From the NCBI RefSeq assembly GCF_002087085.1, contig NZ_MWQY01000011.1:124001-180301 (forward strand): DNA of 56,301 nucleotides. The letters run 5' to 3'. Under the pieces are notes generated by a model that did not search any database, was not told the DNA's origin, and was given only the letters and a program-made list of their open reading frames with translations. Positions within the stretch are counted from its first letter, which is position 1. Each line of letters starts with the position of its first letter. The translations under genes and the position numbers were made by a program. This document shows positions 1-56,301 of this stretch, one piece after another.

Positions 1-1
1 T

Positions 2-1309
2 CTTCAGGAGCTGGACGCCGGGCAGAAGGCCGCCGTGGAAATTTTCAATACCGAAACGATTCCCGCCCTCCAGGAAACCCAGAGCGCCCTGGCCGGTCTG
101 GTTGGATATTTTGAAGAGCGTGCGGAGACCGCCCGGCGAGACATGGAGGAACAGATCCGGCAGATCATTATTACCGTTATCGCCATAGCCCTGGCGGCCC
201 TGCTTGCGGGGCTCTTTCTGGCGGTATTTACCACCTCCGCAATCCTGAAGCAGCTGGGACAGGATCCCATGATCCTGGAACGGATAGCCGAACGGGTAGC
301 CCGGGGTGACCTGACAGTAGATCTTGCCGGTATCGACAGCTCCGAGGGGGTCTACCGTTCCGTGCTGGAAATGGTCGCGGCCCTGAAGGAAAAATCCGAT
401 TCCCTGGAGATTCTTTCGGGGGGAGATTTTTCCCGGGAAATTAAAAAAGCCGGCAGTGCCGATATCCTGGGGGCATCGATGATTCGCATGCAGGAGTCCC
501 TCTCCTCGGTTCTTCGCCAGGTCCAGCAGGCCATCGAGCAGGTCGCCCAGGGAGCGGACCAGGTCAGCACGGCCAGTCAGGACCTCTCCCAGGGGGCTAC
601 CGAACAGGCGAGTTCCCTGGAGGAGATATCCTCCTCGATAACCGAGATAAACGGTCAGGCCTCCCAGAATGCAGCCAGTGCAGGAGAAGCCAACAGGCTT
701 GCAAACGAGGCCAGGGACAACGCGGTCTCCGGCAACCGTTACATGGAAGAACTTGTCCGGGCGATGCAGCAGATCAATCTCGGGTCCGGTGAAATCAAGA
801 AGGTGGTCAAAGTGATTGACGATATCGCCTTCCAGATTAATCTTCTTGCATTGAATGCAAATGTGGAGGCCGCCCGGGCCGGAAAATACGGCCGGGGTTT
901 TGCCGTGGTGGCCAATGAGGTTCGCAACCTGGCAAATCGCAGTGCCGAGGCGGTCAGGGAGACGGAGACCATCGTTGACGATTCCCTGGAGAGGATCTCT
1001 GCAGGGGACAGGCTGGTAAACGATACGGCGGGACAGCTCATACAGATAGTGGAAGGAGTCGAGAAGGTTGCCTCGTTTCTCGAAGAGATCTCCTCTGCCA
1101 GCAGAGAACAGGCCCAGGGGCTCAAACAGATAAGCAGCGGTGTTGAGCAGATTGATGAAGTAACCCAGGCAAATACCGCCTCCGCAGAGCAGAGCGCTTC
1201 CGCCGCCGAAGAACTGGCGGGGCAGGCTGAGGAGCTGCGAAAACTGATCTCCCGGTTCAAACTTTCCGCAGGGAATATGCTCCTGGAAGGTCCCGGGGAA
1301 GAGGGCTGA
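2..1309 (+). CDS. Methyl-accepting chemotaxis protein (5'-truncated by window edge)
   Basis: Frame is open from base 2. TM helix, HAMP-like segment and MCP hairpin signature [40 protein letters not shown]. Confidence 0.95.
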
Positions 1310-1322
1310 TCCTGCCGGAATC

Positions 1323-2465
1323 TCAGACCAGGGTGAGAAGCCGTGCCAGAAGCACCCCCAGATAGTTTCCTGCGGCATAGCCGATAATGCCGGTGGTGAT
1401 CCCCGGAAAGATCAGGTTCCGGTTGTTCAGGGAGATCGCCACCGCGGAGACGAAGGGCGGGGAGTAGATTGCCGAAGTGGAGGTTATCATCATTGTGTCG
1501 GCGTCCACACCGAATATGCGGCACAGGAGCAGATGAATCAGAATTGAAATTCCCAGGGCGGCAGTAACATAGCCCAGGACGGAGGGAATCGTCGTCAGCA
1601 GTTTTGTGAAATCCGCCATGGAACCCACCGCAGCACAGAAGACCAGGATTACGTATTCCCCGATCTTGAAACTGTGGGGAAGCTCCCTGATCCGGGGAAT
1701 AAAGGAGGCACCGATGGCAATACTGGTTATTCCCAGAATGGCGGCTACGGTGGAAGCCTCGCCGGGAAAGAAGAGGGAGAAGGCGCCGCCGAGAACAACG
1801 ATGCCAAGGGCGACCCCCAGGGAGGCCATGACGCTCCCTCCGGCCCTGTCGGTAATCATGGTCCGCAGGGCTTTCAGGGAGAGGGGTTCGATCTCCCGTC
1901 CTTCGGTGTAGCTGTCCCGATAGCGGGGCAGGATTTTTCTGATGATCCTGCGGCCCAGGGTAAGCAGAAAAAGCAGATAGACTCCTCCCACAAGAACATC
2001 TGCGGTATGTACGGCCAGATAACTTTCCGTATTGACCTGCAGTGCCCGCTGCAGGGCCGCCATATTCGGGGTGCCCCCGGTGTACACGCCAACCAGAAGG
2101 CCCGCAATCTTTGCGCTCTCATCTATCCCGGATCCGAAAAGCAGAAAGCAGACGGCGGAGGAACTCATGATGGCAAAAAATGCGAAAGCCATGGAAAGCC
2201 CCGCTCTTCCTGTAAGCTCCCGCCAGCGTGAAAGGTCCAGGGAGATGAGCATCAGCGGCAGGGACAGGGCCACCGTTACGGTGGAGATCGCGTCCAGCAC
2301 CGGAAAACTTCCCTCCGGCAGCAATCCGCTGTTTCCGATCAGGATTCCCACAATATAGCAGAGAATGATGGGGCGGACTCTGCGGACAATGGACGAGGTT
2401 TCGACGAATATTACGATCCCCAGGGGTATAAAAACATACAGGGCGGTTATTCCAAAGGCGACCAT
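1323..2465 (-). CDS. DUF819-like multi-pass membrane protein
   Basis: About 10 hydrophobic helices; GVYTGGTPNMAA motif typical of DUF819. Confidence 0.75.
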   Translation of the reverse strand: MVAFGITALYVFIPLGIVIFVETSSIVRRVRPIILCYIVGILIGNSGLLPEGSFPVLDAISTVTVALSLPLMLISLDLSRWRELTGRAGLSMAFAFFAIMSSSAVCFLLFGSGIDESAKIAGLLVGVYTGGTPNMAALQRALQVNTESYLAVHTADVLVGGVYLLFLLTLGRRIIRKILPRYRDSYTEGREIEPLSLKALRTMITDRAGGSVMASLGVALGIVVLGGAFSLFFPGEASTVAAILGITSIAIGASFIPRIRELPHSFKIGEYVILVFCAAVGSMADFTKLLTTIPSVLGYVTAALGISILIHLLLCRIFGVDADTMMITSTSAIYSPPFVSAVAISLNNRNLIFPGITTGIIGYAAGNYLGVLLARLLTLV

Positions 2466-2477
2466 GTCCGCCGCCTT

Positions 2478-2957
2478 CTAGTGGTGATGGTCCCCGGTAT
2501 GGACGTGGCCGTGGTCAAGTTCCTCTTCCGTTGCGGCGCGCACCTGTGCAACGGTCACGTCGAAGTCCAGATCGACCCCGGCGTAGGGATGATTCCCGTC
2601 CAGGGTTACCGTATTGTCCTGAATATCGATTATCGTAAAGACCTGGTGGCCGTGGTCCGTTTCCGCCTCGACCTGGAGCCCGTTGACGATCTCCTCATCC
2701 TCGGGAAATCGGTCACGGGGAACGGATATTATCTGTTTCTCGTCCCGGTCGCCGAAACCCTCTTCCGGACTCAGGCTTACCTGGACCCGGGCTCCCGCCT
2801 CTTTTCCTTCCAGGGCCTCTTCGAGTTTCGTCGGCAGCTGTCCGTAGCCGTGGAGATAGGCGAAGTTTTCTTCCCTGTCGCTCTTTTCCAGAAGGTTTCC
2901 GTCTCCGTCGTTGAGAATGTAGTCTATAAAAACAACTGTGTCCTGTGCAATCTTCAT
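2478..2957 (-). CDS. slyD: FKBP-type peptidyl-prolyl isomerase SlyD
   Basis: Start MKIAQDTVV with AAGGAG SD; YLHG, LDGNHPYAG, His-rich tail HGHVHTGDHHH. Confidence 0.92.
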   Translation of the reverse strand: MKIAQDTVVFIDYILNDGDGNLLEKSDREENFAYLHGYGQLPTKLEEALEGKEAGARVQVSLSPEEGFGDRDEKQIISVPRDRFPEDEEIVNGLQVEAETDHGHQVFTIIDIQDNTVTLDGNHPYAGVDLDFDVTVAQVRAATEEELDHGHVHTGDHHH

Positions 2958-3022
2958 GAAAAACTCCTTGTGCTTTAGTCTACTGTAGACTTGTCTCTGA
3001 GAAAAGCAAAATCGGGAAGAGA

Positions 3023-3051
3023 TTGTGATTTGAAGTGCTTTTCTGTATAGT
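3023..3051 (+). promoter_or_regulatory. Putative sigma70 promoter for thyX (TTGTGA-N17-TATAGT)
   Basis: Correct spacing, 33 nt upstream of the thyX ATG. Confidence 0.4.
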
Positions 3052-3084
3052 GATGAACAAGATTCCATTTTATCGAGGATTATT

Positions 3085-3921
3085 ATGGCCCGTTGCATTG
3101 TACCCGAAGCCGACGCGATTCTGGACAGGGAGTTCCCCGTACTTGACAAAGGTTTTGTCCGGCTGGTTGATTATATGGGAGGGGATGAGCGGATCGTACA
3201 GGCTGCCCGGGTAAGTTACGGCGCCGGTACCAAGAGTTACCGCCAGGACAAAGGGCTGATCTCCTACCTGCTCCGAAACGAGCATACCAGCCCTTTCGAG
3301 CAGGTGGTTCTTACATTTCACGTAAAGATGCCCATCTTCGTGGCCCGGCAGTGGATCCGTCACAGGACTGCCCGGCTGAATGAGATCTCCGGCCGATACT
3401 CCATCATGAAGGATGAGTTTTACGTACCTGCCATGGAAGACGTTTCCGGTCAGAGCGAGAATAACAAGCAGGGACGTCAGGAAGAGCCCCTGCCTCCGGA
3501 TACAGCGGAAAGAATCCGGGCAATACTCACCGAAGGCCAGAAAAGGGCTTACGGCGAGTATTCCGACCTGATCGAAGAGGGGGTGGCCAGGGAGCTGGCG
3601 CGGGTCAACCTTCCCTTGAGTCTCTACACCGAATGGTACTGGCAGATGGATCTGCACAACCTCTTTCACTTCCTCAAGCTGCGTCTCGACCCCCACGCTC
3701 AGCGGGAGATTCGTCTCTATGCCGAAGTCGTCCTGTCCATTGCCGAGATAGTGGCACCCATCGCCTGCGAGGCCTTTCGTTCCCACATTTTCGGAAGTGC
3801 CCGCTTCTCCGCCCTGGAGCTTGAGGCTCTTCGCCGGATGGTCCGGGGAGAAGATCACGGATTGGAGGGAAGAGCGGCGGAGCTTTTTCTGTCAAAGCTC
3901 GAAAAGGGAAGCGAGGTGTAA
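3085..3921 (+). CDS. thyX: FAD-dependent thymidylate synthase
   Basis: AARVSY, HTSPFE and ThyX motif RHRTARLNEISGRY; HAQREIR. Confidence 0.97.
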   Translation: MARCIVPEADAILDREFPVLDKGFVRLVDYMGGDERIVQAARVSYGAGTKSYRQDKGLISYLLRNEHTSPFEQVVLTFHVKMPIFVARQWIRHRTARLNEISGRYSIMKDEFYVPAMEDVSGQSENNKQGRQEEPLPPDTAERIRAILTEGQKRAYGEYSDLIEEGVARELARVNLPLSLYTEWYWQMDLHNLFHFLKLRLDPHAQREIRLYAEVVLSIAEIVAPIACEAFRSHIFGSARFSALELEALRRMVRGEDHGLEGRAAELFLSKLEKGSEV

Positions 3922-3926
3922 TCCCG

Positions 3927-6023
3927 TCAGGAATCTGCTGAATTCTTCAGGTCCCGTAGGGGAAAGCGGAGGGTAAAGCCGCTTTTTCCATCGTGGTCCA
4001 GTCGTCCCTTCATCTGCTGGGCGAGGTTCTCCACCAGCAGGAAGCCCAGGGTCTCCCGGTTCTTCGCGTCAAAATCGAATCCCGGACCCCGGTCAGCATA
4101 TTCAAGCACACACCAGTCGCCCTTCCGGAAAAGAGAGATGCGGAAACGGCATTCCCCCTGTATATTTGCGTACTTGATACTGTTGCTTACGAATTCGGTG
4201 ATAATTATACCCAGGGGAATTGCCTCATCCAGGTGGAGTCTGAGGTTTTCAATATCGAGAGAAAAGTCGATTCTTCCCGAAGCGCTGTGGGCACTCGCCA
4301 GCTGATAAACCAGGGATTCCAGATATTTCAAGGCTTCCACGCTGTAGAGGTTTTCCGACTGGTACAGGAGTTCATGAACCGCAGCTATCGCATTGATCCG
4401 CTGCCTGCTGTCGTTGAGCATGGACATGCTGGCGGGATCCCTGACCCGGTCTGTTTGAAGTCTCAGGAGGCTGATGATTATCTGAAGATTGTTCTTTACC
4501 CGATGATGAACCTCCCGCAGGAGGAGCTCATTCTTCCGGAGGGATTCCTCGAGATAGCGCTGGTTCCGGTTCCGTTCATTGATATTCCTGAGGATGGTCA
4601 GGATTGCAGTTTTTCCCTGGTAATTGACCTTGGAAACCCTGCTTTCAAACTCCAGTATACGGCCGTCCCTGCTCAGGTGATGAACCTCGTAGATTCTTGT
4701 GTCCCGGGTAAGGATTTCATGAACCCGCCTGTCAAATTCCGCCGCATATTCAGGGGTATCCAGCTCCTGAATTGTCAATCCGCGTATCTCTTCTAGGGAG
4801 TATCCGTGAAAATTTTCGACAGCTTTGTTTGCAATGAGTATTTTTCCAGAAGGACTGAAAAGAAAAATCACGTCCGGGGCGTTGTCGAAGAGTGAGAAGA
4901 ACAGTGATTCAGCCTGTTTCCGTTTTCTGATATTCAAGCCAAGGAGAAGAACGACACCGATAAGGACGACAAAGGCAATGAGTATACCTGCAAAGGTAAG
5001 GGGATAACGGAAATAGATGGTGTCCGGACGGTTGATGATTTCTGAATCGGAAGGAAGTCTGTTGACGGGAATATCGAAGCTCTTCAGGGCCTGGTAATCG
5101 AACACCGGATGAACCAGGGGAGTTCTTCTGACAGGAAGCTGATCCGGATCTTCCCCGGAAAGAATCCGGAGGGCCATCTCTGCAGCGACTTCCCCCTGAT
5201 TTTGGACGTCCAGGGCCATACCGCCCACCGTCCCGAAGCGGATTGCCACGTCCCAGGCGGTATATACCGGCCGTCCGGTCTCTGTGAGAAGGAATATGCC
5301 TTCTCTGTCGCTCAGGTTTGTACCGTTTCTCTCCTGCCAGTATCCGAGATTGAGAATCACAGCGTCTTCCGGCAGCCTGCTCAATCTGCTTCTGAGTTCC
5401 GCCGCATCCTGGCCGAATAATACTTCGTATTTAAGACCCGGGCTCCGGGGATCATTGATCCGGTCAAGAAGAAGACGGGTATTCTCGCGCCCCGAAACTG
5501 TGGAATCCGCCACGACGGCAACGGTGGTTCCGATTCCGTGAAGCCTTTCGATGAGAACGAGATTACTGGCAAGATCGAAATCCTCGGCGATTCCGGTAAA
5601 GCCGGAGGGCAGTATACGCAGGTAGGAATCATAATTATTGATGCCGCAGAATACGACGGGTACCTCCGGAAACAGTTCTGTACGGTAGTCGAGAACGAAT
5701 CGGAGGGAAGCATCATCGCTGACGATGACTACATCAAAATTGAACCCGGAATACTTGTCTTTCAGATACCCGGCAAAGCGGGGTGAGAATACCCGGGGAT
5801 CTTTTCTTTTCGCATCCAGGTATTCAAAAAACAGCTGGTGTTCTGTTTCCGAGGATTCAAAAGTCCCGATGATTCCTGTATGAATGGCTTCGGTCCAGAA
5901 AAAACCTGCATGGTAGGAGTGGAGAACCAGTACTCCGGATGCGGGGCCCGCATACACAGCAAAGGGAAAAAGAAGTATAAAACCTATAATAAGCAGTCTG
6001 AATAATATAAATACTCTCGGCAT
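3927..6023 (-). CDS. Sensor histidine kinase (periplasmic ABC-substrate-binding-like domain, TM, PAS, HisKA_2/HATPase)
   Basis: VLVLHSYH periplasmic motif, PAS region, EVHHRVKNNLQ H-box, EFVSNSIKYA N-box, DRGPG, TLGFLLV. Confidence 0.92.
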   Translation of the reverse strand: MPRVFILFRLLIIGFILLFPFAVYAGPASGVLVLHSYHAGFFWTEAIHTGIIGTFESSETEHQLFFEYLDAKRKDPRVFSPRFAGYLKDKYSGFNFDVVIVSDDASLRFVLDYRTELFPEVPVVFCGINNYDSYLRILPSGFTGIAEDFDLASNLVLIERLHGIGTTVAVVADSTVSGRENTRLLLDRINDPRSPGLKYEVLFGQDAAELRSRLSRLPEDAVILNLGYWQERNGTNLSDREGIFLLTETGRPVYTAWDVAIRFGTVGGMALDVQNQGEVAAEMALRILSGEDPDQLPVRRTPLVHPVFDYQALKSFDIPVNRLPSDSEIINRPDTIYFRYPLTFAGILIAFVVLIGVVLLLGLNIRKRKQAESLFFSLFDNAPDVIFLFSPSGKILIANKAVENFHGYSLEEIRGLTIQELDTPEYAAEFDRRVHEILTRDTRIYEVHHLSRDGRILEFESRVSKVNYQGKTAILTILRNINERNRNQRYLEESLRKNELLLREVHHRVKNNLQIIISLLRLQTDRVRDPASMSMLNDSRQRINAIAAVHELLYQSENLYSVEALKYLESLVYQLASAHSASGRIDFSLDIENLRLHLDEAIPLGIIITEFVSNSIKYANIQGECRFRISLFRKGDWCVLEYADRGPGFDFDAKNRETLGFLLVENLAQQMKGRLDHDGKSGFTLRFPLRDLKNSADS

Positions 6024-6098
6024 GTTGCAAGCTGTTGTAAAACCAAATGTAGACCCATTGTATGGCTTAATCTGCCCGAAGGCAAGGGTAAAAACCGT

Positions 6099-8597
6099 TC
6101 ATGGCTGCAACAGAAGCTGCTCTTCGAAACTGTCGTCGGTTTCATGGTAGCTGACAAGAGCCGGAGACCGGTGCCGTTCGGCTTCCGCTGTAGTGCGGGC
6201 CGCCAGTTTTACCATTTTATTGGCGCTCCAGGTAGGATGATAGCTTACCAGACCGATGTGAATGCCAAGGCCCGGTAATTTTTCCATGATTGTTGAACTG
6301 AGGCGTCGGCAGAAAAGACGGGCGTTATCCCCGTTCGTCTCCTGCAGAACGATGGGTATGGTATCGTCGGGCATTCTGAAGGGACGGTCGGAGTACTCCC
6401 TGATTTCTCCCCGTATGCAGTGGCCGATAACCCGCAGTCTGTCATCCCTCTCTTCGGGTTCGAGGATCCTCAGTTCAGGAATCGAAATGGTTATTATGGA
6501 CAGGGGAAGCCCCGCGGAATGGTAGTTCTCCACGGCGCTCTGAACGGTCGGCGTATACTCCTTCGGATCCAGCAGCCCGGAAACCCTGTCGGTGTTTTCC
6601 TTTTCTCCTTCCAGAAACTCCTCCGGAGGGGTAAGTTCAATGTCATTGCTTTCGATTATTCGGGCAGTCTCCATACTGCTTACGGAATAGATGGGTATTT
6701 CCCTGTGTCCTTCTTCGTGGCGATAGAGGGGAAACTGGCCTGATCCGTACAGGTGACTCTCCGGATTGTTCACCAGGTAATCCAGATAGCCGAGGATCAG
6801 CGCGGAATGGGAAACGAGGTTCCGGTTATCCTGGGGCAGTCCCTTGCGCTTCAGGTAACGGCGAAAACGTTGAATTACAAAACTGTCAATCTCAAAATGG
6901 AAAGGTGCATTGGCGTTTCTGATGCCCGGTTTATAGCTTTCCGGGTTCGGCTGCAGGGATCCGGAAAGCAGGCTGTAGAAACCCGAAACGGTGGTGTGCA
7001 GCTGGGGCAGGCTGCGTTCATCCGGGTATATGCTTCCCCGGGATGAGACCTGGAGATGAGGCAGCAGACTGCGGCGGATCCGGAGCATGATGAAGCTCTC
7101 CTGCTTTATTCCGGATTCGCTGTGACGGTATTCTGGGGAACGTTCAATCTGCCGGCAATAGTCTACCAGCTCGTTTAAAAGACGGCCGCAGAGAAGTTCA
7201 TCCAGCAGCCGGTTCCACCCCGAGATGTGTTTGTCAATTTCGCTCTGTATTTCCGTGGCATTGTCCTCTTCGTCGATAACCTCGCCGAATATGATTTGCC
7301 GGAAACCGTAAAGAAACTCCTGCAGCACAGCCAGGAGTACCGCAAGCTGGTGAAGAGGATTCTCCGGATGAAAGAGGTCCGCGTTCTTGGGAAAGCTGAG
7401 GATTGGTTTAAAATAGCGGAACATATCGGGGAATTCCCAGGGTTCCTCGAAGCCGCTCTGGGGGAAGAGTCTGGAAAGAAACTCCAGGGCCTTTGAGGCT
7501 TCCTCCGGGAGTTCCGCCTCCTTCTCTTCTTCCTCAGGCTCCTCCAGTATTTCTTCTTCAGCTGCTTCTGCCGTCTCTTCCTCTTCAGGGAGAAAATCCG
7601 ATTCGGCGTCGCCTGCCAGCAGGTCTTCCGGCAGACTTTCGAGAATATCGTTTCGTGTAAGAGACAGGTACTCAAGGATCTGGGGACGGAAGTAGCTGAA
7701 AAGCTCCGGATAGGGGGCGTAGGGCAGATCCGCCAGCTTTACCAGGAGGGGAGCACAGCGGCGCCGCACGTCGGTAAAAAGATGGAATATCTCCTGCTTA
7801 AGGGTACTGCCGATGCGCTTGATGCGGTCCGCCTCCCCGGAATCGGGAGGATAGGCCATCAGATCGAGATCGAAAAGCCGTTTAATCGCGGGAAGGATAT
7901 GGGTTTCCGGTTCAAGATTCACCAGTTTTACGAAGGGTCTGTAAAAGGCCCGGATGAGCTTGCCTGCGGAACTCACAGGCTGATTTCTCGGTGAACGCTG
8001 AAGAACGGTCAATTCCTGGTGGATTGTCTCGATATTCCAGCTTTTCAAAATAGTGAGTATCTGAAGACAGCGATGGTCCAGCAGAGAAGGAACCTCTTCC
8101 CGGCGGTTGATGGACATGAGAGACCGGACAGCCAGAACAAAGCGTTCCAGAGAATTGTAAAAAACCTGGTCCGCTTTGATAATAAAACGGGGGTGGAGCT
8201 GCTCATGAATGGGAATAATGAAGGAGAAAAGGCTTCCCAGTGCCTGGTGACGGGGAATCAGGGCATAATCCGTCGAGGAGGCCCAGAAGTTTATCCGGAC
8301 CCTGTCAAGGTATCCGGGATGTCTCCGCTGCAGGTCGATCTCCGGCGTTTGCTTAAACGATCCTTCCTGATAAACCTCCCGGGAACCGTGGATTATCCGC
8401 GGATCGCTGTTTCGACGGTTGAGCATTTTGAGCCGGCGGTACTTTTCCTCAAGTTCCGGCGGTGTCCGTTCTATACCTATCTCTCCGCCGAAGATTTCGG
8501 CCATTTTTCTGGCTTCATTTTCCGTCAGATCTCCGAGATTCTGCCTGGTTCGGCCAAGTTCTCCCGGGTCATAGCGCTCGGGAGGATATTTAGGCAT
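6099..8597 (-). CDS. Large hypothetical protein with acidic linker and C-terminal degenerate GGDEF-like domain
   Basis: The last ~160 aa follow the GGDEF pattern (TDRVSGLL...LSIITISI...IREYSDRPFRMPDDTIPIVLQET...HIGLVSY), with the GGDEF position reading PDDTI. Confidence 0.7.
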   Translation of the reverse strand: MPKYPPERYDPGELGRTRQNLGDLTENEARKMAEIFGGEIGIERTPPELEEKYRRLKMLNRRNSDPRIIHGSREVYQEGSFKQTPEIDLQRRHPGYLDRVRINFWASSTDYALIPRHQALGSLFSFIIPIHEQLHPRFIIKADQVFYNSLERFVLAVRSLMSINRREEVPSLLDHRCLQILTILKSWNIETIHQELTVLQRSPRNQPVSSAGKLIRAFYRPFVKLVNLEPETHILPAIKRLFDLDLMAYPPDSGEADRIKRIGSTLKQEIFHLFTDVRRRCAPLLVKLADLPYAPYPELFSYFRPQILEYLSLTRNDILESLPEDLLAGDAESDFLPEEEETAEAAEEEILEEPEEEEKEAELPEEASKALEFLSRLFPQSGFEEPWEFPDMFRYFKPILSFPKNADLFHPENPLHQLAVLLAVLQEFLYGFRQIIFGEVIDEEDNATEIQSEIDKHISGWNRLLDELLCGRLLNELVDYCRQIERSPEYRHSESGIKQESFIMLRIRRSLLPHLQVSSRGSIYPDERSLPQLHTTVSGFYSLLSGSLQPNPESYKPGIRNANAPFHFEIDSFVIQRFRRYLKRKGLPQDNRNLVSHSALILGYLDYLVNNPESHLYGSGQFPLYRHEEGHREIPIYSVSSMETARIIESNDIELTPPEEFLEGEKENTDRVSGLLDPKEYTPTVQSAVENYHSAGLPLSIITISIPELRILEPEERDDRLRVIGHCIRGEIREYSDRPFRMPDDTIPIVLQETNGDNARLFCRRLSSTIMEKLPGLGIHIGLVSYHPTWSANKMVKLAARTTAEAERHRSPALVSYHETDDSFEEQLLLQP

Positions 8598-8608
8598 TAC
8601 AGAACTCC

Positions 8609-9535
8609 CTAATCGAGGACAATTTCCATTCCCTCCCGGGCTCCCTCAATAATCATGTCCGTCTTTGATTTTACTCTGCCGCGGTAATTTCCGATGAGAT
8701 CGTCCAGCTGTTCGTCGGTCCGCAGCGGATCGTGATGAAAGAGGAGCAGATGCTTGACCCCCGCTTTGTGGGCGGAGTTTATGGCGAATTCGAAGGTTGA
8801 GTGGCCCCAGCCGATTTTCGATTCCTCATATTCACGGTGGGTATACTGGGTGTCGTGGATCAGAAGGTCGGCGCCCTGGTAAAAGCGGAGCAGTTTTTCG
8901 TTTTCTTCCTTTGCCGCCCGTTCACCTTCTTCTGCGGCGATGGGGTCATAACCGGGTGCATCCGGATCGGTGGGGAAAACGTTGCGGAAGGGTTCGGTGT
9001 CGTAGGCGGTGCAGAATACCTTGCCCCGGTACTCAAAACGGTAGCCCAGGCAGAGAATCGGATGGTTCAGATACTTGGTCGTAACCCAGAGGCCGTCCCC
9101 CAGGTCCATGGAAGACTCCTTCAGGGGATGATAGCTGATATTCGCGGCAAGTTCGGAGTGCTTTACCGGGAAGTAGCGATAGGAGAGCTGTCCTCCCACA
9201 ATATCCTTGAGTCCCTCCTCCTCGTAGGTCACCGGTCCATAAACCTTCAGCCTGGTGCTGGGAATAAAGATCGGAACGAAAAAAGGAAAACCCATGATAT
9301 GATCCCAGTGGGTGTGGGATATAAAAAGGGAGGTATCTATGGGGCCTTTGGGCAGGTCGTGCTGCATAAGGTAGTTCCCAAGGGCCCGTATCCCTGAACC
9401 GGCATCTATTATGAAGAGCCGCTCCTCCTCTCCGACTCTGAGCTCTATGCAGGCGGTATTGCCGCCGTAGGCAACTGTTGTTTCTCCGGGACAGGGAATT
9501 GACCCGCGTACACCCCACAATCGAATTTTCATCAT
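8609..9535 (-). CDS. MBL-fold metallo-hydrolase (putative phosphodiesterase)
   Basis: WGVRGSIP, YGGNTAC, IDAGSG, HxHxDH (SHTHWDH), GWGHS, FHHDP. Confidence 0.9.
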   Translation of the reverse strand: MMKIRLWGVRGSIPCPGETTVAYGGNTACIELRVGEEERLFIIDAGSGIRALGNYLMQHDLPKGPIDTSLFISHTHWDHIMGFPFFVPIFIPSTRLKVYGPVTYEEEGLKDIVGGQLSYRYFPVKHSELAANISYHPLKESSMDLGDGLWVTTKYLNHPILCLGYRFEYRGKVFCTAYDTEPFRNVFPTDPDAPGYDPIAAEEGERAAKEENEKLLRFYQGADLLIHDTQYTHREYEESKIGWGHSTFEFAINSAHKAGVKHLLLFHHDPLRTDEQLDDLIGNYRGRVKSKTDMIIEGAREGMEIVLD

Positions 9536-9554
9536 ACCCTGTATCCTTTCTGCA

Positions 9555-10430
9555 TCAGGTCGCGATCTTCAGGAAGATCCGTGCTTTCTCTATTTCACTC
9601 AGAACCTGGTCTTCAATGTCATCAAACCACTCCATGTCCACATCGAGGGCCTGGAATACCTCGGGGGGAACGCTCAAGGGGTAGCGGTCACCGGCAAAAC
9701 CGATCTCGAAGGTATTGGCAAAGAAGTTTGCCGTCGTTACCGCGTAGACAATCTTCCAGTGGGGGCCCTCGTAACTCAAGGGGGCATGGTGAAAACTGAC
9801 GGCATCCTGAATCTCCTGGTTCAGGCGCCAGCGCTGCAGAATTATCTTGGCTACCTCGCAGTGGTGAATACCCATTACGTTCTTCTCGGCCTGGATCAGC
9901 GGGGCCTGTTCCCTGTCGGCGTTCTGCATGGCCGCGACATAGGGGTCGGCCAGGCGGTTGTTCAGGGGAATTTTGCCGATATCATGGAGCAGTCCCGCCA
10001 TAAAGAATTCCTCAAGCCGTTTCGGGTCGATTTTAAGTTTCTTTGCGATCAGCTTGGAGGTTACCCCCACGCAGAGGCTGTGACGCCAGAAACCATCCAT
10101 ATTGAGGCCCTTGGCCGAGGTCCCCTTGCCCAGGTTTGCCAGGACAGCCGTGCTGAGGGCGAGGTTCTTTACAGTATTGATGCCGAGCATGATTATAGCC
10201 CGCACCAGGGAGGTAACCTCCTGGGACAGGCCGTAATAGGCGGAGTTTATAAGCTTCATCACCTTGCCCATCAGTACCGGATCGAGGCTGATGACCTGGT
10301 TGAGGTCCGCCGGTGAGGCATTGGGGTCGTTGGAGATCTCCATTATCTTGGTTACACTGGTGGGAAGACTCGGCATTTTGTCGATATAGATCTTCAGGGC
10401 ATACAGATAATTCTTTTTGTTACTCTCCAT
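9555..10430 (-). CDS. HDOD domain protein
   Basis: MPSLP, DPVL...KLINSAYYG, FWRHSL, GLLHDIGK. Confidence 0.95.
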   Translation of the reverse strand: MESNKKNYLYALKIYIDKMPSLPTSVTKIMEISNDPNASPADLNQVISLDPVLMGKVMKLINSAYYGLSQEVTSLVRAIIMLGINTVKNLALSTAVLANLGKGTSAKGLNMDGFWRHSLCVGVTSKLIAKKLKIDPKRLEEFFMAGLLHDIGKIPLNNRLADPYVAAMQNADREQAPLIQAEKNVMGIHHCEVAKIILQRWRLNQEIQDAVSFHHAPLSYEGPHWKIVYAVTTANFFANTFEIGFAGDRYPLSVPPEVFQALDVDMEWFDDIEDQVLSEIEKARIFLKIAT

Positions 10431-12813
10431 GCTCGTCTCGCTTCATGGTTTTCAGGATTTGTGTGATCCGGTGGTGCAGGGCAACTCCGATTTCCGGATT
10501 CGGCAGATACGTGGAGAGGTCTCCCATGAAAGAAAGGGTACTCTCGATCTTTCCCGGTTTCAAGACTATTCCCTCATCTTCCTGCATGTCCGGGGCAATA
10601 TACCGGGACAGCTGCTGCCGCAGGGAAGGTCGTCCGGAGAGCCTGTCCTTCAAGGCTTTCAGCCGAAGCCGCATATCGCTGTTCATGTACTCCCTGCGTC
10701 TCTCATCCGGAAGATAGCGTGTAAGGTTTTCAAGATGGGAGAGAAGTTCCGCAGGGCTCTCCTCTTTCTTCTCCTGCTGCTCTTTCCTCCGGTCCTTGGA
10801 CGGCTCCGGTTCAGGTTCCGTCTTTTTCCCGCTCCTGTTACGGGATATTTTAAGCAAGCCCAGGTCCAGGGAACCTCCCAGTTCTATTCTGCCGGGAGAG
10901 GACGGTCCCTGAACGCTGATGCTTATTGGTCCCTGGGGAGAGGAGGATGTCCCGCTGCCGCCTGACGGAGCTTCAGGTACGGAGGCCTGAGGTTCCCCTG
11001 AAGGCTGCGGCGGTGACGCCGGGGGAGCAAATACCTGCTGTATTTCGTTCTCTTCCTCTTCCTTTTCTTCCGGCGGAAACTCCGGGATCTCCTCCTCCAT
11101 TTCAAGAAGGTTGATCCGCTCTTCGTCTTCGTTTATGACGATTACCGGTTCGATTCCCCCGATATCGATGAGCCGGGCCGGCTGGTCCAGGTCGGGAATG
11201 GAATCAAAGAAGAGACTCTCCTCTTCCCTGAGAACCTCCGGTTCAACATCGGCCTCGCCGTGGTCCAGATAGCGCTTGAGATTCTCTTCCCAGAGTTTTT
11301 CATGTTCCTCCGCGAAGGCTTCAACGGTCTCTTCGTAGAGGTGCAGGGTCTGCTGCAGTTTGTCCAGATCCAGGGTTTCATCCCGCTCTCCCTGCATGTT
11401 GACCAGGGTTTCGGTGATGCGCAGTGCCTCCTCCCGGTTTCCGGCACCCCGATGGGCGCGGATCAGGGTCTCCAGGAGCTCCTCGTCGTGGGGAGACTCC
11501 TCGTAGAGTTCGCTCAGAATGGCCAAAGCTTCAGCGTAGAGATTCTCATAGAGATACAGCTTGGCAAGCAGCAGCCGTGCTGCCTGATGCCGGGGGTTTT
11601 TGGCAAGAATCCCCGATATCTGGGCTATCGCCTGCTTGTACTCTTTCATCTCCTTGTACAGCAGCGCCAGGTTGAAGGAGGTTTCCAGGTCCTCCGGCGA
11701 CAGGGCCAGGGCCCGGTTAAAGGCCTGTACCGCCTGCGGGCGGTTGCCCTGGGTCAGGTGAAGGCTTCCCAGCAGCGCGTAGGCAAAACCCGCCTTTGGA
11801 TTGTGATCCAGAATAAAACGGATCTCCTCTTTTGCCTGGCGGACCTTTCCGGTTTTAACTGCCAGGCGTGCGATCTTTTCCCGGACGTCCAGATCGGATG
11901 GAGTGTTCTGCTTCATGTGCTGCAGGTGTTCCCAGGCCTTGTCGTACTCCTCTATCTCCTCCAGTTCCGTTCCAAGGTTGATACTGGCTCTGGAGTAGGA
12001 AGGATCGTTTTTAACGGCGCGGTTCAGATAATCGATAGCCTCGGAATGGCGCCCCTGGGCACTGAGCACTACAGCGTAGTTATTGTTCAGCTTCGGGTTC
12101 TCCGCGTCCACCTCCAAAGCGCTTTTCAGTATCCGGGCAGCTTCGTCATAGTTTCCGCTCTTTTCCAGGAGTATGCCGAGATTGTTCAGTCCGTCGACCC
12201 AGTTGGGGCGGGCCTTCAGGGCCTGTCGATAAGAGTCGATCGCCTCCGGGATACACCCCTCCGACTGATAGCTGATGCCCAGGTTGTAGCGGAGGGTGGG
12301 ATTGTTGGGATCACTTTTCAGTCCCGAGAGGTAGAGATTTTCCGCTTTGGAGTGGTTTCCCCAATTCTCATAGAGATTTCCCAGGTTGTTGTAGGCCCGG
12401 CTGAATTCGGAATCCAGTTCTATAGCCTTGCGATAGTAGGTCTCCGCCTCTTCCGGCTCGTCCATCTGCTTGTACACATTCGCCAGGTTGTACCAGATGT
12501 CCGCCCGTTCAGGTGCCAGTTCCCGGGCTTTTTCCAGGGCCCCTACCGCGGCGGGCAGGTTGTCTTCGAGGCGGTAGACAATACCGATATTGTTAAAGGC
12601 CTCGGGATTCCCGTCGTCCAGCTCCAGGGATTCCTGATAAGCCTGGATCGCCTGGTTGTATCGGCCCATCTTGGTGTAGATATTGCCCAGAAACAGGAGG
12701 ATTCCCGGATGCTTCGGTTTTTGCCGGTGCATTTCACGGACGTATTTCTCCGCGCTCTCCCAGTCCCTGAGCAGAAAAGCCTTACGCGAACGGGCTGCAA
12801 GATCATTCAGCAC
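10420..12813 (-). CDS. Tetratricopeptide repeat protein with acidic/Pro-rich linker
   Basis: More than 10 TPR units (AFNNIG, AYNNLG, GLNNLG...); GTG start overlaps the upstream stop. Confidence 0.92.
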   Translation of the reverse strand: MLNDLAARSRKAFLLRDWESAEKYVREMHRQKPKHPGILLFLGNIYTKMGRYNQAIQAYQESLELDDGNPEAFNNIGIVYRLEDNLPAAVGALEKARELAPERADIWYNLANVYKQMDEPEEAETYYRKAIELDSEFSRAYNNLGNLYENWGNHSKAENLYLSGLKSDPNNPTLRYNLGISYQSEGCIPEAIDSYRQALKARPNWVDGLNNLGILLEKSGNYDEAARILKSALEVDAENPKLNNNYAVVLSAQGRHSEAIDYLNRAVKNDPSYSRASINLGTELEEIEEYDKAWEHLQHMKQNTPSDLDVREKIARLAVKTGKVRQAKEEIRFILDHNPKAGFAYALLGSLHLTQGNRPQAVQAFNRALALSPEDLETSFNLALLYKEMKEYKQAIAQISGILAKNPRHQAARLLLAKLYLYENLYAEALAILSELYEESPHDEELLETLIRAHRGAGNREEALRITETLVNMQGERDETLDLDKLQQTLHLYEETVEAFAEEHEKLWEENLKRYLDHGEADVEPEVLREEESLFFDSIPDLDQPARLIDIGGIEPVIVINEDEERINLLEMEEEIPEFPPEEKEEEENEIQQVFAPPASPPQPSGEPQASVPEAPSGGSGTSSSPQGPISISVQGPSSPGRIELGGSLDLGLLKISRNRSGKKTEPEPEPSKDRRKEQQEKKEESPAELLSHLENLTRYLPDERRREYMNSDMRLRLKALKDRLSGRPSLRQQLSRYIAPDMQEDEGIVLKPGKIESTLSFMGDLSTYLPNPEIGVALHHRITQILKTMKRDEHGE

Positions 12814-14399
12814 TATTCCAGTCTCCCGTTTGGCCGGGCACTGACTTCCACCGAGAAAAGTGTCTGATAGGGCCTGGGGGACTTGTCATAGGCCACGACC
12901 GTAAAGTAGTAGAGTCTGCCGTTTCGCAGACCACTCAAGAGAAATTCAGTGGTGTTCCCCACATCTATGGGCGAAGGGCCTTCCGAGCTGTCCTGACCGA
13001 AATACCTGCCCGGAGCAGTTCCGTAATAAATCCTGTATCCCTCCAGGTCCGGATCGGGTACGGGTTCCCATGTAAGCAATACGGCTCCGTCTTCAGGGCG
13101 TGCCTGCAGACCGGAGGGCGGAGGAGGAGGCAAATCGGGTTCGTAGATAATTGTAATGTCTGACAGCACCGGGCTTTTCTGCTCCTTTCCGTCGGGATAC
13201 AGGGCAGCCATGAGGTGGAGGTAGCGGCCCCGGGTATCGGGTGAAAATATATCACCGGGTGTAAAGGCTTTCCAGTTCGGATCGTCCGGGGGAATGTAAA
13301 AGTGAGAGTCTCCAAGCTGATAAAAGAAGAAGATATCAGAGTCATCGGGAGTCTCGTAGCTGCTCTCAATGCTGACCAGCCGGGATGCACCGAACTGAAG
13401 GTCTACAGGATTGATAAGAACCGTGCCGTCCATGTTTTTATAAGGTGCCGGAGGTCCGGATTCCCGGAATGCCGAGGAAATCCTGAATTCATCAAGGAAG
13501 CCCGAGAGGTTTTCTCCAATACTGAGCTGCCTGTTTCCGGCGGAACCCAGATAGGGGAGGAACACCGTCCCGGTTTCCCTGTTCTGGTGGTTTGCGTAGG
13601 CAATATCCTCAACGGTACCGTCTATCAGGTATTCCACCAGGCCTGTCCTGGAGTCGAACCTGAGCATGTGATGATGCCAGCGCCTGGGCATGAGTTCCCG
13701 ACTCCCTTCGAGTTCCAGGCTGAAGGAAGAGGCATCATGGGGCCGGAATACAGAGTCAAAGCGCCAGGTCAGGCGGGCTCTGCTGATCTCGCAGCTTATG
13801 GATTGGCTTCGGGGCCTCTCTCCCCACTCTCCCGGCAGTGTAACCCCGTTCCAGTTGAGGATCTTCTGGGAGGATTCGGTTTCCGCAGGGTAGAGCCAGA
13901 ACTCAATGGTAAAATCGCGCCAGTCGGTTCCCGGATAGAATAGACTCCCCGGCAACGGAACGAGTTTAAGGAGACTGCTGGATGAACGGTCGAACATGGC
14001 TGAACCGGATCCGAATACCTTACTGTTCGAATCCGGAACAATACCTTCAGGCTTCAGGGTGTAATACCGCTGTTCAGTCCAGAGGACTTCTCCCGGTACG
14101 TCGCTCTTTTTTCTGACCAGAGAGGGGGAAAGGGGAATGCTGTCGAAATGGAGCAGCAGATCAGTATACTCGTCCCTGGAATAGGCAGCATCATGAAGCA
14201 TGATATCCGAATACCCCTGAAAACCCCGTTCCAGCATCTCGGTATTATAATGATGTAATGGTCCCCAGCCGTTTTCCCTGCCCAGGACGATTTCTTCTTC
14301 CAGAGCGAAGAGGCCGGGACAGAAGAGCACAAGAATGGGCACATACAGGCGCGCAAAGAGTAGGATCGCTGATATTCCGGATCGTCTGTGTCTTTTCAT
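12813..14399 (-). CDS. Exported LamG/concanavalin-like + fibronectin type III protein
   Basis: Signal-peptide-like N-terminus; DFTIEFWLYP, WHHH, GFLDEFRIS (LamG); LTWEP...GYRIYYG...LSGLRNGRLYYFTVVAYD (FN3). Confidence 0.88.
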   Translation of the reverse strand: MKRHRRSGISAILLFARLYVPILVLFCPGLFALEEEIVLGRENGWGPLHHYNTEMLERGFQGYSDIMLHDAAYSRDEYTDLLLHFDSIPLSPSLVRKKSDVPGEVLWTEQRYYTLKPEGIVPDSNSKVFGSGSAMFDRSSSSLLKLVPLPGSLFYPGTDWRDFTIEFWLYPAETESSQKILNWNGVTLPGEWGERPRSQSISCEISRARLTWRFDSVFRPHDASSFSLELEGSRELMPRRWHHHMLRFDSRTGLVEYLIDGTVEDIAYANHQNRETGTVFLPYLGSAGNRQLSIGENLSGFLDEFRISSAFRESGPPAPYKNMDGTVLINPVDLQFGASRLVSIESSYETPDDSDIFFFYQLGDSHFYIPPDDPNWKAFTPGDIFSPDTRGRYLHLMAALYPDGKEQKSPVLSDITIIYEPDLPPPPPSGLQARPEDGAVLLTWEPVPDPDLEGYRIYYGTAPGRYFGQDSSEGPSPIDVGNTTEFLLSGLRNGRLYYFTVVAYDKSPRPYQTLFSVEVSARPNGRLE

Positions 14400-14416
14400 C
14401 TCTATTCTACTATTAA

Positions 14417-14444
14417 CTATCGGCGATCTTGCCGGTGATACTGA
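14417..14444 (-). promoter_or_regulatory. Putative sigma28 (FliA) promoter TCAG-N16-GCCGATAG for the lamG-TPR-HDOD operon
   Basis: Near-consensus GCCGATAA -10 box 17 nt upstream of the ATG at 14399. Confidence 0.55.
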
Positions 14445-14455
14445 AAACTTCTCCT

Positions 14456-14481
14456 TGCATTTTCCGTTACTTTTCCGATAG
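14456..14481 (+). promoter_or_regulatory. Putative sigma28-like promoter TGCA-N14-TCCGATAG for the hybrid cyclase gene
   Basis: CCGATAGTTA is identical to the box on the opposite strand; weak -35; 9 nt before the ATG. Confidence 0.4.
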
Positions 14482-14490
14482 TTATACTAT

Positions 14491-17274
14491 ATGGGAATTA
14501 AAGTAATTCTTGTTACTCTGACCGTAGTATCAGCGCTGATCCTGGGCGCTTTTGGGCTCTCCTTTACCCTGCTGGCTTCAGGGCTTGCAGAATTCAACGG
14601 TGGACTTCTCATTTCTGCAATCCAGATGTCCGCCGTATCTCTGATGATTGTCTGTACCCTGCTTTTTTTTGTCTTTGCCTTCCTGAGCCGGCTTCGTCTG
14701 GACCATCTCTATTTCGGTTTTTTCTCGTTAGCTGCTGTTGTGTATTCCCTGCTCAGAACCATACCGTTTTTTTCGCGGTTCTATGCCAGTGTATCGCTTA
14801 TACCCCTTCGTTCCTTTGAATTTACTCTCCTCGCAATCGGGGGAATCCTTCTTGCTCTTTTCTTTCGCCAGCGCTACCAGAGGCGTGTTTCCCTTAAACC
14901 GGTGATAGTCTATTCTATTCTCAATTTAGCTTTGGGACTGGCCTGGTTCCTGGGCCCCCAGTCTGCAGCAGTATATATGGAGAACGGTATAACAGGGCTC
15001 TCGGGCGCACTCTTTTTATTTTTTCTTGTCCGGCTGATACCCCTGATCCGGGAAAAACTGCGGGTGCTTCTTCACATTATCGGTCTTCTGGCTGTTTCGG
15101 CTGCGGGCATACACGATTTGCTTCTCCTCCGGGGACTTGTTGAGTCGGTTTACCTGCTGCCCGCTGCTTTGCTGGTGTTTGTTTTTCTGCATGTGCTGGT
15201 ACAGTTTCTTACCATTCGGGAAGATTATGCTTCTCTCCGTACCATGGACAAGAGGATACAGGCCGCAGACAGGCTGAAAGATGAGTTTCTCTCCAATATG
15301 AGCCATGAACTCAGGACCCCGATTCATGCGGTTGTCGGTCTCTCTGAGTCTCTGCTTCGGGGGAATGTGGGAGAAATGACGGAGGACCAGAAATCCACGC
15401 TCTCCCTGGTTTTCTCTTCCGGATTACGTCTTAATGCCATGGTGAGCGATATTCTGGACTTCTCCCGAATGCGGGAGGGCCGGATACAACTTCAGAATGC
15501 AGAAGTCGATCTGTATCAGTCGGTTCTTGTTGCTCAGAAGATGTGCGTACCCCTGCTGATGGGCGGACAACTGTCGATAAAAAACAATATCGTACCCTAC
15601 ACGCTGTTTGTCTGGGGGGATGAAAACAGGATAGAACAGTCCCTGAACAGCATTCTTATGTCGATTATAAAGTTTTCCAGCCAGGGGACCATCGAGATCG
15701 ATGCCCGGGAAGAAAACAGGGTGACGGTTATCTCGATAGCATTAACCGGTGGGAATCCTCTGCCCGGAAATATTGTAGAAGGCAGGGACGATGACTTCGG
15801 GGAACCCGGATTTGCAGATGAAGGCTACAAGGGAGTCAATCTCGGATTATCCCTGGCAAGACGCCTTATAGAAGCCCAGTCCGGAAGTCTTGAATACTCG
15901 GTAAAGGATGATACTTCGCTATTCCAGGTGACGCTTCCTTCAACCAGGGGTAAATACCAGGGCGAAGCCGGGGAAGCAGAGGAATCTCTGGAGATCTCCC
16001 TGGATGCTCTGGAAAACCTGGAGGCCCTGAACGACGACAACACCGAAGCCTCAAAGTTCACCATTGTCGTTGTGGATGACAATCCGGTAAATCTCCAGGT
16101 CCTTAAAAACCAGCTGTCCGGAGAGGAGTTCCGTATTGTTCCTTTCCTGAACGGAGAGAAGGCCCTGTCTCATATTCTGAATAACCCTTCCGATCTTGTT
16201 CTCCTGGATATCATGATGCCGGAGATCGACGGTTACACCCTGTGCCGTAAGGTTCGGGAAAAATATACCTCCACGAATCTGCCGATAGTTCTTGTTACTG
16301 CAAAAAGCGAGGCTATGGACATGGAGGAGGGGCTTTCTGCCGGAGCGAACGACTTCCTGGCAAAACCCTATACCCAGGAAGAACTTCTTGCCCGTATCCG
16401 GACTCACCTGAATCTGGCAAAGATAAATACCATTTACAGCCGATTCGTACCTATGGAGTTCATCGATTTTCTGGGCCACGACAACATTGCGGATATAAAA
16501 CTTGGTGACCAGGTTCAGAAGGAGATGACCGTCCTCTTTGTGGATATCCGTGCATTTACCGCGCTGTCGGAGATCATGACTCCCCAGGAGAATTTCAAGT
16601 TCATCAACTCATTCCTGAGCCGCCTGAGTCCCATGATCCAGGAGAACGGCGGCATTATCGATAAATACATCGGCGACTCCATCATGGCGCTCTTTCCCAA
16701 CCGGCCGGAAGACGCAATAAAAGCAGCAACCGAGATGGTCGGACACATGGAGATCTACAACAAGCAGCGGGCATCCTGCGGCTACAGGCCCATAAGCATC
16801 GGTGTGGGTATACATACCGGGAACCTGATTCTCGGGATTATCGGCGACAAGGGACGAATGCAGGGAACGGTGATATCCGATGCGGTAAACCTGGCCTCGC
16901 GGATTCAGGATGTGACAAAGCTCTACGGGGCGAATATCATAATCAGCCAGGAGTCCTTTATAAAGCTGGATAACCCGACGGAGTACGGATTCAGGTTCCT
17001 CGGCAAGGTGCGGGTCAAGGGAAAGAACAGGTCCGTATCCCTCTTCGAGATCTTCGACGGCGACCAGGAAGAGATGCGGGAATTAAAAACTGAAACCAAA
17101 ACCGACTTTGAGACGGCTATCCTGCAGTTTTCCAAGCGCCAGTTCGATGAATCGGCGGAACTGTTCAGGCAGATTATCGCGGTGAATTCCGAGGACAGGG
17201 CGGCCCGGCTCTTCCTGGAAAAAGCGGAAGCCTTCATTGCACAGGAGAAGCGCAGGTTCCTGTTCTCGGGGTAA
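14491..17274 (+). CDS. Membrane hybrid protein: 7TM-like region, HisKA, degenerate HATPase, REC, class III adenylate cyclase
   Basis: SHELRTP; VVDDNPVN...LLDIMMP...TAK...KP receiver; FVDIRAFT, DKYIGDSIM, TVISDAVNLASRIQ cyclase motifs. Confidence 0.92.
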   Translation: MGIKVILVTLTVVSALILGAFGLSFTLLASGLAEFNGGLLISAIQMSAVSLMIVCTLLFFVFAFLSRLRLDHLYFGFFSLAAVVYSLLRTIPFFSRFYASVSLIPLRSFEFTLLAIGGILLALFFRQRYQRRVSLKPVIVYSILNLALGLAWFLGPQSAAVYMENGITGLSGALFLFFLVRLIPLIREKLRVLLHIIGLLAVSAAGIHDLLLLRGLVESVYLLPAALLVFVFLHVLVQFLTIREDYASLRTMDKRIQAADRLKDEFLSNMSHELRTPIHAVVGLSESLLRGNVGEMTEDQKSTLSLVFSSGLRLNAMVSDILDFSRMREGRIQLQNAEVDLYQSVLVAQKMCVPLLMGGQLSIKNNIVPYTLFVWGDENRIEQSLNSILMSIIKFSSQGTIEIDAREENRVTVISIALTGGNPLPGNIVEGRDDDFGEPGFADEGYKGVNLGLSLARRLIEAQSGSLEYSVKDDTSLFQVTLPSTRGKYQGEAGEAEESLEISLDALENLEALNDDNTEASKFTIVVVDDNPVNLQVLKNQLSGEEFRIVPFLNGEKALSHILNNPSDLVLLDIMMPEIDGYTLCRKVREKYTSTNLPIVLVTAKSEAMDMEEGLSAGANDFLAKPYTQEELLARIRTHLNLAKINTIYSRFVPMEFIDFLGHDNIADIKLGDQVQKEMTVLFVDIRAFTALSEIMTPQENFKFINSFLSRLSPMIQENGGIIDKYIGDSIMALFPNRPEDAIKAATEMVGHMEIYNKQRASCGYRPISIGVGIHTGNLILGIIGDKGRMQGTVISDAVNLASRIQDVTKLYGANIIISQESFIKLDNPTEYGFRFLGKVRVKGKNRSVSLFEIFDGDQEEMRELKTETKTDFETAILQFSKRQFDESAELFRQIIAVNSEDRAARLFLEKAEAFIAQEKRRFLFSG

Positions 17275-17361
17275 AACGAAAACGAGTAAGAGAAACAAAG
17301 ATGGGAAGGATAGGGAGGATGAGATTTCTTCGTATATGCTGAGTATACCGAGGAAGAAGTT

Positions 17362-17783
17362 CCGCGCAGATTACGCAGAGGTAGGAGGGGATGCCTGAAT
17401 CAAAGCCTGATCTGCTCACAGTGACCGCTCTGCGATCCTCTGCGGCCTCAGCATGGACCTCTCCACAGGAAACCGATCCCGTAGCCTGAACGCTTTGCAG
17501 ACCTCTTGAGGCTCAGGGTATTTCTACGGAGACAATGCCAGAAATGACGAAGATGCCCGCGCGGATTACGCAGAGAAAACCAGGTAAAGTCAGATCCACG
17601 TAAGCTCTGCGCCCTCCCTCTGCGGCCTCTGTGAGTTTTCCTGGTGCCTGTGAACTGCCTTCAGTTGTCTCTGGATAAGCAGGCGCAGTCGTTAGGGGAT
17701 AAACCGCGCAGATTACGCAGAGAAAACCAGGTAAAGTCGGATCCACGTAAGCTCTGCGTCCTTCCTCTGCGGCCTCTGCGCGG
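17362..17783. repeat. Three REP-like palindromic units (left arm CCGCGCAGATTACGCAGAG, right arm ...CTCTGCGGCCTCTGCGCGG)
   Basis: Left arms at 17362, 17557 and 17704, each followed by a complementary right arm. Units 2 and 3 share a 29-nt loop with one mismatch. Confidence 0.85.
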
Positions 17784-18043
17784 TCTCTCTTTCCTGTGCT
17801 CTCTTCGCGACTCTCGTGCTGTGACTCTGCGTCCTTCCTCTGCGGCCTCTGCGCGGTCTCTCTTTCCTGTGCTCTCTTCGCGACTCTCGCGCTGTGACTC
17901 TGCGTCCTTCCTCTGCGGCCTCTGCGCGGTCTCTCTTTCCTGTGCTCTCTTCGCGACTCTCGCGCTGTGACTCTGCGTCCTCCCTCAGCGGCCTCTGCGC
18001 GGTCTCTCTTTCCTGTGCTCTCTTCGCGACTCTCGTGCTATGA
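17752..18043. repeat. Tandem repeat, 4 x 73 bp, pyrimidine-rich on + strand
   Basis: Copies start at 17752, 17825, 17898 and 17971 (CTCTGCGTCCTTCCTCTGCGGCCTCTGCGCGGTCTCTC...GCTGTGA), with only a few substitutions. Confidence 0.97.
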
Positions 18044-18066
18044 CCTCTGCCTTTTCTCCTCCGCGT

Positions 18067-18843
18067 TCACCCCTCCTCCAGCAGCCCGATCAGTTCCCGT
18101 GCATTGTCCACCGCCTGCCCCTTGTAGTGGTTGTTAAAGGCCACCAGCAGTATTGACGCCTCTGCTGCCAGCTGCTTTAAAACCGGTACCCGCTCCTTCA
18201 GTTCTTCGGCGGAATAGCGGTAATCATAGCGGCTCACGTTGTTCCCGGTCCACCAGTTTTCCCTGTTGCGGCCGTGGAAGCGTACATATACGATGGAGCT
18301 CGTAATCCGGGGGCAAAAATCGGGGAGTCCCTCCAGGGCGGGGTAATCCGAGGTGATGATTCCCACACTGCGCTTTCTCAGCTCCTCCACAACCCGGGGC
18401 CTGAACCAGTCGGTATTGCGGAACTCGATCTGCAGGGGAAGCTCCTCAAGGCAGCTGCAGAGGGTATCCAGGTGCACCCGATTTTCCCGGTTGTAGTGAA
18501 AGCTGTAGGGAAACTGCAGCAGGATAGAGGTCAGACTGCCTGCTTCGCGCAGGGGAGAAGTTCCTTCGATGAAGGCCGAACAGAGCGACGGGAGGTCTCC
18601 CCCTTTTTCGTGGGTCATGCTCCGGTGTCCCTTCAGGGTAAAGCGGAAATTCTCATCCACTTTGTTCTGCAATCCCTCCAGAACCCTGGCGGAGGGCATG
18701 GCGTAGTAGCTGAAATTGAGCTCAACAAAATTGAAAATCCCTGCATAGGCGCTCAAATACTCGTTTTGCCGGGTTCCTTCCGGATAAACGGTCCCGACCC
18801 AGTCTGCGTAGGAGTATCCACTTGTTCCGATGTAGATTCCCAT
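18067..18843 (-). CDS. DUF72 domain protein
   Basis: IYIGTSGYSY, VELNFSYY, LLQFP, EFRN, YVRFHGRN, YDYRYS, FNNH. Confidence 0.93.
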   Translation of the reverse strand: MGIYIGTSGYSYADWVGTVYPEGTRQNEYLSAYAGIFNFVELNFSYYAMPSARVLEGLQNKVDENFRFTLKGHRSMTHEKGGDLPSLCSAFIEGTSPLREAGSLTSILLQFPYSFHYNRENRVHLDTLCSCLEELPLQIEFRNTDWFRPRVVEELRKRSVGIITSDYPALEGLPDFCPRITSSIVYVRFHGRNRENWWTGNNVSRYDYRYSAEELKERVPVLKQLAAEASILLVAFNNHYKGQAVDNARELIGLLEEG

Positions 18844-18940
18844 GAGTCGAGTATACCCTGTTTCTCCTTTGGAATTGCTGATTTCTTGTTAATCGAGGAC
18901 ACTGAATACCGTCGGATGGAACGAAACGGAGGGCCGGGAC

Positions 18941-18969
18941 TTGAAATTGAGCTGTGTTTTCTATATTAT
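18941..18969 (+). promoter_or_regulatory. Putative sigma70 promoter of fusA (TTGAAA-N17-TATTAT)
   Basis: Near-consensus hexamers with 17-bp spacing, about 120 nt upstream of the ATG. Confidence 0.65.
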
Positions 18970-19089
18970 TTTCGTTGTGGGAGCACTGCTTCCGCCCCTG
19001 CTTATTTTTAACAGGTAACCAACTTTCTTGCTGACTCTTGAGATTGAAAAGGCAGGAAATACACTTATATTTGAGAGGTAGAGTACTAT

Positions 19090-21186
19090 ATGAGCATTGA
19101 TATTACCAAACTGAGGAATATCGGTATCAGCGCCCATATCGACTCCGGAAAAACCACCTTATCCGAACGTATATTGTTTTTTTGTAAGAGAATTCATGCG
19201 ATACATGAGGTACGGGGCAAAGACGGTGTCGGGGCGACAATGGATTCCATGGAACTGGAACGGGAGCGGGGGATTACAATCGCTTCCGCAGCCACCAATG
19301 TAAAATGGAAGGACACCCAGATTAACGTCATTGATACTCCTGGTCACGTTGACTTTACTATTGAAGTCGAGCGGGCTCTGCGGGTTCTGGACGGAGCGAT
19401 TCTTGTTCTCTGTTCCGTCGGTGGTGTTCAGTCCCAGTCGATAACTGTAGACCGGCAGATGAAGCGCTACAATGTACCCAGGATAGCCTTTGTCAACAAG
19501 TGTGATCGTACCGGGGCCAACCCTTTCAAGGTGCGGGATCAGCTTGAGACCAAACTGGGACATAACGCGATTATGATGCAGATCCCCATCGGGCTGGAAG
19601 ACAAGCACCAGGGGGTTGTGGACCTGATCACCATGAAAGCCATCTATTTTGAAGGCGATGACGGTACCGAGATTGTGGAACGTGAAATCCCCGCGGAACT
19701 GCTTGAACAGGCAGAGGAGCGGCGGGAGATCATGCTGGATGCGGTTTCCATGTTTTCCGAGGAGCTCATGGAAGCCATGCTGGAAGAGCAGGTTACCGAA
19801 GAGCTTATCTATGATGCCGTCCGACAGGGAACTCTCTCTCTGGAGCTCACCCCTGTATTCCTGGGATCGGCTTATAGAAACAAGGGCATTCAGCCTCTGC
19901 TTGACGCTGTTCTCAAGTATTTGCCTGATCCTACGGAAGTGCAGAATAAGGCCCTGGATCTGGACAATAATGAGGAGGAGGTGCTGCTCAAGGCCGATGA
20001 TGCTGCTCCTCCGGTTGCCCTTGCCTTCAAGCTTGAGGACGGCCAGTATGGTCAGCTTACCTATATTCGCATATACCAGGGAATGATCAAGAAAGGGATC
20101 GAACTCTATAACGTGCGGAACCGTAAGAAGTTCAAGGTTGGCCGGCTTATCAAGATGCATGCAGATCACATGGAGGATATTACTGAGGCACACTGCGGCG
20201 ATATTGCTGCTCTGTTCGGTGTTGACTGTGCTTCGGGGGATACTTTCTGCCAGTCTGACCTGAACTATTCCATGACATCAATGTATGTACCGAACCCGGT
20301 AATTACTCTCGCAATCCGGCCCAAGGACAAGAAGGCTGCGGATAACATGGCCAAGGCTCTGAACCGCTTTACCAAGGAAGACCCTACCTTCCGGACCTAT
20401 GTTGATCCCGAATCAAATGAGACTATAATTCAAGGTATGGGTGAGCTGCACCTCGACGTCTACATCGAGCGCATGAAGCGGGAATACAAGGCAGAAGTCG
20501 ACACCGGTGCTCCCCAGGTAGCCTACCGCGAGGCAATCAGTCAGCGGGCGGATTTCAACTACACTCACAAGAAACAGACCGGTGGTTCCGGTCAGTATGG
20601 TAAGGTCATTGGTTACATGGAGCCCCTTGAAGAAGGCGAGGGTAACTACGTATTCGAGAACAAGGTAAAGGGTGGAAACATCCCTACCGAGTATATTCCA
20701 GCCTGCGACAAGGGTTTTCAGACTGCCATAGAGAAGGGAACCCTGATCGGATTTCCCATTGTCGGTACCAAGATGGTTCTTGAGGACGGACAGTCTCACG
20801 CAGTCGACTCCTCGGATATGGCCTTCCAGGCTGCCGCGCTTGGTGCTTTCAGGGAAGCCTACAATAAAGCAAAACCCGTTATCCTGGAACCGATAATGAA
20901 GGTTTCGGTTGAAGGACCTTCTGAATTCCAGGGAAATATTTTCGGTTCGGTTAATCAGCGACGGGGTATAATAGTGGCATCCGTTGAAGATGGTAATTTC
21001 TGCCGGGTTGAGGCTGAGGTGCCATTGAGCGAGATGTTCGGTTACTCAACAATTCTGCGATCCCTGACCCAGGGGAAGGCGGAATATACCATGGAGTTTG
21101 AAAAATACGGGCGTCTGCCGGCGAGTCTTGCGGAAGAACTGAAGAAAGAGTTCGAAGAAAAAAAGAAGAAAGATGCTGGAAAATAA
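19090..21186 (+). CDS. fusA: Elongation factor G (spdEFG1/mtEFG1 type)
   Basis: [48 protein letters not shown]. Confidence 0.98.
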
Positions 21187-21197
21187 GGGGGTAGGGA

Positions 21198-21902
21198 ATG
21201 GTTAAATCTGAACTGATAAAGCGCAGCCCGCTCAGGGTCTTCGAGAAATCGATCAATGGCGGGCTCGGCAAAGGAAATCTGGGCGTTCTTGCCTCTCGAA
21301 AGGGGGTCGGTAAGACTGCCTGTCTGGTCCATCTGGCAACCGACCAGCTTTTTAACGACAAGCATGTTATACATGTTTCTTTTTCCTCCCGGGTTGATCA
21401 CATTGTCAGCTGGTATGAGGATATATTTAAAGAGATTGCAAAGATGAGGGACCTGGAGAATGCAGTCTCCGTTCACGACGAAATAGTCAAGAACCGGGTT
21501 ATCATGAATTTTAACCAGAAGGGAATCAGTATCGATCAGATCCTGCGGAGTATAAGCGCACTGATTACCGACGGGAATTTCGCCGCGGATCAGGTACTCT
21601 TTGACGGTTACGATTTTGAAGATGCCACTCTAGAGGACTTGGCCAAGCTTAAAGCTTTCGCACAGGATCATCAGCTTGGAATCTGGTTCAGCGCTTCTCT
21701 GAAGTCGGAAGAACCCTGTTTTGACGATGAGGGATTTCCGGTAGAGCTTAAGGCTTTTGCCGAGAGTCTGGATGTAATCATCACCCTCGCCTACGCGGGG
21801 GATAATGTGAAACTCCGGGCCGTCAAGGATCAGAAGAACACCGAACTGATCAATATGCATCTGATGCTGGATCCCAAGACCATGCTGATTGCCAGGGAAT
21901 AG
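21198..21902 (+). CDS. RecA/KaiC-fold P-loop protein of unknown function
   Basis: GGLGKG...SRKGVGKT (Walker A), VIHVSF, VLFDG (Walker B-like); 11 nt after fusA. Confidence 0.7.
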   Translation: MVKSELIKRSPLRVFEKSINGGLGKGNLGVLASRKGVGKTACLVHLATDQLFNDKHVIHVSFSSRVDHIVSWYEDIFKEIAKMRDLENAVSVHDEIVKNRVIMNFNQKGISIDQILRSISALITDGNFAADQVLFDGYDFEDATLEDLAKLKAFAQDHQLGIWFSASLKSEEPCFDDEGFPVELKAFAESLDVIITLAYAGDNVKLRAVKDQKNTELINMHLMLDPKTMLIARE

Positions 21903-21929
21903 CCCCCTTCGCTGTCTATATGCAAATCC

Positions 21930-21963
21930 GGCCGCTGAGTTACGTACTTGGCGGCCTTTTTTT
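21930..21963 (+). terminator. Rho-independent terminator of the fusA operon
   Basis: GGCCGCTGAGT-loop-ACTTGGCGGCC followed by T7. Confidence 0.85.
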
Positions 21964-21974
21964 ATAGGTAGCCC

Positions 21975-22628
21975 CTATCTATGCCTGCTTACCCCGATTC
22001 TGCTGCACCAGTTGGAAATCGGGCAGCGACTGCACCAGGGACTTACGGGGGTGCATGTATCCTTGCCGAAGGCAACCAGCAGGGTGTTTATTTCGATCCA
22101 GAATTCTTCGGGGAGGATCTGCATAAGAGCATCCTCGGTCTGTTCCGGATTCGAGGTGCTGATCCATCCGGCACGGTTTGGAATCCGGTGTACATGGGTG
22201 TCGACGCAGATTGAGGGGATTCCGAAGGCCAGGCCGAGAGTCAGGTTGGCGGTTTTTCTGCCAACCCCCGGCAGGGTCAGAAGGTCAGTAAGCCGGGAAG
22301 GGACTTTTCCGTCATGTGCTTCGAGGAGAATTCCGGAAATCTTGAGGATTGTGTCGGCCTTGGTTCGGTAGAATCCGGCGGGATAGATGAGATCAGCGAC
22401 GGCGGGAGAGGAGAGCCTGAGCATGGCAGACGGGGTGTCGGCGGCGGAGAAGAGCCGTTCGGACGCACTGATGGTCACCTCATCCCTGGTCCGCAGGCTG
22501 ATAATGGTTGATATCAGGACCCGGTATGGATCGGGACCGTCCCCGGCTATTTTCGTCACTGATGGAACTTCGGTCGCACCTGTGGCCCGCCTGAGGACTG
22601 ATATGATCTGTTTCCATGGTAGCTTCAT
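21975..22628 (-). CDS. nth: Endonuclease III
   Basis: HhH LPGVGRKTA, VDTHV and 4Fe-4S motif CTPVSPWCSRCPISNWC. Confidence 0.93.
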   Translation of the reverse strand: MKLPWKQIISVLRRATGATEVPSVTKIAGDGPDPYRVLISTIISLRTRDEVTISASERLFSAADTPSAMLRLSSPAVADLIYPAGFYRTKADTILKISGILLEAHDGKVPSRLTDLLTLPGVGRKTANLTLGLAFGIPSICVDTHVHRIPNRAGWISTSNPEQTEDALMQILPEEFWIEINTLLVAFGKDTCTPVSPWCSRCPISNWCSRIGVSRHR

Positions 22629-23098
22629 CGGCGCAGCAGAAGCACAACAGCATGGACGGCCACAGCCCGGCTTTCTCCCACCGCATCGACGCTTTCGTTG
22701 GTTTTTGCCTTGATGCTGACACTGGCCTCTTCTACCCTCAAATCTGCGGACAGGCGGCGCCGTATCTCCTGGATGTGTTCTCTGAGTTTCGGTTTTTCGA
22801 GGATCACCGTTGCGTCGACATTGCCGATCCTGTAACCGGCTTCATGTATAAGCTTCATTGTTTCCACCAGAAGCTCGCGGCTGTCGATGTCTTTATATGC
22901 CGGATCTGAAGGAGGAAAATGGCTCCCGATGTCGCCCAGGGCTGCGGCCCCCAGGAGGGCGTCTATCAGGGCGTGCAGAAGTACATCGCCGTCGGAGTGG
23001 CCGTCTTCACCGAAAGGGGCCGGAATGTGGACGCCTCCCAGAAGAAGCCGGCGCTCCGGAACCAGCCTGTGCAGATCGTAGCCCATACCGATTCTCAT
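22625..23098 (-). CDS. ispF: 2-C-methyl-D-erythritol 2,4-cyclodiphosphate synthase
   Basis: MRIGMGYDLH, GHSDGDVLLHA, DIGSHFP, KAKTNE. Confidence 0.97.
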   Translation of the reverse strand: MRIGMGYDLHRLVPERRLLLGGVHIPAPFGEDGHSDGDVLLHALIDALLGAAALGDIGSHFPPSDPAYKDIDSRELLVETMKLIHEAGYRIGNVDATVILEKPKLREHIQEIRRRLSADLRVEEASVSIKAKTNESVDAVGESRAVAVHAVVLLLRR

Positions 23099-23757
23099 GG
23101 CGCAAGGTCCTCCTGATAGGTTATCTTTCTGTTCCTCTCATCTCCGGGGATTGTCGCCACCGCACCTATATACCGGCCGTATATTTCGGTATCGTCGATG
23201 TAGAAGCCTCCGTCTTCGGCAGCCTTGATATGGGCTTCGAGAATGTCGCGATATACAAATCCCTGGGGTGTCTGAATGCGGAAGCTAGTTTCTCTGGAGA
23301 GATGATCGATGATGAATCCGTCCCGGGACAGTATCTTCATGGCATCCACCGATGGGACAGCCGGCGCGCAGCCCCCGGCTTCCATGGCCCTGCGGGCTAC
23401 CTCTTCCGCGATTTCCGGGGTACACCAGGGACGGGCCCCGTCGTGTATCAGGACCACATCGGGATCATACCCTGACAGGGCTTTGAGCCCTGCGAGAACC
23501 GAAGCCTGGCGGGTCTCTCCACCGGAGACAAAGATTACCTCCCGGGATCGGGGAAAATCCCGAAGGGCATACTCAGCCTCTTCTTTGCCGTTTTCCGGGA
23601 TGGTTACAACGAGATAGCTGAAAATTTCCGGATCGACGAAGGAGCTCAGAGCGCTGGAAAGCACAGTTCCCGCCCCGAGGGGCAGGTATTCCTTTTTCAT
23701 GCTGCCGCCAAAACGCTGACTTGAGCCTGCGGCGGTAATCAGAGCAGCGGCACGCAT
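23095..23757 (-). CDS. ispD: 2-C-methyl-D-erythritol 4-phosphate cytidylyltransferase
   Basis: AAGSSQRFG, GGETRQASV, IHDGARP, QTPQGF, NRKITY. Confidence 0.96.
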   Translation of the reverse strand: MRAAALITAAGSSQRFGGSMKKEYLPLGAGTVLSSALSSFVDPEIFSYLVVTIPENGKEEAEYALRDFPRSREVIFVSGGETRQASVLAGLKALSGYDPDVVLIHDGARPWCTPEIAEEVARRAMEAGGCAPAVPSVDAMKILSRDGFIIDHLSRETSFRIQTPQGFVYRDILEAHIKAAEDGGFYIDDTEIYGRYIGAVATIPGDERNRKITYQEDLAP

Positions 23758-23766
23758 GGGAGGTGC

Positions 23767-24285
23767 TTATTCCTGGGATTCGAGCTTTGAAAAGATAAGG
23801 TTTTCGACCTCTTCCTTCTCTTTTCCGAGGGAGTAGGAGATCTCGTCTACCAGCAGCTTGAGGGCGCTGTCAAAAAGCTTGCGCTCCAGAATCGGGAGCT
23901 CCTTAATTTTGCTTCGATGGTAGAGGGTCCGGACAACCGTTGCGATATCCATAACGCTGCCGCTTTTCAGGAGGTCCAGGTTCATCTGGTAGCGCATTTT
24001 CCAGTCCGCTGTTATGGGTTCGTGATCTTCCGAGATCAGCTTCAGTGCCTTGTTCGATTCGGCCTTGGAGACAATAGCCCGTATTCCAAGTTCATCCGCC
24101 TTGTCCACGGGGATCATAACGGTCATATCCGACACTTCAAGATAGACTATGTAGTAGAGCAGCTTCTTGCCCTTGAAATCCTTCTCTTCGATGGCGGTAA
24201 TTTTACCGACACCCTGCAAAGGATACACAACTTCCTGGTTGACCTTATATTGAGTCGAGGTGTTACCCTGTACGGCTGATTCCAT
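23767..24285 (-). CDS. carD: CarD-family RNA polymerase-binding regulator
   Basis: VVYPLQGVGKI, GIRAIV and conserved Trp (DWKMRY); the carD-ispD-ispF order is a known conserved arrangement. Confidence 0.93.
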   Translation of the reverse strand: MESAVQGNTSTQYKVNQEVVYPLQGVGKITAIEEKDFKGKKLLYYIVYLEVSDMTVMIPVDKADELGIRAIVSKAESNKALKLISEDHEPITADWKMRYQMNLDLLKSGSVMDIATVVRTLYHRSKIKELPILERKLFDSALKLLVDEISYSLGKEKEEVENLIFSKLESQE

Positions 24286-24292
24286 AACGGTT

Positions 24293-24321
24293 AGTATACA
24301 AAAAATCACCATGGGAGTCAA
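24293..24321 (-). promoter_or_regulatory. sigma70 promoter of carD (TTGACT-N17-TATACT), leaderless geometry
   Basis: -10 box ends 7 nt before the ATG at 24285; no SD. Confidence 0.75.
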
Positions 24322-24407
24322 AGGGCAGGGCCCTTGGGCGGGTGATCCGGTATAGTCCCGGTTTTTCCCGTTTTTTGACTTCTGAACCCGGCCGCAAGGA
24401 GGTTTCT

Positions 24408-25775
24408 ATGAAAAAATACGACATCATACTCATCGGTACCGGACAGGCTACAGGTACGATTCTTCCCGGACTCCTGGATGCCGGCAAACGCATCGCGGTT
24501 ATCGAGAGGGACCGCGTCGGAGGATCCTGTGTAAACTGGGGGTGTACTCCGACCAAAACCCTGGTGGCAAGCGCCAGGGCCGCGCGCATGGTTCAGCGGG
24601 CCGGGGAGTTTGGAATCGAAACAGGACCCGGCGTCACGGATTTCTCCAGGGTCATGGAAAGGGTCAATTCAATACGGAATGAAGCCAGTACCGGTTTTCA
24701 GAAATGGCTTGAAGAGGTGACGGATTTTTATCCCTTTTCCGGAAGTTTCGTCGATGAACATACGGTTAAAGCGGGGGATGAGCTGATACAGGCTGAGACG
24801 ATTATCATTCACACCGGTGCTGCGGCACGTATTCCTCAGCTGCCGGGTATCGAATCTGTTCCCTGGCTGGATAACAAAAGAATCCTGGATCTCACAGAGC
24901 TTCCGGATCACCTCCTTGTCATCGGCGGTTCCTATATTGGTCTTGAGTTCGGTCAGGCCTTTCGACGCTTCGGCAGCAGGGTCACGGTTTTTGAACACGG
25001 GGAGAGACTTATTTTCCGCGAGGATCCGGATATCAGTACCCTGGCAAAGGAGCTGCTGGCTGATGAGGGAGTGGAATTTCATCTGAAAAGCGAGATTCTG
25101 TCCCTTTCATCCGGAGACGAAAGCATCGTACTGCACTACAAGCAGGGGGAAAGTGAAAAGACCGTGGAAGGAAGCCATCTCCTTGTGGCAGCCGGACGGG
25201 CTCCCGCTGTTACCGGTCTCAATCTTGGCGCGGCGGGCGTCGAAACGGATGATAAAGGCTATATCCGGGTCGATGATTACGGCCGCACCGCTCAAAAACA
25301 TATCTACGCACTGGGGGATGTAAACGGCAGGGGAGCCTTTACCCACACCTCCGTGAACGACGGACAGGTTTTCCTGGACCACTATCTGCGCGGCGGCGGG
25401 CGGAAAATCAGCGATCGGGTCCCGGTTTATGCCATGTACATCGATCCGCCCCTGGCCAGGGTCGGCCTTAACAGGAGGGCTGCGGAGCACCGCGGGCTTG
25501 AGTATCTCACGGCGGAAATGCCCATGAGTTCCGTCAGCAGGGCAAAGGAGAAGAGCGAAACCGGCGGGATAATGCAGGTGCTTACCGAAGCCGGGAGCAG
25601 CACAATCCTGGGGGCCACTCTCTTCGGAACAGGAGCTGATGAAGTTATTGCCCTGCTCGCCCTGGCAATGCAGGCGGGGATTCCCTATACAAAACTGCAG
25701 GAAACAGTCATACCTCATCCCACGGTAGCGGAGCTTGTACCTTTCCTGTTTAACAGTCTGGCAGAACCGGAATAA
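24408..25775 (+). CDS. Pyridine nucleotide-disulfide oxidoreductase (MerA/RclA-like, no C-terminal Cys pair)
   Basis: GTGQAT, GGSCVNWGCTPTK, GGSYIGLE, ALGDVNG, HPTVAE; AAGGAGG SD. Confidence 0.88.
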   Translation: MKKYDIILIGTGQATGTILPGLLDAGKRIAVIERDRVGGSCVNWGCTPTKTLVASARAARMVQRAGEFGIETGPGVTDFSRVMERVNSIRNEASTGFQKWLEEVTDFYPFSGSFVDEHTVKAGDELIQAETIIIHTGAAARIPQLPGIESVPWLDNKRILDLTELPDHLLVIGGSYIGLEFGQAFRRFGSRVTVFEHGERLIFREDPDISTLAKELLADEGVEFHLKSEILSLSSGDESIVLHYKQGESEKTVEGSHLLVAAGRAPAVTGLNLGAAGVETDDKGYIRVDDYGRTAQKHIYALGDVNGRGAFTHTSVNDGQVFLDHYLRGGGRKISDRVPVYAMYIDPPLARVGLNRRAAEHRGLEYLTAEMPMSSVSRAKEKSETGGIMQVLTEAGSSTILGATLFGTGADEVIALLALAMQAGIPYTKLQETVIPHPTVAELVPFLFNSLAEPE

Positions 25776-25871
25776 GGGTGTCTCTATTCTGGCTGTCTTG
25801 AAGCACGGACGTATCTTGAAGTACCTTGATTAGCTGTGATAATTATCGAGAGCAAGGAGCACTAGAAAAGT

Positions 25872-27428
25872 ATGATTCACCGGCGTTCTGCAGGTATTCT
25901 TCTTCATCCAACTTCTCTGTCGGGGCCCTGGGGCATCGGGGATTTCGGGCAGGGAGCCTACCGCTTTGTTGATTTTCTGACCCGCTGCGGAATGAGTCTC
26001 TGGCAGATTCTGCCCCTGGGTCCCACGGGTTTCGGTAACAGTCCCTATGCCTCCATTTCCAGTTTTGCGGGCAATCCGATGCTGATAAGCCCCGATATCC
26101 TGCTGGAGGAAGGACTGCTGTCTCCCGGAGATCTTGAAGGAGTGCCGGATTTCCCCCTGGACCGGGTGGATTACAGCCTGGTGGTCCCCTGGAAGACCGA
26201 TCTGGTTCGCAGGGCTGCCGGCCGCTTCCTGTCCGGAGATGCCGGACCCCACAGAAAAGCCTTTGAGGATTTCTGCCGCGAGGAGTCCTGGTGGCTCGAT
26301 GATTACGCCCTCTACGCATCCCTGCAGGACCATTTTAAAAACCGAAGGCCCCGATCCTCAAGAAAGGGACCCCTGATAAACAGTCGCTGGGACAGGGATA
26401 TCGCACTCCGGGAACCGGAAGCCCTTGCCCGCTGGTCTGTAAAGCTTCGCGGGGAAACGGAGATAAGAAAGGTAATTCAGTTCCTTTTTTACCGCCAGTG
26501 GCGACGCCTTAAAAGTTATGCCGCCGAACAGGGAATTCGCTTTGTCGGAGATATACCGATTTTCGTTGCTCCCGATTCCGCGGATGTCTGGGCCTGGCGG
26601 GAATATTTCCAGATTGACGATGAAGGACGCCTGACGGCTCAGGCAGGGGTTCCTCCAGACTATTTCAGCGAGACAGGTCAGCTCTGGGGCAATCCGGTGT
26701 ACAACTGGGAGGCCCTGGGACGGGACCGCTACTCCTGGTGGATCCGACGCATTGAATATACCCTCAAGCAGGTCGACTGGGTCCGGATAGACCATTTTCG
26801 GGGCTTCGAAGCCTACTGGAACATTCCCGCCGATGCTGAGACGGCCGTGGACGGAAAATGGATTAAAGCCCCGGGCTTCGAGATGTTCCAGGAACTGAAG
26901 CGGTGCCTCGGCAGCCTGCCGATTATAGCCGAGGACCTGGGGGTCATAACCCCTGAGGTAATAAAGCTGCGACAGGACCTTGAATTTCCCGGGATGAGGG
27001 TCCTGCAGTTCGGCTTCGAGTTTGATCTCCAGCGGGGATTCAATGCGGATCACCACTTTCTGCCTCATAACTACGATACCAACACGGTTGTCTATACCGG
27101 GACCCACGACAACGATACTACCGCCGGGTGGTACTGTTCCATGGACGGACGGATTCAGGATATCGTGCGCCGCTACCTTGCCAGGGATGACCACGATATT
27201 GTCTGGGACTTTATCCGTATGGCCCTGTCCTCCACCGCGGGCTTCGCGGTGGTCCCGTTTCAGGATCTGCTTTCCCTGGGTACGGAGTTCCGGATGAATA
27301 CGCCGTCCACAGTGGGACCGCAGAACTGGGCATACCGTCACCGCCCGGAGGACCTGAGCGACCTGATCTCTGCCCGGCTGAGGGAAATGAACAGCCTGTA
27401 CGGCCGCCTGCCGAAGAGGGAGCCTTAA
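25872..27428 (+). CDS. malQ: 4-alpha-glucanotransferase (GH77)
   Basis: GILLHPTSL, WQILPLGP, GVPPDYFSETGQLWGNP, RIDHFRG, AEDLG, THDNDT. Confidence 0.97.
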   Translation: MIHRRSAGILLHPTSLSGPWGIGDFGQGAYRFVDFLTRCGMSLWQILPLGPTGFGNSPYASISSFAGNPMLISPDILLEEGLLSPGDLEGVPDFPLDRVDYSLVVPWKTDLVRRAAGRFLSGDAGPHRKAFEDFCREESWWLDDYALYASLQDHFKNRRPRSSRKGPLINSRWDRDIALREPEALARWSVKLRGETEIRKVIQFLFYRQWRRLKSYAAEQGIRFVGDIPIFVAPDSADVWAWREYFQIDDEGRLTAQAGVPPDYFSETGQLWGNPVYNWEALGRDRYSWWIRRIEYTLKQVDWVRIDHFRGFEAYWNIPADAETAVDGKWIKAPGFEMFQELKRCLGSLPIIAEDLGVITPEVIKLRQDLEFPGMRVLQFGFEFDLQRGFNADHHFLPHNYDTNTVVYTGTHDNDTTAGWYCSMDGRIQDIVRRYLARDDHDIVWDFIRMALSSTAGFAVVPFQDLLSLGTEFRMNTPSTVGPQNWAYRHRPEDLSDLISARLREMNSLYGRLPKREP

Positions 27429-28978
27429 TTTCCCCGTACGATCCTGGCGGGCAGAGGCGGCTTGGTGTAGCTCAGGTACTTGAAGGGATGAATATCCAGG
27501 GGATTGGGCAGCCATCCGCCGAGGACATCGGCGTGGACAAAGTTATAGGAAGGGGAGTGCTTGTAGGGGATTATTCCCCCTTCTTCGAGGATCAGCCCCT
27601 CGGCTTCGGCCATCCTGTTGTACCGCTCCCTGCCTGAGAGGGACATGGCCTCTTCGATCAGATTATCGTAATCGGGATTAGAATAGGATCCCTTGTTCAG
27701 GTTGGAGTCGCTGACCCACATCTGCAGAAAGGCCAGAGGGTCGGCATAGTCTCCGATCCAGCTCATCAGGCCGATGGTATAATCCCTGTTTTCAATGGAG
27801 TTATAGTAGTCTCCGTAGGGAACAAGGGTAAATTGTGCTTCCAGTCCCAACGTATCTCTCCAGGCTGTCGCCATGGCCGTTGCCAAATCCTGTACCTCCT
27901 GGCTTTCGGGGATCTTGAATACAGGACGCGGGAGACCCTGTCCTTCCGGAAAGCCCGCCTCCTTAAGCAGCTTCAGGGCCGTCTCCCGGTCCCTGCTGTT
28001 TATTCCAGCAACTTCCGGATATCCGGAGATCTCGGGAACCGCCCGGAAGGTGGGTACGGCATAGCGTTCTTCGGTCCGAAGATCCTCCCAGGGAACGAGG
28101 AGAAGCAGCGCCCGCCGTACGCGCGGATCTGTCCAGGGATCCTCGTCGCAGACAAAGTAGAAATAGGTGGTGGCAAACTGGTGAAATACCTGCAGGGTGG
28201 AGGTGTCGTCCAGCTTGTCATAGAGGATATTCCCCGAAGCCCAGAGAACCTCCTTGGCGTTGAAAAGGTCCGTCAGATGCTGGTAGTCGTCACTCAGCAG
28301 AAATATAATCTCGTCGCTCCGAACGTTCCTGCGATCCCAGTAAAACTGGTTTTTCTTCAGGACATACTTCTCGGGGCTCCGTGAATAGAGCATGAACGGT
28401 CCGTTTCCGATCACCGAAGGGGCGTTTTCCCAGTCGGGATTCTCCCGGAAGGTGGAATGGACGGGTGAGAAACTGTGATGGCACAGGATCTTTAAAAAGT
28501 GGGATGCCGGATGGTTCAGGGTAACCTCCAGGACTCCTTCCTCCGGAACCGAGATTCCCACATCCTCCCGTTTGCCGGCTCCGGTACGGTACTCCCGGGC
28601 CCCTTTGATAATGTCCAGCAGGAAGGTGTATTCAGCCCTGTCCTCCGGGTTCAGATGGAGCAGCCAGGACTCCCTGAAGTCCTCGGCGGTAACCCGGTCT
28701 CCGTTCCAGTAATAGGCATCGGGGCGCAGATAGAAGCGGTATACCAGGCCGTCCTCGGAAACCTCGAAATTCCGGGCAACCCCCGGGACAGGCTCCAGGG
28801 TCAGGGGATGATAGGTGTACAGTCCCTCGTAAAGGGCTGTATAAAGCTGAGCCTCGGTGGCGGAATAGGAGTGGTGGGGATCCAGAGCGATCCGGGTTGA
28901 CCCGAAGCTTACGCTGACAGTCTCTGCGCTGAGTGCAAGGCCGACAAGGGCGAAAATCAGACTTATATATTTTTTCAT
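27425..28978 (-). CDS. Oligopeptide ABC transporter substrate-binding protein (OppA-like, orphan)
   Basis: LYEGL, PVPGVA, WNGDRVTAEDF, GNGPF, WIGDYADP; signal peptide from MKKYISL. Confidence 0.9.
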   Translation of the reverse strand: MKKYISLIFALVGLALSAETVSVSFGSTRIALDPHHSYSATEAQLYTALYEGLYTYHPLTLEPVPGVARNFEVSEDGLVYRFYLRPDAYYWNGDRVTAEDFRESWLLHLNPEDRAEYTFLLDIIKGAREYRTGAGKREDVGISVPEEGVLEVTLNHPASHFLKILCHHSFSPVHSTFRENPDWENAPSVIGNGPFMLYSRSPEKYVLKKNQFYWDRRNVRSDEIIFLLSDDYQHLTDLFNAKEVLWASGNILYDKLDDTSTLQVFHQFATTYFYFVCDEDPWTDPRVRRALLLLVPWEDLRTEERYAVPTFRAVPEISGYPEVAGINSRDRETALKLLKEAGFPEGQGLPRPVFKIPESQEVQDLATAMATAWRDTLGLEAQFTLVPYGDYYNSIENRDYTIGLMSWIGDYADPLAFLQMWVSDSNLNKGSYSNPDYDNLIEEAMSLSGRERYNRMAEAEGLILEEGGIIPYKHSPSYNFVHADVLGGWLPNPLDIHPFKYLSYTKPPLPARIVRGN

Positions 28979-28989
28979 GTTCTCTCTTT

Positions 28990-29346
28990 TCAGGTAAGGT
29001 AATTCTTGATGGAGTCGATATAATGCTGGCCCCGCAGGGGTTTGATAAATACCTCGTTGAAACCTGCGGCATTCAGACGGTCTATCTCGCCATCGTCGGA
29101 TGTGATGGCTATGAGAGGAAGTTCCGGATGGGTCTCCCGGATTCGGCGTGCCACCTGATCTCCGTTCATTCCAGGCATGTACTGGTCGAGAATGACCAGG
29201 TTGTAGGAGTTCTTCTGAAAAAGTTCCAGTGCCTGAACTCCGTCGTGAGCCAGATCGCAACTGATGCCATGATTCTTCAGCTTCATTTCAAGCAGTTTGC
29301 GATTGGTGAACTCATCTTCCGCATAGAGAACACGTTTCGTTGTCAC
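28990..29346 (-). CDS. Stand-alone response regulator receiver protein
   Basis: YAEDE, ILDQYMPGMNG, AITS, IKP; GTG start with AAGGAG SD. Confidence 0.92.
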   Translation of the reverse strand: MTTKRVLYAEDEFTNRKLLEMKLKNHGISCDLAHDGVQALELFQKNSYNLVILDQYMPGMNGDQVARRIRETHPELPLIAITSDDGEIDRLNAAGFNEVFIKPLRGQHYIDSIKNYLT

Positions 29347-29464
29347 CCGGCTGCTCCTTGGACCCGTGATAGTCTAAAACCAGAAGCCGGGCAATGAAGC
29401 TCCAGCCCGTCAGAGGGCTATCTTTTTGTCGCGTACCCGGCTGTGTGCAGACCTTTGTTACGCT

Positions 29465-29493
29465 AGGGTAAACAAAAGCCCCAGCGTGGTCAA
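29465..29493 (-). promoter_or_regulatory. Putative sigma70 promoter TTGACC-N17-TACCCT for the RR-oppA unit
   Basis: Correct spacing; implies a 5' leader of about 110 nt. Confidence 0.55.
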
Positions 29494-29524
29494 GTAATTA
29501 TTACACCGTGACTTCCCGCCGCTC

Positions 29525-29553
29525 TTGACAGGCTGAGCGGTGATTCATACTCT
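29525..29553 (+). promoter_or_regulatory. sigma70 promoter TTGACA-N17-TACTCT
   Basis: Perfect -35; ends 10 nt before the ATG at 29564. Confidence 0.7.
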
Positions 29554-29563
29554 TGAACTTCCT

Positions 29564-30193
29564 ATGAAAGATTCACTGCGTCGCCTGAAAGAGCACTACG
29601 AGCCTCGAATACGTCCCGAAAGCATGGGCTATGAGATCCTTGACTGGGAAGACCAGGAGAGTCAGTTCTGCCGTTTCGACGTGCTGGTCAGAAAGATAGA
29701 CCTGTCCGGTAAAAGTCTCCTGGATCTGGGCTGCGGCGTGGGAGACCTGTGCTCCTATCTTCAGCAGAAGGGAATCGAGGCTTCCTATACCGGCGTGGAC
29801 ATCCTGGAAAAAATGATCCGGGAAGCCAGAAGACGCTGTCCCCCCGGACGTTTTATCAAGGCCGATCTGCTCCGGGAAAATCCTTTCGGAAATGAGCGTT
29901 TTCAGATCGCTTTCTGCTCAGGTATATTCAATCTGGAAACCGGGGATAACGAGAGACTGCTGGACGCGTACCTGACGCGTCTTCAGGATCTGACCACCGA
30001 AGCGGTTGTTATAAATCTTCTTTCCATTGCCTCCCGTGACCAGCAGGACAAATATCATTATTTTGACCCTGACAGCGTAATAAAGCGGGCGGGCGGTCTG
30101 TTCCCGCTTGCCGAGATCGAAGCAGGGTACCTGTCCAATGATTTTACCCTCGTCTGCCGGCACGGGTCCTCAAGCTCCGGCTCCAGGTCTTGA
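29564..30193 (+). CDS. Class I SAM-dependent methyltransferase
   Basis: LLDLGCGVGD, YTGVDI, CSGIFN. Confidence 0.88.
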   Translation: MKDSLRRLKEHYEPRIRPESMGYEILDWEDQESQFCRFDVLVRKIDLSGKSLLDLGCGVGDLCSYLQQKGIEASYTGVDILEKMIREARRRCPPGRFIKADLLRENPFGNERFQIAFCSGIFNLETGDNERLLDAYLTRLQDLTTEAVVINLLSIASRDQQDKYHYFDPDSVIKRAGGLFPLAEIEAGYLSNDFTLVCRHGSSSSGSRS

Positions 30194-30226
30194 CCCTGGA
30201 CTGCGGAAATGACTATCTTAGCATAA

Positions 30227-30937
30227 ATGCCTATGAATGGAATTAGAGTTATTGGATTATTTAGCGTTGTCGCGCTGTTGATACCCCTTCTTGCCCTCCT
30301 TTTTACTCCCGGAAGTATCGATGAAGAGGGAATGCCGGAATATGTGGAAACTGCCATATCTCTTGGCCCGGGTCAGGATATCGGACTCGAACTCTATCGC
30401 CGTCCTGAGAGCCGCGGTCGGGTTATTGATTTCTATTCCCAGGTTGCCGGTTCCCGGGAGATTGCGGAGCTTATTCTGCATTACTCGAACCGATACGAAG
30501 TTCCTCCGTCTCTCAGCTTTTCCCTGGTATACGCCGAGAGCAGTTTCAGGCCCCGGGCTGTCAATCGCAACAGCAATTCCATCGACCGCGGTCTGTTTCA
30601 GCTGAATAACCGCTCCTTCCCGGAACTGACGGAAGCTGACTTCTTTGATCCCGTCGTCAATACCCAGCACGGGGTGGCCTACCTTCGCTACTGTCTGGAT
30701 GAGGGGAAAAACCCGGTGGTGGCCCTGGCCATGTACAATGCCGGACGGACCCGGGTCACTGAACGTGGAACCCCGCGGATGACCCTGGACTACATTTCCA
30801 AGATTCTCGATTATCAGCGGGATCTTGAAGGGCGTTTCGAAAACGGACTCATCAGCAAACAGCAGCTGGTAAAAACAGACTCCAAGAGCGGCGCTCGTGT
30901 CGCCTACGTACTTGACAAGAGTAAGACCGTAAAATAG
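30227..30937 (+). CDS. Lytic transglycosylase (SLT domain), N-terminal membrane anchor
   Basis: AESSF (catalytic Glu), GLFQL, AMYNAG. Confidence 0.9.
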   Translation: MPMNGIRVIGLFSVVALLIPLLALLFTPGSIDEEGMPEYVETAISLGPGQDIGLELYRRPESRGRVIDFYSQVAGSREIAELILHYSNRYEVPPSLSFSLVYAESSFRPRAVNRNSNSIDRGLFQLNNRSFPELTEADFFDPVVNTQHGVAYLRYCLDEGKNPVVALAMYNAGRTRVTERGTPRMTLDYISKILDYQRDLEGRFENGLISKQQLVKTDSKSGARVAYVLDKSKTVK

Positions 30938-30950
30938 CTTGATTACCACT

Positions 30951-32858
30951 ATGGTAATCGTCTTAAACAAATCCATCAGCACTGCTGACAAAGAAAATAT
31001 CCGAAGCTTTCTCACCCGGAAGGGCTTTACCGTACGGGAGATCGTCGGTGAAGAAGAGACCATCTTCGGCGCCGTCGGTCTTGTACAGATCGACCGGCGG
31101 GAGGTGGAGCTTCTATCCGGGGTGGATCAGGTTATTCCCATAACCAAACCCTACAAACTTGCCTCCCGGGAGTTTAAAAAAGAAGACAGTCTGGTTAGCG
31201 TCGGTCCTGTAAAGATCGGACCGTTACGCCTGGCGGTTATCGCCGGTCCCTGCGCTATCGAGAGCCGGGATCAGATCATGGAGTCCGCCCGTATCGTGCG
31301 GGATTCCGGGGGTGTAATGCTCCGGGGAGGGGCCTTCAAACCCAGGACCTCTCCCTACGCCTTTCAGGGGCTTGGCGAAGAAGGAGCCCGCTATCTGAAA
31401 GAAGCGGGGGAAAAGTACGGTCTTCCGGTGGTAACCGAGATTGTCGCCACGGAGCACGCCGATATGCTGGCGGATATTGTGGATGTGCTGCAGATCGGCG
31501 CCCGGAATATGCAGAACTTTGAGCTTTTAAAACGGGTCGGTTCCATGAACAAGCCCATAATTCTCAAGCGGGGAATGGCTGCGACGATTGAAGAATGGCT
31601 CATGGCCGCCGAATATCTGATGGCCCACGGCGCCGAGAATGTGATCCTCTGCGAAAGGGGAATACGTACCTTCGAGACCTATACCCGAAACACCCTGGAC
31701 CTCTCGGCGATTCCGGTAATAAAAAAGCTCTCTCATCTTCCTGTTATTGTCGATCCCTCCCACGCCACGGGTATCCGGGAGAAGGTCATTCCCATGGGAC
31801 TGGCTGCAGTTGCGGCGGGGGCGGACGGTCTGGTGGTGGAGGTGCATCCGGATCCGGAAAAGGCCCTTTCCGACGGTCCCCAGTCCCTGCTGCCGGAACA
31901 GTTCGAGAAAATGATGCGGGACATCGAGGCCATGGCTCCGGTGGTGGGACGGGAGCTGGAACGCCCCGTGCGGCGCGGGCCGGTGATTCTGTCCAGGGAT
32001 ACTGCTGTTCCAGCCTCCTCTGCGGCTGAGGGACCGGTTCCGGTCGGTTTTCAGGGAGAACATGGAGCCTACAGCGAAAAGGCCCTGTCCCTGTACTTCA
32101 GTAATATAGACGCGAAGAGCGTGCCCTTGAACAGTTTTCGGAAGGTGTTCGATGCGGTGCTCCAGGGAGAAGTCCGATACGGGGTCGTTCCCATGGAGAA
32201 CTCCCTGGCCGGATCGATACACGAGAATTACGATCTTTTTCTCCAGTATCCGGATATAAAAATCCTGGGGGAGCGCCGGGTCAGAATCCGCCACACCCTG
32301 ATCGGACGGCCGGGTGCCGGCCTGAAGGATATTCGCAAGGTCTACTCCCACCCCCAGGGGCTTGCCCAGTGCGCGCGTTTTCTTGACGAAACCCTCCCGG
32401 AGGCTGAACGGGTTCCCTATTACGATACGGCCGGCTCGGTCGGCTTTATTGCCGGACAGCCGGATAATTCCCTCGCGGCTATCGCCAGCGAAGAGGCCGC
32501 TGCAGTTAACGGCATGGTCGTACTAAAGGAGGGAATCGAGACGAATCCCAGCAACTATACCCGCTTTTTTATAATCGGCAGCACCGATGAACCGTTGGAG
32601 GCGGACGCCAATACCGCTTCCCTGGTCTTTGCGGTTCCGGACAAGTCCGGAGCACTCTTCAGTTGCCTGAAGGTCCTTGCGGACCGGGGAATCAACATGA
32701 AAAAGCTGGAATCCCGGCCGATCCTGGGAAAACCCTGGGAGTACATGTTCTACCTGGATGTTGAACTCCCCGGCAAGATGCCGGCTTTTGATGAAGCTGT
32801 GGAGGCTCTTAAAGGTGTCTCTGAGAATCTGAGGGTTCTGGGGGTCTACCGCAGCTGA
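30951..32858 (+). CDS. aroF: Fused DAHP synthase (type I-beta) - prephenate dehydratase/ACT
   Basis: [38 protein letters not shown]; then [40 protein letters not shown]. Confidence 0.95.
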
Positions 32859-32870
32859 CGCTGCCAGCCT

Positions 32871-34289
32871 CTAATTTACACTGGTATCGATGCCCAGCTT
32901 TTTGAGCTGTTCGATCTCTTCCTTTTTGGCTATATATTCGTGGCGTTTCTGGTTTGACCGGATTACCACGTTCTTTATGGCGGAGATTTCGAGCTTTATT
33001 CCCCGAATACTGCTGCGCAGTTCCCGTGGCGCTTCGCTCTTGAAAAAGGTATCCAGGGCCGGCAGGGTATTCAGGATCTTGTACAGCTCATCGACTATGC
33101 TGCTGACATACTCGTAGACCTTTTCCTCATCGCTGCCCTCGAGGCGCATATATGCCGATGAAACCTTGCTTGACAGCATGTTCAGGGCCCGTGCCCGTTT
33201 CAGTACATTCTCGGAAAAGGCGTCATAATCGACCCGGACCATACGGGTGGCCCCGGTTTTCTCGTCGAAGAATTCCACCATGTACACATGTTTATCGCCT
33301 TTCTTCTGAACAACGTTCATTACCCAGCGACGAAAGCGTTCTCCAAGGCTCAAGCGGCGCTGATCAAGGAGCTGCTGGCTCTCGTTGAGCTTGGAAACAG
33401 CCTTCTCCAGATGAATACTCGCGCCGGACAGTATCCTGGCGGCCTCCAGTAAAAGCGGTTTGTGGGAGACCTCCTGCCTGGTTTCCTGTTTCTTTTCCTT
33501 TATCTGAAGAGATTTTATCAGCTCCTGTTTCAGCTTGTCCCGCTGGGGGGAGTACTCCTCCGCCACAAGTTCATTTACCAGTTCGGGAAAGAAGGGCGTG
33601 TCAGGCAGTTCCCGGGGAAAGGAGCGTTTAATCTGGTTAAAGGCCTCCTCCATTACCTGACTTGAAGGTTCACCGGATATGGAAAGCTTGTACAGAACCC
33701 GCTCCCGGATATCCTGCTTGTAGAGCTCCCTGCTGAAGGCTGTTACGTCTTTCAGGAGGGAGAAAATCTCATTCGTCAGCTTGGAGAGCTGGTTGCAGCC
33801 GTCGCTGACAATGTTTGCCGAGAGGGAATCGCTCCCCTGTTTGATGTGCTGTACCAGGTCCGCCATGACCCGGGTGTTCAGGGATGTCGAACTGACTCCC
33901 AGTTTGGTCCAGTGAAAGTAGTTCAGAAGGGCGGAAATATTTTTCAGGCGCTTGAGATTGAGAAAATCCGCGCTGAACTGGTAGTAGTTGGTCAGGAATT
34001 CCAGGATGGAATCGAACTGGGAAAGCCGGATGCTCATCTTTTCGTTCTTTTCCGATTCCAGGTAGGGCTCGTTGCTGGGGGTGGTAACTTCAGAAATCTT
34101 GAAATCCCCTTTGTACGGGTCCTCCTGGACAAGCCCCTTGCGCAGCAGAACATTGTAAACGTTCTGGAAAGAGGTGTGGTAGCGCCGAAAGTCTTCTTTC
34201 AACTTCGGCATAATCCTCTTGTCTATATGTTCACGCCGATGAGCCACCGCCTGGTTCAGCGCATCGTCAAGATCGATCCTCTCTTCCAT
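32871..34289 (-). CDS. Hypothetical helical protein (472 aa)
   Basis: Long ORF with normal composition; upstream TTGAAG-N17-CATAAT promoter; no recognised motif. Confidence 0.8.
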   Translation of the reverse strand: MEERIDLDDALNQAVAHRREHIDKRIMPKLKEDFRRYHTSFQNVYNVLLRKGLVQEDPYKGDFKISEVTTPSNEPYLESEKNEKMSIRLSQFDSILEFLTNYYQFSADFLNLKRLKNISALLNYFHWTKLGVSSTSLNTRVMADLVQHIKQGSDSLSANIVSDGCNQLSKLTNEIFSLLKDVTAFSRELYKQDIRERVLYKLSISGEPSSQVMEEAFNQIKRSFPRELPDTPFFPELVNELVAEEYSPQRDKLKQELIKSLQIKEKKQETRQEVSHKPLLLEAARILSGASIHLEKAVSKLNESQQLLDQRRLSLGERFRRWVMNVVQKKGDKHVYMVEFFDEKTGATRMVRVDYDAFSENVLKRARALNMLSSKVSSAYMRLEGSDEEKVYEYVSSIVDELYKILNTLPALDTFFKSEAPRELRSSIRGIKLEISAIKNVVIRSNQKRHEYIAKKEEIEQLKKLGIDTSVN

Positions 34290-34345
34290 ATTCTGAACAT
34301 TATGGGATAAAATACGGTATCCTTCAATCTTTTTACAGGGTATTT

Positions 34346-34876
34346 ATGGGTCGTGAGGGTAAATTCCCGCCGGAAAAGCTTATAATTCCACTCCTGTACA
34401 GCAGCGTCTCCATGCTTCCTGTCCTGTATTCAGAGCTGGAGCAGAATTTTGGACCGATCGATTATACGAGTCGGGAGATCCCCTTTTCCTTCTCGTCCTA
34501 CTACGACAGGGAGATGGGCCCGGGGCTCGGGAGAATCTTTCTGGGTTTTGAGGAGCTGGTTGATCCGGGTGACCTGTGGCGGATTAAAAAAGCGACGAAC
34601 CGCATGGAGGCTCTTTTTTCCGAGGATCGGGACAGGAAGATCAATCTTGACCCGGGTCTGCTTGATCTGAACCGCCTGGTTCTGGCTACGACGAAACACG
34701 CCGGACACCGTATTCCCCTGGCGGAAGGCATATATGCGGAGATTACCCTCCATTACCGGCGCGGACGTTTTGAACCCCTGCCCTGGACCTATCCTGATTA
34801 CCGGAGCGAAGAGTATCAGCGGATTCTTCTGGAGCTGCGGGAGATTTTTCACGGACAGCTGAAGCACCTGCTCTGA
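34346..34876 (+). CDS. DUF4416 family protein
   Basis: YYDREMG, NLDPG, LATTK...HRIPL..GIYAE, PWTYPDY. Confidence 0.88.
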   Translation: MGREGKFPPEKLIIPLLYSSVSMLPVLYSELEQNFGPIDYTSREIPFSFSSYYDREMGPGLGRIFLGFEELVDPGDLWRIKKATNRMEALFSEDRDRKINLDPGLLDLNRLVLATTKHAGHRIPLAEGIYAEITLHYRRGRFEPLPWTYPDYRSEEYQRILLELREIFHGQLKHLL

Positions 34877-34895
34877 TTCCCGGTTTATATGAGGT

Positions 34896-35636
34896 ATGAA
34901 CAGTCATATCTCCTGTGTTGCCGCTGCGACTCTGGCAGCGATAAGCATATCCTGCGGATTTCATCCCTTTGAAACGGAGGTCGAAGTAGCCATCCCTCCG
35001 GTTCCCCCGGGGGCTTCCGAATGTGTCGATGACCGGGTCATTTTAAAAGTGGACAGCGAAGAGTCCGGAGGAATCGACATCAGTGCCAGGGCGGGGGAGG
35101 TCAGGAGGCTTAAGCTTCCCAAGGCACAGGTAACTGTATTTACCGCCTTTTATCAGGGTGGTGTGCCGCCGGCCGGAGGGGTACTGCCCTGGGATGGAGA
35201 TGGGGAGGCCCGGGTGGAACTCGGCTTTGGGCAGGGATTCTGCTCGACTGTTTTTTCACGCCTTGCGGAGGCAGGTGTTCCCCTTTCTGTCGTCAATTAT
35301 CGACGCCTCAGCAGGGAATGTCGCCTTCGCTCCGGGGGAAATCCCTATCTGCTGGACAATGAACGTATATTCAGGGCTCTTTTGGCGGGGAACTTTTCCG
35401 TCCGCGATATTGTCATGCTCAGAGAGTATGAACTTCCTCCCGAGGCCCTTCCCCCTGGAGAGTGGACTCCCGCCAATCCCCTGGCGGAAAAGCTTACAGG
35501 CGGCGAAGCTGCACGAGTCTACGAGGGGCGATGGACATTTTACAAAAGAGAAGATGCCGCAGTCCTGTGGTGCGACAGTATGGGCTGGCATTTCTACGCC
35601 CGGGACGGGTCCTTCAGCCGCGGCGGAACATGGTGA
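34896..35636 (+). CDS. Hypothetical lipoprotein
   Basis: Hydrophobic N-terminus ending in a lipobox-like ISISC. Confidence 0.6.
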   Translation: MNSHISCVAAATLAAISISCGFHPFETEVEVAIPPVPPGASECVDDRVILKVDSEESGGIDISARAGEVRRLKLPKAQVTVFTAFYQGGVPPAGGVLPWDGDGEARVELGFGQGFCSTVFSRLAEAGVPLSVVNYRRLSRECRLRSGGNPYLLDNERIFRALLAGNFSVRDIVMLREYELPPEALPPGEWTPANPLAEKLTGGEAARVYEGRWTFYKREDAAVLWCDSMGWHFYARDGSFSRGGTW

Positions 35637-35639
35637 TTC

Positions 35640-36752
35640 CTATACCCTGAAGATTCCCGATCTGGTGAGTTTTTCTGCTCCCTTTTCGGTTATCAGGTAG
35701 TCGTTTTCCTTGCGGAATCCCCCCAGCTCGGCATCGTACAGCCCGGGTTCGACTGCAAGTACCATTCCGGGCTGAAGTATCGTGTCCAGTTCCCTGCGGT
35801 CCCGGAGTACCGGCCGTTCATGGGCTTCCAGACCGATGGCGTGGCCGAGGCTGTGGGGCATGGTAAAGCCTTCCCGTGAAAAGACCTCATCCACGCGGCG
35901 GGCCACAGAGGATGAGGGGACTCCCGGAGCGAGAGCCGCTTCTGCGGCGGCATAGGCTTCTTCCACCAGGGCTGCCATTCGTTCCTGTTGGGGATTCAGG
36001 GAGCCGGTAATCATGGTCAGGGTGACGTCGGTGGTGTAGCCCTTCAGTTTCACGCCGAAATCTATGATTGTCGGCCCCTCCGGGCTCAGTCCCGCCCCTG
36101 AAAATGAAGGGTAGGCATGTATCCCGAAGCTTCGCTTCGGATTGGCAACAATGGTTTCGAAGCCTGTTCCTTCCGCCCCCGCCATGCGGATCTCCCGCTC
36201 TATAAAAAGAGCAGCGTCAAGTTCCGTGGGAAAGCGCCTGTCCCGGAAGCCCTGTACAAGCTCATCGATTATCCGGTTTGTCATTCCGGCGGCTTCCCGG
36301 TAAATTTCCAGCTCTGCGGCATCCTTTATGCTGCGGAGTTCGGTAATCTGGGCCTCCGCACCGTTTTCCCGGCAGAGAAAATTGAATTCCGGGGCTTCGG
36401 TCCGGAGGTTGTCCACCAGGGGAACAGGCAGGTTCGGAGGCAGCTCAATGCGGGCGTTTCTGGAAAGGCCAAAGCGCCGGGCCACCCCGGCAATGGCCTG
36501 AACAGGGCTGCGTTGAAATTCGCTGTAGGCGACCAAGGCGTCGGCGGTTCCGTAGATCTCGGCCAGGGGCAGGTCCCAGGCGACAAGCAGGGAGGCCCCT
36601 GAGGAATGAAAAAAGAAGACGGCGTCGGAGGGATGACCGCAGAGGTAGCGAAGGGAGGCATTCCGCCTTCCTTCGGTGTCTTCCACGACCACAAGGTCGA
36701 TCCCCTCCTGTTCCATCCAGTTTTGCAGACTGTTCAGGCGATATTTTGCCAC
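35640..36752 (-). CDS. Xaa-Pro peptidase (M24B)
   Basis: RSIKDAAE, IDFG...YTTDVT, HSLGHAIGLEAHE, AVEPGLY, GGFRKEND. Confidence 0.92.
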   Translation of the reverse strand: MAKYRLNSLQNWMEQEGIDLVVVEDTEGRRNASLRYLCGHPSDAVFFFHSSGASLLVAWDLPLAEIYGTADALVAYSEFQRSPVQAIAGVARRFGLSRNARIELPPNLPVPLVDNLRTEAPEFNFLCRENGAEAQITELRSIKDAAELEIYREAAGMTNRIIDELVQGFRDRRFPTELDAALFIEREIRMAGAEGTGFETIVANPKRSFGIHAYPSFSGAGLSPEGPTIIDFGVKLKGYTTDVTLTMITGSLNPQQERMAALVEEAYAAAEAALAPGVPSSSVARRVDEVFSREGFTMPHSLGHAIGLEAHERPVLRDRRELDTILQPGMVLAVEPGLYDAELGGFRKENDYLITEKGAEKLTRSGIFRV

Positions 36753-36774
36753 TATGTTGTTCCTTTTGCTTCCT

Positions 36775-39285
36775 TCAGCTGACCACTATATTGACCAGCT
36801 TGCCCGGCACCGGAATGATCTTCCTGATCTGTCTGCCGGCGGTAAGCTCCTTTATCCGCGGATGATTCAGAGCCGCTTCCTTCATTTCCTCCGGGCTGAT
36901 GTCGGCATTGGCCTCGACCTTGGCCCGGACTTTCCCGTTGATCTGGAATACCAGGTTTATCATCTCGTCCCGGGTGAGCTCCTCGTCATAGTCGGGCCAG
37001 TTCTGACGGCCGGCAAGGGGCTCGTGTCCCAGGCGTTCCCAGAGCTCTTCGGCAAGATGGGGAGCATAGGGAGAAAGCAGCAGTACGAAGGGCTCGATGA
37101 GCTGCCGGTTCAGGGTCTCTTCCTTGAAAACCTCGTTGACGAAGATCATCATCTGGGCGATGGCGGTGTTGAACTCCAGGGAATCCGTGTCGCCGGTAAC
37201 CTTCTTGATGGTTTTGTGCAGAACCCGCTTCAGCTCTTCCGGGGGCTCCCGGTCGACCAGCTCCCTGTCAAAGAGACGCCATACCCGGTCGAGAAAACGG
37301 TGAACCCCGGATATCCCCGAGGTGGACCAGGGCTTGGATACCTGCAGGGGCCCCATGAACATCTCGTAGACCCGCATGGAATCGGCCCCGAAATCCCGGA
37401 TGATGTCATCGGGGTTGATGACATTTTTGAGGGACTTGGACATCTTGGCGATGACCTGGGTAAGGGGGGTACCTGTCCCTTTTTCTACAAAGCTGTCGGT
37501 CTCCGGCTCCTCCACCTCATCCGTGGGAACGAGGGTCTTGTCAGGGCGCTGATAGGCGAAGGAGGTGATCATTCCCTGGTTTACCAGGCGCTTGAAGGGT
37601 TCAACGTCTCCCACGACACCTATATCGTAAAGCACCTTGTGCCAGAAACGGGCGTAGAGAAGGTGAAGCACCGCGTGTTCCGCGCCCCCCACGTAGAGGT
37701 CCACGGGCATCCAGTAGTCGATCTTGCGGCGGTCCGCCAGGGATGAACCGTTGCGGGGGTCCAGATAGCGCAGATAGTACCAGCAGGAACCTGCCCACTG
37801 GGGCATGGTGTTGGTCTCCCGTCGTCCGGGTCCTCCGCATTTGGGGCAGCTTGTGTTAACCCATTCATGTATTTTGGCAAGGGGAGATTCCCCGGTGCCC
37901 GACGGTTCGTAGGAGTCCACCTCCGGCAGCTTGAGGGGAAGCTGGTCCTCCGGGACGGGCACGATACCGCAGGTTGGGCAGTGAACCAGCGGAATAGGCT
38001 CTCCCCAGTAGCGCTGCCTGCTGAAGACCCAGTCCCTGAGCTTGTAATTGACCGCACGCTGCCCGAGCTTGCGTTCCTCCAGCCATTCTATGATACTCTC
38101 TATGGCCTCTTCCTTTCCCATTCCGTCAAGGAAGGAGGAGTTTACATGGGGGCCGTCCCCGGTAAAGGCCTCGTCTTCGATAGTACCGCCCTTGAGGACT
38201 TCGATAATGGGAAGGTCGAATTTCTTCGCGAATTCCCAGTCCCGCTGGTCGTGGGCCGGAACCGCCATGATGGCGCCGGTTCCGTAGGAAATCAGGATAT
38301 AGTCGGAAATCCAGATGGGGATCTTCTCCCCGTTTACCGGGTTGACGGCGAAGGCGCCGGTAAAGACACCGGTCTTGTCCTTGGCAAGATCCGTGCGCTC
38401 CAGATCCGACTTGAGCCGGGCCTGCTCCAGGTAAGCCTCAACGGCGGGGCGATGTTTGTCTGTTGTGATCTTCTCCACATAGGGATGCTCCGGAGCCATG
38501 ACCATGTAGGTGGCGCCGAAGAGGGTGTCCGGACGGGTGGTGTAGACCTCAAGGGACTCCAGGTGTCCGTCGATCTGAAAATGCACATTGGCACCCTCGG
38601 AGCGGCCGATCCAGTTGCGCTGCATGGTCTTTATGGACTCCGACCAGTCAAGGGTATCCAGGTCTTCCAGGAGCCGGTCGGCATAGGAGGTGATTTTGAG
38701 TATCCACTGCCGGATGTTGCGCCGCTCCACCAGCTGTCCGCAGCGCTCGCATTTGCCGTCCTTGACCTCCTCGTTGGCAAGTCCCGTCAGGCAGGAGGAG
38801 CACCAGTTGATGGGAGTTTCCGCTTCGTAAGCCAGGCCCTGTTCAAACAGTTTGAGAAAGATCCACTGGGTCCAGCGGTAGTAATCCTCGCTGTGGGTGG
38901 ATATTTCCCGGTCCCAGTCGTAACTGAAACCCAGAGACTTTATCTGGGTACGGAAGTGGTCGATATTCCGTTCCGTTGTTATCTTCGGGTGGGTCCCGGT
39001 CTGGATGGCATAGTTCTCGGCGGGCAGACCGAAGGAGTCGAAGCCCATGGGGTGGAGCACGTTGAAGCCCCTCATCCGTAAAAAACGACAGTAGATATCC
39101 GTTGCAGTGTATCCTTCCGGATGGCCGACATGGAGTCCGGATCCGGAGGGGTAGGGGAACATGTCGAGCACGTAGCGCCGTTTCTCTTTAGGAAAGGAGG
39201 GGTCCTCTTCCACCTTGAAGCTGGAATTCTCTTCCCAGAAGCGCTGCCATTTCTGCTCAATCTCGGCGTATGGGTATTTGCTCAT
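36775..39285 (-). CDS. leuS: Leucyl-tRNA synthetase
   Basis: MFPYPSG..LHVGH, YTTRPDT editing domain, SRQRYWG, GGAEHA, KMSKS. Confidence 0.98.
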
Positions 39286-39292
39286 ATCTGGC

Positions 39293-39359
39293 ATGATACC
39301 CACAGGAGGAAGCAAAGGTCAATCTCATACTTGACCCCCCTGATCTGCCCCGGTAGGCT
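39293..39359. promoter_or_regulatory. Back-to-back sigma70 promoters: leuS (TTGACC-N18-TATCAT, -) and aminopeptidase (TTGACC-N17-TAGGCT, +)
   Basis: The -10 boxes end 7 nt and 6 nt before the respective ATGs. Confidence 0.65.
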
Positions 39360-39365
39360 GGCGTA

Positions 39366-40475
39366 ATGAAAGAGCATCTGGATTCCCGATTGAGCGTCCC
39401 CGCCCGTACCACCTGTTCGGAGGTTCTGAACATACAATCCGGTGAGCGGGTTCTGATTATTACAAATCCTGTTCAGGAGGTGTTATCCATCTCCCAGGCT
39501 CTCTATCTGGCTGCGGCAGAGATTGGTGCTGACCCGGTGATGATTGTTCAGCCCGTGAAAACCCAGCTCGATTACGCCGATCCCTCCGTTCTGGCGGCTC
39601 TGAAGAGCGGACCCGCTGTGGTGTGTTCAATAAGCGCCGAAAAGATCGGCAAGGACCCTGTGGGACTGAAAACACCCTACCGTTATGAGGACCGGGAGTT
39701 CGACCATATTTTCGACTACCTGCTGAACGGAACAAAAAGCATCAGGGCCCTCTGGGCCCCGGGGATACATGAGGATATGTTCTGCCGTACCGTGGGAATC
39801 GATTACACCAGGCTTAAACGTGAGTGCGCCTTTATTAGCGATCTGTTCAATCGTGCCGAGGGCATGAAAGTACGCTGCAAAGGCGGGACCGACCTCTATA
39901 TCGGCCTTCGGGGCAGAGAGGGGGAAGCAGACGATGGAAACTTTAGCTTCCCCGGCAGCGGAGGCAACCTTCCTGCGGGTGAGAGCTTTGCCTCTCCCGA
40001 ACTGGGAAGCGTCAGCGGAACCATCGTTTTCCGGGGCTCCATATCCCTGAACAGGGGGGACATCCTCATCGAAGAACCGATCACCGTGCAGGTGGAGGAG
40101 GGTTTTGTCGTCTCCGTTGCAGGAGGACGGGAAGCCGGGCTTTTAGAGGAGACCATCGCCGCGGGAGAAAGCGGGGCTGAGCGTCTGGCTGCAGAGGGAG
40201 CCCTGCCTCCCGGGATGGGTGAGGTCTACCGCAGGAACGCCCGCTCCATCGGTGAGATCGGCATCGGTCTTAATCCCGCCGCCCGGGTTACGGGCAACAT
40301 GCTGGAGGACGAAAAGGCCTACAGAACATGCCACCTGGCAGTGGGGGCCAATTACGCCGAGGATGCCCCGGCGCTGATCCACTGCGACGGGCTGGTACTG
40401 GAGCCTACCATCCGTTTTATTCTGCCCGGCGGAGAAGAGAAGCTCGTAATGGAGGACGGGGTCCTGAACCTGTAA
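39366..40475 (+). CDS. Aminopeptidase, M29/AmpS-like thermophilic metalloprotease family
   Basis: GNLPAGE, GEIGIGLNP, LEDEK, HLAVGAN, HCD. Confidence 0.85.
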   Translation: MKEHLDSRLSVPARTTCSEVLNIQSGERVLIITNPVQEVLSISQALYLAAAEIGADPVMIVQPVKTQLDYADPSVLAALKSGPAVVCSISAEKIGKDPVGLKTPYRYEDREFDHIFDYLLNGTKSIRALWAPGIHEDMFCRTVGIDYTRLKRECAFISDLFNRAEGMKVRCKGGTDLYIGLRGREGEADDGNFSFPGSGGNLPAGESFASPELGSVSGTIVFRGSISLNRGDILIEEPITVQVEEGFVVSVAGGREAGLLEETIAAGESGAERLAAEGALPPGMGEVYRRNARSIGEIGIGLNPAARVTGNMLEDEKAYRTCHLAVGANYAEDAPALIHCDGLVLEPTIRFILPGGEEKLVMEDGVLNL

Positions 40476-40495
40476 AACCAGAGGGCCCGGGGGTT

Positions 40496-41860
40496 TTACA
40501 GCTTGTATTCCATAAACACCGTAGCATTGTAGATCCGCTTGTTCTGATCCGGCAAATAGTCGCGGTCTGTCTTTTTCCAGCTGAGGGTATTTGCCGCTCC
40601 CACCGAGGTTGTTCCGTTCAGCGGGTATTTCCAGGCCAGAGTAGATCTGCTGAATACCAGGTTTCCCTCTGAACCGGAGACCATATTCGGCAGGGTCGTC
40701 ATCAGGTACCCGGCAGTCTGCATGGAGATAGTCCCAGCCCGGGGAAAGTCCCAGCTCATTCGCAGTTTTGATGCTGCCCCCACACCGTAATCCCGTCTTT
40801 CGACTGAATCTTTCGAGGGCTCGGTCTCGAAACGATAAAATGTACTGCTGCCGAAGAGCAGGCAGCCGGCGTGGGCTTTTAGTTTGAATACGCATCCGCT
40901 GCTGGTATACCGCTCATGCTGCATTGTGAAGGTAAGGGAATTTCCGGAAAAATCCATCAGTTTACTGGAGAAGACATCGTAATGCAGATGCAGCCCGCAG
41001 CTGGTCCATGAATGTTCCTGTGGACGGAGACTTGCGGATAACAGTGCCCCATCGGAGATCAGAACGAGGTTGTACCAGTTATACCCGCCTTCAAGGAATA
41101 ACTGAAGATCAAAATGGCTGAATATGGATGAAGCATGGGAGACAAAGGGGTCTCCGTAATTGAGATCAATCCCCAGGCTGCCGGTACCGGTATGATACGA
41201 GTTTCTGTCGCACTTTTCATTGTTTCTGTAATGCTGTGTCTGCACATAGCCCCCACCGAAGGAAAGGGTGGCATTCTGTATCCTGGAATGTGTTGGCCGT
41301 TGCTTTTTTTCACTTACCCAGTCGTTGAAACTGTCCATTGGGCTGATAAAGGTCGCCAGCAGCTGGTTCTCCGTGTATGTATCAAGGTAGATGCGGTGCA
41401 GCATTTCTCCCAAGGAAATCCCTCCAACCGTGGTCACAATCAAATCGTTTACTGCAGCTGTTGCTCTCTCTCCAAAGACTTCCCATGTGTAGCTGCCCAG
41501 GGCTGAAACCAGGCTGGATTCAAAAGCGTTAAGATTATTTGCCCGGGCTGCGGCATAGTATGCATAGCCCTGGTACGGGTGTCCCAGCTGGTTTACCAGA
41601 AACATACTGCGATCCCACTGCCATGGACAGGTAAGGTTGTTGTGTATGCTTTCCATACTGATTTTTGAGAATTCCGTTTGCCCGATGAATCTGTTTACCG
41701 AAAAGAGGGCCAGGTTGCTGAGTAGGGCGTTGCCGACTCCCAGTGTGTAGTTCTTTTCTTCCGAGTAAACCGGTTCTGCACAATTCTCCATTGCATAGAT
41801 GTCGGGTTCTATCGCAACAAGCACTGTCAGACAAATCAAAGAAGTAAGTATTGCTTTCAT
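40496..41860 (-). CDS. DUF3943-like exported/outer-membrane protein
   Basis: Signal peptide; WQWD...NQLGHPYQG..YY.AAR, WE..GE, NDLI.T..GG..LGE; beta-strand-like C-terminus. Confidence 0.82.
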   Translation of the reverse strand: MKAILTSLICLTVLVAIEPDIYAMENCAEPVYSEEKNYTLGVGNALLSNLALFSVNRFIGQTEFSKISMESIHNNLTCPWQWDRSMFLVNQLGHPYQGYAYYAAARANNLNAFESSLVSALGSYTWEVFGERATAAVNDLIVTTVGGISLGEMLHRIYLDTYTENQLLATFISPMDSFNDWVSEKKQRPTHSRIQNATLSFGGGYVQTQHYRNNEKCDRNSYHTGTGSLGIDLNYGDPFVSHASSIFSHFDLQLFLEGGYNWYNLVLISDGALLSASLRPQEHSWTSCGLHLHYDVFSSKLMDFSGNSLTFTMQHERYTSSGCVFKLKAHAGCLLFGSSTFYRFETEPSKDSVERRDYGVGAASKLRMSWDFPRAGTISMQTAGYLMTTLPNMVSGSEGNLVFSRSTLAWKYPLNGTTSVGAANTLSWKKTDRDYLPDQNKRIYNATVFMEYKL

Positions 41861-41986
41861 CAAGCAAAAAAGTAGCCGGCAGACCGTTTTCTGTCAAAGG
41901 GTATGGTCGCCGATTATCATTATAACCTGAATCCCCGTCCGTCTGTACTCTCTGACTGCATCCACGGCCCGGCATCCGTGGCTTCG

Positions 41987-43372
41987 TTATTTCGGCGCCT
42001 TGTCCAGGGGAATCCCCGGCTCATCCTCCGTCAGGTTGTTGATCCACTTGTCGCTGATGGTGCGGTAGATCCCGATTACCGATTTGATGATCTCCTCGGA
42101 ACTTGCCAGCAGGAATACCAGCCAGACCGGCCATTGAAGAATGAGCCCGCTTGTTATCGCCAGGGGTATACCGATGAGCCAGACTCCTCCCACATCCAGG
42201 GCCATGCTGAAACGGGTGTCCCCGCCGCCGCGGAAGATCCCGACTATCTGTATAATCGACAGGGCCTTGAAGGGAAAGACCAGGGCGATGATGAGCAGGA
42301 ACTGGATTATGTATCGGGAGGTTACAGGGCTGACGCTGAACATCTGCGGGACCAGGGGCGATACTGCAGCCAGTACCGTACCGGTACATATCGCGGTCAT
42401 TGGGCTCAGCAGGGAGAACTGACCCGCAAGGCGCCGTGCGCTCTGTTCATTCCCGGAGCCGATGGCGTTGCCGATCATAATATGCGCCCCGTTTCCCATC
42501 CCGACAAAGAGCACCATAAGCATTCTGAAAACAGTATCGGCAATGTTCCGCGCAGCAATGGCCTCGGTACCGATGCGGGCGAAGACGGAGTTCAGAACCA
42601 CCATGCCTGTGGACCAGCCGATTTCGTTGAACACCACCGGCAGGGAGGTTCTCCGGATCCGCCTGATAAGGGGCATGTTCCAGTCGATAAGCTCTTTCAG
42701 GGGTGCCGCGGAGGGCCGTTCGCGACGGTAGCTCAATACTATGATAATGCAGGTCTCCAGCGCCCGGGCAATCAGTGTGCCCAGGGCGGCTCCCCGGACA
42801 CCCAGGGCGGGGAAGCCGAACATACCGAAGATCAGGACCGCGTTGAGGACGACGTTTGTAGAGAGGGCGGCGGCGGCGGCGTTGAAGGGAATCCGGGTAA
42901 AACCGCAGGAACGCAGAACCATGACGAAGCTGAAGGTGATCGCCGTCAGGGGATAGGAAAAAGCCACGATCCGCAGATACTGGGCACCCTCCCGGATAAC
43001 GGCCGTGTCGGTGGTCAACAGCCCGATCAGCCCTTCCGGTACCGCCACTGCGGTAACACTTACAATTAGACAGGCGCAGAAACTGACAAGCAGGGTCAGT
43101 CCCTGTATTCGGTGAATGGTTGCAAGATCCCTTTTTCCCCAGAACTGGCTGACGAAGATTCCCGCCCCGGAGGTTACGCCGAAAAGAAGCATCATGACCA
43201 GGAAATAGACCTGATTGCCCAGGGCGACGGCGGCAATGCTGCTTTCTCCCAGCCGGCCGATCATGAAGTTGTCGATCAGGTTGACCGAGGACAGAAGAAA
43301 GCTCTGGGCCGCGATGGGGAGAGCAAGAGAGACAAGGGATGCTAAAAATTTACGATCCGGTCGTATGTTCAT
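41987..43372 (-). CDS. MATE family efflux transporter
   Basis: LALPIA, DNFMIGRLG, SQFWG, LGVRGAA, RGGGDT; about 12 TM. Confidence 0.93.
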   Translation of the reverse strand: MNIRPDRKFLASLVSLALPIAAQSFLLSSVNLIDNFMIGRLGESSIAAVALGNQVYFLVMMLLFGVTSGAGIFVSQFWGKRDLATIHRIQGLTLLVSFCACLIVSVTAVAVPEGLIGLLTTDTAVIREGAQYLRIVAFSYPLTAITFSFVMVLRSCGFTRIPFNAAAAALSTNVVLNAVLIFGMFGFPALGVRGAALGTLIARALETCIIIVLSYRRERPSAAPLKELIDWNMPLIRRIRRTSLPVVFNEIGWSTGMVVLNSVFARIGTEAIAARNIADTVFRMLMVLFVGMGNGAHIMIGNAIGSGNEQSARRLAGQFSLLSPMTAICTGTVLAAVSPLVPQMFSVSPVTSRYIIQFLLIIALVFPFKALSIIQIVGIFRGGGDTRFSMALDVGGVWLIGIPLAITSGLILQWPVWLVFLLASSEEIIKSVIGIYRTISDKWINNLTEDEPGIPLDKAPK

Positions 43373-43387
43373 GAGCTGCAATTCATA

Positions 43388-44248
43388 TCACACTTTTCTA
43401 TCTTTATACAGATCAGACAGGATCACTCCTGCTATTACCAGCCCTGCGCCGGCCCATTCCGGGGGGGTGAAAAACTCCGCGAGAAAGATCATGGCGAACA
43501 GGACGGCAAATACCGGTTCCATGGCATAGATTATGACCGCCTTTACCGGGGTGACGTAGCGCTGATACAGGTTCATGAGCAGCAGGCAGATGAAGCTGCC
43601 GAAGAAGGAGAGATAGAAAAGGGACCAGACAAGATTCGCGTCCAGTATAAGCGGGCCCGATTCGATGATACCGGAAAGGATGAAGCTGAACACTGCCGTC
43701 AGGGCGAACTGCAGAAAGGTCAGGACCGGGACGCTTCCGTGACGTCCGTAGCGATCGAGAAAGATAATAAAAAAGGCGTAGGAGACGGCGCTGCCGAAGG
43801 CCAGTATGTCCCCGAGGTTAACGCCACCTTCGGAAGGCAGATTCAGAAGCACGAGGCCGCCTACAACAATGACAAGACCGAAGATGTTTCCCCGGCTCAA
43901 GGGCTTGCCGGTAAAGGGTATCTGCAGAAATGGAACGATCAGGGCAAAGAAGTAGGTTATAAGTGCCGATTTCCCTGCGGTGGTATAGACCAGGCTCGCG
44001 TTCTGAAAGGCATAGCCGGTGAACATCAGAACCCCCAGTACGAGACCGCGTTTGAATATGGCGGGGGTAATCTTTTTCAGCTCCCGGTAGCAGATTGGCA
44101 GCAGCAGCAGAGCCGCTATCAGAAATCGAAGACCCAGAAAAAAGACCGGTGGCGCGGAACGCAGTCCCTGTTTTGTGGCGATAAAGGTCGCCCCCCACAG
44201 GAGGGTCACAAAGAGAAGAACGAGTTCGGCCTTGCGGTTTTGCTGCAT
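43388..44248 (-). CDS. DMT/EamA transporter
   Basis: LLWGATF, RFLIA, TTAGKSA, EPVFA; 10 TM. Confidence 0.92.
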   Translation of the reverse strand: MQQNRKAELVLLFVTLLWGATFIATKQGLRSAPPVFFLGLRFLIAALLLLPICYRELKKITPAIFKRGLVLGVLMFTGYAFQNASLVYTTAGKSALITYFFALIVPFLQIPFTGKPLSRGNIFGLVIVVGGLVLLNLPSEGGVNLGDILAFGSAVSYAFFIIFLDRYGRHGSVPVLTFLQFALTAVFSFILSGIIESGPLILDANLVWSLFYLSFFGSFICLLLMNLYQRYVTPVKAVIIYAMEPVFAVLFAMIFLAEFFTPPEWAGAGLVIAGVILSDLYKDRKV

Positions 44249-44302
44249 GGCTAGCAAGCTACACCGGGGGGATAATCTTTGGCAAGCAAAACGCCTGATT
44301 AT

Positions 44303-45226
44303 CTACCCGGCGTGTTTTTTCTCCCGCCTGAGAATGGTAACCGAATACGCTCCCCCTATCAGGAGCAGTCCGCCGAGAATCTGCTGCGGGCTCAGACGTT
44401 CCCCGAAAATCAGAAAGGAAAAGACCGCGGCAAAGAAGGGCCGGGTCAGCTGCAGAATGTTGGACAGTGAGACCCCCAGATGGGGTACGGAACGGTAAAA
44501 GAGGGAGTGCCCCAGGCCGATACCGATGAGTCCGGAGAGAATCATGACGGTCCACATGCTGAAGGAGGCCTGAAACTGTACCTGGGGTCCCTCAATCAGC
44601 AGATGGCTGGCCAGGAAGAGGGGGGTGACAAAGGTAAATACCGCCGCGTTCACAAAATAGGGGGAAAATCCGGGGAGCCAGGCCCGTACCATGGTGGTAA
44701 GCCCCGCCCAGGAGAGGGCTGCCGCCAGTACAAGAATCACCCCGGTAAGGGGCGCACTGCTGCCTCCGGATCCCGGCGACACAGTAAGCAGCACCCCTGC
44801 CGCTGCCGCGGCCAGTCCCGTGTAGAAGAGGGGGCGCTTTAACAGGGACCTCTCGTCGGCAAAAAAGAGGAAACCCAGAAGCACGCTGAAGATTGCCGCC
44901 GACTGGTAGATCAGCATGGCCAGACCAGGGTAAAGGATGTACAGCGCCCCGGTATAGGCGGCCTGGAATCCGAAATTCATCAGGGCTATAAGGGCCATTC
45001 TGGGCAGGAGATGCGCCAGATTCGCCCCCACGTGCCTGCGCTCTTCCAGCGGGGCAGCTGAAAAGAAGAGGGGCCACAAAACCATGAGGGAGGCCAGGTA
45101 GCGGGCGAAGGACTGAAACATCACGGGGAATCCCGCGCTTACATAGCGGATCATCACCGAGGTAGATGCCCAGACCACCGAGGCGCTGAGATTGAGTATG
45201 ATTGCCCTGCGATAGGATGACTGCAC
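44303..45226 (-). CDS. DMT/EamA transporter
   Basis: GTG start with AGGAG SD; 10 TM with EamA duplication, GERLS..QILGG. Confidence 0.88.
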   Translation of the reverse strand: MQSSYRRAIILNLSASVVWASTSVMIRYVSAGFPVMFQSFARYLASLMVLWPLFFSAAPLEERRHVGANLAHLLPRMALIALMNFGFQAAYTGALYILYPGLAMLIYQSAAIFSVLLGFLFFADERSLLKRPLFYTGLAAAAAGVLLTVSPGSGGSSAPLTGVILVLAAALSWAGLTTMVRAWLPGFSPYFVNAAVFTFVTPLFLASHLLIEGPQVQFQASFSMWTVMILSGLIGIGLGHSLFYRSVPHLGVSLSNILQLTRPFFAAVFSFLIFGERLSPQQILGGLLLIGGAYSVTILRREKKHAG

Positions 45227-45313
45227 TGTACTGCTCCTGTTTAAAATGGATGATCCATGACAGAGGCCGAATTTAACATAAAATCTATAAAAGTGTTTAG
45301 CCAAAGCGGGCCC

Positions 45314-45348
45314 AATCGTGTATGATAGCAGACAGATTGTACACGATT
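45314..45348. promoter_or_regulatory. Inverted repeat AATCGTGTA-N17-TACACGATT overlapping a TATGAT -10, candidate operator
   Basis: Perfect 9-bp arms in the divergent DMT/aldolase spacer. Confidence 0.55.
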
Positions 45349-45374
45349 TTACTGCTTTGAAGGAGTTATCAGCA

Positions 45375-46121
45375 ATGAAAAATCAGTTGAAGAGAACATT
45401 GGCATCAGGAAAGCATGCCCTGGGCGCCTGGGTTACTATACCGAGTGCGGATGTTTCCGAAGCTATGTCTACCCTGGATCTCGACTGGCTGCTCTTTGAT
45501 CTCGAGCATTCCGGATTGAACGAACAGTCCGCCCAGGTCCTGATGCAGGGAATGCGGGGCGACCGCGTAACCCCCCTTATCAGGGTTGCCTGGAATGATC
45601 CGGTGCTGATAAAAAAGGCCCTGGATATTGGCGCTCATGGGGTCATCGTTCCCATGGTGAATACGAAAGAAGATGCCCTCAAGGCGGTGCAGGCCTGTAC
45701 CTATCCGCCCAAGGGAATCCGGGGTTGCGGCCCCAAGCGACCGTGGATTTACGACCCGGATTATATCGCCACGGCGGATGAAGAGGTCCTGGTTATTCCG
45801 CAGATCGAGACCGAGGAAGCGGTGAACAATGCGGATGAGATCTTCGCCGTAGAAGGGGTGGACGTCTGTTTTGTCGGCCCCTTTGACCTGTCGATTTCCA
45901 TGGGCTTCAAAGGTAAACAGGATGATCCGAAGTTTCAGGCAGCAGTGGACAAGGTGCTGGAGGCGGCGAAGCGCCACAATGTGGTTCCGGGAATGTGGCT
46001 CGGCGCCGGGAGGCCGGTTACCGAACGTCTCAAGGCCGGATGGAAGTTTATCTCCATAGGGCTCGATCTGAACCTGCTGGTGGACGGGACGAAGGCGGCT
46101 TTGAAAAAAGCTCTGGATTAA
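45375..46121 (+). CDS. HpcH/HpaI (GarL-like) class II aldolase
   Basis: DLEHS, LDIGAHG, PKGIRG, QIET, FVGPFDLS. Confidence 0.93.
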   Translation: MKNQLKRTLASGKHALGAWVTIPSADVSEAMSTLDLDWLLFDLEHSGLNEQSAQVLMQGMRGDRVTPLIRVAWNDPVLIKKALDIGAHGVIVPMVNTKEDALKAVQACTYPPKGIRGCGPKRPWIYDPDYIATADEEVLVIPQIETEEAVNNADEIFAVEGVDVCFVGPFDLSISMGFKGKQDDPKFQAAVDKVLEAAKRHNVVPGMWLGAGRPVTERLKAGWKFISIGLDLNLLVDGTKAALKKALD

Positions 46122-46132
46122 AGGGAGGAGCT

Positions 46133-46738
46133 GTGAGCAGGGAGCGCTGGAATGAACGACACCGGGAAAGGTCTTCGAAAAGTCCTTTGCCGCCGAATGT
46201 GCATCTTGAAAAACTCGTCGCCCATCTTGAGGCCGGCACGGCCCTGGACCTGGCTGCAGGAGACGGGAGGAACGCACTCTTTCTTTCCCGGAAAGGCTGG
46301 AAGGTGACGGCTGTGGATTTTTCGGAGGTCGGAATTGAGTGGGGCAGGGCTTTTGCCGAAGATGAGGGCCTGTCCGTTGACTGGCTGATCCGGGATCTGA
46401 ACGAATATGTTCCACCCTGCAAGAGCTTTGATCTGGTATGTCTCTTCTATCTTCATGTCCCCGGGGATCAGCTCGCAGGTGTCCTTAAAAAAGCTGCCGC
46501 CGCCGTTAAACCCGGCGGCAGCCTGCTGATCGTCGGTCATGACCGAACTAACATCACCCAGGGGGCGGGGGGACCGCAGATCCCGGATATTCTGTATACG
46601 CCGGAAGAGATCTCAGCTCTGCTGCCGGGCATGTCAGTCGGCTATGCAAACCGGGAGAGTTGTCCCGCCGATCATGGCGGACTACCCCCCGGGACTGTTC
46701 AAATCGACTGTGTGGTGAGGGCTACTTGCCCCCTTTAA
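46133..46738 (+). CDS. Class I SAM-dependent methyltransferase (TehB-like)
   Basis: GTG start with GGAGG SD; WNERH, ALDLAAGDGRNA, VTAVDFS. Confidence 0.9.
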   Translation: MSRERWNERHRERSSKSPLPPNVHLEKLVAHLEAGTALDLAAGDGRNALFLSRKGWKVTAVDFSEVGIEWGRAFAEDEGLSVDWLIRDLNEYVPPCKSFDLVCLFYLHVPGDQLAGVLKKAAAAVKPGGSLLIVGHDRTNITQGAGGPQIPDILYTPEEISALLPGMSVGYANRESCPADHGGLPPGTVQIDCVVRATCPL

Positions 46739-46988
46739 GGATGTCCCTCTTCTCCAGGTACTCCTCCCGGCTTATCTCTCCGTTGACATAGCGTTTCTGC
46801 AGGGTGTCCAGGGGAGTCTCCCTGCCTGCATCGTTGCCGGAGCGCAACGGGCCGTTGATCCTGAAAAGAAAATAGGCGACGACAATTAACAGAATAAGTC
46901 CGATTCCCATGCTTATAATACCTCCGTAGGGGAAATTTCCGAAGGGGAAGAACCCGTTGCAGATTCCGTTTCCGTATCCGTACATCAT
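46722..46988 (-). CDS. Small membrane protein with SHOCT domain
   Basis: One TM helix and LQKRYVNGEISREEYLEK; AGGAGG SD. Confidence 0.9.
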   Translation of the reverse strand: MMYGYGNGICNGFFPFGNFPYGGIISMGIGLILLIVVAYFLFRINGPLRSGNDAGRETPLDTLQKRYVNGEISREEYLEKRDILKGGK

Positions 46989-47038
46989 GGCTGTAACCTC
47001 CTGTAATATTTCTTACAATAAAGATAATAAATCAGAGA

Positions 47039-47055
47039 TGTGAACAAATTGTGAA
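47039..47055 (-). promoter_or_regulatory. Direct repeat TTCACA-N5-TTCACA (OmpR/PhoB-family type box) upstream of the SHOCT gene
   Basis: Perfect hexamer repeat with 11-bp period at the -35 position. Confidence 0.55.
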
Positions 47056-47100
47056 AACCGGAGGATTTTTTAAAAGAGGTGCCCAGGGGAAGCGGACGTT

Positions 47101-47451
47101 CTATAGCTCGATATGGAAGTACCGCAGGATGCCGGTCAGCAGAAGGTAACTCAGGGCGGTTACTGCACAGGCAATGCTTATGCTGATCCAGAAGGGGATG
47201 TTTCTGCGCAGCAGCAGGGGAAACACGACAAAGAAAAGAAGAGACGGGATTACCAGCCAGAAAATGGATGATGAGAGCGCCGCAATCTTTTGGGATTCCA
47301 CCTTCTCAACCCGCATCCAGATCAGGGCCAGCAGGGAGGTCAGCGGCAGGGATGCAATAAGTGCCCCGACAAGGGAGCTCCGCTTGGCAATTTCCGAAAC
47401 CAGGACAACGATCAGCGCCGATATCAGTACCTTCAGCAGGTAGTACACCAT
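47101..47451 (-). CDS. DUF3147-like small membrane protein
   Basis: VSEIAKRS..GALIASLPLTS, IFWLVIPSL. Confidence 0.82.
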   Translation of the reverse strand: MVYYLLKVLISALIVVLVSEIAKRSSLVGALIASLPLTSLLALIWMRVEKVESQKIAALSSSIFWLVIPSLLFFVVFPLLLRRNIPFWISISIACAVTALSYLLLTGILRYFHIEL

Positions 47452-47465
47452 TTTAGATCTCTCCT

Positions 47466-47846
47466 TTAGCGGGAAATATCCACCATGTCATAAAAAATGA
47501 CCGCCAGGAGTCCTGTCCAGCCTACAAAGTGGAACAGTACGTTCCCCATGGGATCCAGACTTGATTCGATGGTATTGAGTACGGCGCTGATAAGAAAAAC
47601 GCTGCTTATGAGCATCAGGACCCCAAGGACATGGGAGGCGACATACATTATTCTGTTATCCTGTTCCCGGTAACTGACGGAGATCCAGAGCTGCATCAGT
47701 GTGGCCCAGATCACCGGAATGGCAACGAAGAAGAGCAGCAGGTTGTTTTCCGAGGGGAGCTGAAAATCGAGGCTGAATTCAAAGTACCAGACGCCGAAAA
47801 CAGCGATAGTCATATCCCGGATAAAAATAAACAGGGTCTTGTTCAT
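47466..47846 (-). CDS. Hypothetical 4-TM membrane protein
   Basis: Four hydrophobic segments; 14 nt upstream of the DUF3147-like gene. Confidence 0.7.
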   Translation of the reverse strand: MNKTLFIFIRDMTIAVFGVWYFEFSLDFQLPSENNLLLFFVAIPVIWATLMQLWISVSYREQDNRIMYVASHVLGVLMLISSVFLISAVLNTIESSLDPMGNVLFHFVGWTGLLAVIFYDMVDISR

Positions 47847-47913
47847 AGATGTTTTACTATACGCGGTTCAGGCTGATTCTGAAAGGGGGATAAAACACCT
47901 ATACCGAATAAAA

Positions 47914-47967
47914 ATACACGAATCTTAATTCACGTATATTGACACATGTAAAATAGATCGTTATTGT
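47914..47967 (+). promoter_or_regulatory. sigma70 promoter TTGACA-N17-TATTGT with adjacent imperfect palindrome ATACACGAAT-N4-ATTCACGTAT
   Basis: -35 at 47939-47944, -10 at 47962-47967; palindrome at 47914-47937. Confidence 0.65.
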
Positions 47968-47995
47968 GAGGCAGGTAAGTCTGAAGGAGAAGGAT

Positions 47996-48295
47996 ATGGG
48001 GCAGAACAGATCAGGATCATGGACTTTTTTGACGAACCACTCGCATGTACTGCTCTGTCTTCTGCGGGACCCCTCGGTGCGTATTCGTGATATTGCCCGG
48101 GAAGTTGATATAACCGAGCGTGCTGTTCAGCGCATAATCGCTGATCTGGATGAATCCGGATATATCGAGCGGATACGGGATGGACGCAACAACACCTACA
48201 GGGTTTTTACCGACCTTCACCTCAGGCACCCCATCGAAAAACACAGGACCATATCCGATCTTGTGAAGATGGTTTTCGGAGAATCCTCTCAATAG
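47996..48295 (+). CDS. Winged helix-turn-helix transcriptional regulator
   Basis: WTFLTNH.HVL, RDIA..VDITERAVQRII.DL, GRNNTY, LRHP.E. Confidence 0.9.
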   Translation: MGQNRSGSWTFLTNHSHVLLCLLRDPSVRIRDIAREVDITERAVQRIIADLDESGYIERIRDGRNNTYRVFTDLHLRHPIEKHRTISDLVKMVFGESSQ

Positions 48296-48307
48296 GAGTA
48301 TCCTTCA

Positions 48308-50188
48308 GTGGACAGACGATTTCTTGAGAATCTCAGCTTACCCCGGGAGGCCCGGGATCTGCTTGAGAAGGCCCCTGCGGTGCAGGTCGCCTCTACAATT
48401 GAAGAACTCGAAGCCCTGGCCTGCGGCGGGCCGGAAAACCGTGAATGGAAGGTCTCGTACACCCTTCCCGACGGACGGGAGATGCACGAATTGGATATTA
48501 TGCGGGTCAGGAACGGTGTGAGCGCCAATTATGCGGATCCCTACATGCGTAGACGGGATCCTGACTGCATGCTCATTGCCGACAAGAAACCTTCGGATAA
48601 GCCCGGCTTTGAAGAACGTTTTGGATACTCCTTTGAGATTCTGCGGGACGAGACCTTTACCTGGCTGGCGGGACAGGAGCTGGCGGTATTTGCTTTTGAG
48701 ATGGGACAGCCGGGAATCGGCGGCGAAGCGCTGGCGATCTGTCCTGCCAATGCCGGGTTTTTCGCCTTTGGTCTCGGTCTGCTTCAGGGGGTTGTGGATA
48801 TTAGCGGCAGAAAAGAACCTTTTGAAGCTTCGCTGATTATCTATGTGGCTCCGCCCTTCCGGCACACCCATTTTGACGGTAAGCAGGTGGTGGTGCACAA
48901 ACGCAGCGACATCCATGAGATATTCTCCTTCAACCTCTATCCGGGCCCGAGTGCCAAGAAGGGTGTATATGGAGCCCTGATAAACAAGGGTGTCGATGAG
49001 GAGTGGGTCACCGCCCACTGTTCCACCGTTCAGGTAATAACTCCCTATGACAACGTCGTTACCTTTATGCACGAAGGGGCTTCCGGAGGCGGCAAGAGCG
49101 AAATGCTGCAGCAGCCCCACAGATATCCCGACGGACGACTTCTTCTGGGCAGGAATGTGAAAAGCGGCGAGGAACGTTTTGTCGAAATCCAGCGTACCTG
49201 CGATCTCCATGCGGTCTGCGACGATATGGGGCTCTGTCATCCCGATTATCAGGAGAAGAACGGCAAGCTCTGGCTCAAGGACGCGGAGGAGGGCTGGTTT
49301 GTCCGGGTCAACCATATCGAGAAGTACGGAACGGATCACGATCTTGAAGGTCTTACCATTGCTCCGCCCCGATCCCTTCTGTTTCTGAATATAGATACTG
49401 TGCCGGGAGGGACCGCCCTGATCTGGGACCATATCTATGATGACCCTGTTACACCCTGTCCGAACCCCCGGGTCATAATCCCCCGGGATATTATCCCCGG
49501 AGTCGTTGACGATAAGGTTACCGTGGATATCCGCTCCTTCGGGGTCCGGACTCCTCCCTGTACGGCGGAACAGCCGAGCTATGGTATACTGGGAATCCTG
49601 CATATACTGCCTCCGGCTCTGGCCTGGCTCTGGCGGCTCGCATCTCCCCGGGGATATGCAAACCCGAGTATTGTGGAAAGCGCGGGCATGAGCAGTGAAG
49701 GGGTCGGCAGCTATTGGCCCTTTGCCACCGGCAGGAGGGTTGATCAGGCGAACCTGCTGCTCAATCAGTTCAGGGATTCCTCCCGGACCCGCTATATTCT
49801 GGTTCCCAATCAGCATATCGGCGCCTGGGAAACCGGTTTCATGCCTCAGTGGCTGGCCCGGGATTACCTTGCCAGGCGGGGACATGCGCGCTTTCATTCC
49901 GACCAGCTGGTGGATTCCAGATGTTCCCTGCTGGGATATTCCCTGCAGTCTATGAGGATCGAAGGGATCACGATTCCCAAGTGATTCCTCCAGGTGGATA
50001 CCCAGCCGGAAATAGGCCCCGAGGCCTATGACAGGGGCGCTGATATACTCAAGAGCTTTTTCCATGATCAGGTTGGGAAATTCCAGCACCCCGAGCTGGA
50101 TCCCCTGGGAAAAGAGATTATCGATTGCTGCCTTTCCGGAGGCAGTGTGGCGGATTATAACAGTCTTCTGGCGTCTGAGGACTTCTGA
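48308..50188 (+). pseudogene. DUF4914-like protein interrupted by an in-frame TGA at 49982-49984
   Basis: YMRRRDPDC, NLYPGPSAKKG, HEGASGGGKSE P-loop, SEGVGSYWPF. The same frame continues (FLQVDTQPEIGPEAYDRGA...) to a stop at 50186-50188. Confidence 0.75.
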
Positions 50189-50212
50189 TCCCAACACTGC
50201 ACATCATACAGA

Positions 50213-50244
50213 AACAGCCCCTCCCTTTCCCGGGAGGGGCTGTT
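50213..50244. terminator. Hairpin between convergent genes (probable bidirectional terminator)
   Basis: AACAGCCCCTCCC-loop-GGGAGGGGCTGTT, 13-bp perfect stem. Confidence 0.8.
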
Positions 50245-50268
50245 GCACATGGCGGTTGAATCGATGAT

Positions 50269-50652
50269 CTATCGTGAGCAGATGACCTCAATTTCCACCA
50301 CGCCTCCCTTGGCCAGGGAGGAGACCCCTATACAGGAACGGGCCGGATAGTCGCCGGTAAAATATCCGGCATAAATCTCGTTCACTTTTTCAAAGTCCTT
50401 CATGTCCGTAAGGTAGATTGTCGCTTTCAGTATACTGTCGAGTCCAAGGCCGGCTTCCTCGAGGATCGCTGTAAGATTCCTGAAGACCTGCCGGGTTTCC
50501 GCCTCTACGCCGCCGGGGACTATATTGCCGGTTGCCGGATCGATCCCCAGCTGTCCTGTGGTGAATAAAAGGGAATCGTTCATCTTTGCGTGAGAAAAAG
50601 GCCCGAAAGCGGGGGGGCCATTGGGTGTGTTGAAGGCTTTTAATGTGCTCAT
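50269..50652 (-). CDS. ridA: RidA-family enamine/imine deaminase
   Basis: GPFSHA, TGQLG, VNEIY..YF....PARSC (catalytic Arg), VEIE. Confidence 0.9.
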   Translation of the reverse strand: MSTLKAFNTPNGPPAFGPFSHAKMNDSLLFTTGQLGIDPATGNIVPGGVEAETRQVFRNLTAILEEAGLGLDSILKATIYLTDMKDFEKVNEIYAGYFTGDYPARSCIGVSSLAKGGVVEIEVICSR

Positions 50653-50673
50653 GATTTTCTCCTTGAAAGGGAA

Positions 50674-51342
50674 TTAAACAGACCTGGCCTCTTTCTGTTT
50701 CATCAGGGCCCGGGTTCTTCCTATATTCTGAGTTATTCCGGGTAAATCCGAATAGAGGGCGGCTTTTTCAAAATACTGCAGAGCTTCGACGGGTTCTCCG
50801 TCTTCGTTCAGAAGGATTGAACCCAGGTTGTTTGCGGCCTGGAAGTTGGTGGAATCCAGCTCCAGGGCTTTCCGGTATGATTCCTTTGCCTTTTCCGTCT
50901 CTCCTTCCTTCTGGAAACTGATCCCCTCTTCGTATTTGCTGTGGCTCTGCATGACCCTGGAAAAGGAGTTCTCCGAAGAACATTTTGCGATCCGTTCCTG
51001 GAGCAGCCGTTTCTGTTCGGGCTTTTCCACCTCCTTGAGGGCCTCGGTATAACGGGCCTTTGCCTTGTCGGCCTTACCCCAGATGTAATAGAGATCTCCA
51101 AGCGTCCTGTTCCGGGTAACGGTATATCCGTACTTTTCACACTCCTCGAGGAAATACTCTTCCGCTGTCTCGTACTCCTTCTGTGCAAGTTTAACCAGTC
51201 CCATATTGTAACTGTTGCCCACGCGTCCGGGGAATTTCCGTTCAATCTTTGAAAAGTATTTCTCCGTGCGCTCATAATCCCCCTGAATAAGGGAATTGAA
51301 GGCCTTGTGGTACCAACTCTTGAGCTGTATTTCTTTTATCAT
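50674..51342 (-). CDS. Tetratricopeptide repeat protein
   Basis: YNMGLV, LGDLYY, AANNLGS TPR-like helices. Confidence 0.8.
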   Translation of the reverse strand: MIKEIQLKSWYHKAFNSLIQGDYERTEKYFSKIERKFPGRVGNSYNMGLVKLAQKEYETAEEYFLEECEKYGYTVTRNRTLGDLYYIWGKADKAKARYTEALKEVEKPEQKRLLQERIAKCSSENSFSRVMQSHSKYEEGISFQKEGETEKAKESYRKALELDSTNFQAANNLGSILLNEDGEPVEALQYFEKAALYSDLPGITQNIGRTRALMKQKEARSV

Positions 51343-51403
51343 GAATTACTCAATCACGAAGCGAAACCGGTAATCCGGCTCCGCTTCGTGTATAAAATTT
51401 AGA

Positions 51404-52735
51404 TTAGATGAAAAGAGAGAGAATAAAGACGATGATGAATGCGGTAATACCCTGTACACCCGTTGCTGTGGTGTAGATCTTGTAGGCAATGGGAGTCTCG
51501 ATGCCGGAGAACTGGGACACAACCCAGAAATAGGAGTCGTTGGCATGAGAAACAACCATGGCACCGCTTCCGATGGCAAGAACCGTAAGGGCCGGATCCA
51601 GTCCGAAGGTGCCGAGCAGGGGCGCCAGAATTGCGGAAGTCGTGATCAGGGCTACGGTACCGCTTCCCTGGGCGGTCTTGAGGGAGACGGAAATGATAAA
51701 GGGAAGCAGGATTCCCAGTTTCCATCCGGACATGGTTTCTCCGATGAAGTTCGCCATGGGAGATGCCTTAAGTACCGCACCGAAGGCTCCACCGGCACCG
51801 GTTATTGCAATAATAAGGGCCGCATTCTTGAGACCTTCGCTCATCCATTCGCTGACGGCAGTCTTTTCCACACTCTTCTTGACCAGGGTCAGGGAGACGA
51901 TCACACCGATTACAAGAGCGGTTACGGGATCTCCGATAAAGGAGATAAAGGTTGCGAACCCGCCGTCGCCAAAGGGCTTGGTCGGGAAGGCTGCCAGAGA
52001 CTTGAGGAGGATCAGGATAATCGGAATAAGCAGGGGAAGTGAGGAATGGAAGGCTGTCGGAAGATGGCCGTACTTCTTGATGAGGCTGTCGTAATCTTCT
52101 TCAACATCCGCTTTGATATCATACTTGCTGCCGATTTTGAGGGCCCAGATATATCCTGCCAGCATGGAAAAGATGGAAACAATGGCGCCCAGGAAGATAA
52201 CCTTACCCAGGTCTGCACCCAGGTTTCCCGCAGCGGCAATGGGGCCGGGGGTAGGAGGAACAAGGGCGTGGGTCGCGTGGAGTCCGGTTGCCAGGGCAAC
52301 GGCCATTACACCCATGGAAGTTCCGGTCTTGGCGGACAGTGCCTTGTTCAGGGGAGTAAGGATTACAAAGCCTGAGTCGCAGAATACAGGTACGGATACA
52401 ATATATCCGGCAATACTCATGGCAAGGGGAGCCCTGTTATTTCCAACAACCTTCAGGATTGCCTGGGTTATGGAAAGGGCAGCTCCGGTCTTCTCCATGA
52501 TAAAGCCGATGATTGTTCCGCAGAGGATTACAATACCGATTGAGCCGAGGGTCCCTCCGAAACCGCCCTTGATGGTATTGACGATATCCAGCAGAGGAAG
52601 CCGGACCGCAAGACCAAACAGGAAAGCCACGGAGATGAGCACGAAAAATGGATTCATGTTCCATTTTGAAGTAGCCAGAACAATGAGAACAACGGCTACT
52701 AACAGGAAAATGATTGCTACACCACCTGAAACCAT
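51404..52735 (-). CDS. GntP/DsdX-family permease
   Basis: PVFCDSGF, HALVPPTPGP, GAGGAFG, KTAQGS.TVA, SHANDSYFW. Confidence 0.95.
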   Translation of the reverse strand: MVSGGVAIIFLLVAVVLIVLATSKWNMNPFFVLISVAFLFGLAVRLPLLDIVNTIKGGFGGTLGSIGIVILCGTIIGFIMEKTGAALSITQAILKVVGNNRAPLAMSIAGYIVSVPVFCDSGFVILTPLNKALSAKTGTSMGVMAVALATGLHATHALVPPTPGPIAAAGNLGADLGKVIFLGAIVSIFSMLAGYIWALKIGSKYDIKADVEEDYDSLIKKYGHLPTAFHSSLPLLIPIILILLKSLAAFPTKPFGDGGFATFISFIGDPVTALVIGVIVSLTLVKKSVEKTAVSEWMSEGLKNAALIIAITGAGGAFGAVLKASPMANFIGETMSGWKLGILLPFIISVSLKTAQGSGTVALITTSAILAPLLGTFGLDPALTVLAIGSGAMVVSHANDSYFWVVSQFSGIETPIAYKIYTTATGVQGITAFIIVFILSLFI

Positions 52736-52765
52736 AGATACCTCCAGTCGAAATTATTATGCTAG

Positions 52766-52796
52766 CCATTGTACAACGGTATTTCTTATCCCGCAA
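52766..52796 (-). promoter_or_regulatory. sigma70 promoter TTGCGG-N17-TACAAT with palindrome CC-N-TTGTACAA-N-GG over the -10
   Basis: -35 at 52791-52796, -10 at 52768-52773; GntR-type TGT-ACA core. Confidence 0.55.
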
Positions 52797-52801
52797 TGAA
52801 T

Positions 52802-52841
52802 AAAAAAAGACCAAAACAGGCTTCATGGAACTGTTTTGGCC
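52802..52841 (-). terminator. Rho-independent terminator after the SDR gene
   Basis: CCAAAACAG...CTGTTTTGG stem followed by TCTTTTTTT on the - strand. Confidence 0.75.
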
Positions 52842-52879
52842 GTGGAGTTATGGAGATTGAATACTATTTCCAGTAACGA

Positions 52880-53653
52880 TCAGGACCTCTTGTACATCAC
52901 TCCCCCCGTTGCCTGGTTTGTGGGGGTCACTGTAACCTCGCAGATCTGGACGTGTTCCGGTACCGATGCGGCATAGAGGGCGATATCCGCGATATCCTCC
53001 GGTCTGAGGGCTTCGATTCCCCGGTACACGGAGGCAGCCTTCTGTTCATCTCCCTTGAAACGGACATTGCTGAAATTGGTCTCCACCATTCCGGGCTGAA
53101 TATTGCTGACCCGTATCGGCTGGTCCACCGTATCCATGCGTAAACCGTCACTCAGGATTTTTACCGCCGCCTTGGTGGCGCAGTACACCGCACCCCGGGG
53201 ATACGCCGCGATTCCTGCGGTGGACCCGATATTTATTACCTGTCCGCCTCCGCGTTCGATCATCCCCGGTACAATAGTGCGGGTCAGATAAAGGAGACCT
53301 TTGACGTTGGTATCGATCATTGTCTCCCAGTCGTCAAACTCCCCCTCCTGAAGCTTGTCCATTCCAAGGGCAAGCCCGGCATTATTGATCAGTATGTCGA
53401 CGGCTTTCCATTCATCCGGAAGGCTCCGGATACTGTCCTGTACTGCCCTTCGGTCGCTTATATCCAGTTCGAGGCTGTGGACCTCTGCCCCGTGCTTCCG
53501 CGAAAGTTCCTCCGCGACCTTTTTCAGGCCGGCGATACTGCGGGAGCTGATTATGAGCCGTGCACCCCCGGCGGCAAAGAGCTCGGCACATGCTCTGCCG
53601 ATTCCGCTGCTTGCTCCACTTATGAATACTGTCTTTCCGTCAATTCCTGCCAT
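52880..53653 (-). CDS. SDR oxidoreductase, YdfG-like (NADP-dependent 3-hydroxy acid dehydrogenase)
   Basis: SGASSGIG, INNAGLALG, DTNVKG, YCATK, QPGMVETNFS.VRF.GD. Confidence 0.92.
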   Translation of the reverse strand: MAGIDGKTVFISGASSGIGRACAELFAAGGARLIISSRSIAGLKKVAEELSRKHGAEVHSLELDISDRRAVQDSIRSLPDEWKAVDILINNAGLALGMDKLQEGEFDDWETMIDTNVKGLLYLTRTIVPGMIERGGGQVINIGSTAGIAAYPRGAVYCATKAAVKILSDGLRMDTVDQPIRVSNIQPGMVETNFSNVRFKGDEQKAASVYRGIEALRPEDIADIALYAASVPEHVQICEVTVTPTNQATGGVMYKRS

Positions 53654-53781
53654 GCTTCTGCCTCGTCTTCTGCTATATTCGCTTCCCAGTATATTTATTA
53701 AGCGGGTGTGCTGTAAAGGGAAGCTCCCGATCGGGATCAGGCGTGGTTCTTCCTCCGGCGGAATATTCTGTGGACAATGTC

Positions 53782-53823
53782 TTGACAATCAAACTAAATA
53801 GATATACCTTGATAGTCAAGGTA
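53782..53823 (+). promoter_or_regulatory. Promoter TTGACA-N17-TACCTT with operators TTGA-CAA-TCAA and TACCTTGA-TAG-TCAAGGTA
   Basis: Perfect 8-bp-arm palindrome at 53805-53823; second TTGA-N3-TCAA site over the -35. Confidence 0.75.
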
Positions 53824-53828
53824 ATTAT

Positions 53829-54239
53829 ATGAACGAAAGGTATTCCCGAATTCTTGTAGAGTTTTTCGAACTTATGTCCTCCTGGGAGAACAGCATCGTA
53901 GCGGACAGGGAGATTTCCCTGCCCCAGATGCACCTTCTGGAAATCCTCGGAAGTCGCAAAGAGCTGAGAATGAAGGAGCTGGCCGCATTTCTGGGAGTAA
54001 CCACCGGTACCCTGACGGTAATGATTCATCGCCTTCTTTCGAAAGGATATGTAACAAAGAAAAGGGATGAATCGGACAGGCGGTCTTTTATCATCGGTCT
54101 CTCCGCAAAAGGAGAATCGGAATACGGGAATCATCATCAGATGCACATGAATCTTATTGAAGAGATTATTGATGAGCTGGGAGCCGGGGAGAGTGACCGG
54201 TTCTTCTCGCGCCTTGAGCAGCTGCAGCGTGTTTTCTAA
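53829..54239 (+). CDS. MarR-family regulator with AdcR/ZitR-like His ligands
   Basis: MKELA..LGVT.GTLT, DRRS; QMHLLE and HHQMH. Confidence 0.88.
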   Translation: MNERYSRILVEFFELMSSWENSIVADREISLPQMHLLEILGSRKELRMKELAAFLGVTTGTLTVMIHRLLSKGYVTKKRDESDRRSFIIGLSAKGESEYGNHHQMHMNLIEEIIDELGAGESDRFFSRLEQLQRVF

Positions 54240-54250
54240 GGAGTACAGGA

Positions 54251-55138
54251 ATGAATCAAAGGCTTTGTGATCAGTACAGGGTACCGGAAGGAAATCACCG
54301 CAATATGCGGAAAACCTCTGTCGTTGTGGTTTTGACACTGGGAACCATGGTTGCCGAAATCGTATTCGGCCTGATCACCGGTTCCATGTCCCTGCTTGCT
54401 GACGGTATACACATGGGTACTCACACCTTTGCTCTGCTTATAACCCTTATAGCCTACGTTGTAGCGGAACGGAATGCGGGTAACCAGAATTTCGCCTTTT
54501 CCTCGGGCAAGGTGGGGATTCTGGGGGGCTATACGAATGCGATTATCCTCGGGATAACCGCCCTCTTTATGGTTGTCGAGGCGGCTGAACGGCTGATAAA
54601 TCCGAAAGAGATCAGTTTCAACCAGGCCCTGGTAATTGCTCTTATAGGTCTGGTGGTCAATCTGTTCAGCGCATTCCTGCTTTCAGCTCCTCACCAGGGG
54701 CAAGAACATGGGCATCAGGGACATCATCATGATCATAACCTTCGGGCTGCATATCTTCATGTCATAACTGATGCGATGACTTCGGTTCTTGCAATAATCG
54801 CCCTGCTTTCCGGAAAAATATTCTCCCAGACCTGGCCCGATGCTGTCGTCGCCATTCTGGGGGCTCTGGTTATCCTGAAGTGGGCCTACGGACTGCTTGT
54901 CTCCAGCGGAAAACTCCTGGTGGATTACTATCCCGTCAGGGAGGACCGGGCCAGTATTATGGAGCTGGCATCTTCCTACGATATTACGGTACAGGACCTG
55001 CACATATGGAAAACCTCCGAGAACGACAAGGCCATGGTTCTCAAGGTGCGTTCAGAGAAGGGCTTTGACAGGAACAGCTTCTACAACCAGGCACTGGCCG
55101 CCTGCGACTGTCAGCATCTGACCCTGGAAGTGGAGTAG
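54251..55138 (+). CDS. dmeF: CDF-family Co/Ni efflux transporter
   Basis: LLADGIHMGTH, GKVGILGGYTNA, His-rich loop, NLRAAYLHVITDA, DLHIW, HLTLE. Confidence 0.88.
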   Translation: MNQRLCDQYRVPEGNHRNMRKTSVVVVLTLGTMVAEIVFGLITGSMSLLADGIHMGTHTFALLITLIAYVVAERNAGNQNFAFSSGKVGILGGYTNAIILGITALFMVVEAAERLINPKEISFNQALVIALIGLVVNLFSAFLLSAPHQGQEHGHQGHHHDHNLRAAYLHVITDAMTSVLAIIALLSGKIFSQTWPDAVVAILGALVILKWAYGLLVSSGKLLVDYYPVREDRASIMELASSYDITVQDLHIWKTSENDKAMVLKVRSEKGFDRNSFYNQALAACDCQHLTLEVE

Positions 55139-55157
55139 TCCAGGGTCTTACAGGACC

Positions 55158-56198
55158 CTATAACAGATGTATCCCCGCCTCCAGGCAGCGCTGCAGGTGA
55201 TCTTCCGGCCAGAGACCCGACTGGATCTCCCCTATGTGGGCTTTCTGGAGATAGAGCATGCAGAGCCGGGACTGGCCGATTCCGCCGCCGATGGAGAGGG
55301 GCAGTTCGCCGCCGAGGAGCCTCCGGTGAAAGTACAGCTTTTTCCGGTTCTCCGCCCCCGCCGCGGCAAGCTGTTTTTCCAGACTATCCGGGCTTACCCG
55401 GATACCCATGGATGAGAGCTCAAAGGGCATATCCAGCACCCGGTTATATACAAGAATGTCCCCGTTCAGGCCCTGGAGTCCCTCCGGGGTTTCGCTGATC
55501 CAGTCGTCGTAGTCCGGCGCCCGTCCGTCGTGGGGTTTTCCGTCGGAAAGAGGGGCGCCGATTCCGGCGACAAAAACCGCGCCGTATTCCCGGCAGGCTT
55601 CAAGCTCCCGTTCCCTGGGAGAGAGCCCGGGATAGCGGTCCAGCAGCTCCTGACTGTGAATAAAGGTTATCTCCTCCGGCAGACAGTGGGAGAGCTCTTC
55701 ATACTCATGGCAGATGTACTTTTCGGTACGGCGGATTACGTCGTAAATTTTGCGAACAATTTTCTCCAGAAAAGCCCTGTTCCGCTGCTCAGGAAGAATG
55801 TTCAGTTCCCAGTCCCACTGGTCAACATAGAGGGAGTGGGTATTGTCGGGGTTCTCGTCGGGGCGTATGGCGTTCATGTCGGCGTAGAGCCCCTCCCCGG
55901 GTTCGAATCCCAGGTCCGCCAGGGCCATCCGCTTCCACTTTGCCAGGGACTGGACGATCTCGGCGCGCCGGTCTGCCAGGTGTTTAACCGGAAAGGAGAC
56001 GGGCCGTTCCACACCGTTGAGATCGTCATTTATTCCGGTGCCGGATTCAACGAAGAGCGGGGCGGTTACCCGGACGAGATTGAGCTCGAAGGCAAGATTG
56101 GTCTGGAAATAGTCTTTTATTCTGAGTATTGCCCGTTCGGTCTCCCGGGGGCTAAGAATTTCACGATAGTCGGCTGGAAGCAGCAAGGTATCTTTCAT
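55158..56198 (-). CDS. asnA: Aspartate-ammonia ligase
   Basis: NDDLNGVERPV, SLAKWKR, YVDQWDWE, HDGRAPDYDDW, ELSSMGIRV, IGGGIGQSR. Confidence 0.97.
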   Translation of the reverse strand: MKDTLLLPADYREILSPRETERAILRIKDYFQTNLAFELNLVRVTAPLFVESGTGINDDLNGVERPVSFPVKHLADRRAEIVQSLAKWKRMALADLGFEPGEGLYADMNAIRPDENPDNTHSLYVDQWDWELNILPEQRNRAFLEKIVRKIYDVIRRTEKYICHEYEELSHCLPEEITFIHSQELLDRYPGLSPRERELEACREYGAVFVAGIGAPLSDGKPHDGRAPDYDDWISETPEGLQGLNGDILVYNRVLDMPFELSSMGIRVSPDSLEKQLAAAGAENRKKLYFHRRLLGGELPLSIGGGIGQSRLCMLYLQKAHIGEIQSGLWPEDHLQRCLEAGIHLL

Positions 56199-56301
56199 GG
56201 GAGTGAGGGTAGCATTTTTAATTCCTTTTGGGGAGCACCAGGGCCGGCGCACATAGTTATGCACAGGCAGTCGGCTCGAAGAGCGATAGGTAAATTTTTA
56301 T

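What the first reader, a model, noticed from the sequence alone, without database searches (positions are those of the whole stretch)
6099..17274. Candidate undescribed cyclic-nucleotide signalling module: envelope LamG/FN3 protein, TPR, HDOD, MBL hydrolase and dead GGDEF facing a pseudokinase-REC-adenylate cyclase
Seen: five tightly coupled minus-strand genes (1-nt overlap, 11-nt overlap, 19- and 11-nt gaps) share a 91-bp spacer with a divergent hybrid cyclase gene. Established: class III cyclases make cNMP; some MBL-fold HxHxDH enzymes are cyclic-nucleotide phosphodiesterases; HDOD and degenerate GGDEF domains often act as non-catalytic signalling or binding modules. Inference: the locus holds a writer (cyclase), an eraser (MBL), possible readers or scaffolds (HDOD, GGDEF-like, TPR) and an exported input protein, forming one circuit. 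I do not know of a described system with this make-up.
Basis: partly seen in the sequence, partly recalled or inferred. Interest (0 to 1): 0.72.

Follow-up and report, generated by a model that had tools for sequence, protein, structure and literature searches.

The report
Spirochaete operon carrying an HDOD–MBL pair
A conserved spirochaete operon joins an exported LamG/FN3 protein and a TPR protein to a widely shared HDOD plus metallo-hydrolase gene pair that probably breaks down a nucleotide signal, whereas the adenylate cyclase next door is only a local neighbour.

Summary
In detail: six ORFs lie at the stated coordinates with the stated spacing and domains. The 832-aa protein does end in a GGDEF-fold domain without the GGDEF motif.

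The locus is a composite, not one ancestral six-gene circuit.
1. LamG/FN3 and TPR form an old Spirochaetia-wide pair. LamG/FN3 was found in 47 of 61 relatives, including Borrelia-sized genomes.
2. Outside the window's family the divergent neighbour of this pair is uvrC (15 of 17 loci). A cyclase was found in 0 of 17.
3. HDOD–MBL is a tight cassette. It sits behind LamG–TPR in 25 of 25 assessable spirochaete genomes.
4. The cassette recurs without LamG–TPR in Thermodesulfobacteriota and other phyla. It also exists as single fused HDOD–MBL proteins.
5. Other MBL relatives are fused to REC–GAF, cNMP-binding or GGDEF modules.
6. The 832-aa gene follows MBL in 12 of 19 assessable genomes.
7. The 7TM–HisKA–degenerate ATPase–REC–class III cyclase is linked only in the window's family (7 of 7 genomes).

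Best reading: HDOD–MBL is a signalling-type phosphodiesterase unit for a nucleotide messenger, recruited into a spirochaete envelope/TPR operon. The substrate is unproven, and RNase Z-like enzymes are the closest solved relatives. The cyclase is at most a facultative partner.

The parts
12813..14399 (-). Exported LamG/FN3 protein (528 aa), first gene of the operon
   Evidence: Pfam Laminin_G_3 at residues 161-309 and fn3 at 427-506. One N-terminal hydrophobic segment only. Homologue found in 47 of 61 relatives.
10420..12813 (-). Cytoplasmic TPR protein (797 aa): TPR array at about 20-480, an acidic low-complexity linker, and a conserved C-terminal part at about 680-797
   Evidence: TPR_1 195 bits. 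No hydrophobic segment. Follows LamG in all assessable spirochaete loci. The C-terminal piece is matched separately by tblastn in many loci.
9555..10430 (-). HDOD protein (291 aa) with an intact HD-type metal site
   Evidence: HDOD 197.5 bits, HD 34.5 bits. H117, H149, D150, H190, H214 and H215 are invariant in 32 sequences. Closest solved relative is 3HC1, 159.5 bits.
8609..9535 (-). MBL-fold phosphodiesterase-like hydrolase (308 aa)
   Evidence: Lactamase_B_2 45.4 bits. H74-x-H76-x-D78-H79, H158, D179, H245, H267 and H268 are invariant in 25 sequences. The model has pLDDT 84.7. Nearest solved folds are ZipD/RNase Z, YhfI, PhnP, yeast PDE1 and Apyc1.
6099..8597 (-). 832-aa protein: conserved N-terminal peptide (residues 6-45), two helical domains (about 90-320 and 365-650), and a C-terminal degenerate GGDEF-fold domain (about 670-830)
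   Evidence: No family hit of its own. 5 of 16 orthologues hit GGDEF. Fold match to solved GGDEF domains. MPDDT stands at 742-746 in place of GG[DE]EF.
14400..14490 (.). 91-nt divergent spacer between the operon and the cyclase gene
   Evidence: Read directly. No sigma-70-like site passed the scan here.
14491..17274 (+). 7TM-HisKA-degenerate HATPase-REC-class III cyclase (927 aa); a neighbour specific to the window's family
   Evidence: Pfam domains. About 7 hydrophobic segments in residues 1-240. Motif analysis on 7 orthologues. Divergent to LamG in 7 of 7 genomes of the window's family and in 0 of 17 loci outside it.

Best explanation
The locus is a composite of four layers of different age.

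(1) Shown. An exported LamG/FN3 protein and a cytoplasmic TPR protein form an ancient gene pair found across the class Spirochaetia. Outside the window's family this pair is normally divergent from uvrC.

(2) Shown. Behind the pair sits a two-gene HDOD-MBL cassette.
- It is far more conserved than its neighbours.
- It is shared with Thermodesulfobacteriota and other phyla.
- In some organisms it is one fused polypeptide.

Inferred. The MBL protein is a binuclear-metal phosphodiesterase of the ElaC/PhnP/YhfI/class-II-PDE branch. It hydrolyses a nucleotide-type second messenger: a cyclic mononucleotide, a cyclic dinucleotide, or the linear product of one. The HDOD protein keeps a di-metal (probably di-iron) pocket. 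It acts as the regulatory or sensing subunit of the MBL enzyme, or as a second hydrolytic step.

(3) Shown. In about half of the spirochaete lineages that have the cassette, a large helical protein follows it. This protein often ends in a catalytically dead GGDEF domain.

Inferred. This protein is an adaptor or nucleotide-binding accessory. The TPR protein scaffolds the cytoplasmic components.

(4) Shown. Only in the window's family (Marispirochaeta and a sister genus) has uvrC been replaced as divergent neighbour by a membrane receptor-type cyclase protein. That protein has a HisKA domain, a decayed ATP-binding domain, an intact receiver and an intact class III cyclase domain.

Inferred. Phosphorylation of the receiver by another kinase controls cAMP synthesis. 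The shared 91-nt control region may co-regulate the cyclase with the operon in this lineage, but the cyclase is not a constitutive part of the module.
For: Synteny
- LamG/FN3 was found in 47 of 61 relatives.
- An MBL orthologue of 57% identity or more was found in 30 of 61.
- LamG-TPR-HDOD-MBL occurs in that order in 25 of the 25 genomes where the contig allows a check. The other 5 are cut by contig ends.
- The LamG-TPR pair occurs without the cassette in G011, G039, G040 and G041, and in Borrelia-sized genomes.

Conservation outside the genus
- MBL 56-76% and HDOD 53-68% identity.
- LamG 28-44%, TPR 27-40% and the 832-aa protein 25-37% identity.

Cross-phylum pair
- Among 80 named loci, 51 of the 53 assessable ones with MBL at 55% identity or more have HDOD directly upstream, mostly 3-60 nt away.
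- 23 of the 43 such loci with 5.5 kb or more of upstream sequence lack LamG; by their record titles these come from phyla other than Spirochaetota.
- A quick tree puts a Thermodesulfobacteriota clade (28 rows, SH-aLRT 98) next to a Spirochaetota clade (51 rows, 93).

Fusions
- P0020 and P0021 are HDOD-MBL single proteins of 605 and 609 aa, 62% and 57% identical to the window's MBL.
- 1484 longer homologues have E <= 1e-10.
- Of the 120 listed, about 112 carry GAF (a subset also have a REC hit on record), 3 carry cNMP_binding and 2 carry GGDEF.

Active sites
- The MBL motif residues are invariant.
- The five His plus one Asp of HDOD are invariant. The same set is described as binding two iron ions in 3HC1 (passages of PMC12075610).

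Fold
- Nearest solved structures are phosphodiesterases of nucleotides or nucleic acids. They include YhfI, yeast PDE1, an AMP/GMP-bound Brucella protein and Apyc1.
- Rv1339, a PF12706 MBL-fold enzyme, is a proven cAMP phosphodiesterase (passages of PMC9293780).

Cyclase
- Linked in 7 of 7 genomes of the window's family and in 0 of 17 loci outside it, where uvrC is divergent in 15.
- uvrC of the window's genome lies on another contig.
- The receiver and cyclase residues are invariant. The N-box Asn and the G1 box are lost in Marispirochaeta but kept in the sister genus.

Other
- All 30 genomes with the MBL orthologue have class III cyclases, against 16 of the other 31.
- Contigs from 4 RNA libraries of 2 studies cover parts of all six genes. 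They bridge the LamG/TPR, HDOD/MBL and MBL/832-aa junctions.
Against: - No activity is shown for any of these proteins.
- The curated cNMP-phosphodiesterase model NF041851 scores only 41.9 bits against a cut-off of 400. RNase Z models score higher (83.1 against 292.95), and RNase Z/ZipD top both the sequence and the fold searches.
- The Apyc1 Pfam model is only faintly matched in relatives, 11.9 bits against 50.
- The GAF domains of the fused relatives lack the NKFDE motif (0 of 120). I recall this motif as typical of cNMP-binding GAFs.
- The only HDOD with intact HD residues tested in a paper I read (DVU0330) had weak bis-pNPP activity and none on c-di-GMP (passages of PMC4114195).
- SadB's HDOD works as a protein adaptor without a ligand.
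- G032 and G060 have LamG followed directly by a 31%-identical MBL, yet no class III cyclase was found in them.
- The 832-aa gene is unlinked in 7 of 19 assessable genomes.
- In Desulfobulbales the cassette sits among translation and RNA genes: EF-G, DeaD and an RF-1 domain protein.
- RNA contigs show neither strand nor a single transcript.
Confidence: 0.5

Rival explanations
1. All six genes form one dedicated cAMP circuit: the divergent cyclase writes cAMP, the MBL erases it, HDOD, dead GGDEF and TPR read or scaffold it, and LamG/FN3 is the external input.
For: - The divergent arrangement is kept in 7 of 7 genomes of the window's family across two genera, with cyclase identity down to 50%.
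- MBL relatives are fused to cNMP-binding domains.
- An MBL-fold PF12706 cAMP phosphodiesterase is known, Rv1339.
- 30 of 30 genomes with the MBL orthologue encode class III cyclases.
Against: - 0 of 17 loci outside the family have a cyclase beside lamG; uvrC sits there in 15.
- HDOD-MBL occurs in other phyla with no cyclase nearby.
- The window's genome has 7 class III cyclase genes, so this one is not unique.
- LamG/FN3 has no cytoplasmic domain to pass a signal, and it occurs in cyclase-free Borrelia-sized genomes.
Confidence: 0.15
2. The HDOD-MBL cassette belongs to c-di-GMP turnover. One protein linearises c-di-GMP or binds it, and the RNase Z-like MBL degrades the linear dinucleotide pGpG. 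The dead GGDEF protein acts as a c-di-GMP or GTP receptor.
For: - HDOD is a frequent fusion partner of EAL (128 proteins) and GGDEF (28). It has been proposed as a pGpG hydrolase (passages of PMC2952852).
- A degenerate GGDEF protein follows the cassette in 12 of 19 assessable genomes.
- MBL-REC-cNMP-GGDEF fusions exist.
- The MBL resembles RNA phosphodiesterases.
Against: - DVU0330's HDOD did not cut c-di-GMP.
- The GGDEF domain is absent from many members of the 832-aa family, which occur as short forms of about 650-700 aa.
- Its I-site reads RxxxD rather than RxxD (the motif rule is recalled).
- The cassette is present in 10 of 30 genomes where the 832-aa protein was not found.
Confidence: 0.2
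3. The MBL is a housekeeping RNA or metabolite phosphodiesterase, RNase Z/PhnP-like, and HDOD is an ordinary HD phosphohydrolase. The operon serves envelope or RNA housekeeping and has nothing to do with second messengers.
For: - RNase Z/ZipD are the best sequence and fold matches.
- 56-76% identity across families fits a core enzyme.
- Neighbours in other phyla include EF-G, DeaD helicase, an RF-1 domain protein, RlmN and BamA.
- The genome's own MBL paralogue lies beside pyrD/pyrK.
Against: - All RNase Z models score far below their cut-offs.
- The family's fusion partners are signalling modules: REC, GAF, cNMP_binding, GGDEF and HDOD.
- The conserved insertion at residues 185-220 is strongly acidic, which is unlike a nucleic-acid-binding arm (this is inference).
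- The cassette was not found in 31 of 61 relatives, so it is not essential.
Confidence: 0.25

Closest known systems
Atypical class-II (MBL-fold, PF12706) cyclic-nucleotide phosphodiesterases: Rv1339 of mycobacteria, with YhfI of B. subtilis as structural template
   Same: Same Pfam family hit, PF12706. HxHxDH binuclear site. YhfI (6kns) is among the five best fold matches. A weak match to the curated model NF041851.
   Different: - Scores 41.9 bits against the model's cut-off of 400.
- About 60 residues longer, with a conserved acidic insertion and a distinctive N-terminal WGVRGS motif.
- Always partnered with, or fused to, HDOD.
- Its substrate is untested.
RNase Z / ElaC / ZipD
   Same: Best sequence and fold match among solved structures. 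A phosphodiesterase of the same MBL branch.
   Different: TIGR02651 scores 83.1 against a cut-off of 292.95. Its gene and fusion partners are signalling domains, not RNA-processing ones.
HDOD proteins: G. sulfurreducens 3HC1, D. vulgaris DVU0330, P. aeruginosa SadB
   Same: Full-length HDOD, 159.5 bits to 3HC1. It keeps the five His and one Asp that bind two iron ions in 3HC1.
   Different: A stand-alone protein encoded with, or fused to, an MBL hydrolase. Searches for 'HDOD' together with 'MBL' (0 papers) and for 'HDOD' with 'metallo-beta-lactamase' and 'spirochete' (none relevant among the 15 papers listed) found no description of this pairing. SadB lacks three of these His residues and acts as a protease adaptor.
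Degenerate GGDEF receptor or scaffold domains (for example PelD, PopA; recalled, not tested)
   Same: GGDEF fold with the catalytic motif lost.
   Different: Attached to a helical region of about 650 aa and unknown fold that has no solved or named relative. The I-site is not canonical. The domain is dispensable in many family members.
Hybrid histidine kinase-receiver-class III adenylate cyclases such as cyanobacterial CyaC (recalled)
   Same: HisKA, receiver and class III cyclase in one chain, with an intact phospho-acceptor His and Asp.
   Different: A 7TM N-terminus. The ATP-binding domain has lost the N-box Asn, the G1 box and the F box in the window's genus, while the sister genus keeps them.

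Membership tests
Class III nucleotidyl cyclase (PF00211) | Pfam score above the gathering cut-off | tested here: met
   67.9 bits against 21.9, residues 676-847.
Class III nucleotidyl cyclase (PF00211) | Two metal-binding Asp, a substrate-specifying Lys plus Thr/Asp, and the transition-state Asn and Arg (the residue roles are recalled from the literature) | tested here: met
   D685, D729, K725, T793, N800 and R804 are invariant in 7 orthologues. A K/T pair suggests ATP as substrate (recalled).
Histidine kinase (HisKA + HATPase_c) | Phospho-acceptor His in the H box | tested here: met
   H272 within SHELRTP (271-277) is invariant.
Histidine kinase (HisKA + HATPase_c) | Intact ATP-binding N, G1 and F boxes, and an HATPase_c score above the cut-off | tested here: not met
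   HATPase_c scores 25.7 against 26.4. The N-box Asn is Ser, G1 reads LTGGNP, and the F-box region is deleted. The G006 orthologue keeps all three.
Response regulator receiver (PF00072) | Acidic pair, phospho-acceptor Asp, Thr and Lys | tested here: met
   D529, D530, D573, T603 and K625 are invariant. Score 98 bits.
GGDEF diguanylate cyclase (PF00990) | GGDEF fold | tested here: met
   Foldseek matches to 4zve, 3qyy and 3ign at TM 0.77-0.84 and rmsd 2.0-2.1. 5 of 16 orthologues hit PF00990.
GGDEF diguanylate cyclase (PF00990) | GG[DE]EF catalytic motif, and a Pfam hit of the protein itself | tested here: not met
   MPDDT at 742-746. The position is degenerate in all 13 aligned orthologues that have the domain. 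The window's protein has no Pfam hit.
HDOD (PF08668) | Full-length Pfam match | tested here: met
   197.5 bits, profile positions 1-196 of 196.
HDOD (PF08668) | Di-metal pocket of five His and one Asp, as in 3HC1 | tested here: met
   H117, H149, D150, H190, H214 and H215 are invariant in 32 sequences. The alignment to 3HC1 keeps these motifs. The ligand count is taken from PMC12075610. Metal binding itself was not tested.
MBL superfamily, Lactamase_B_2 (PF12706) | HxHxDH and the further His/Asp ligands | tested here: met
   H74, H76, D78, H79, H158, D179, H245, H267 and H268 are invariant in 25 sequences. Score 45.4 bits against 27.
Cyclic nucleotide-degrading phosphodiesterase (NCBIfam NF041851) | Score above the curated cut-off | tested here: not met
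   41.9 bits against 400.
Cyclic nucleotide-degrading phosphodiesterase (NCBIfam NF041851) | Hydrolysis of cAMP/cGMP | not testable with these tools
   Needs an enzyme assay.
RNase Z (TIGR02651) | Score above the curated cut-off | tested here: not met
   83.1 bits against 292.95.
LamG/ConA-like (PF13385) plus FN3 (PF00041) exported protein | Both domains above their cut-offs, and an N-terminal export signal | tested here: met
   30.7 bits against 27.6 and 31.0 against 25. A single hydrophobic segment at residues 9-40. Whether it is cleaved or serves as an anchor was not tested.

The most novel reading that the evidence does not exclude
HDOD-MBL is an undescribed two-subunit (sometimes fused) second-messenger phosphodiesterase of anaerobic Spirochaetia and Thermodesulfobacteriota. 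The di-iron HDOD pocket senses a redox, O2 or NO-type cue, or performs the first hydrolytic step. It thereby gates the binuclear MBL hydrolase. This would give the HDOD domain its first defined biochemical role. In spirochaetes the TPR protein would tether this enzyme, together with the dead-GGDEF adaptor, to a core envelope LamG/FN3 system.
Probability: 0.2. Interest if true: 0.75.

Novelty: new variant of a known kind. Interest (0 to 1): 0.55.

Why it matters
HDOD is one of the commonest bacterial signalling domains that still lacks a defined activity. The papers I read report only weak or absent activity, or an adaptor role. A strictly conserved and sometimes fused partnership with an intact MBL phosphodiesterase gives a concrete enzyme pair to purify and test. 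If the MBL degrades a cyclic nucleotide or dinucleotide, it would define a large family of messenger phosphodiesterases: about 1,500 fused relatives were found in one search. It would also fill a gap in spirochaete and sulfate-reducer signalling.

The work also corrects the six-gene 'circuit' idea. The cyclase is a recent neighbour that took the place of uvrC. It further flags LamG/FN3-TPR as an uncharacterised gene pair found across most Spirochaetia searched, including Borrelia-sized genomes.

Tried and rejected
- **Complex prediction for HDOD + MBL (alignments A3 and A1).** The job was never run. The tool was declared unavailable. Physical binding therefore rests on gene order and fusions only.
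- **The search of earlier findings** by place, by sequence and by words returned nothing.
- **ESM Atlas** on residues 1-660 of the 832-aa protein gave no usable hit.
- **The Foldseek run on the 832-aa model** returned only GGDEF-domain matches, so the first 650 residues stay unexplained.
- **The promoter/terminator scan** gave no site in the 91-nt spacer and no convincing internal terminator. The counts (18 against 8.8 expected, 25 against 17.2) carry no weight here.
- **RNA-library contigs** leave 14348-15115 uncovered. This proves nothing.
- **The NKFDE motif** in the GAF domains of fused relatives was found in 0 of 120, so GAF gives no support for cNMP.
- **The Pfam Apyc1 (anti-Pycsar) model**, listed in the precomputed annotations, is only a faint match of 11.9 bits. 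It was rejected as a membership.
- **Literature on the Borrelia counterparts.** I assigned the locus tags BB0458/BB0459 from recall of uvrC = BB0457. The search found only a list of predicted exported proteins and an intergenic-spacer list.
- **EF-G as part of the module.** EF-G lies near the cassette in the window, in G002 and G054, and in 16 Desulfobulbales-type loci. Different genes lie between them, and the genome has three EF-G-like genes. I treat this as unexplained, not as evidence.
- **The histidine kinase gene at 3927-6023** as a sixth operon member. It is conserved downstream only in part of the genus.


Full report
**1. The observation**

The ORF list gives these ORFs:
- 12813-14399(-), 528 aa
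- 10420-12813(-), 797 aa
- 9555-10430(-), 291 aa
- 8609-9535(-), 308 aa
- 6099-8597(-), 832 aa
- 14491-17274(+), 927 aa

Pfam confirms most domain calls:
- Laminin_G_3 and fn3 in the first protein.
- A long TPR array in the second.
- A full-length HDOD domain (197.5 bits, also above the HD cut-off) in the third.
- Lactamase_B_2 in the fourth.
- HisKA, Response_reg and Guanylate_cyc in the plus-strand protein. Its HATPase_c scores 25.7 bits, just under the 26.4 cut-off.

A hydropathy scan gives:
- One N-terminal hydrophobic segment in LamG/FN3.
- None in the TPR, HDOD, MBL and 832-aa proteins.
- About seven in the first 240 residues of the cyclase protein.

The organism is a Marispirochaeta. 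The 832-aa protein is 98% identical to a hypothetical protein of M. aestuarii. A genus-mate contig is Ca. Marispirochaeta associata.

**2. The 832-aa protein**

It has no Pfam or NCBIfam hit of its own.

I aligned the window's protein with 15 orthologues (A2). Four ORFs were left out: two near-duplicates (L026, L029), one cut by a contig end (L008) and one with an in-frame TGA (L038, the error).

Five of the 16 members hit GGDEF on their own, best E 3e-14.

The AlphaFold model (pLDDT 79.4, pTM 0.42) shows four parts:
- A short N-terminal helical piece.
- Two helical domains, about 90-320 and 365-650.
- An alpha/beta domain at 670-830.

The last domain matches solved GGDEF domains, for example 4zve at TM 0.83 and rmsd 2.0, and 3qyy at TM 0.84.

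The signature position reads MPDDT (742-746) and is degenerate in every orthologue. So 'dead GGDEF' is right.

The first 650 residues match nothing solved or named.

A profile search of 1.84 billion representatives found 196 proteins at E <= 1e-30. They fall into long forms of about 800-900 aa and short forms of about 650-700 aa that lack the GGDEF-like domain. That domain is therefore an accessory of the family.

**3. Synteny among relatives**

In 61 genomes of the class (G000 plus 60 relatives):

| Gene or family | Genomes with a match |
|---|---|
| 832-aa protein, strong match | 20 |
| MBL orthologue, 57% identity or more | 30 |
| LamG/FN3 | 47 |
| Class III cyclase (PF00211) | 46 |

I fetched the neighbourhoods and mapped the six proteins by tblastn.

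- LamG-TPR-HDOD-MBL occurs in that order in all 25 MBL-orthologue genomes where the contig reaches far enough. The other 5 are cut by contig ends.
- The 832-aa gene follows MBL within 5 kb in 12 of 19 assessable genomes. It is elsewhere in 7 (G006, G007, G020, G023, G036, G044, G046). One genome (G019) cannot be judged.
- The cyclase gene is divergent to lamG in all 7 genomes of the window's family, which span two genera with cyclase identity down to 50%. It is found nowhere else.

For 17 loci outside that family with 3 kb or more upstream of lamG, I scanned the upstream ORFs with Pfam:
- uvrC is the divergent neighbour in 15. It is directly adjacent in 14 and 2.7 kb away in L056.
- The other two loci (L047, L053) have other genes there.
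- None has a cyclase.

uvrC is also divergent to lamG in a Borrelia-sized genome and in G011. In the window's own genome uvrC lies on another contig. The cyclase therefore replaced uvrC as neighbour in one lineage.

**4. LamG/FN3-TPR is older than the rest**

- The pair occurs without HDOD-MBL in G011, G039, G040 and G041.
- It also occurs in genomes with a chromosome of about 0.9 Mb. There, lamG lies among uvrC, holA and dnaX, and the gene after lamG is a 435-aa TPR protein.
- In G032 and G060, lamG is followed directly by a 276-aa MBL protein only 31% identical to the window's. No class III cyclase was found in those genomes.

**5. HDOD-MBL is a cassette of its own**

Outside the genus, identities to the window's proteins are:

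| Protein | Identity |
|---|---|
| MBL | 56-76% |
| HDOD | 53-68% |
| LamG/FN3 | 28-44% |
| TPR | 27-40% |
| 832-aa protein | 25-37% |

A scan of one genome per species with the MBL alignment (A1, 25 of my 30 ORFs) confirmed 567 relatives among 590 matched stretches. The best 80 were kept.

- Among loci with MBL at 55% identity or more, 51 of the 53 with enough upstream DNA carry HDOD directly upstream. One exception (L101) has HDOD about 800 nt upstream; the other (L077) has none.
- Below 55% identity the figure is 8 of 21.
- Of the 43 high-identity loci with 5.5 kb or more upstream, 20 have lamG, all from Spirochaetota. The other 23 do not. These are Desulfobulbaceae, Desulfocapsaceae, Desulfatiglans, a gamma-proteobacterial symbiont and others.

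Neighbours there are varied and include no cyclase. Examples are EF-G, a HisA/F-like protein, a tail-specific protease, DeaD and BamA.

A quick maximum-likelihood tree (103 rows; the careful search did not finish; midpoint root) places the HDOD-linked MBLs in one clade (SH-aLRT 95). Within it, a Thermodesulfobacteriota subclade (28 rows, 98) sits beside a Spirochaetota subclade (51 rows, 93). Two contigs labelled Desulfobacterales or 'delta proteobacterium' nest inside the spirochaete subclade.

**6. Fusions**

A search restricted to longer proteins found 1484 homologues at E <= 1e-10. Among the 120 listed:
- Two are HDOD-MBL single chains: P0020 (605 aa, 62% identity) and P0021 (609 aa, 57% identity). 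They have the same order as the genes. I confirmed both by my own Pfam scan.
- About 112 carry a GAF domain; a subset also have a REC hit on record. For the two I rescanned, the order is MBL-REC-GAF.
- Three carry cNMP_binding, and two of those also carry REC and GGDEF.

The MBL family is therefore a recurrent enzymatic partner of signalling modules.

**7. Active sites and fold**

*MBL.* H74, H76, D78, H79, H158, D179, H245, H267 and H268 are invariant. Its model (pLDDT 84.7, pTM 0.87) is nearest to these solved structures:
- ZipD/RNase Z (2cbn, 1y44)
- An ElaC homologue (1zkp)
- YhfI (6kns)
- PhnP (3g1p)
- Yeast PDE1 (4ojv)
- A Brucella protein solved with GMP/AMP (3md7, 3qh8)
- Apyc1 (7u2r)

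Profile-to-sequence search of the PDB also puts RNase Z first, at E 3.6e-10. All curated NCBIfam models are far below their cut-offs: RNase Z scores 83.1 against 292.95, and the cNMP phosphodiesterase model 41.9 against 400. Passages of PMC9293780 describe Rv1339 as a cAMP phosphodiesterase of the PF12706 'atypical class-II' group, modelled on YhfI.

*HDOD.* Five His and one Asp (H117, H149, D150, H190, H214, H215) are invariant in 32 sequences from five or more phyla. The closest solved protein is 3HC1. Passages of PMC12075610 state three things:
- 3HC1 binds two iron ions through five His and one Asp.
- SadB lacks three of these His residues.
- SadB works without a ligand.

Passages of PMC4114195 report that DVU0330's HDOD, which has intact HD residues, had weak bis-pNPP activity and none on c-di-GMP. 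Passages of PMC2952852 count 128 EAL-HDOD and 28 GGDEF-HDOD fusions and suggest a pGpG hydrolase role.

**8. The cyclase protein**

In 7 orthologues these residues are invariant:
- The H-box His (H272).
- The receiver residues D529, D530, D573, T603 and K625.
- The cyclase residues D685, K725, D729, T793, N800 and R804. Their roles are recalled from the class III literature.

The N-box Asn, the G1 DxGxG box and the F box are intact in the sister-genus orthologue (G006). In the window's protein they are replaced or deleted. The kinase half has therefore decayed within the family, while the receiver and cyclase stayed under strong constraint. The residues from about 640 to the C-terminus are nearly invariant. 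The receiver is then probably fed by another kinase. The genome holds 7 class III cyclase genes.

**9. Expression**

Four metatranscriptome runs from two studies hold short contigs, 95-100% alike, on parts of all six genes. Single contigs span three junctions:
- LamG/TPR (12666-12869)
- HDOD/MBL (9346-9711 and 9422-9816)
- MBL/832-aa (8443-8784)

These are assembled contigs from RNA libraries. They show presence only. They do not show strand, level or a single transcript, and DNA carry-over is not excluded.

**10. Reading**

Shown:
- The composite architecture and its evolutionary layering.
- The tight coupling of HDOD and MBL.
- The intact catalytic and metal residues.
- The dead GGDEF domain.
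- The lineage-specific placement of the cyclase.

Inferred:
- The MBL hydrolyses a nucleotide messenger.
- HDOD regulates or complements it.
- The TPR and 832-aa proteins act as scaffold and adaptor.
- In Marispirochaeta the cyclase may be co-regulated with the operon.

The substrate is open. My rough split is:
- Cyclic mononucleotide: 0.25
- Cyclic or linear dinucleotide: 0.2
- RNA or other phosphodiester: 0.25
- The remainder is unassigned.

The co-occurrence figures agree with a cNMP role: 30 of 30 MBL-orthologue genomes have class III cyclases, against 16 of the other 31. The support is weak, because both traits track large, free-living genomes and the genomes are kin.

**11. Literature and novelty**

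- Full-text search for 'HDOD' together with 'MBL' found 0 papers.
- Search for 'HDOD', 'metallo-beta-lactamase' and 'spirochete' (any two terms) found nothing relevant among the 15 papers listed of 48.
- None of the 16 papers holding 'HDOD domain' describes such a pair in the listing or in the passages I read.

Subscription-only papers are not covered. Supplements were not opened.

Noticed in passing
window 17752-18050: A 73-bp tandem repeat of 4.1 copies with 97% matches lies between the cyclase gene and the DUF72 gene. Each copy holds a small GC-rich hairpin followed by a T-rich run.
   Followed up: partly
window 3927-6023 (-): A PAS-HisKA_2-HATPase histidine kinase lies 76 nt downstream of the 832-aa gene on the same strand. 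It has two TM segments flanking a periplasmic domain of about 320 aa. It is kept there only in part of the genus (L026, L030, L062) and is apparently broken into three frames in G002 (L027). It could feed the receiver of the kinase-dead cyclase protein, but nothing tests this.
   Followed up: partly
window 19090-21186 (+); loci L079-L084, L090, L093, L094, L096-L100, L102, L110: An EF-G gene lies near the cassette in the window. In 16 Desulfobulbales-type loci the order is EF-G, a hypothetical gene, a HisA/F-like gene, HDOD, MBL. The EF-G proteins are 67-71% identical across the two phyla. The window's genome has three EF-G-like genes. This may be a co-transferred block or a coincidence.
   Followed up: partly
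L148 7162-9482 (G060) and L149 (G032): In one spirochaete family, lamG is followed directly by a 276-aa PF12706 MBL only 31% identical to the window's, with no TPR or HDOD gene between. No class III cyclase was found in these genomes.
   Followed up: partly
L142 5710-8527 (G031) and L143 (G059): Genomes with a chromosome of about 0.9 Mb (Borrelia-like by their uvrC model hit) keep the LamG/FN3 gene plus a 435-aa TPR gene, divergent from uvrC and near holA and dnaX. This uncharacterised pair therefore persists even in Borrelia-sized genomes and was found in 47 of 61 relatives.
   Followed up: partly
L157 1455-6807 (G000 contig C45): The genome's second MBL of this family (41% identity) lies next to pyrD/pyrK-like genes and an AbiEi/AbiEii toxin-antitoxin pair, not next to signalling genes.
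   Followed up: partly
L038 15049-17049 (G044): The 832-aa homologue of G044 carries one in-frame TGA. Like G007's and G020's, it lacks the GGDEF-like domain.
   Followed up: no
L074, L092: Two contigs labelled Desulfobacterales or 'delta proteobacterium' carry an MBL that nests inside the spirochaete clade in the quick tree. This could be transfer or mis-binning.
   Followed up: no
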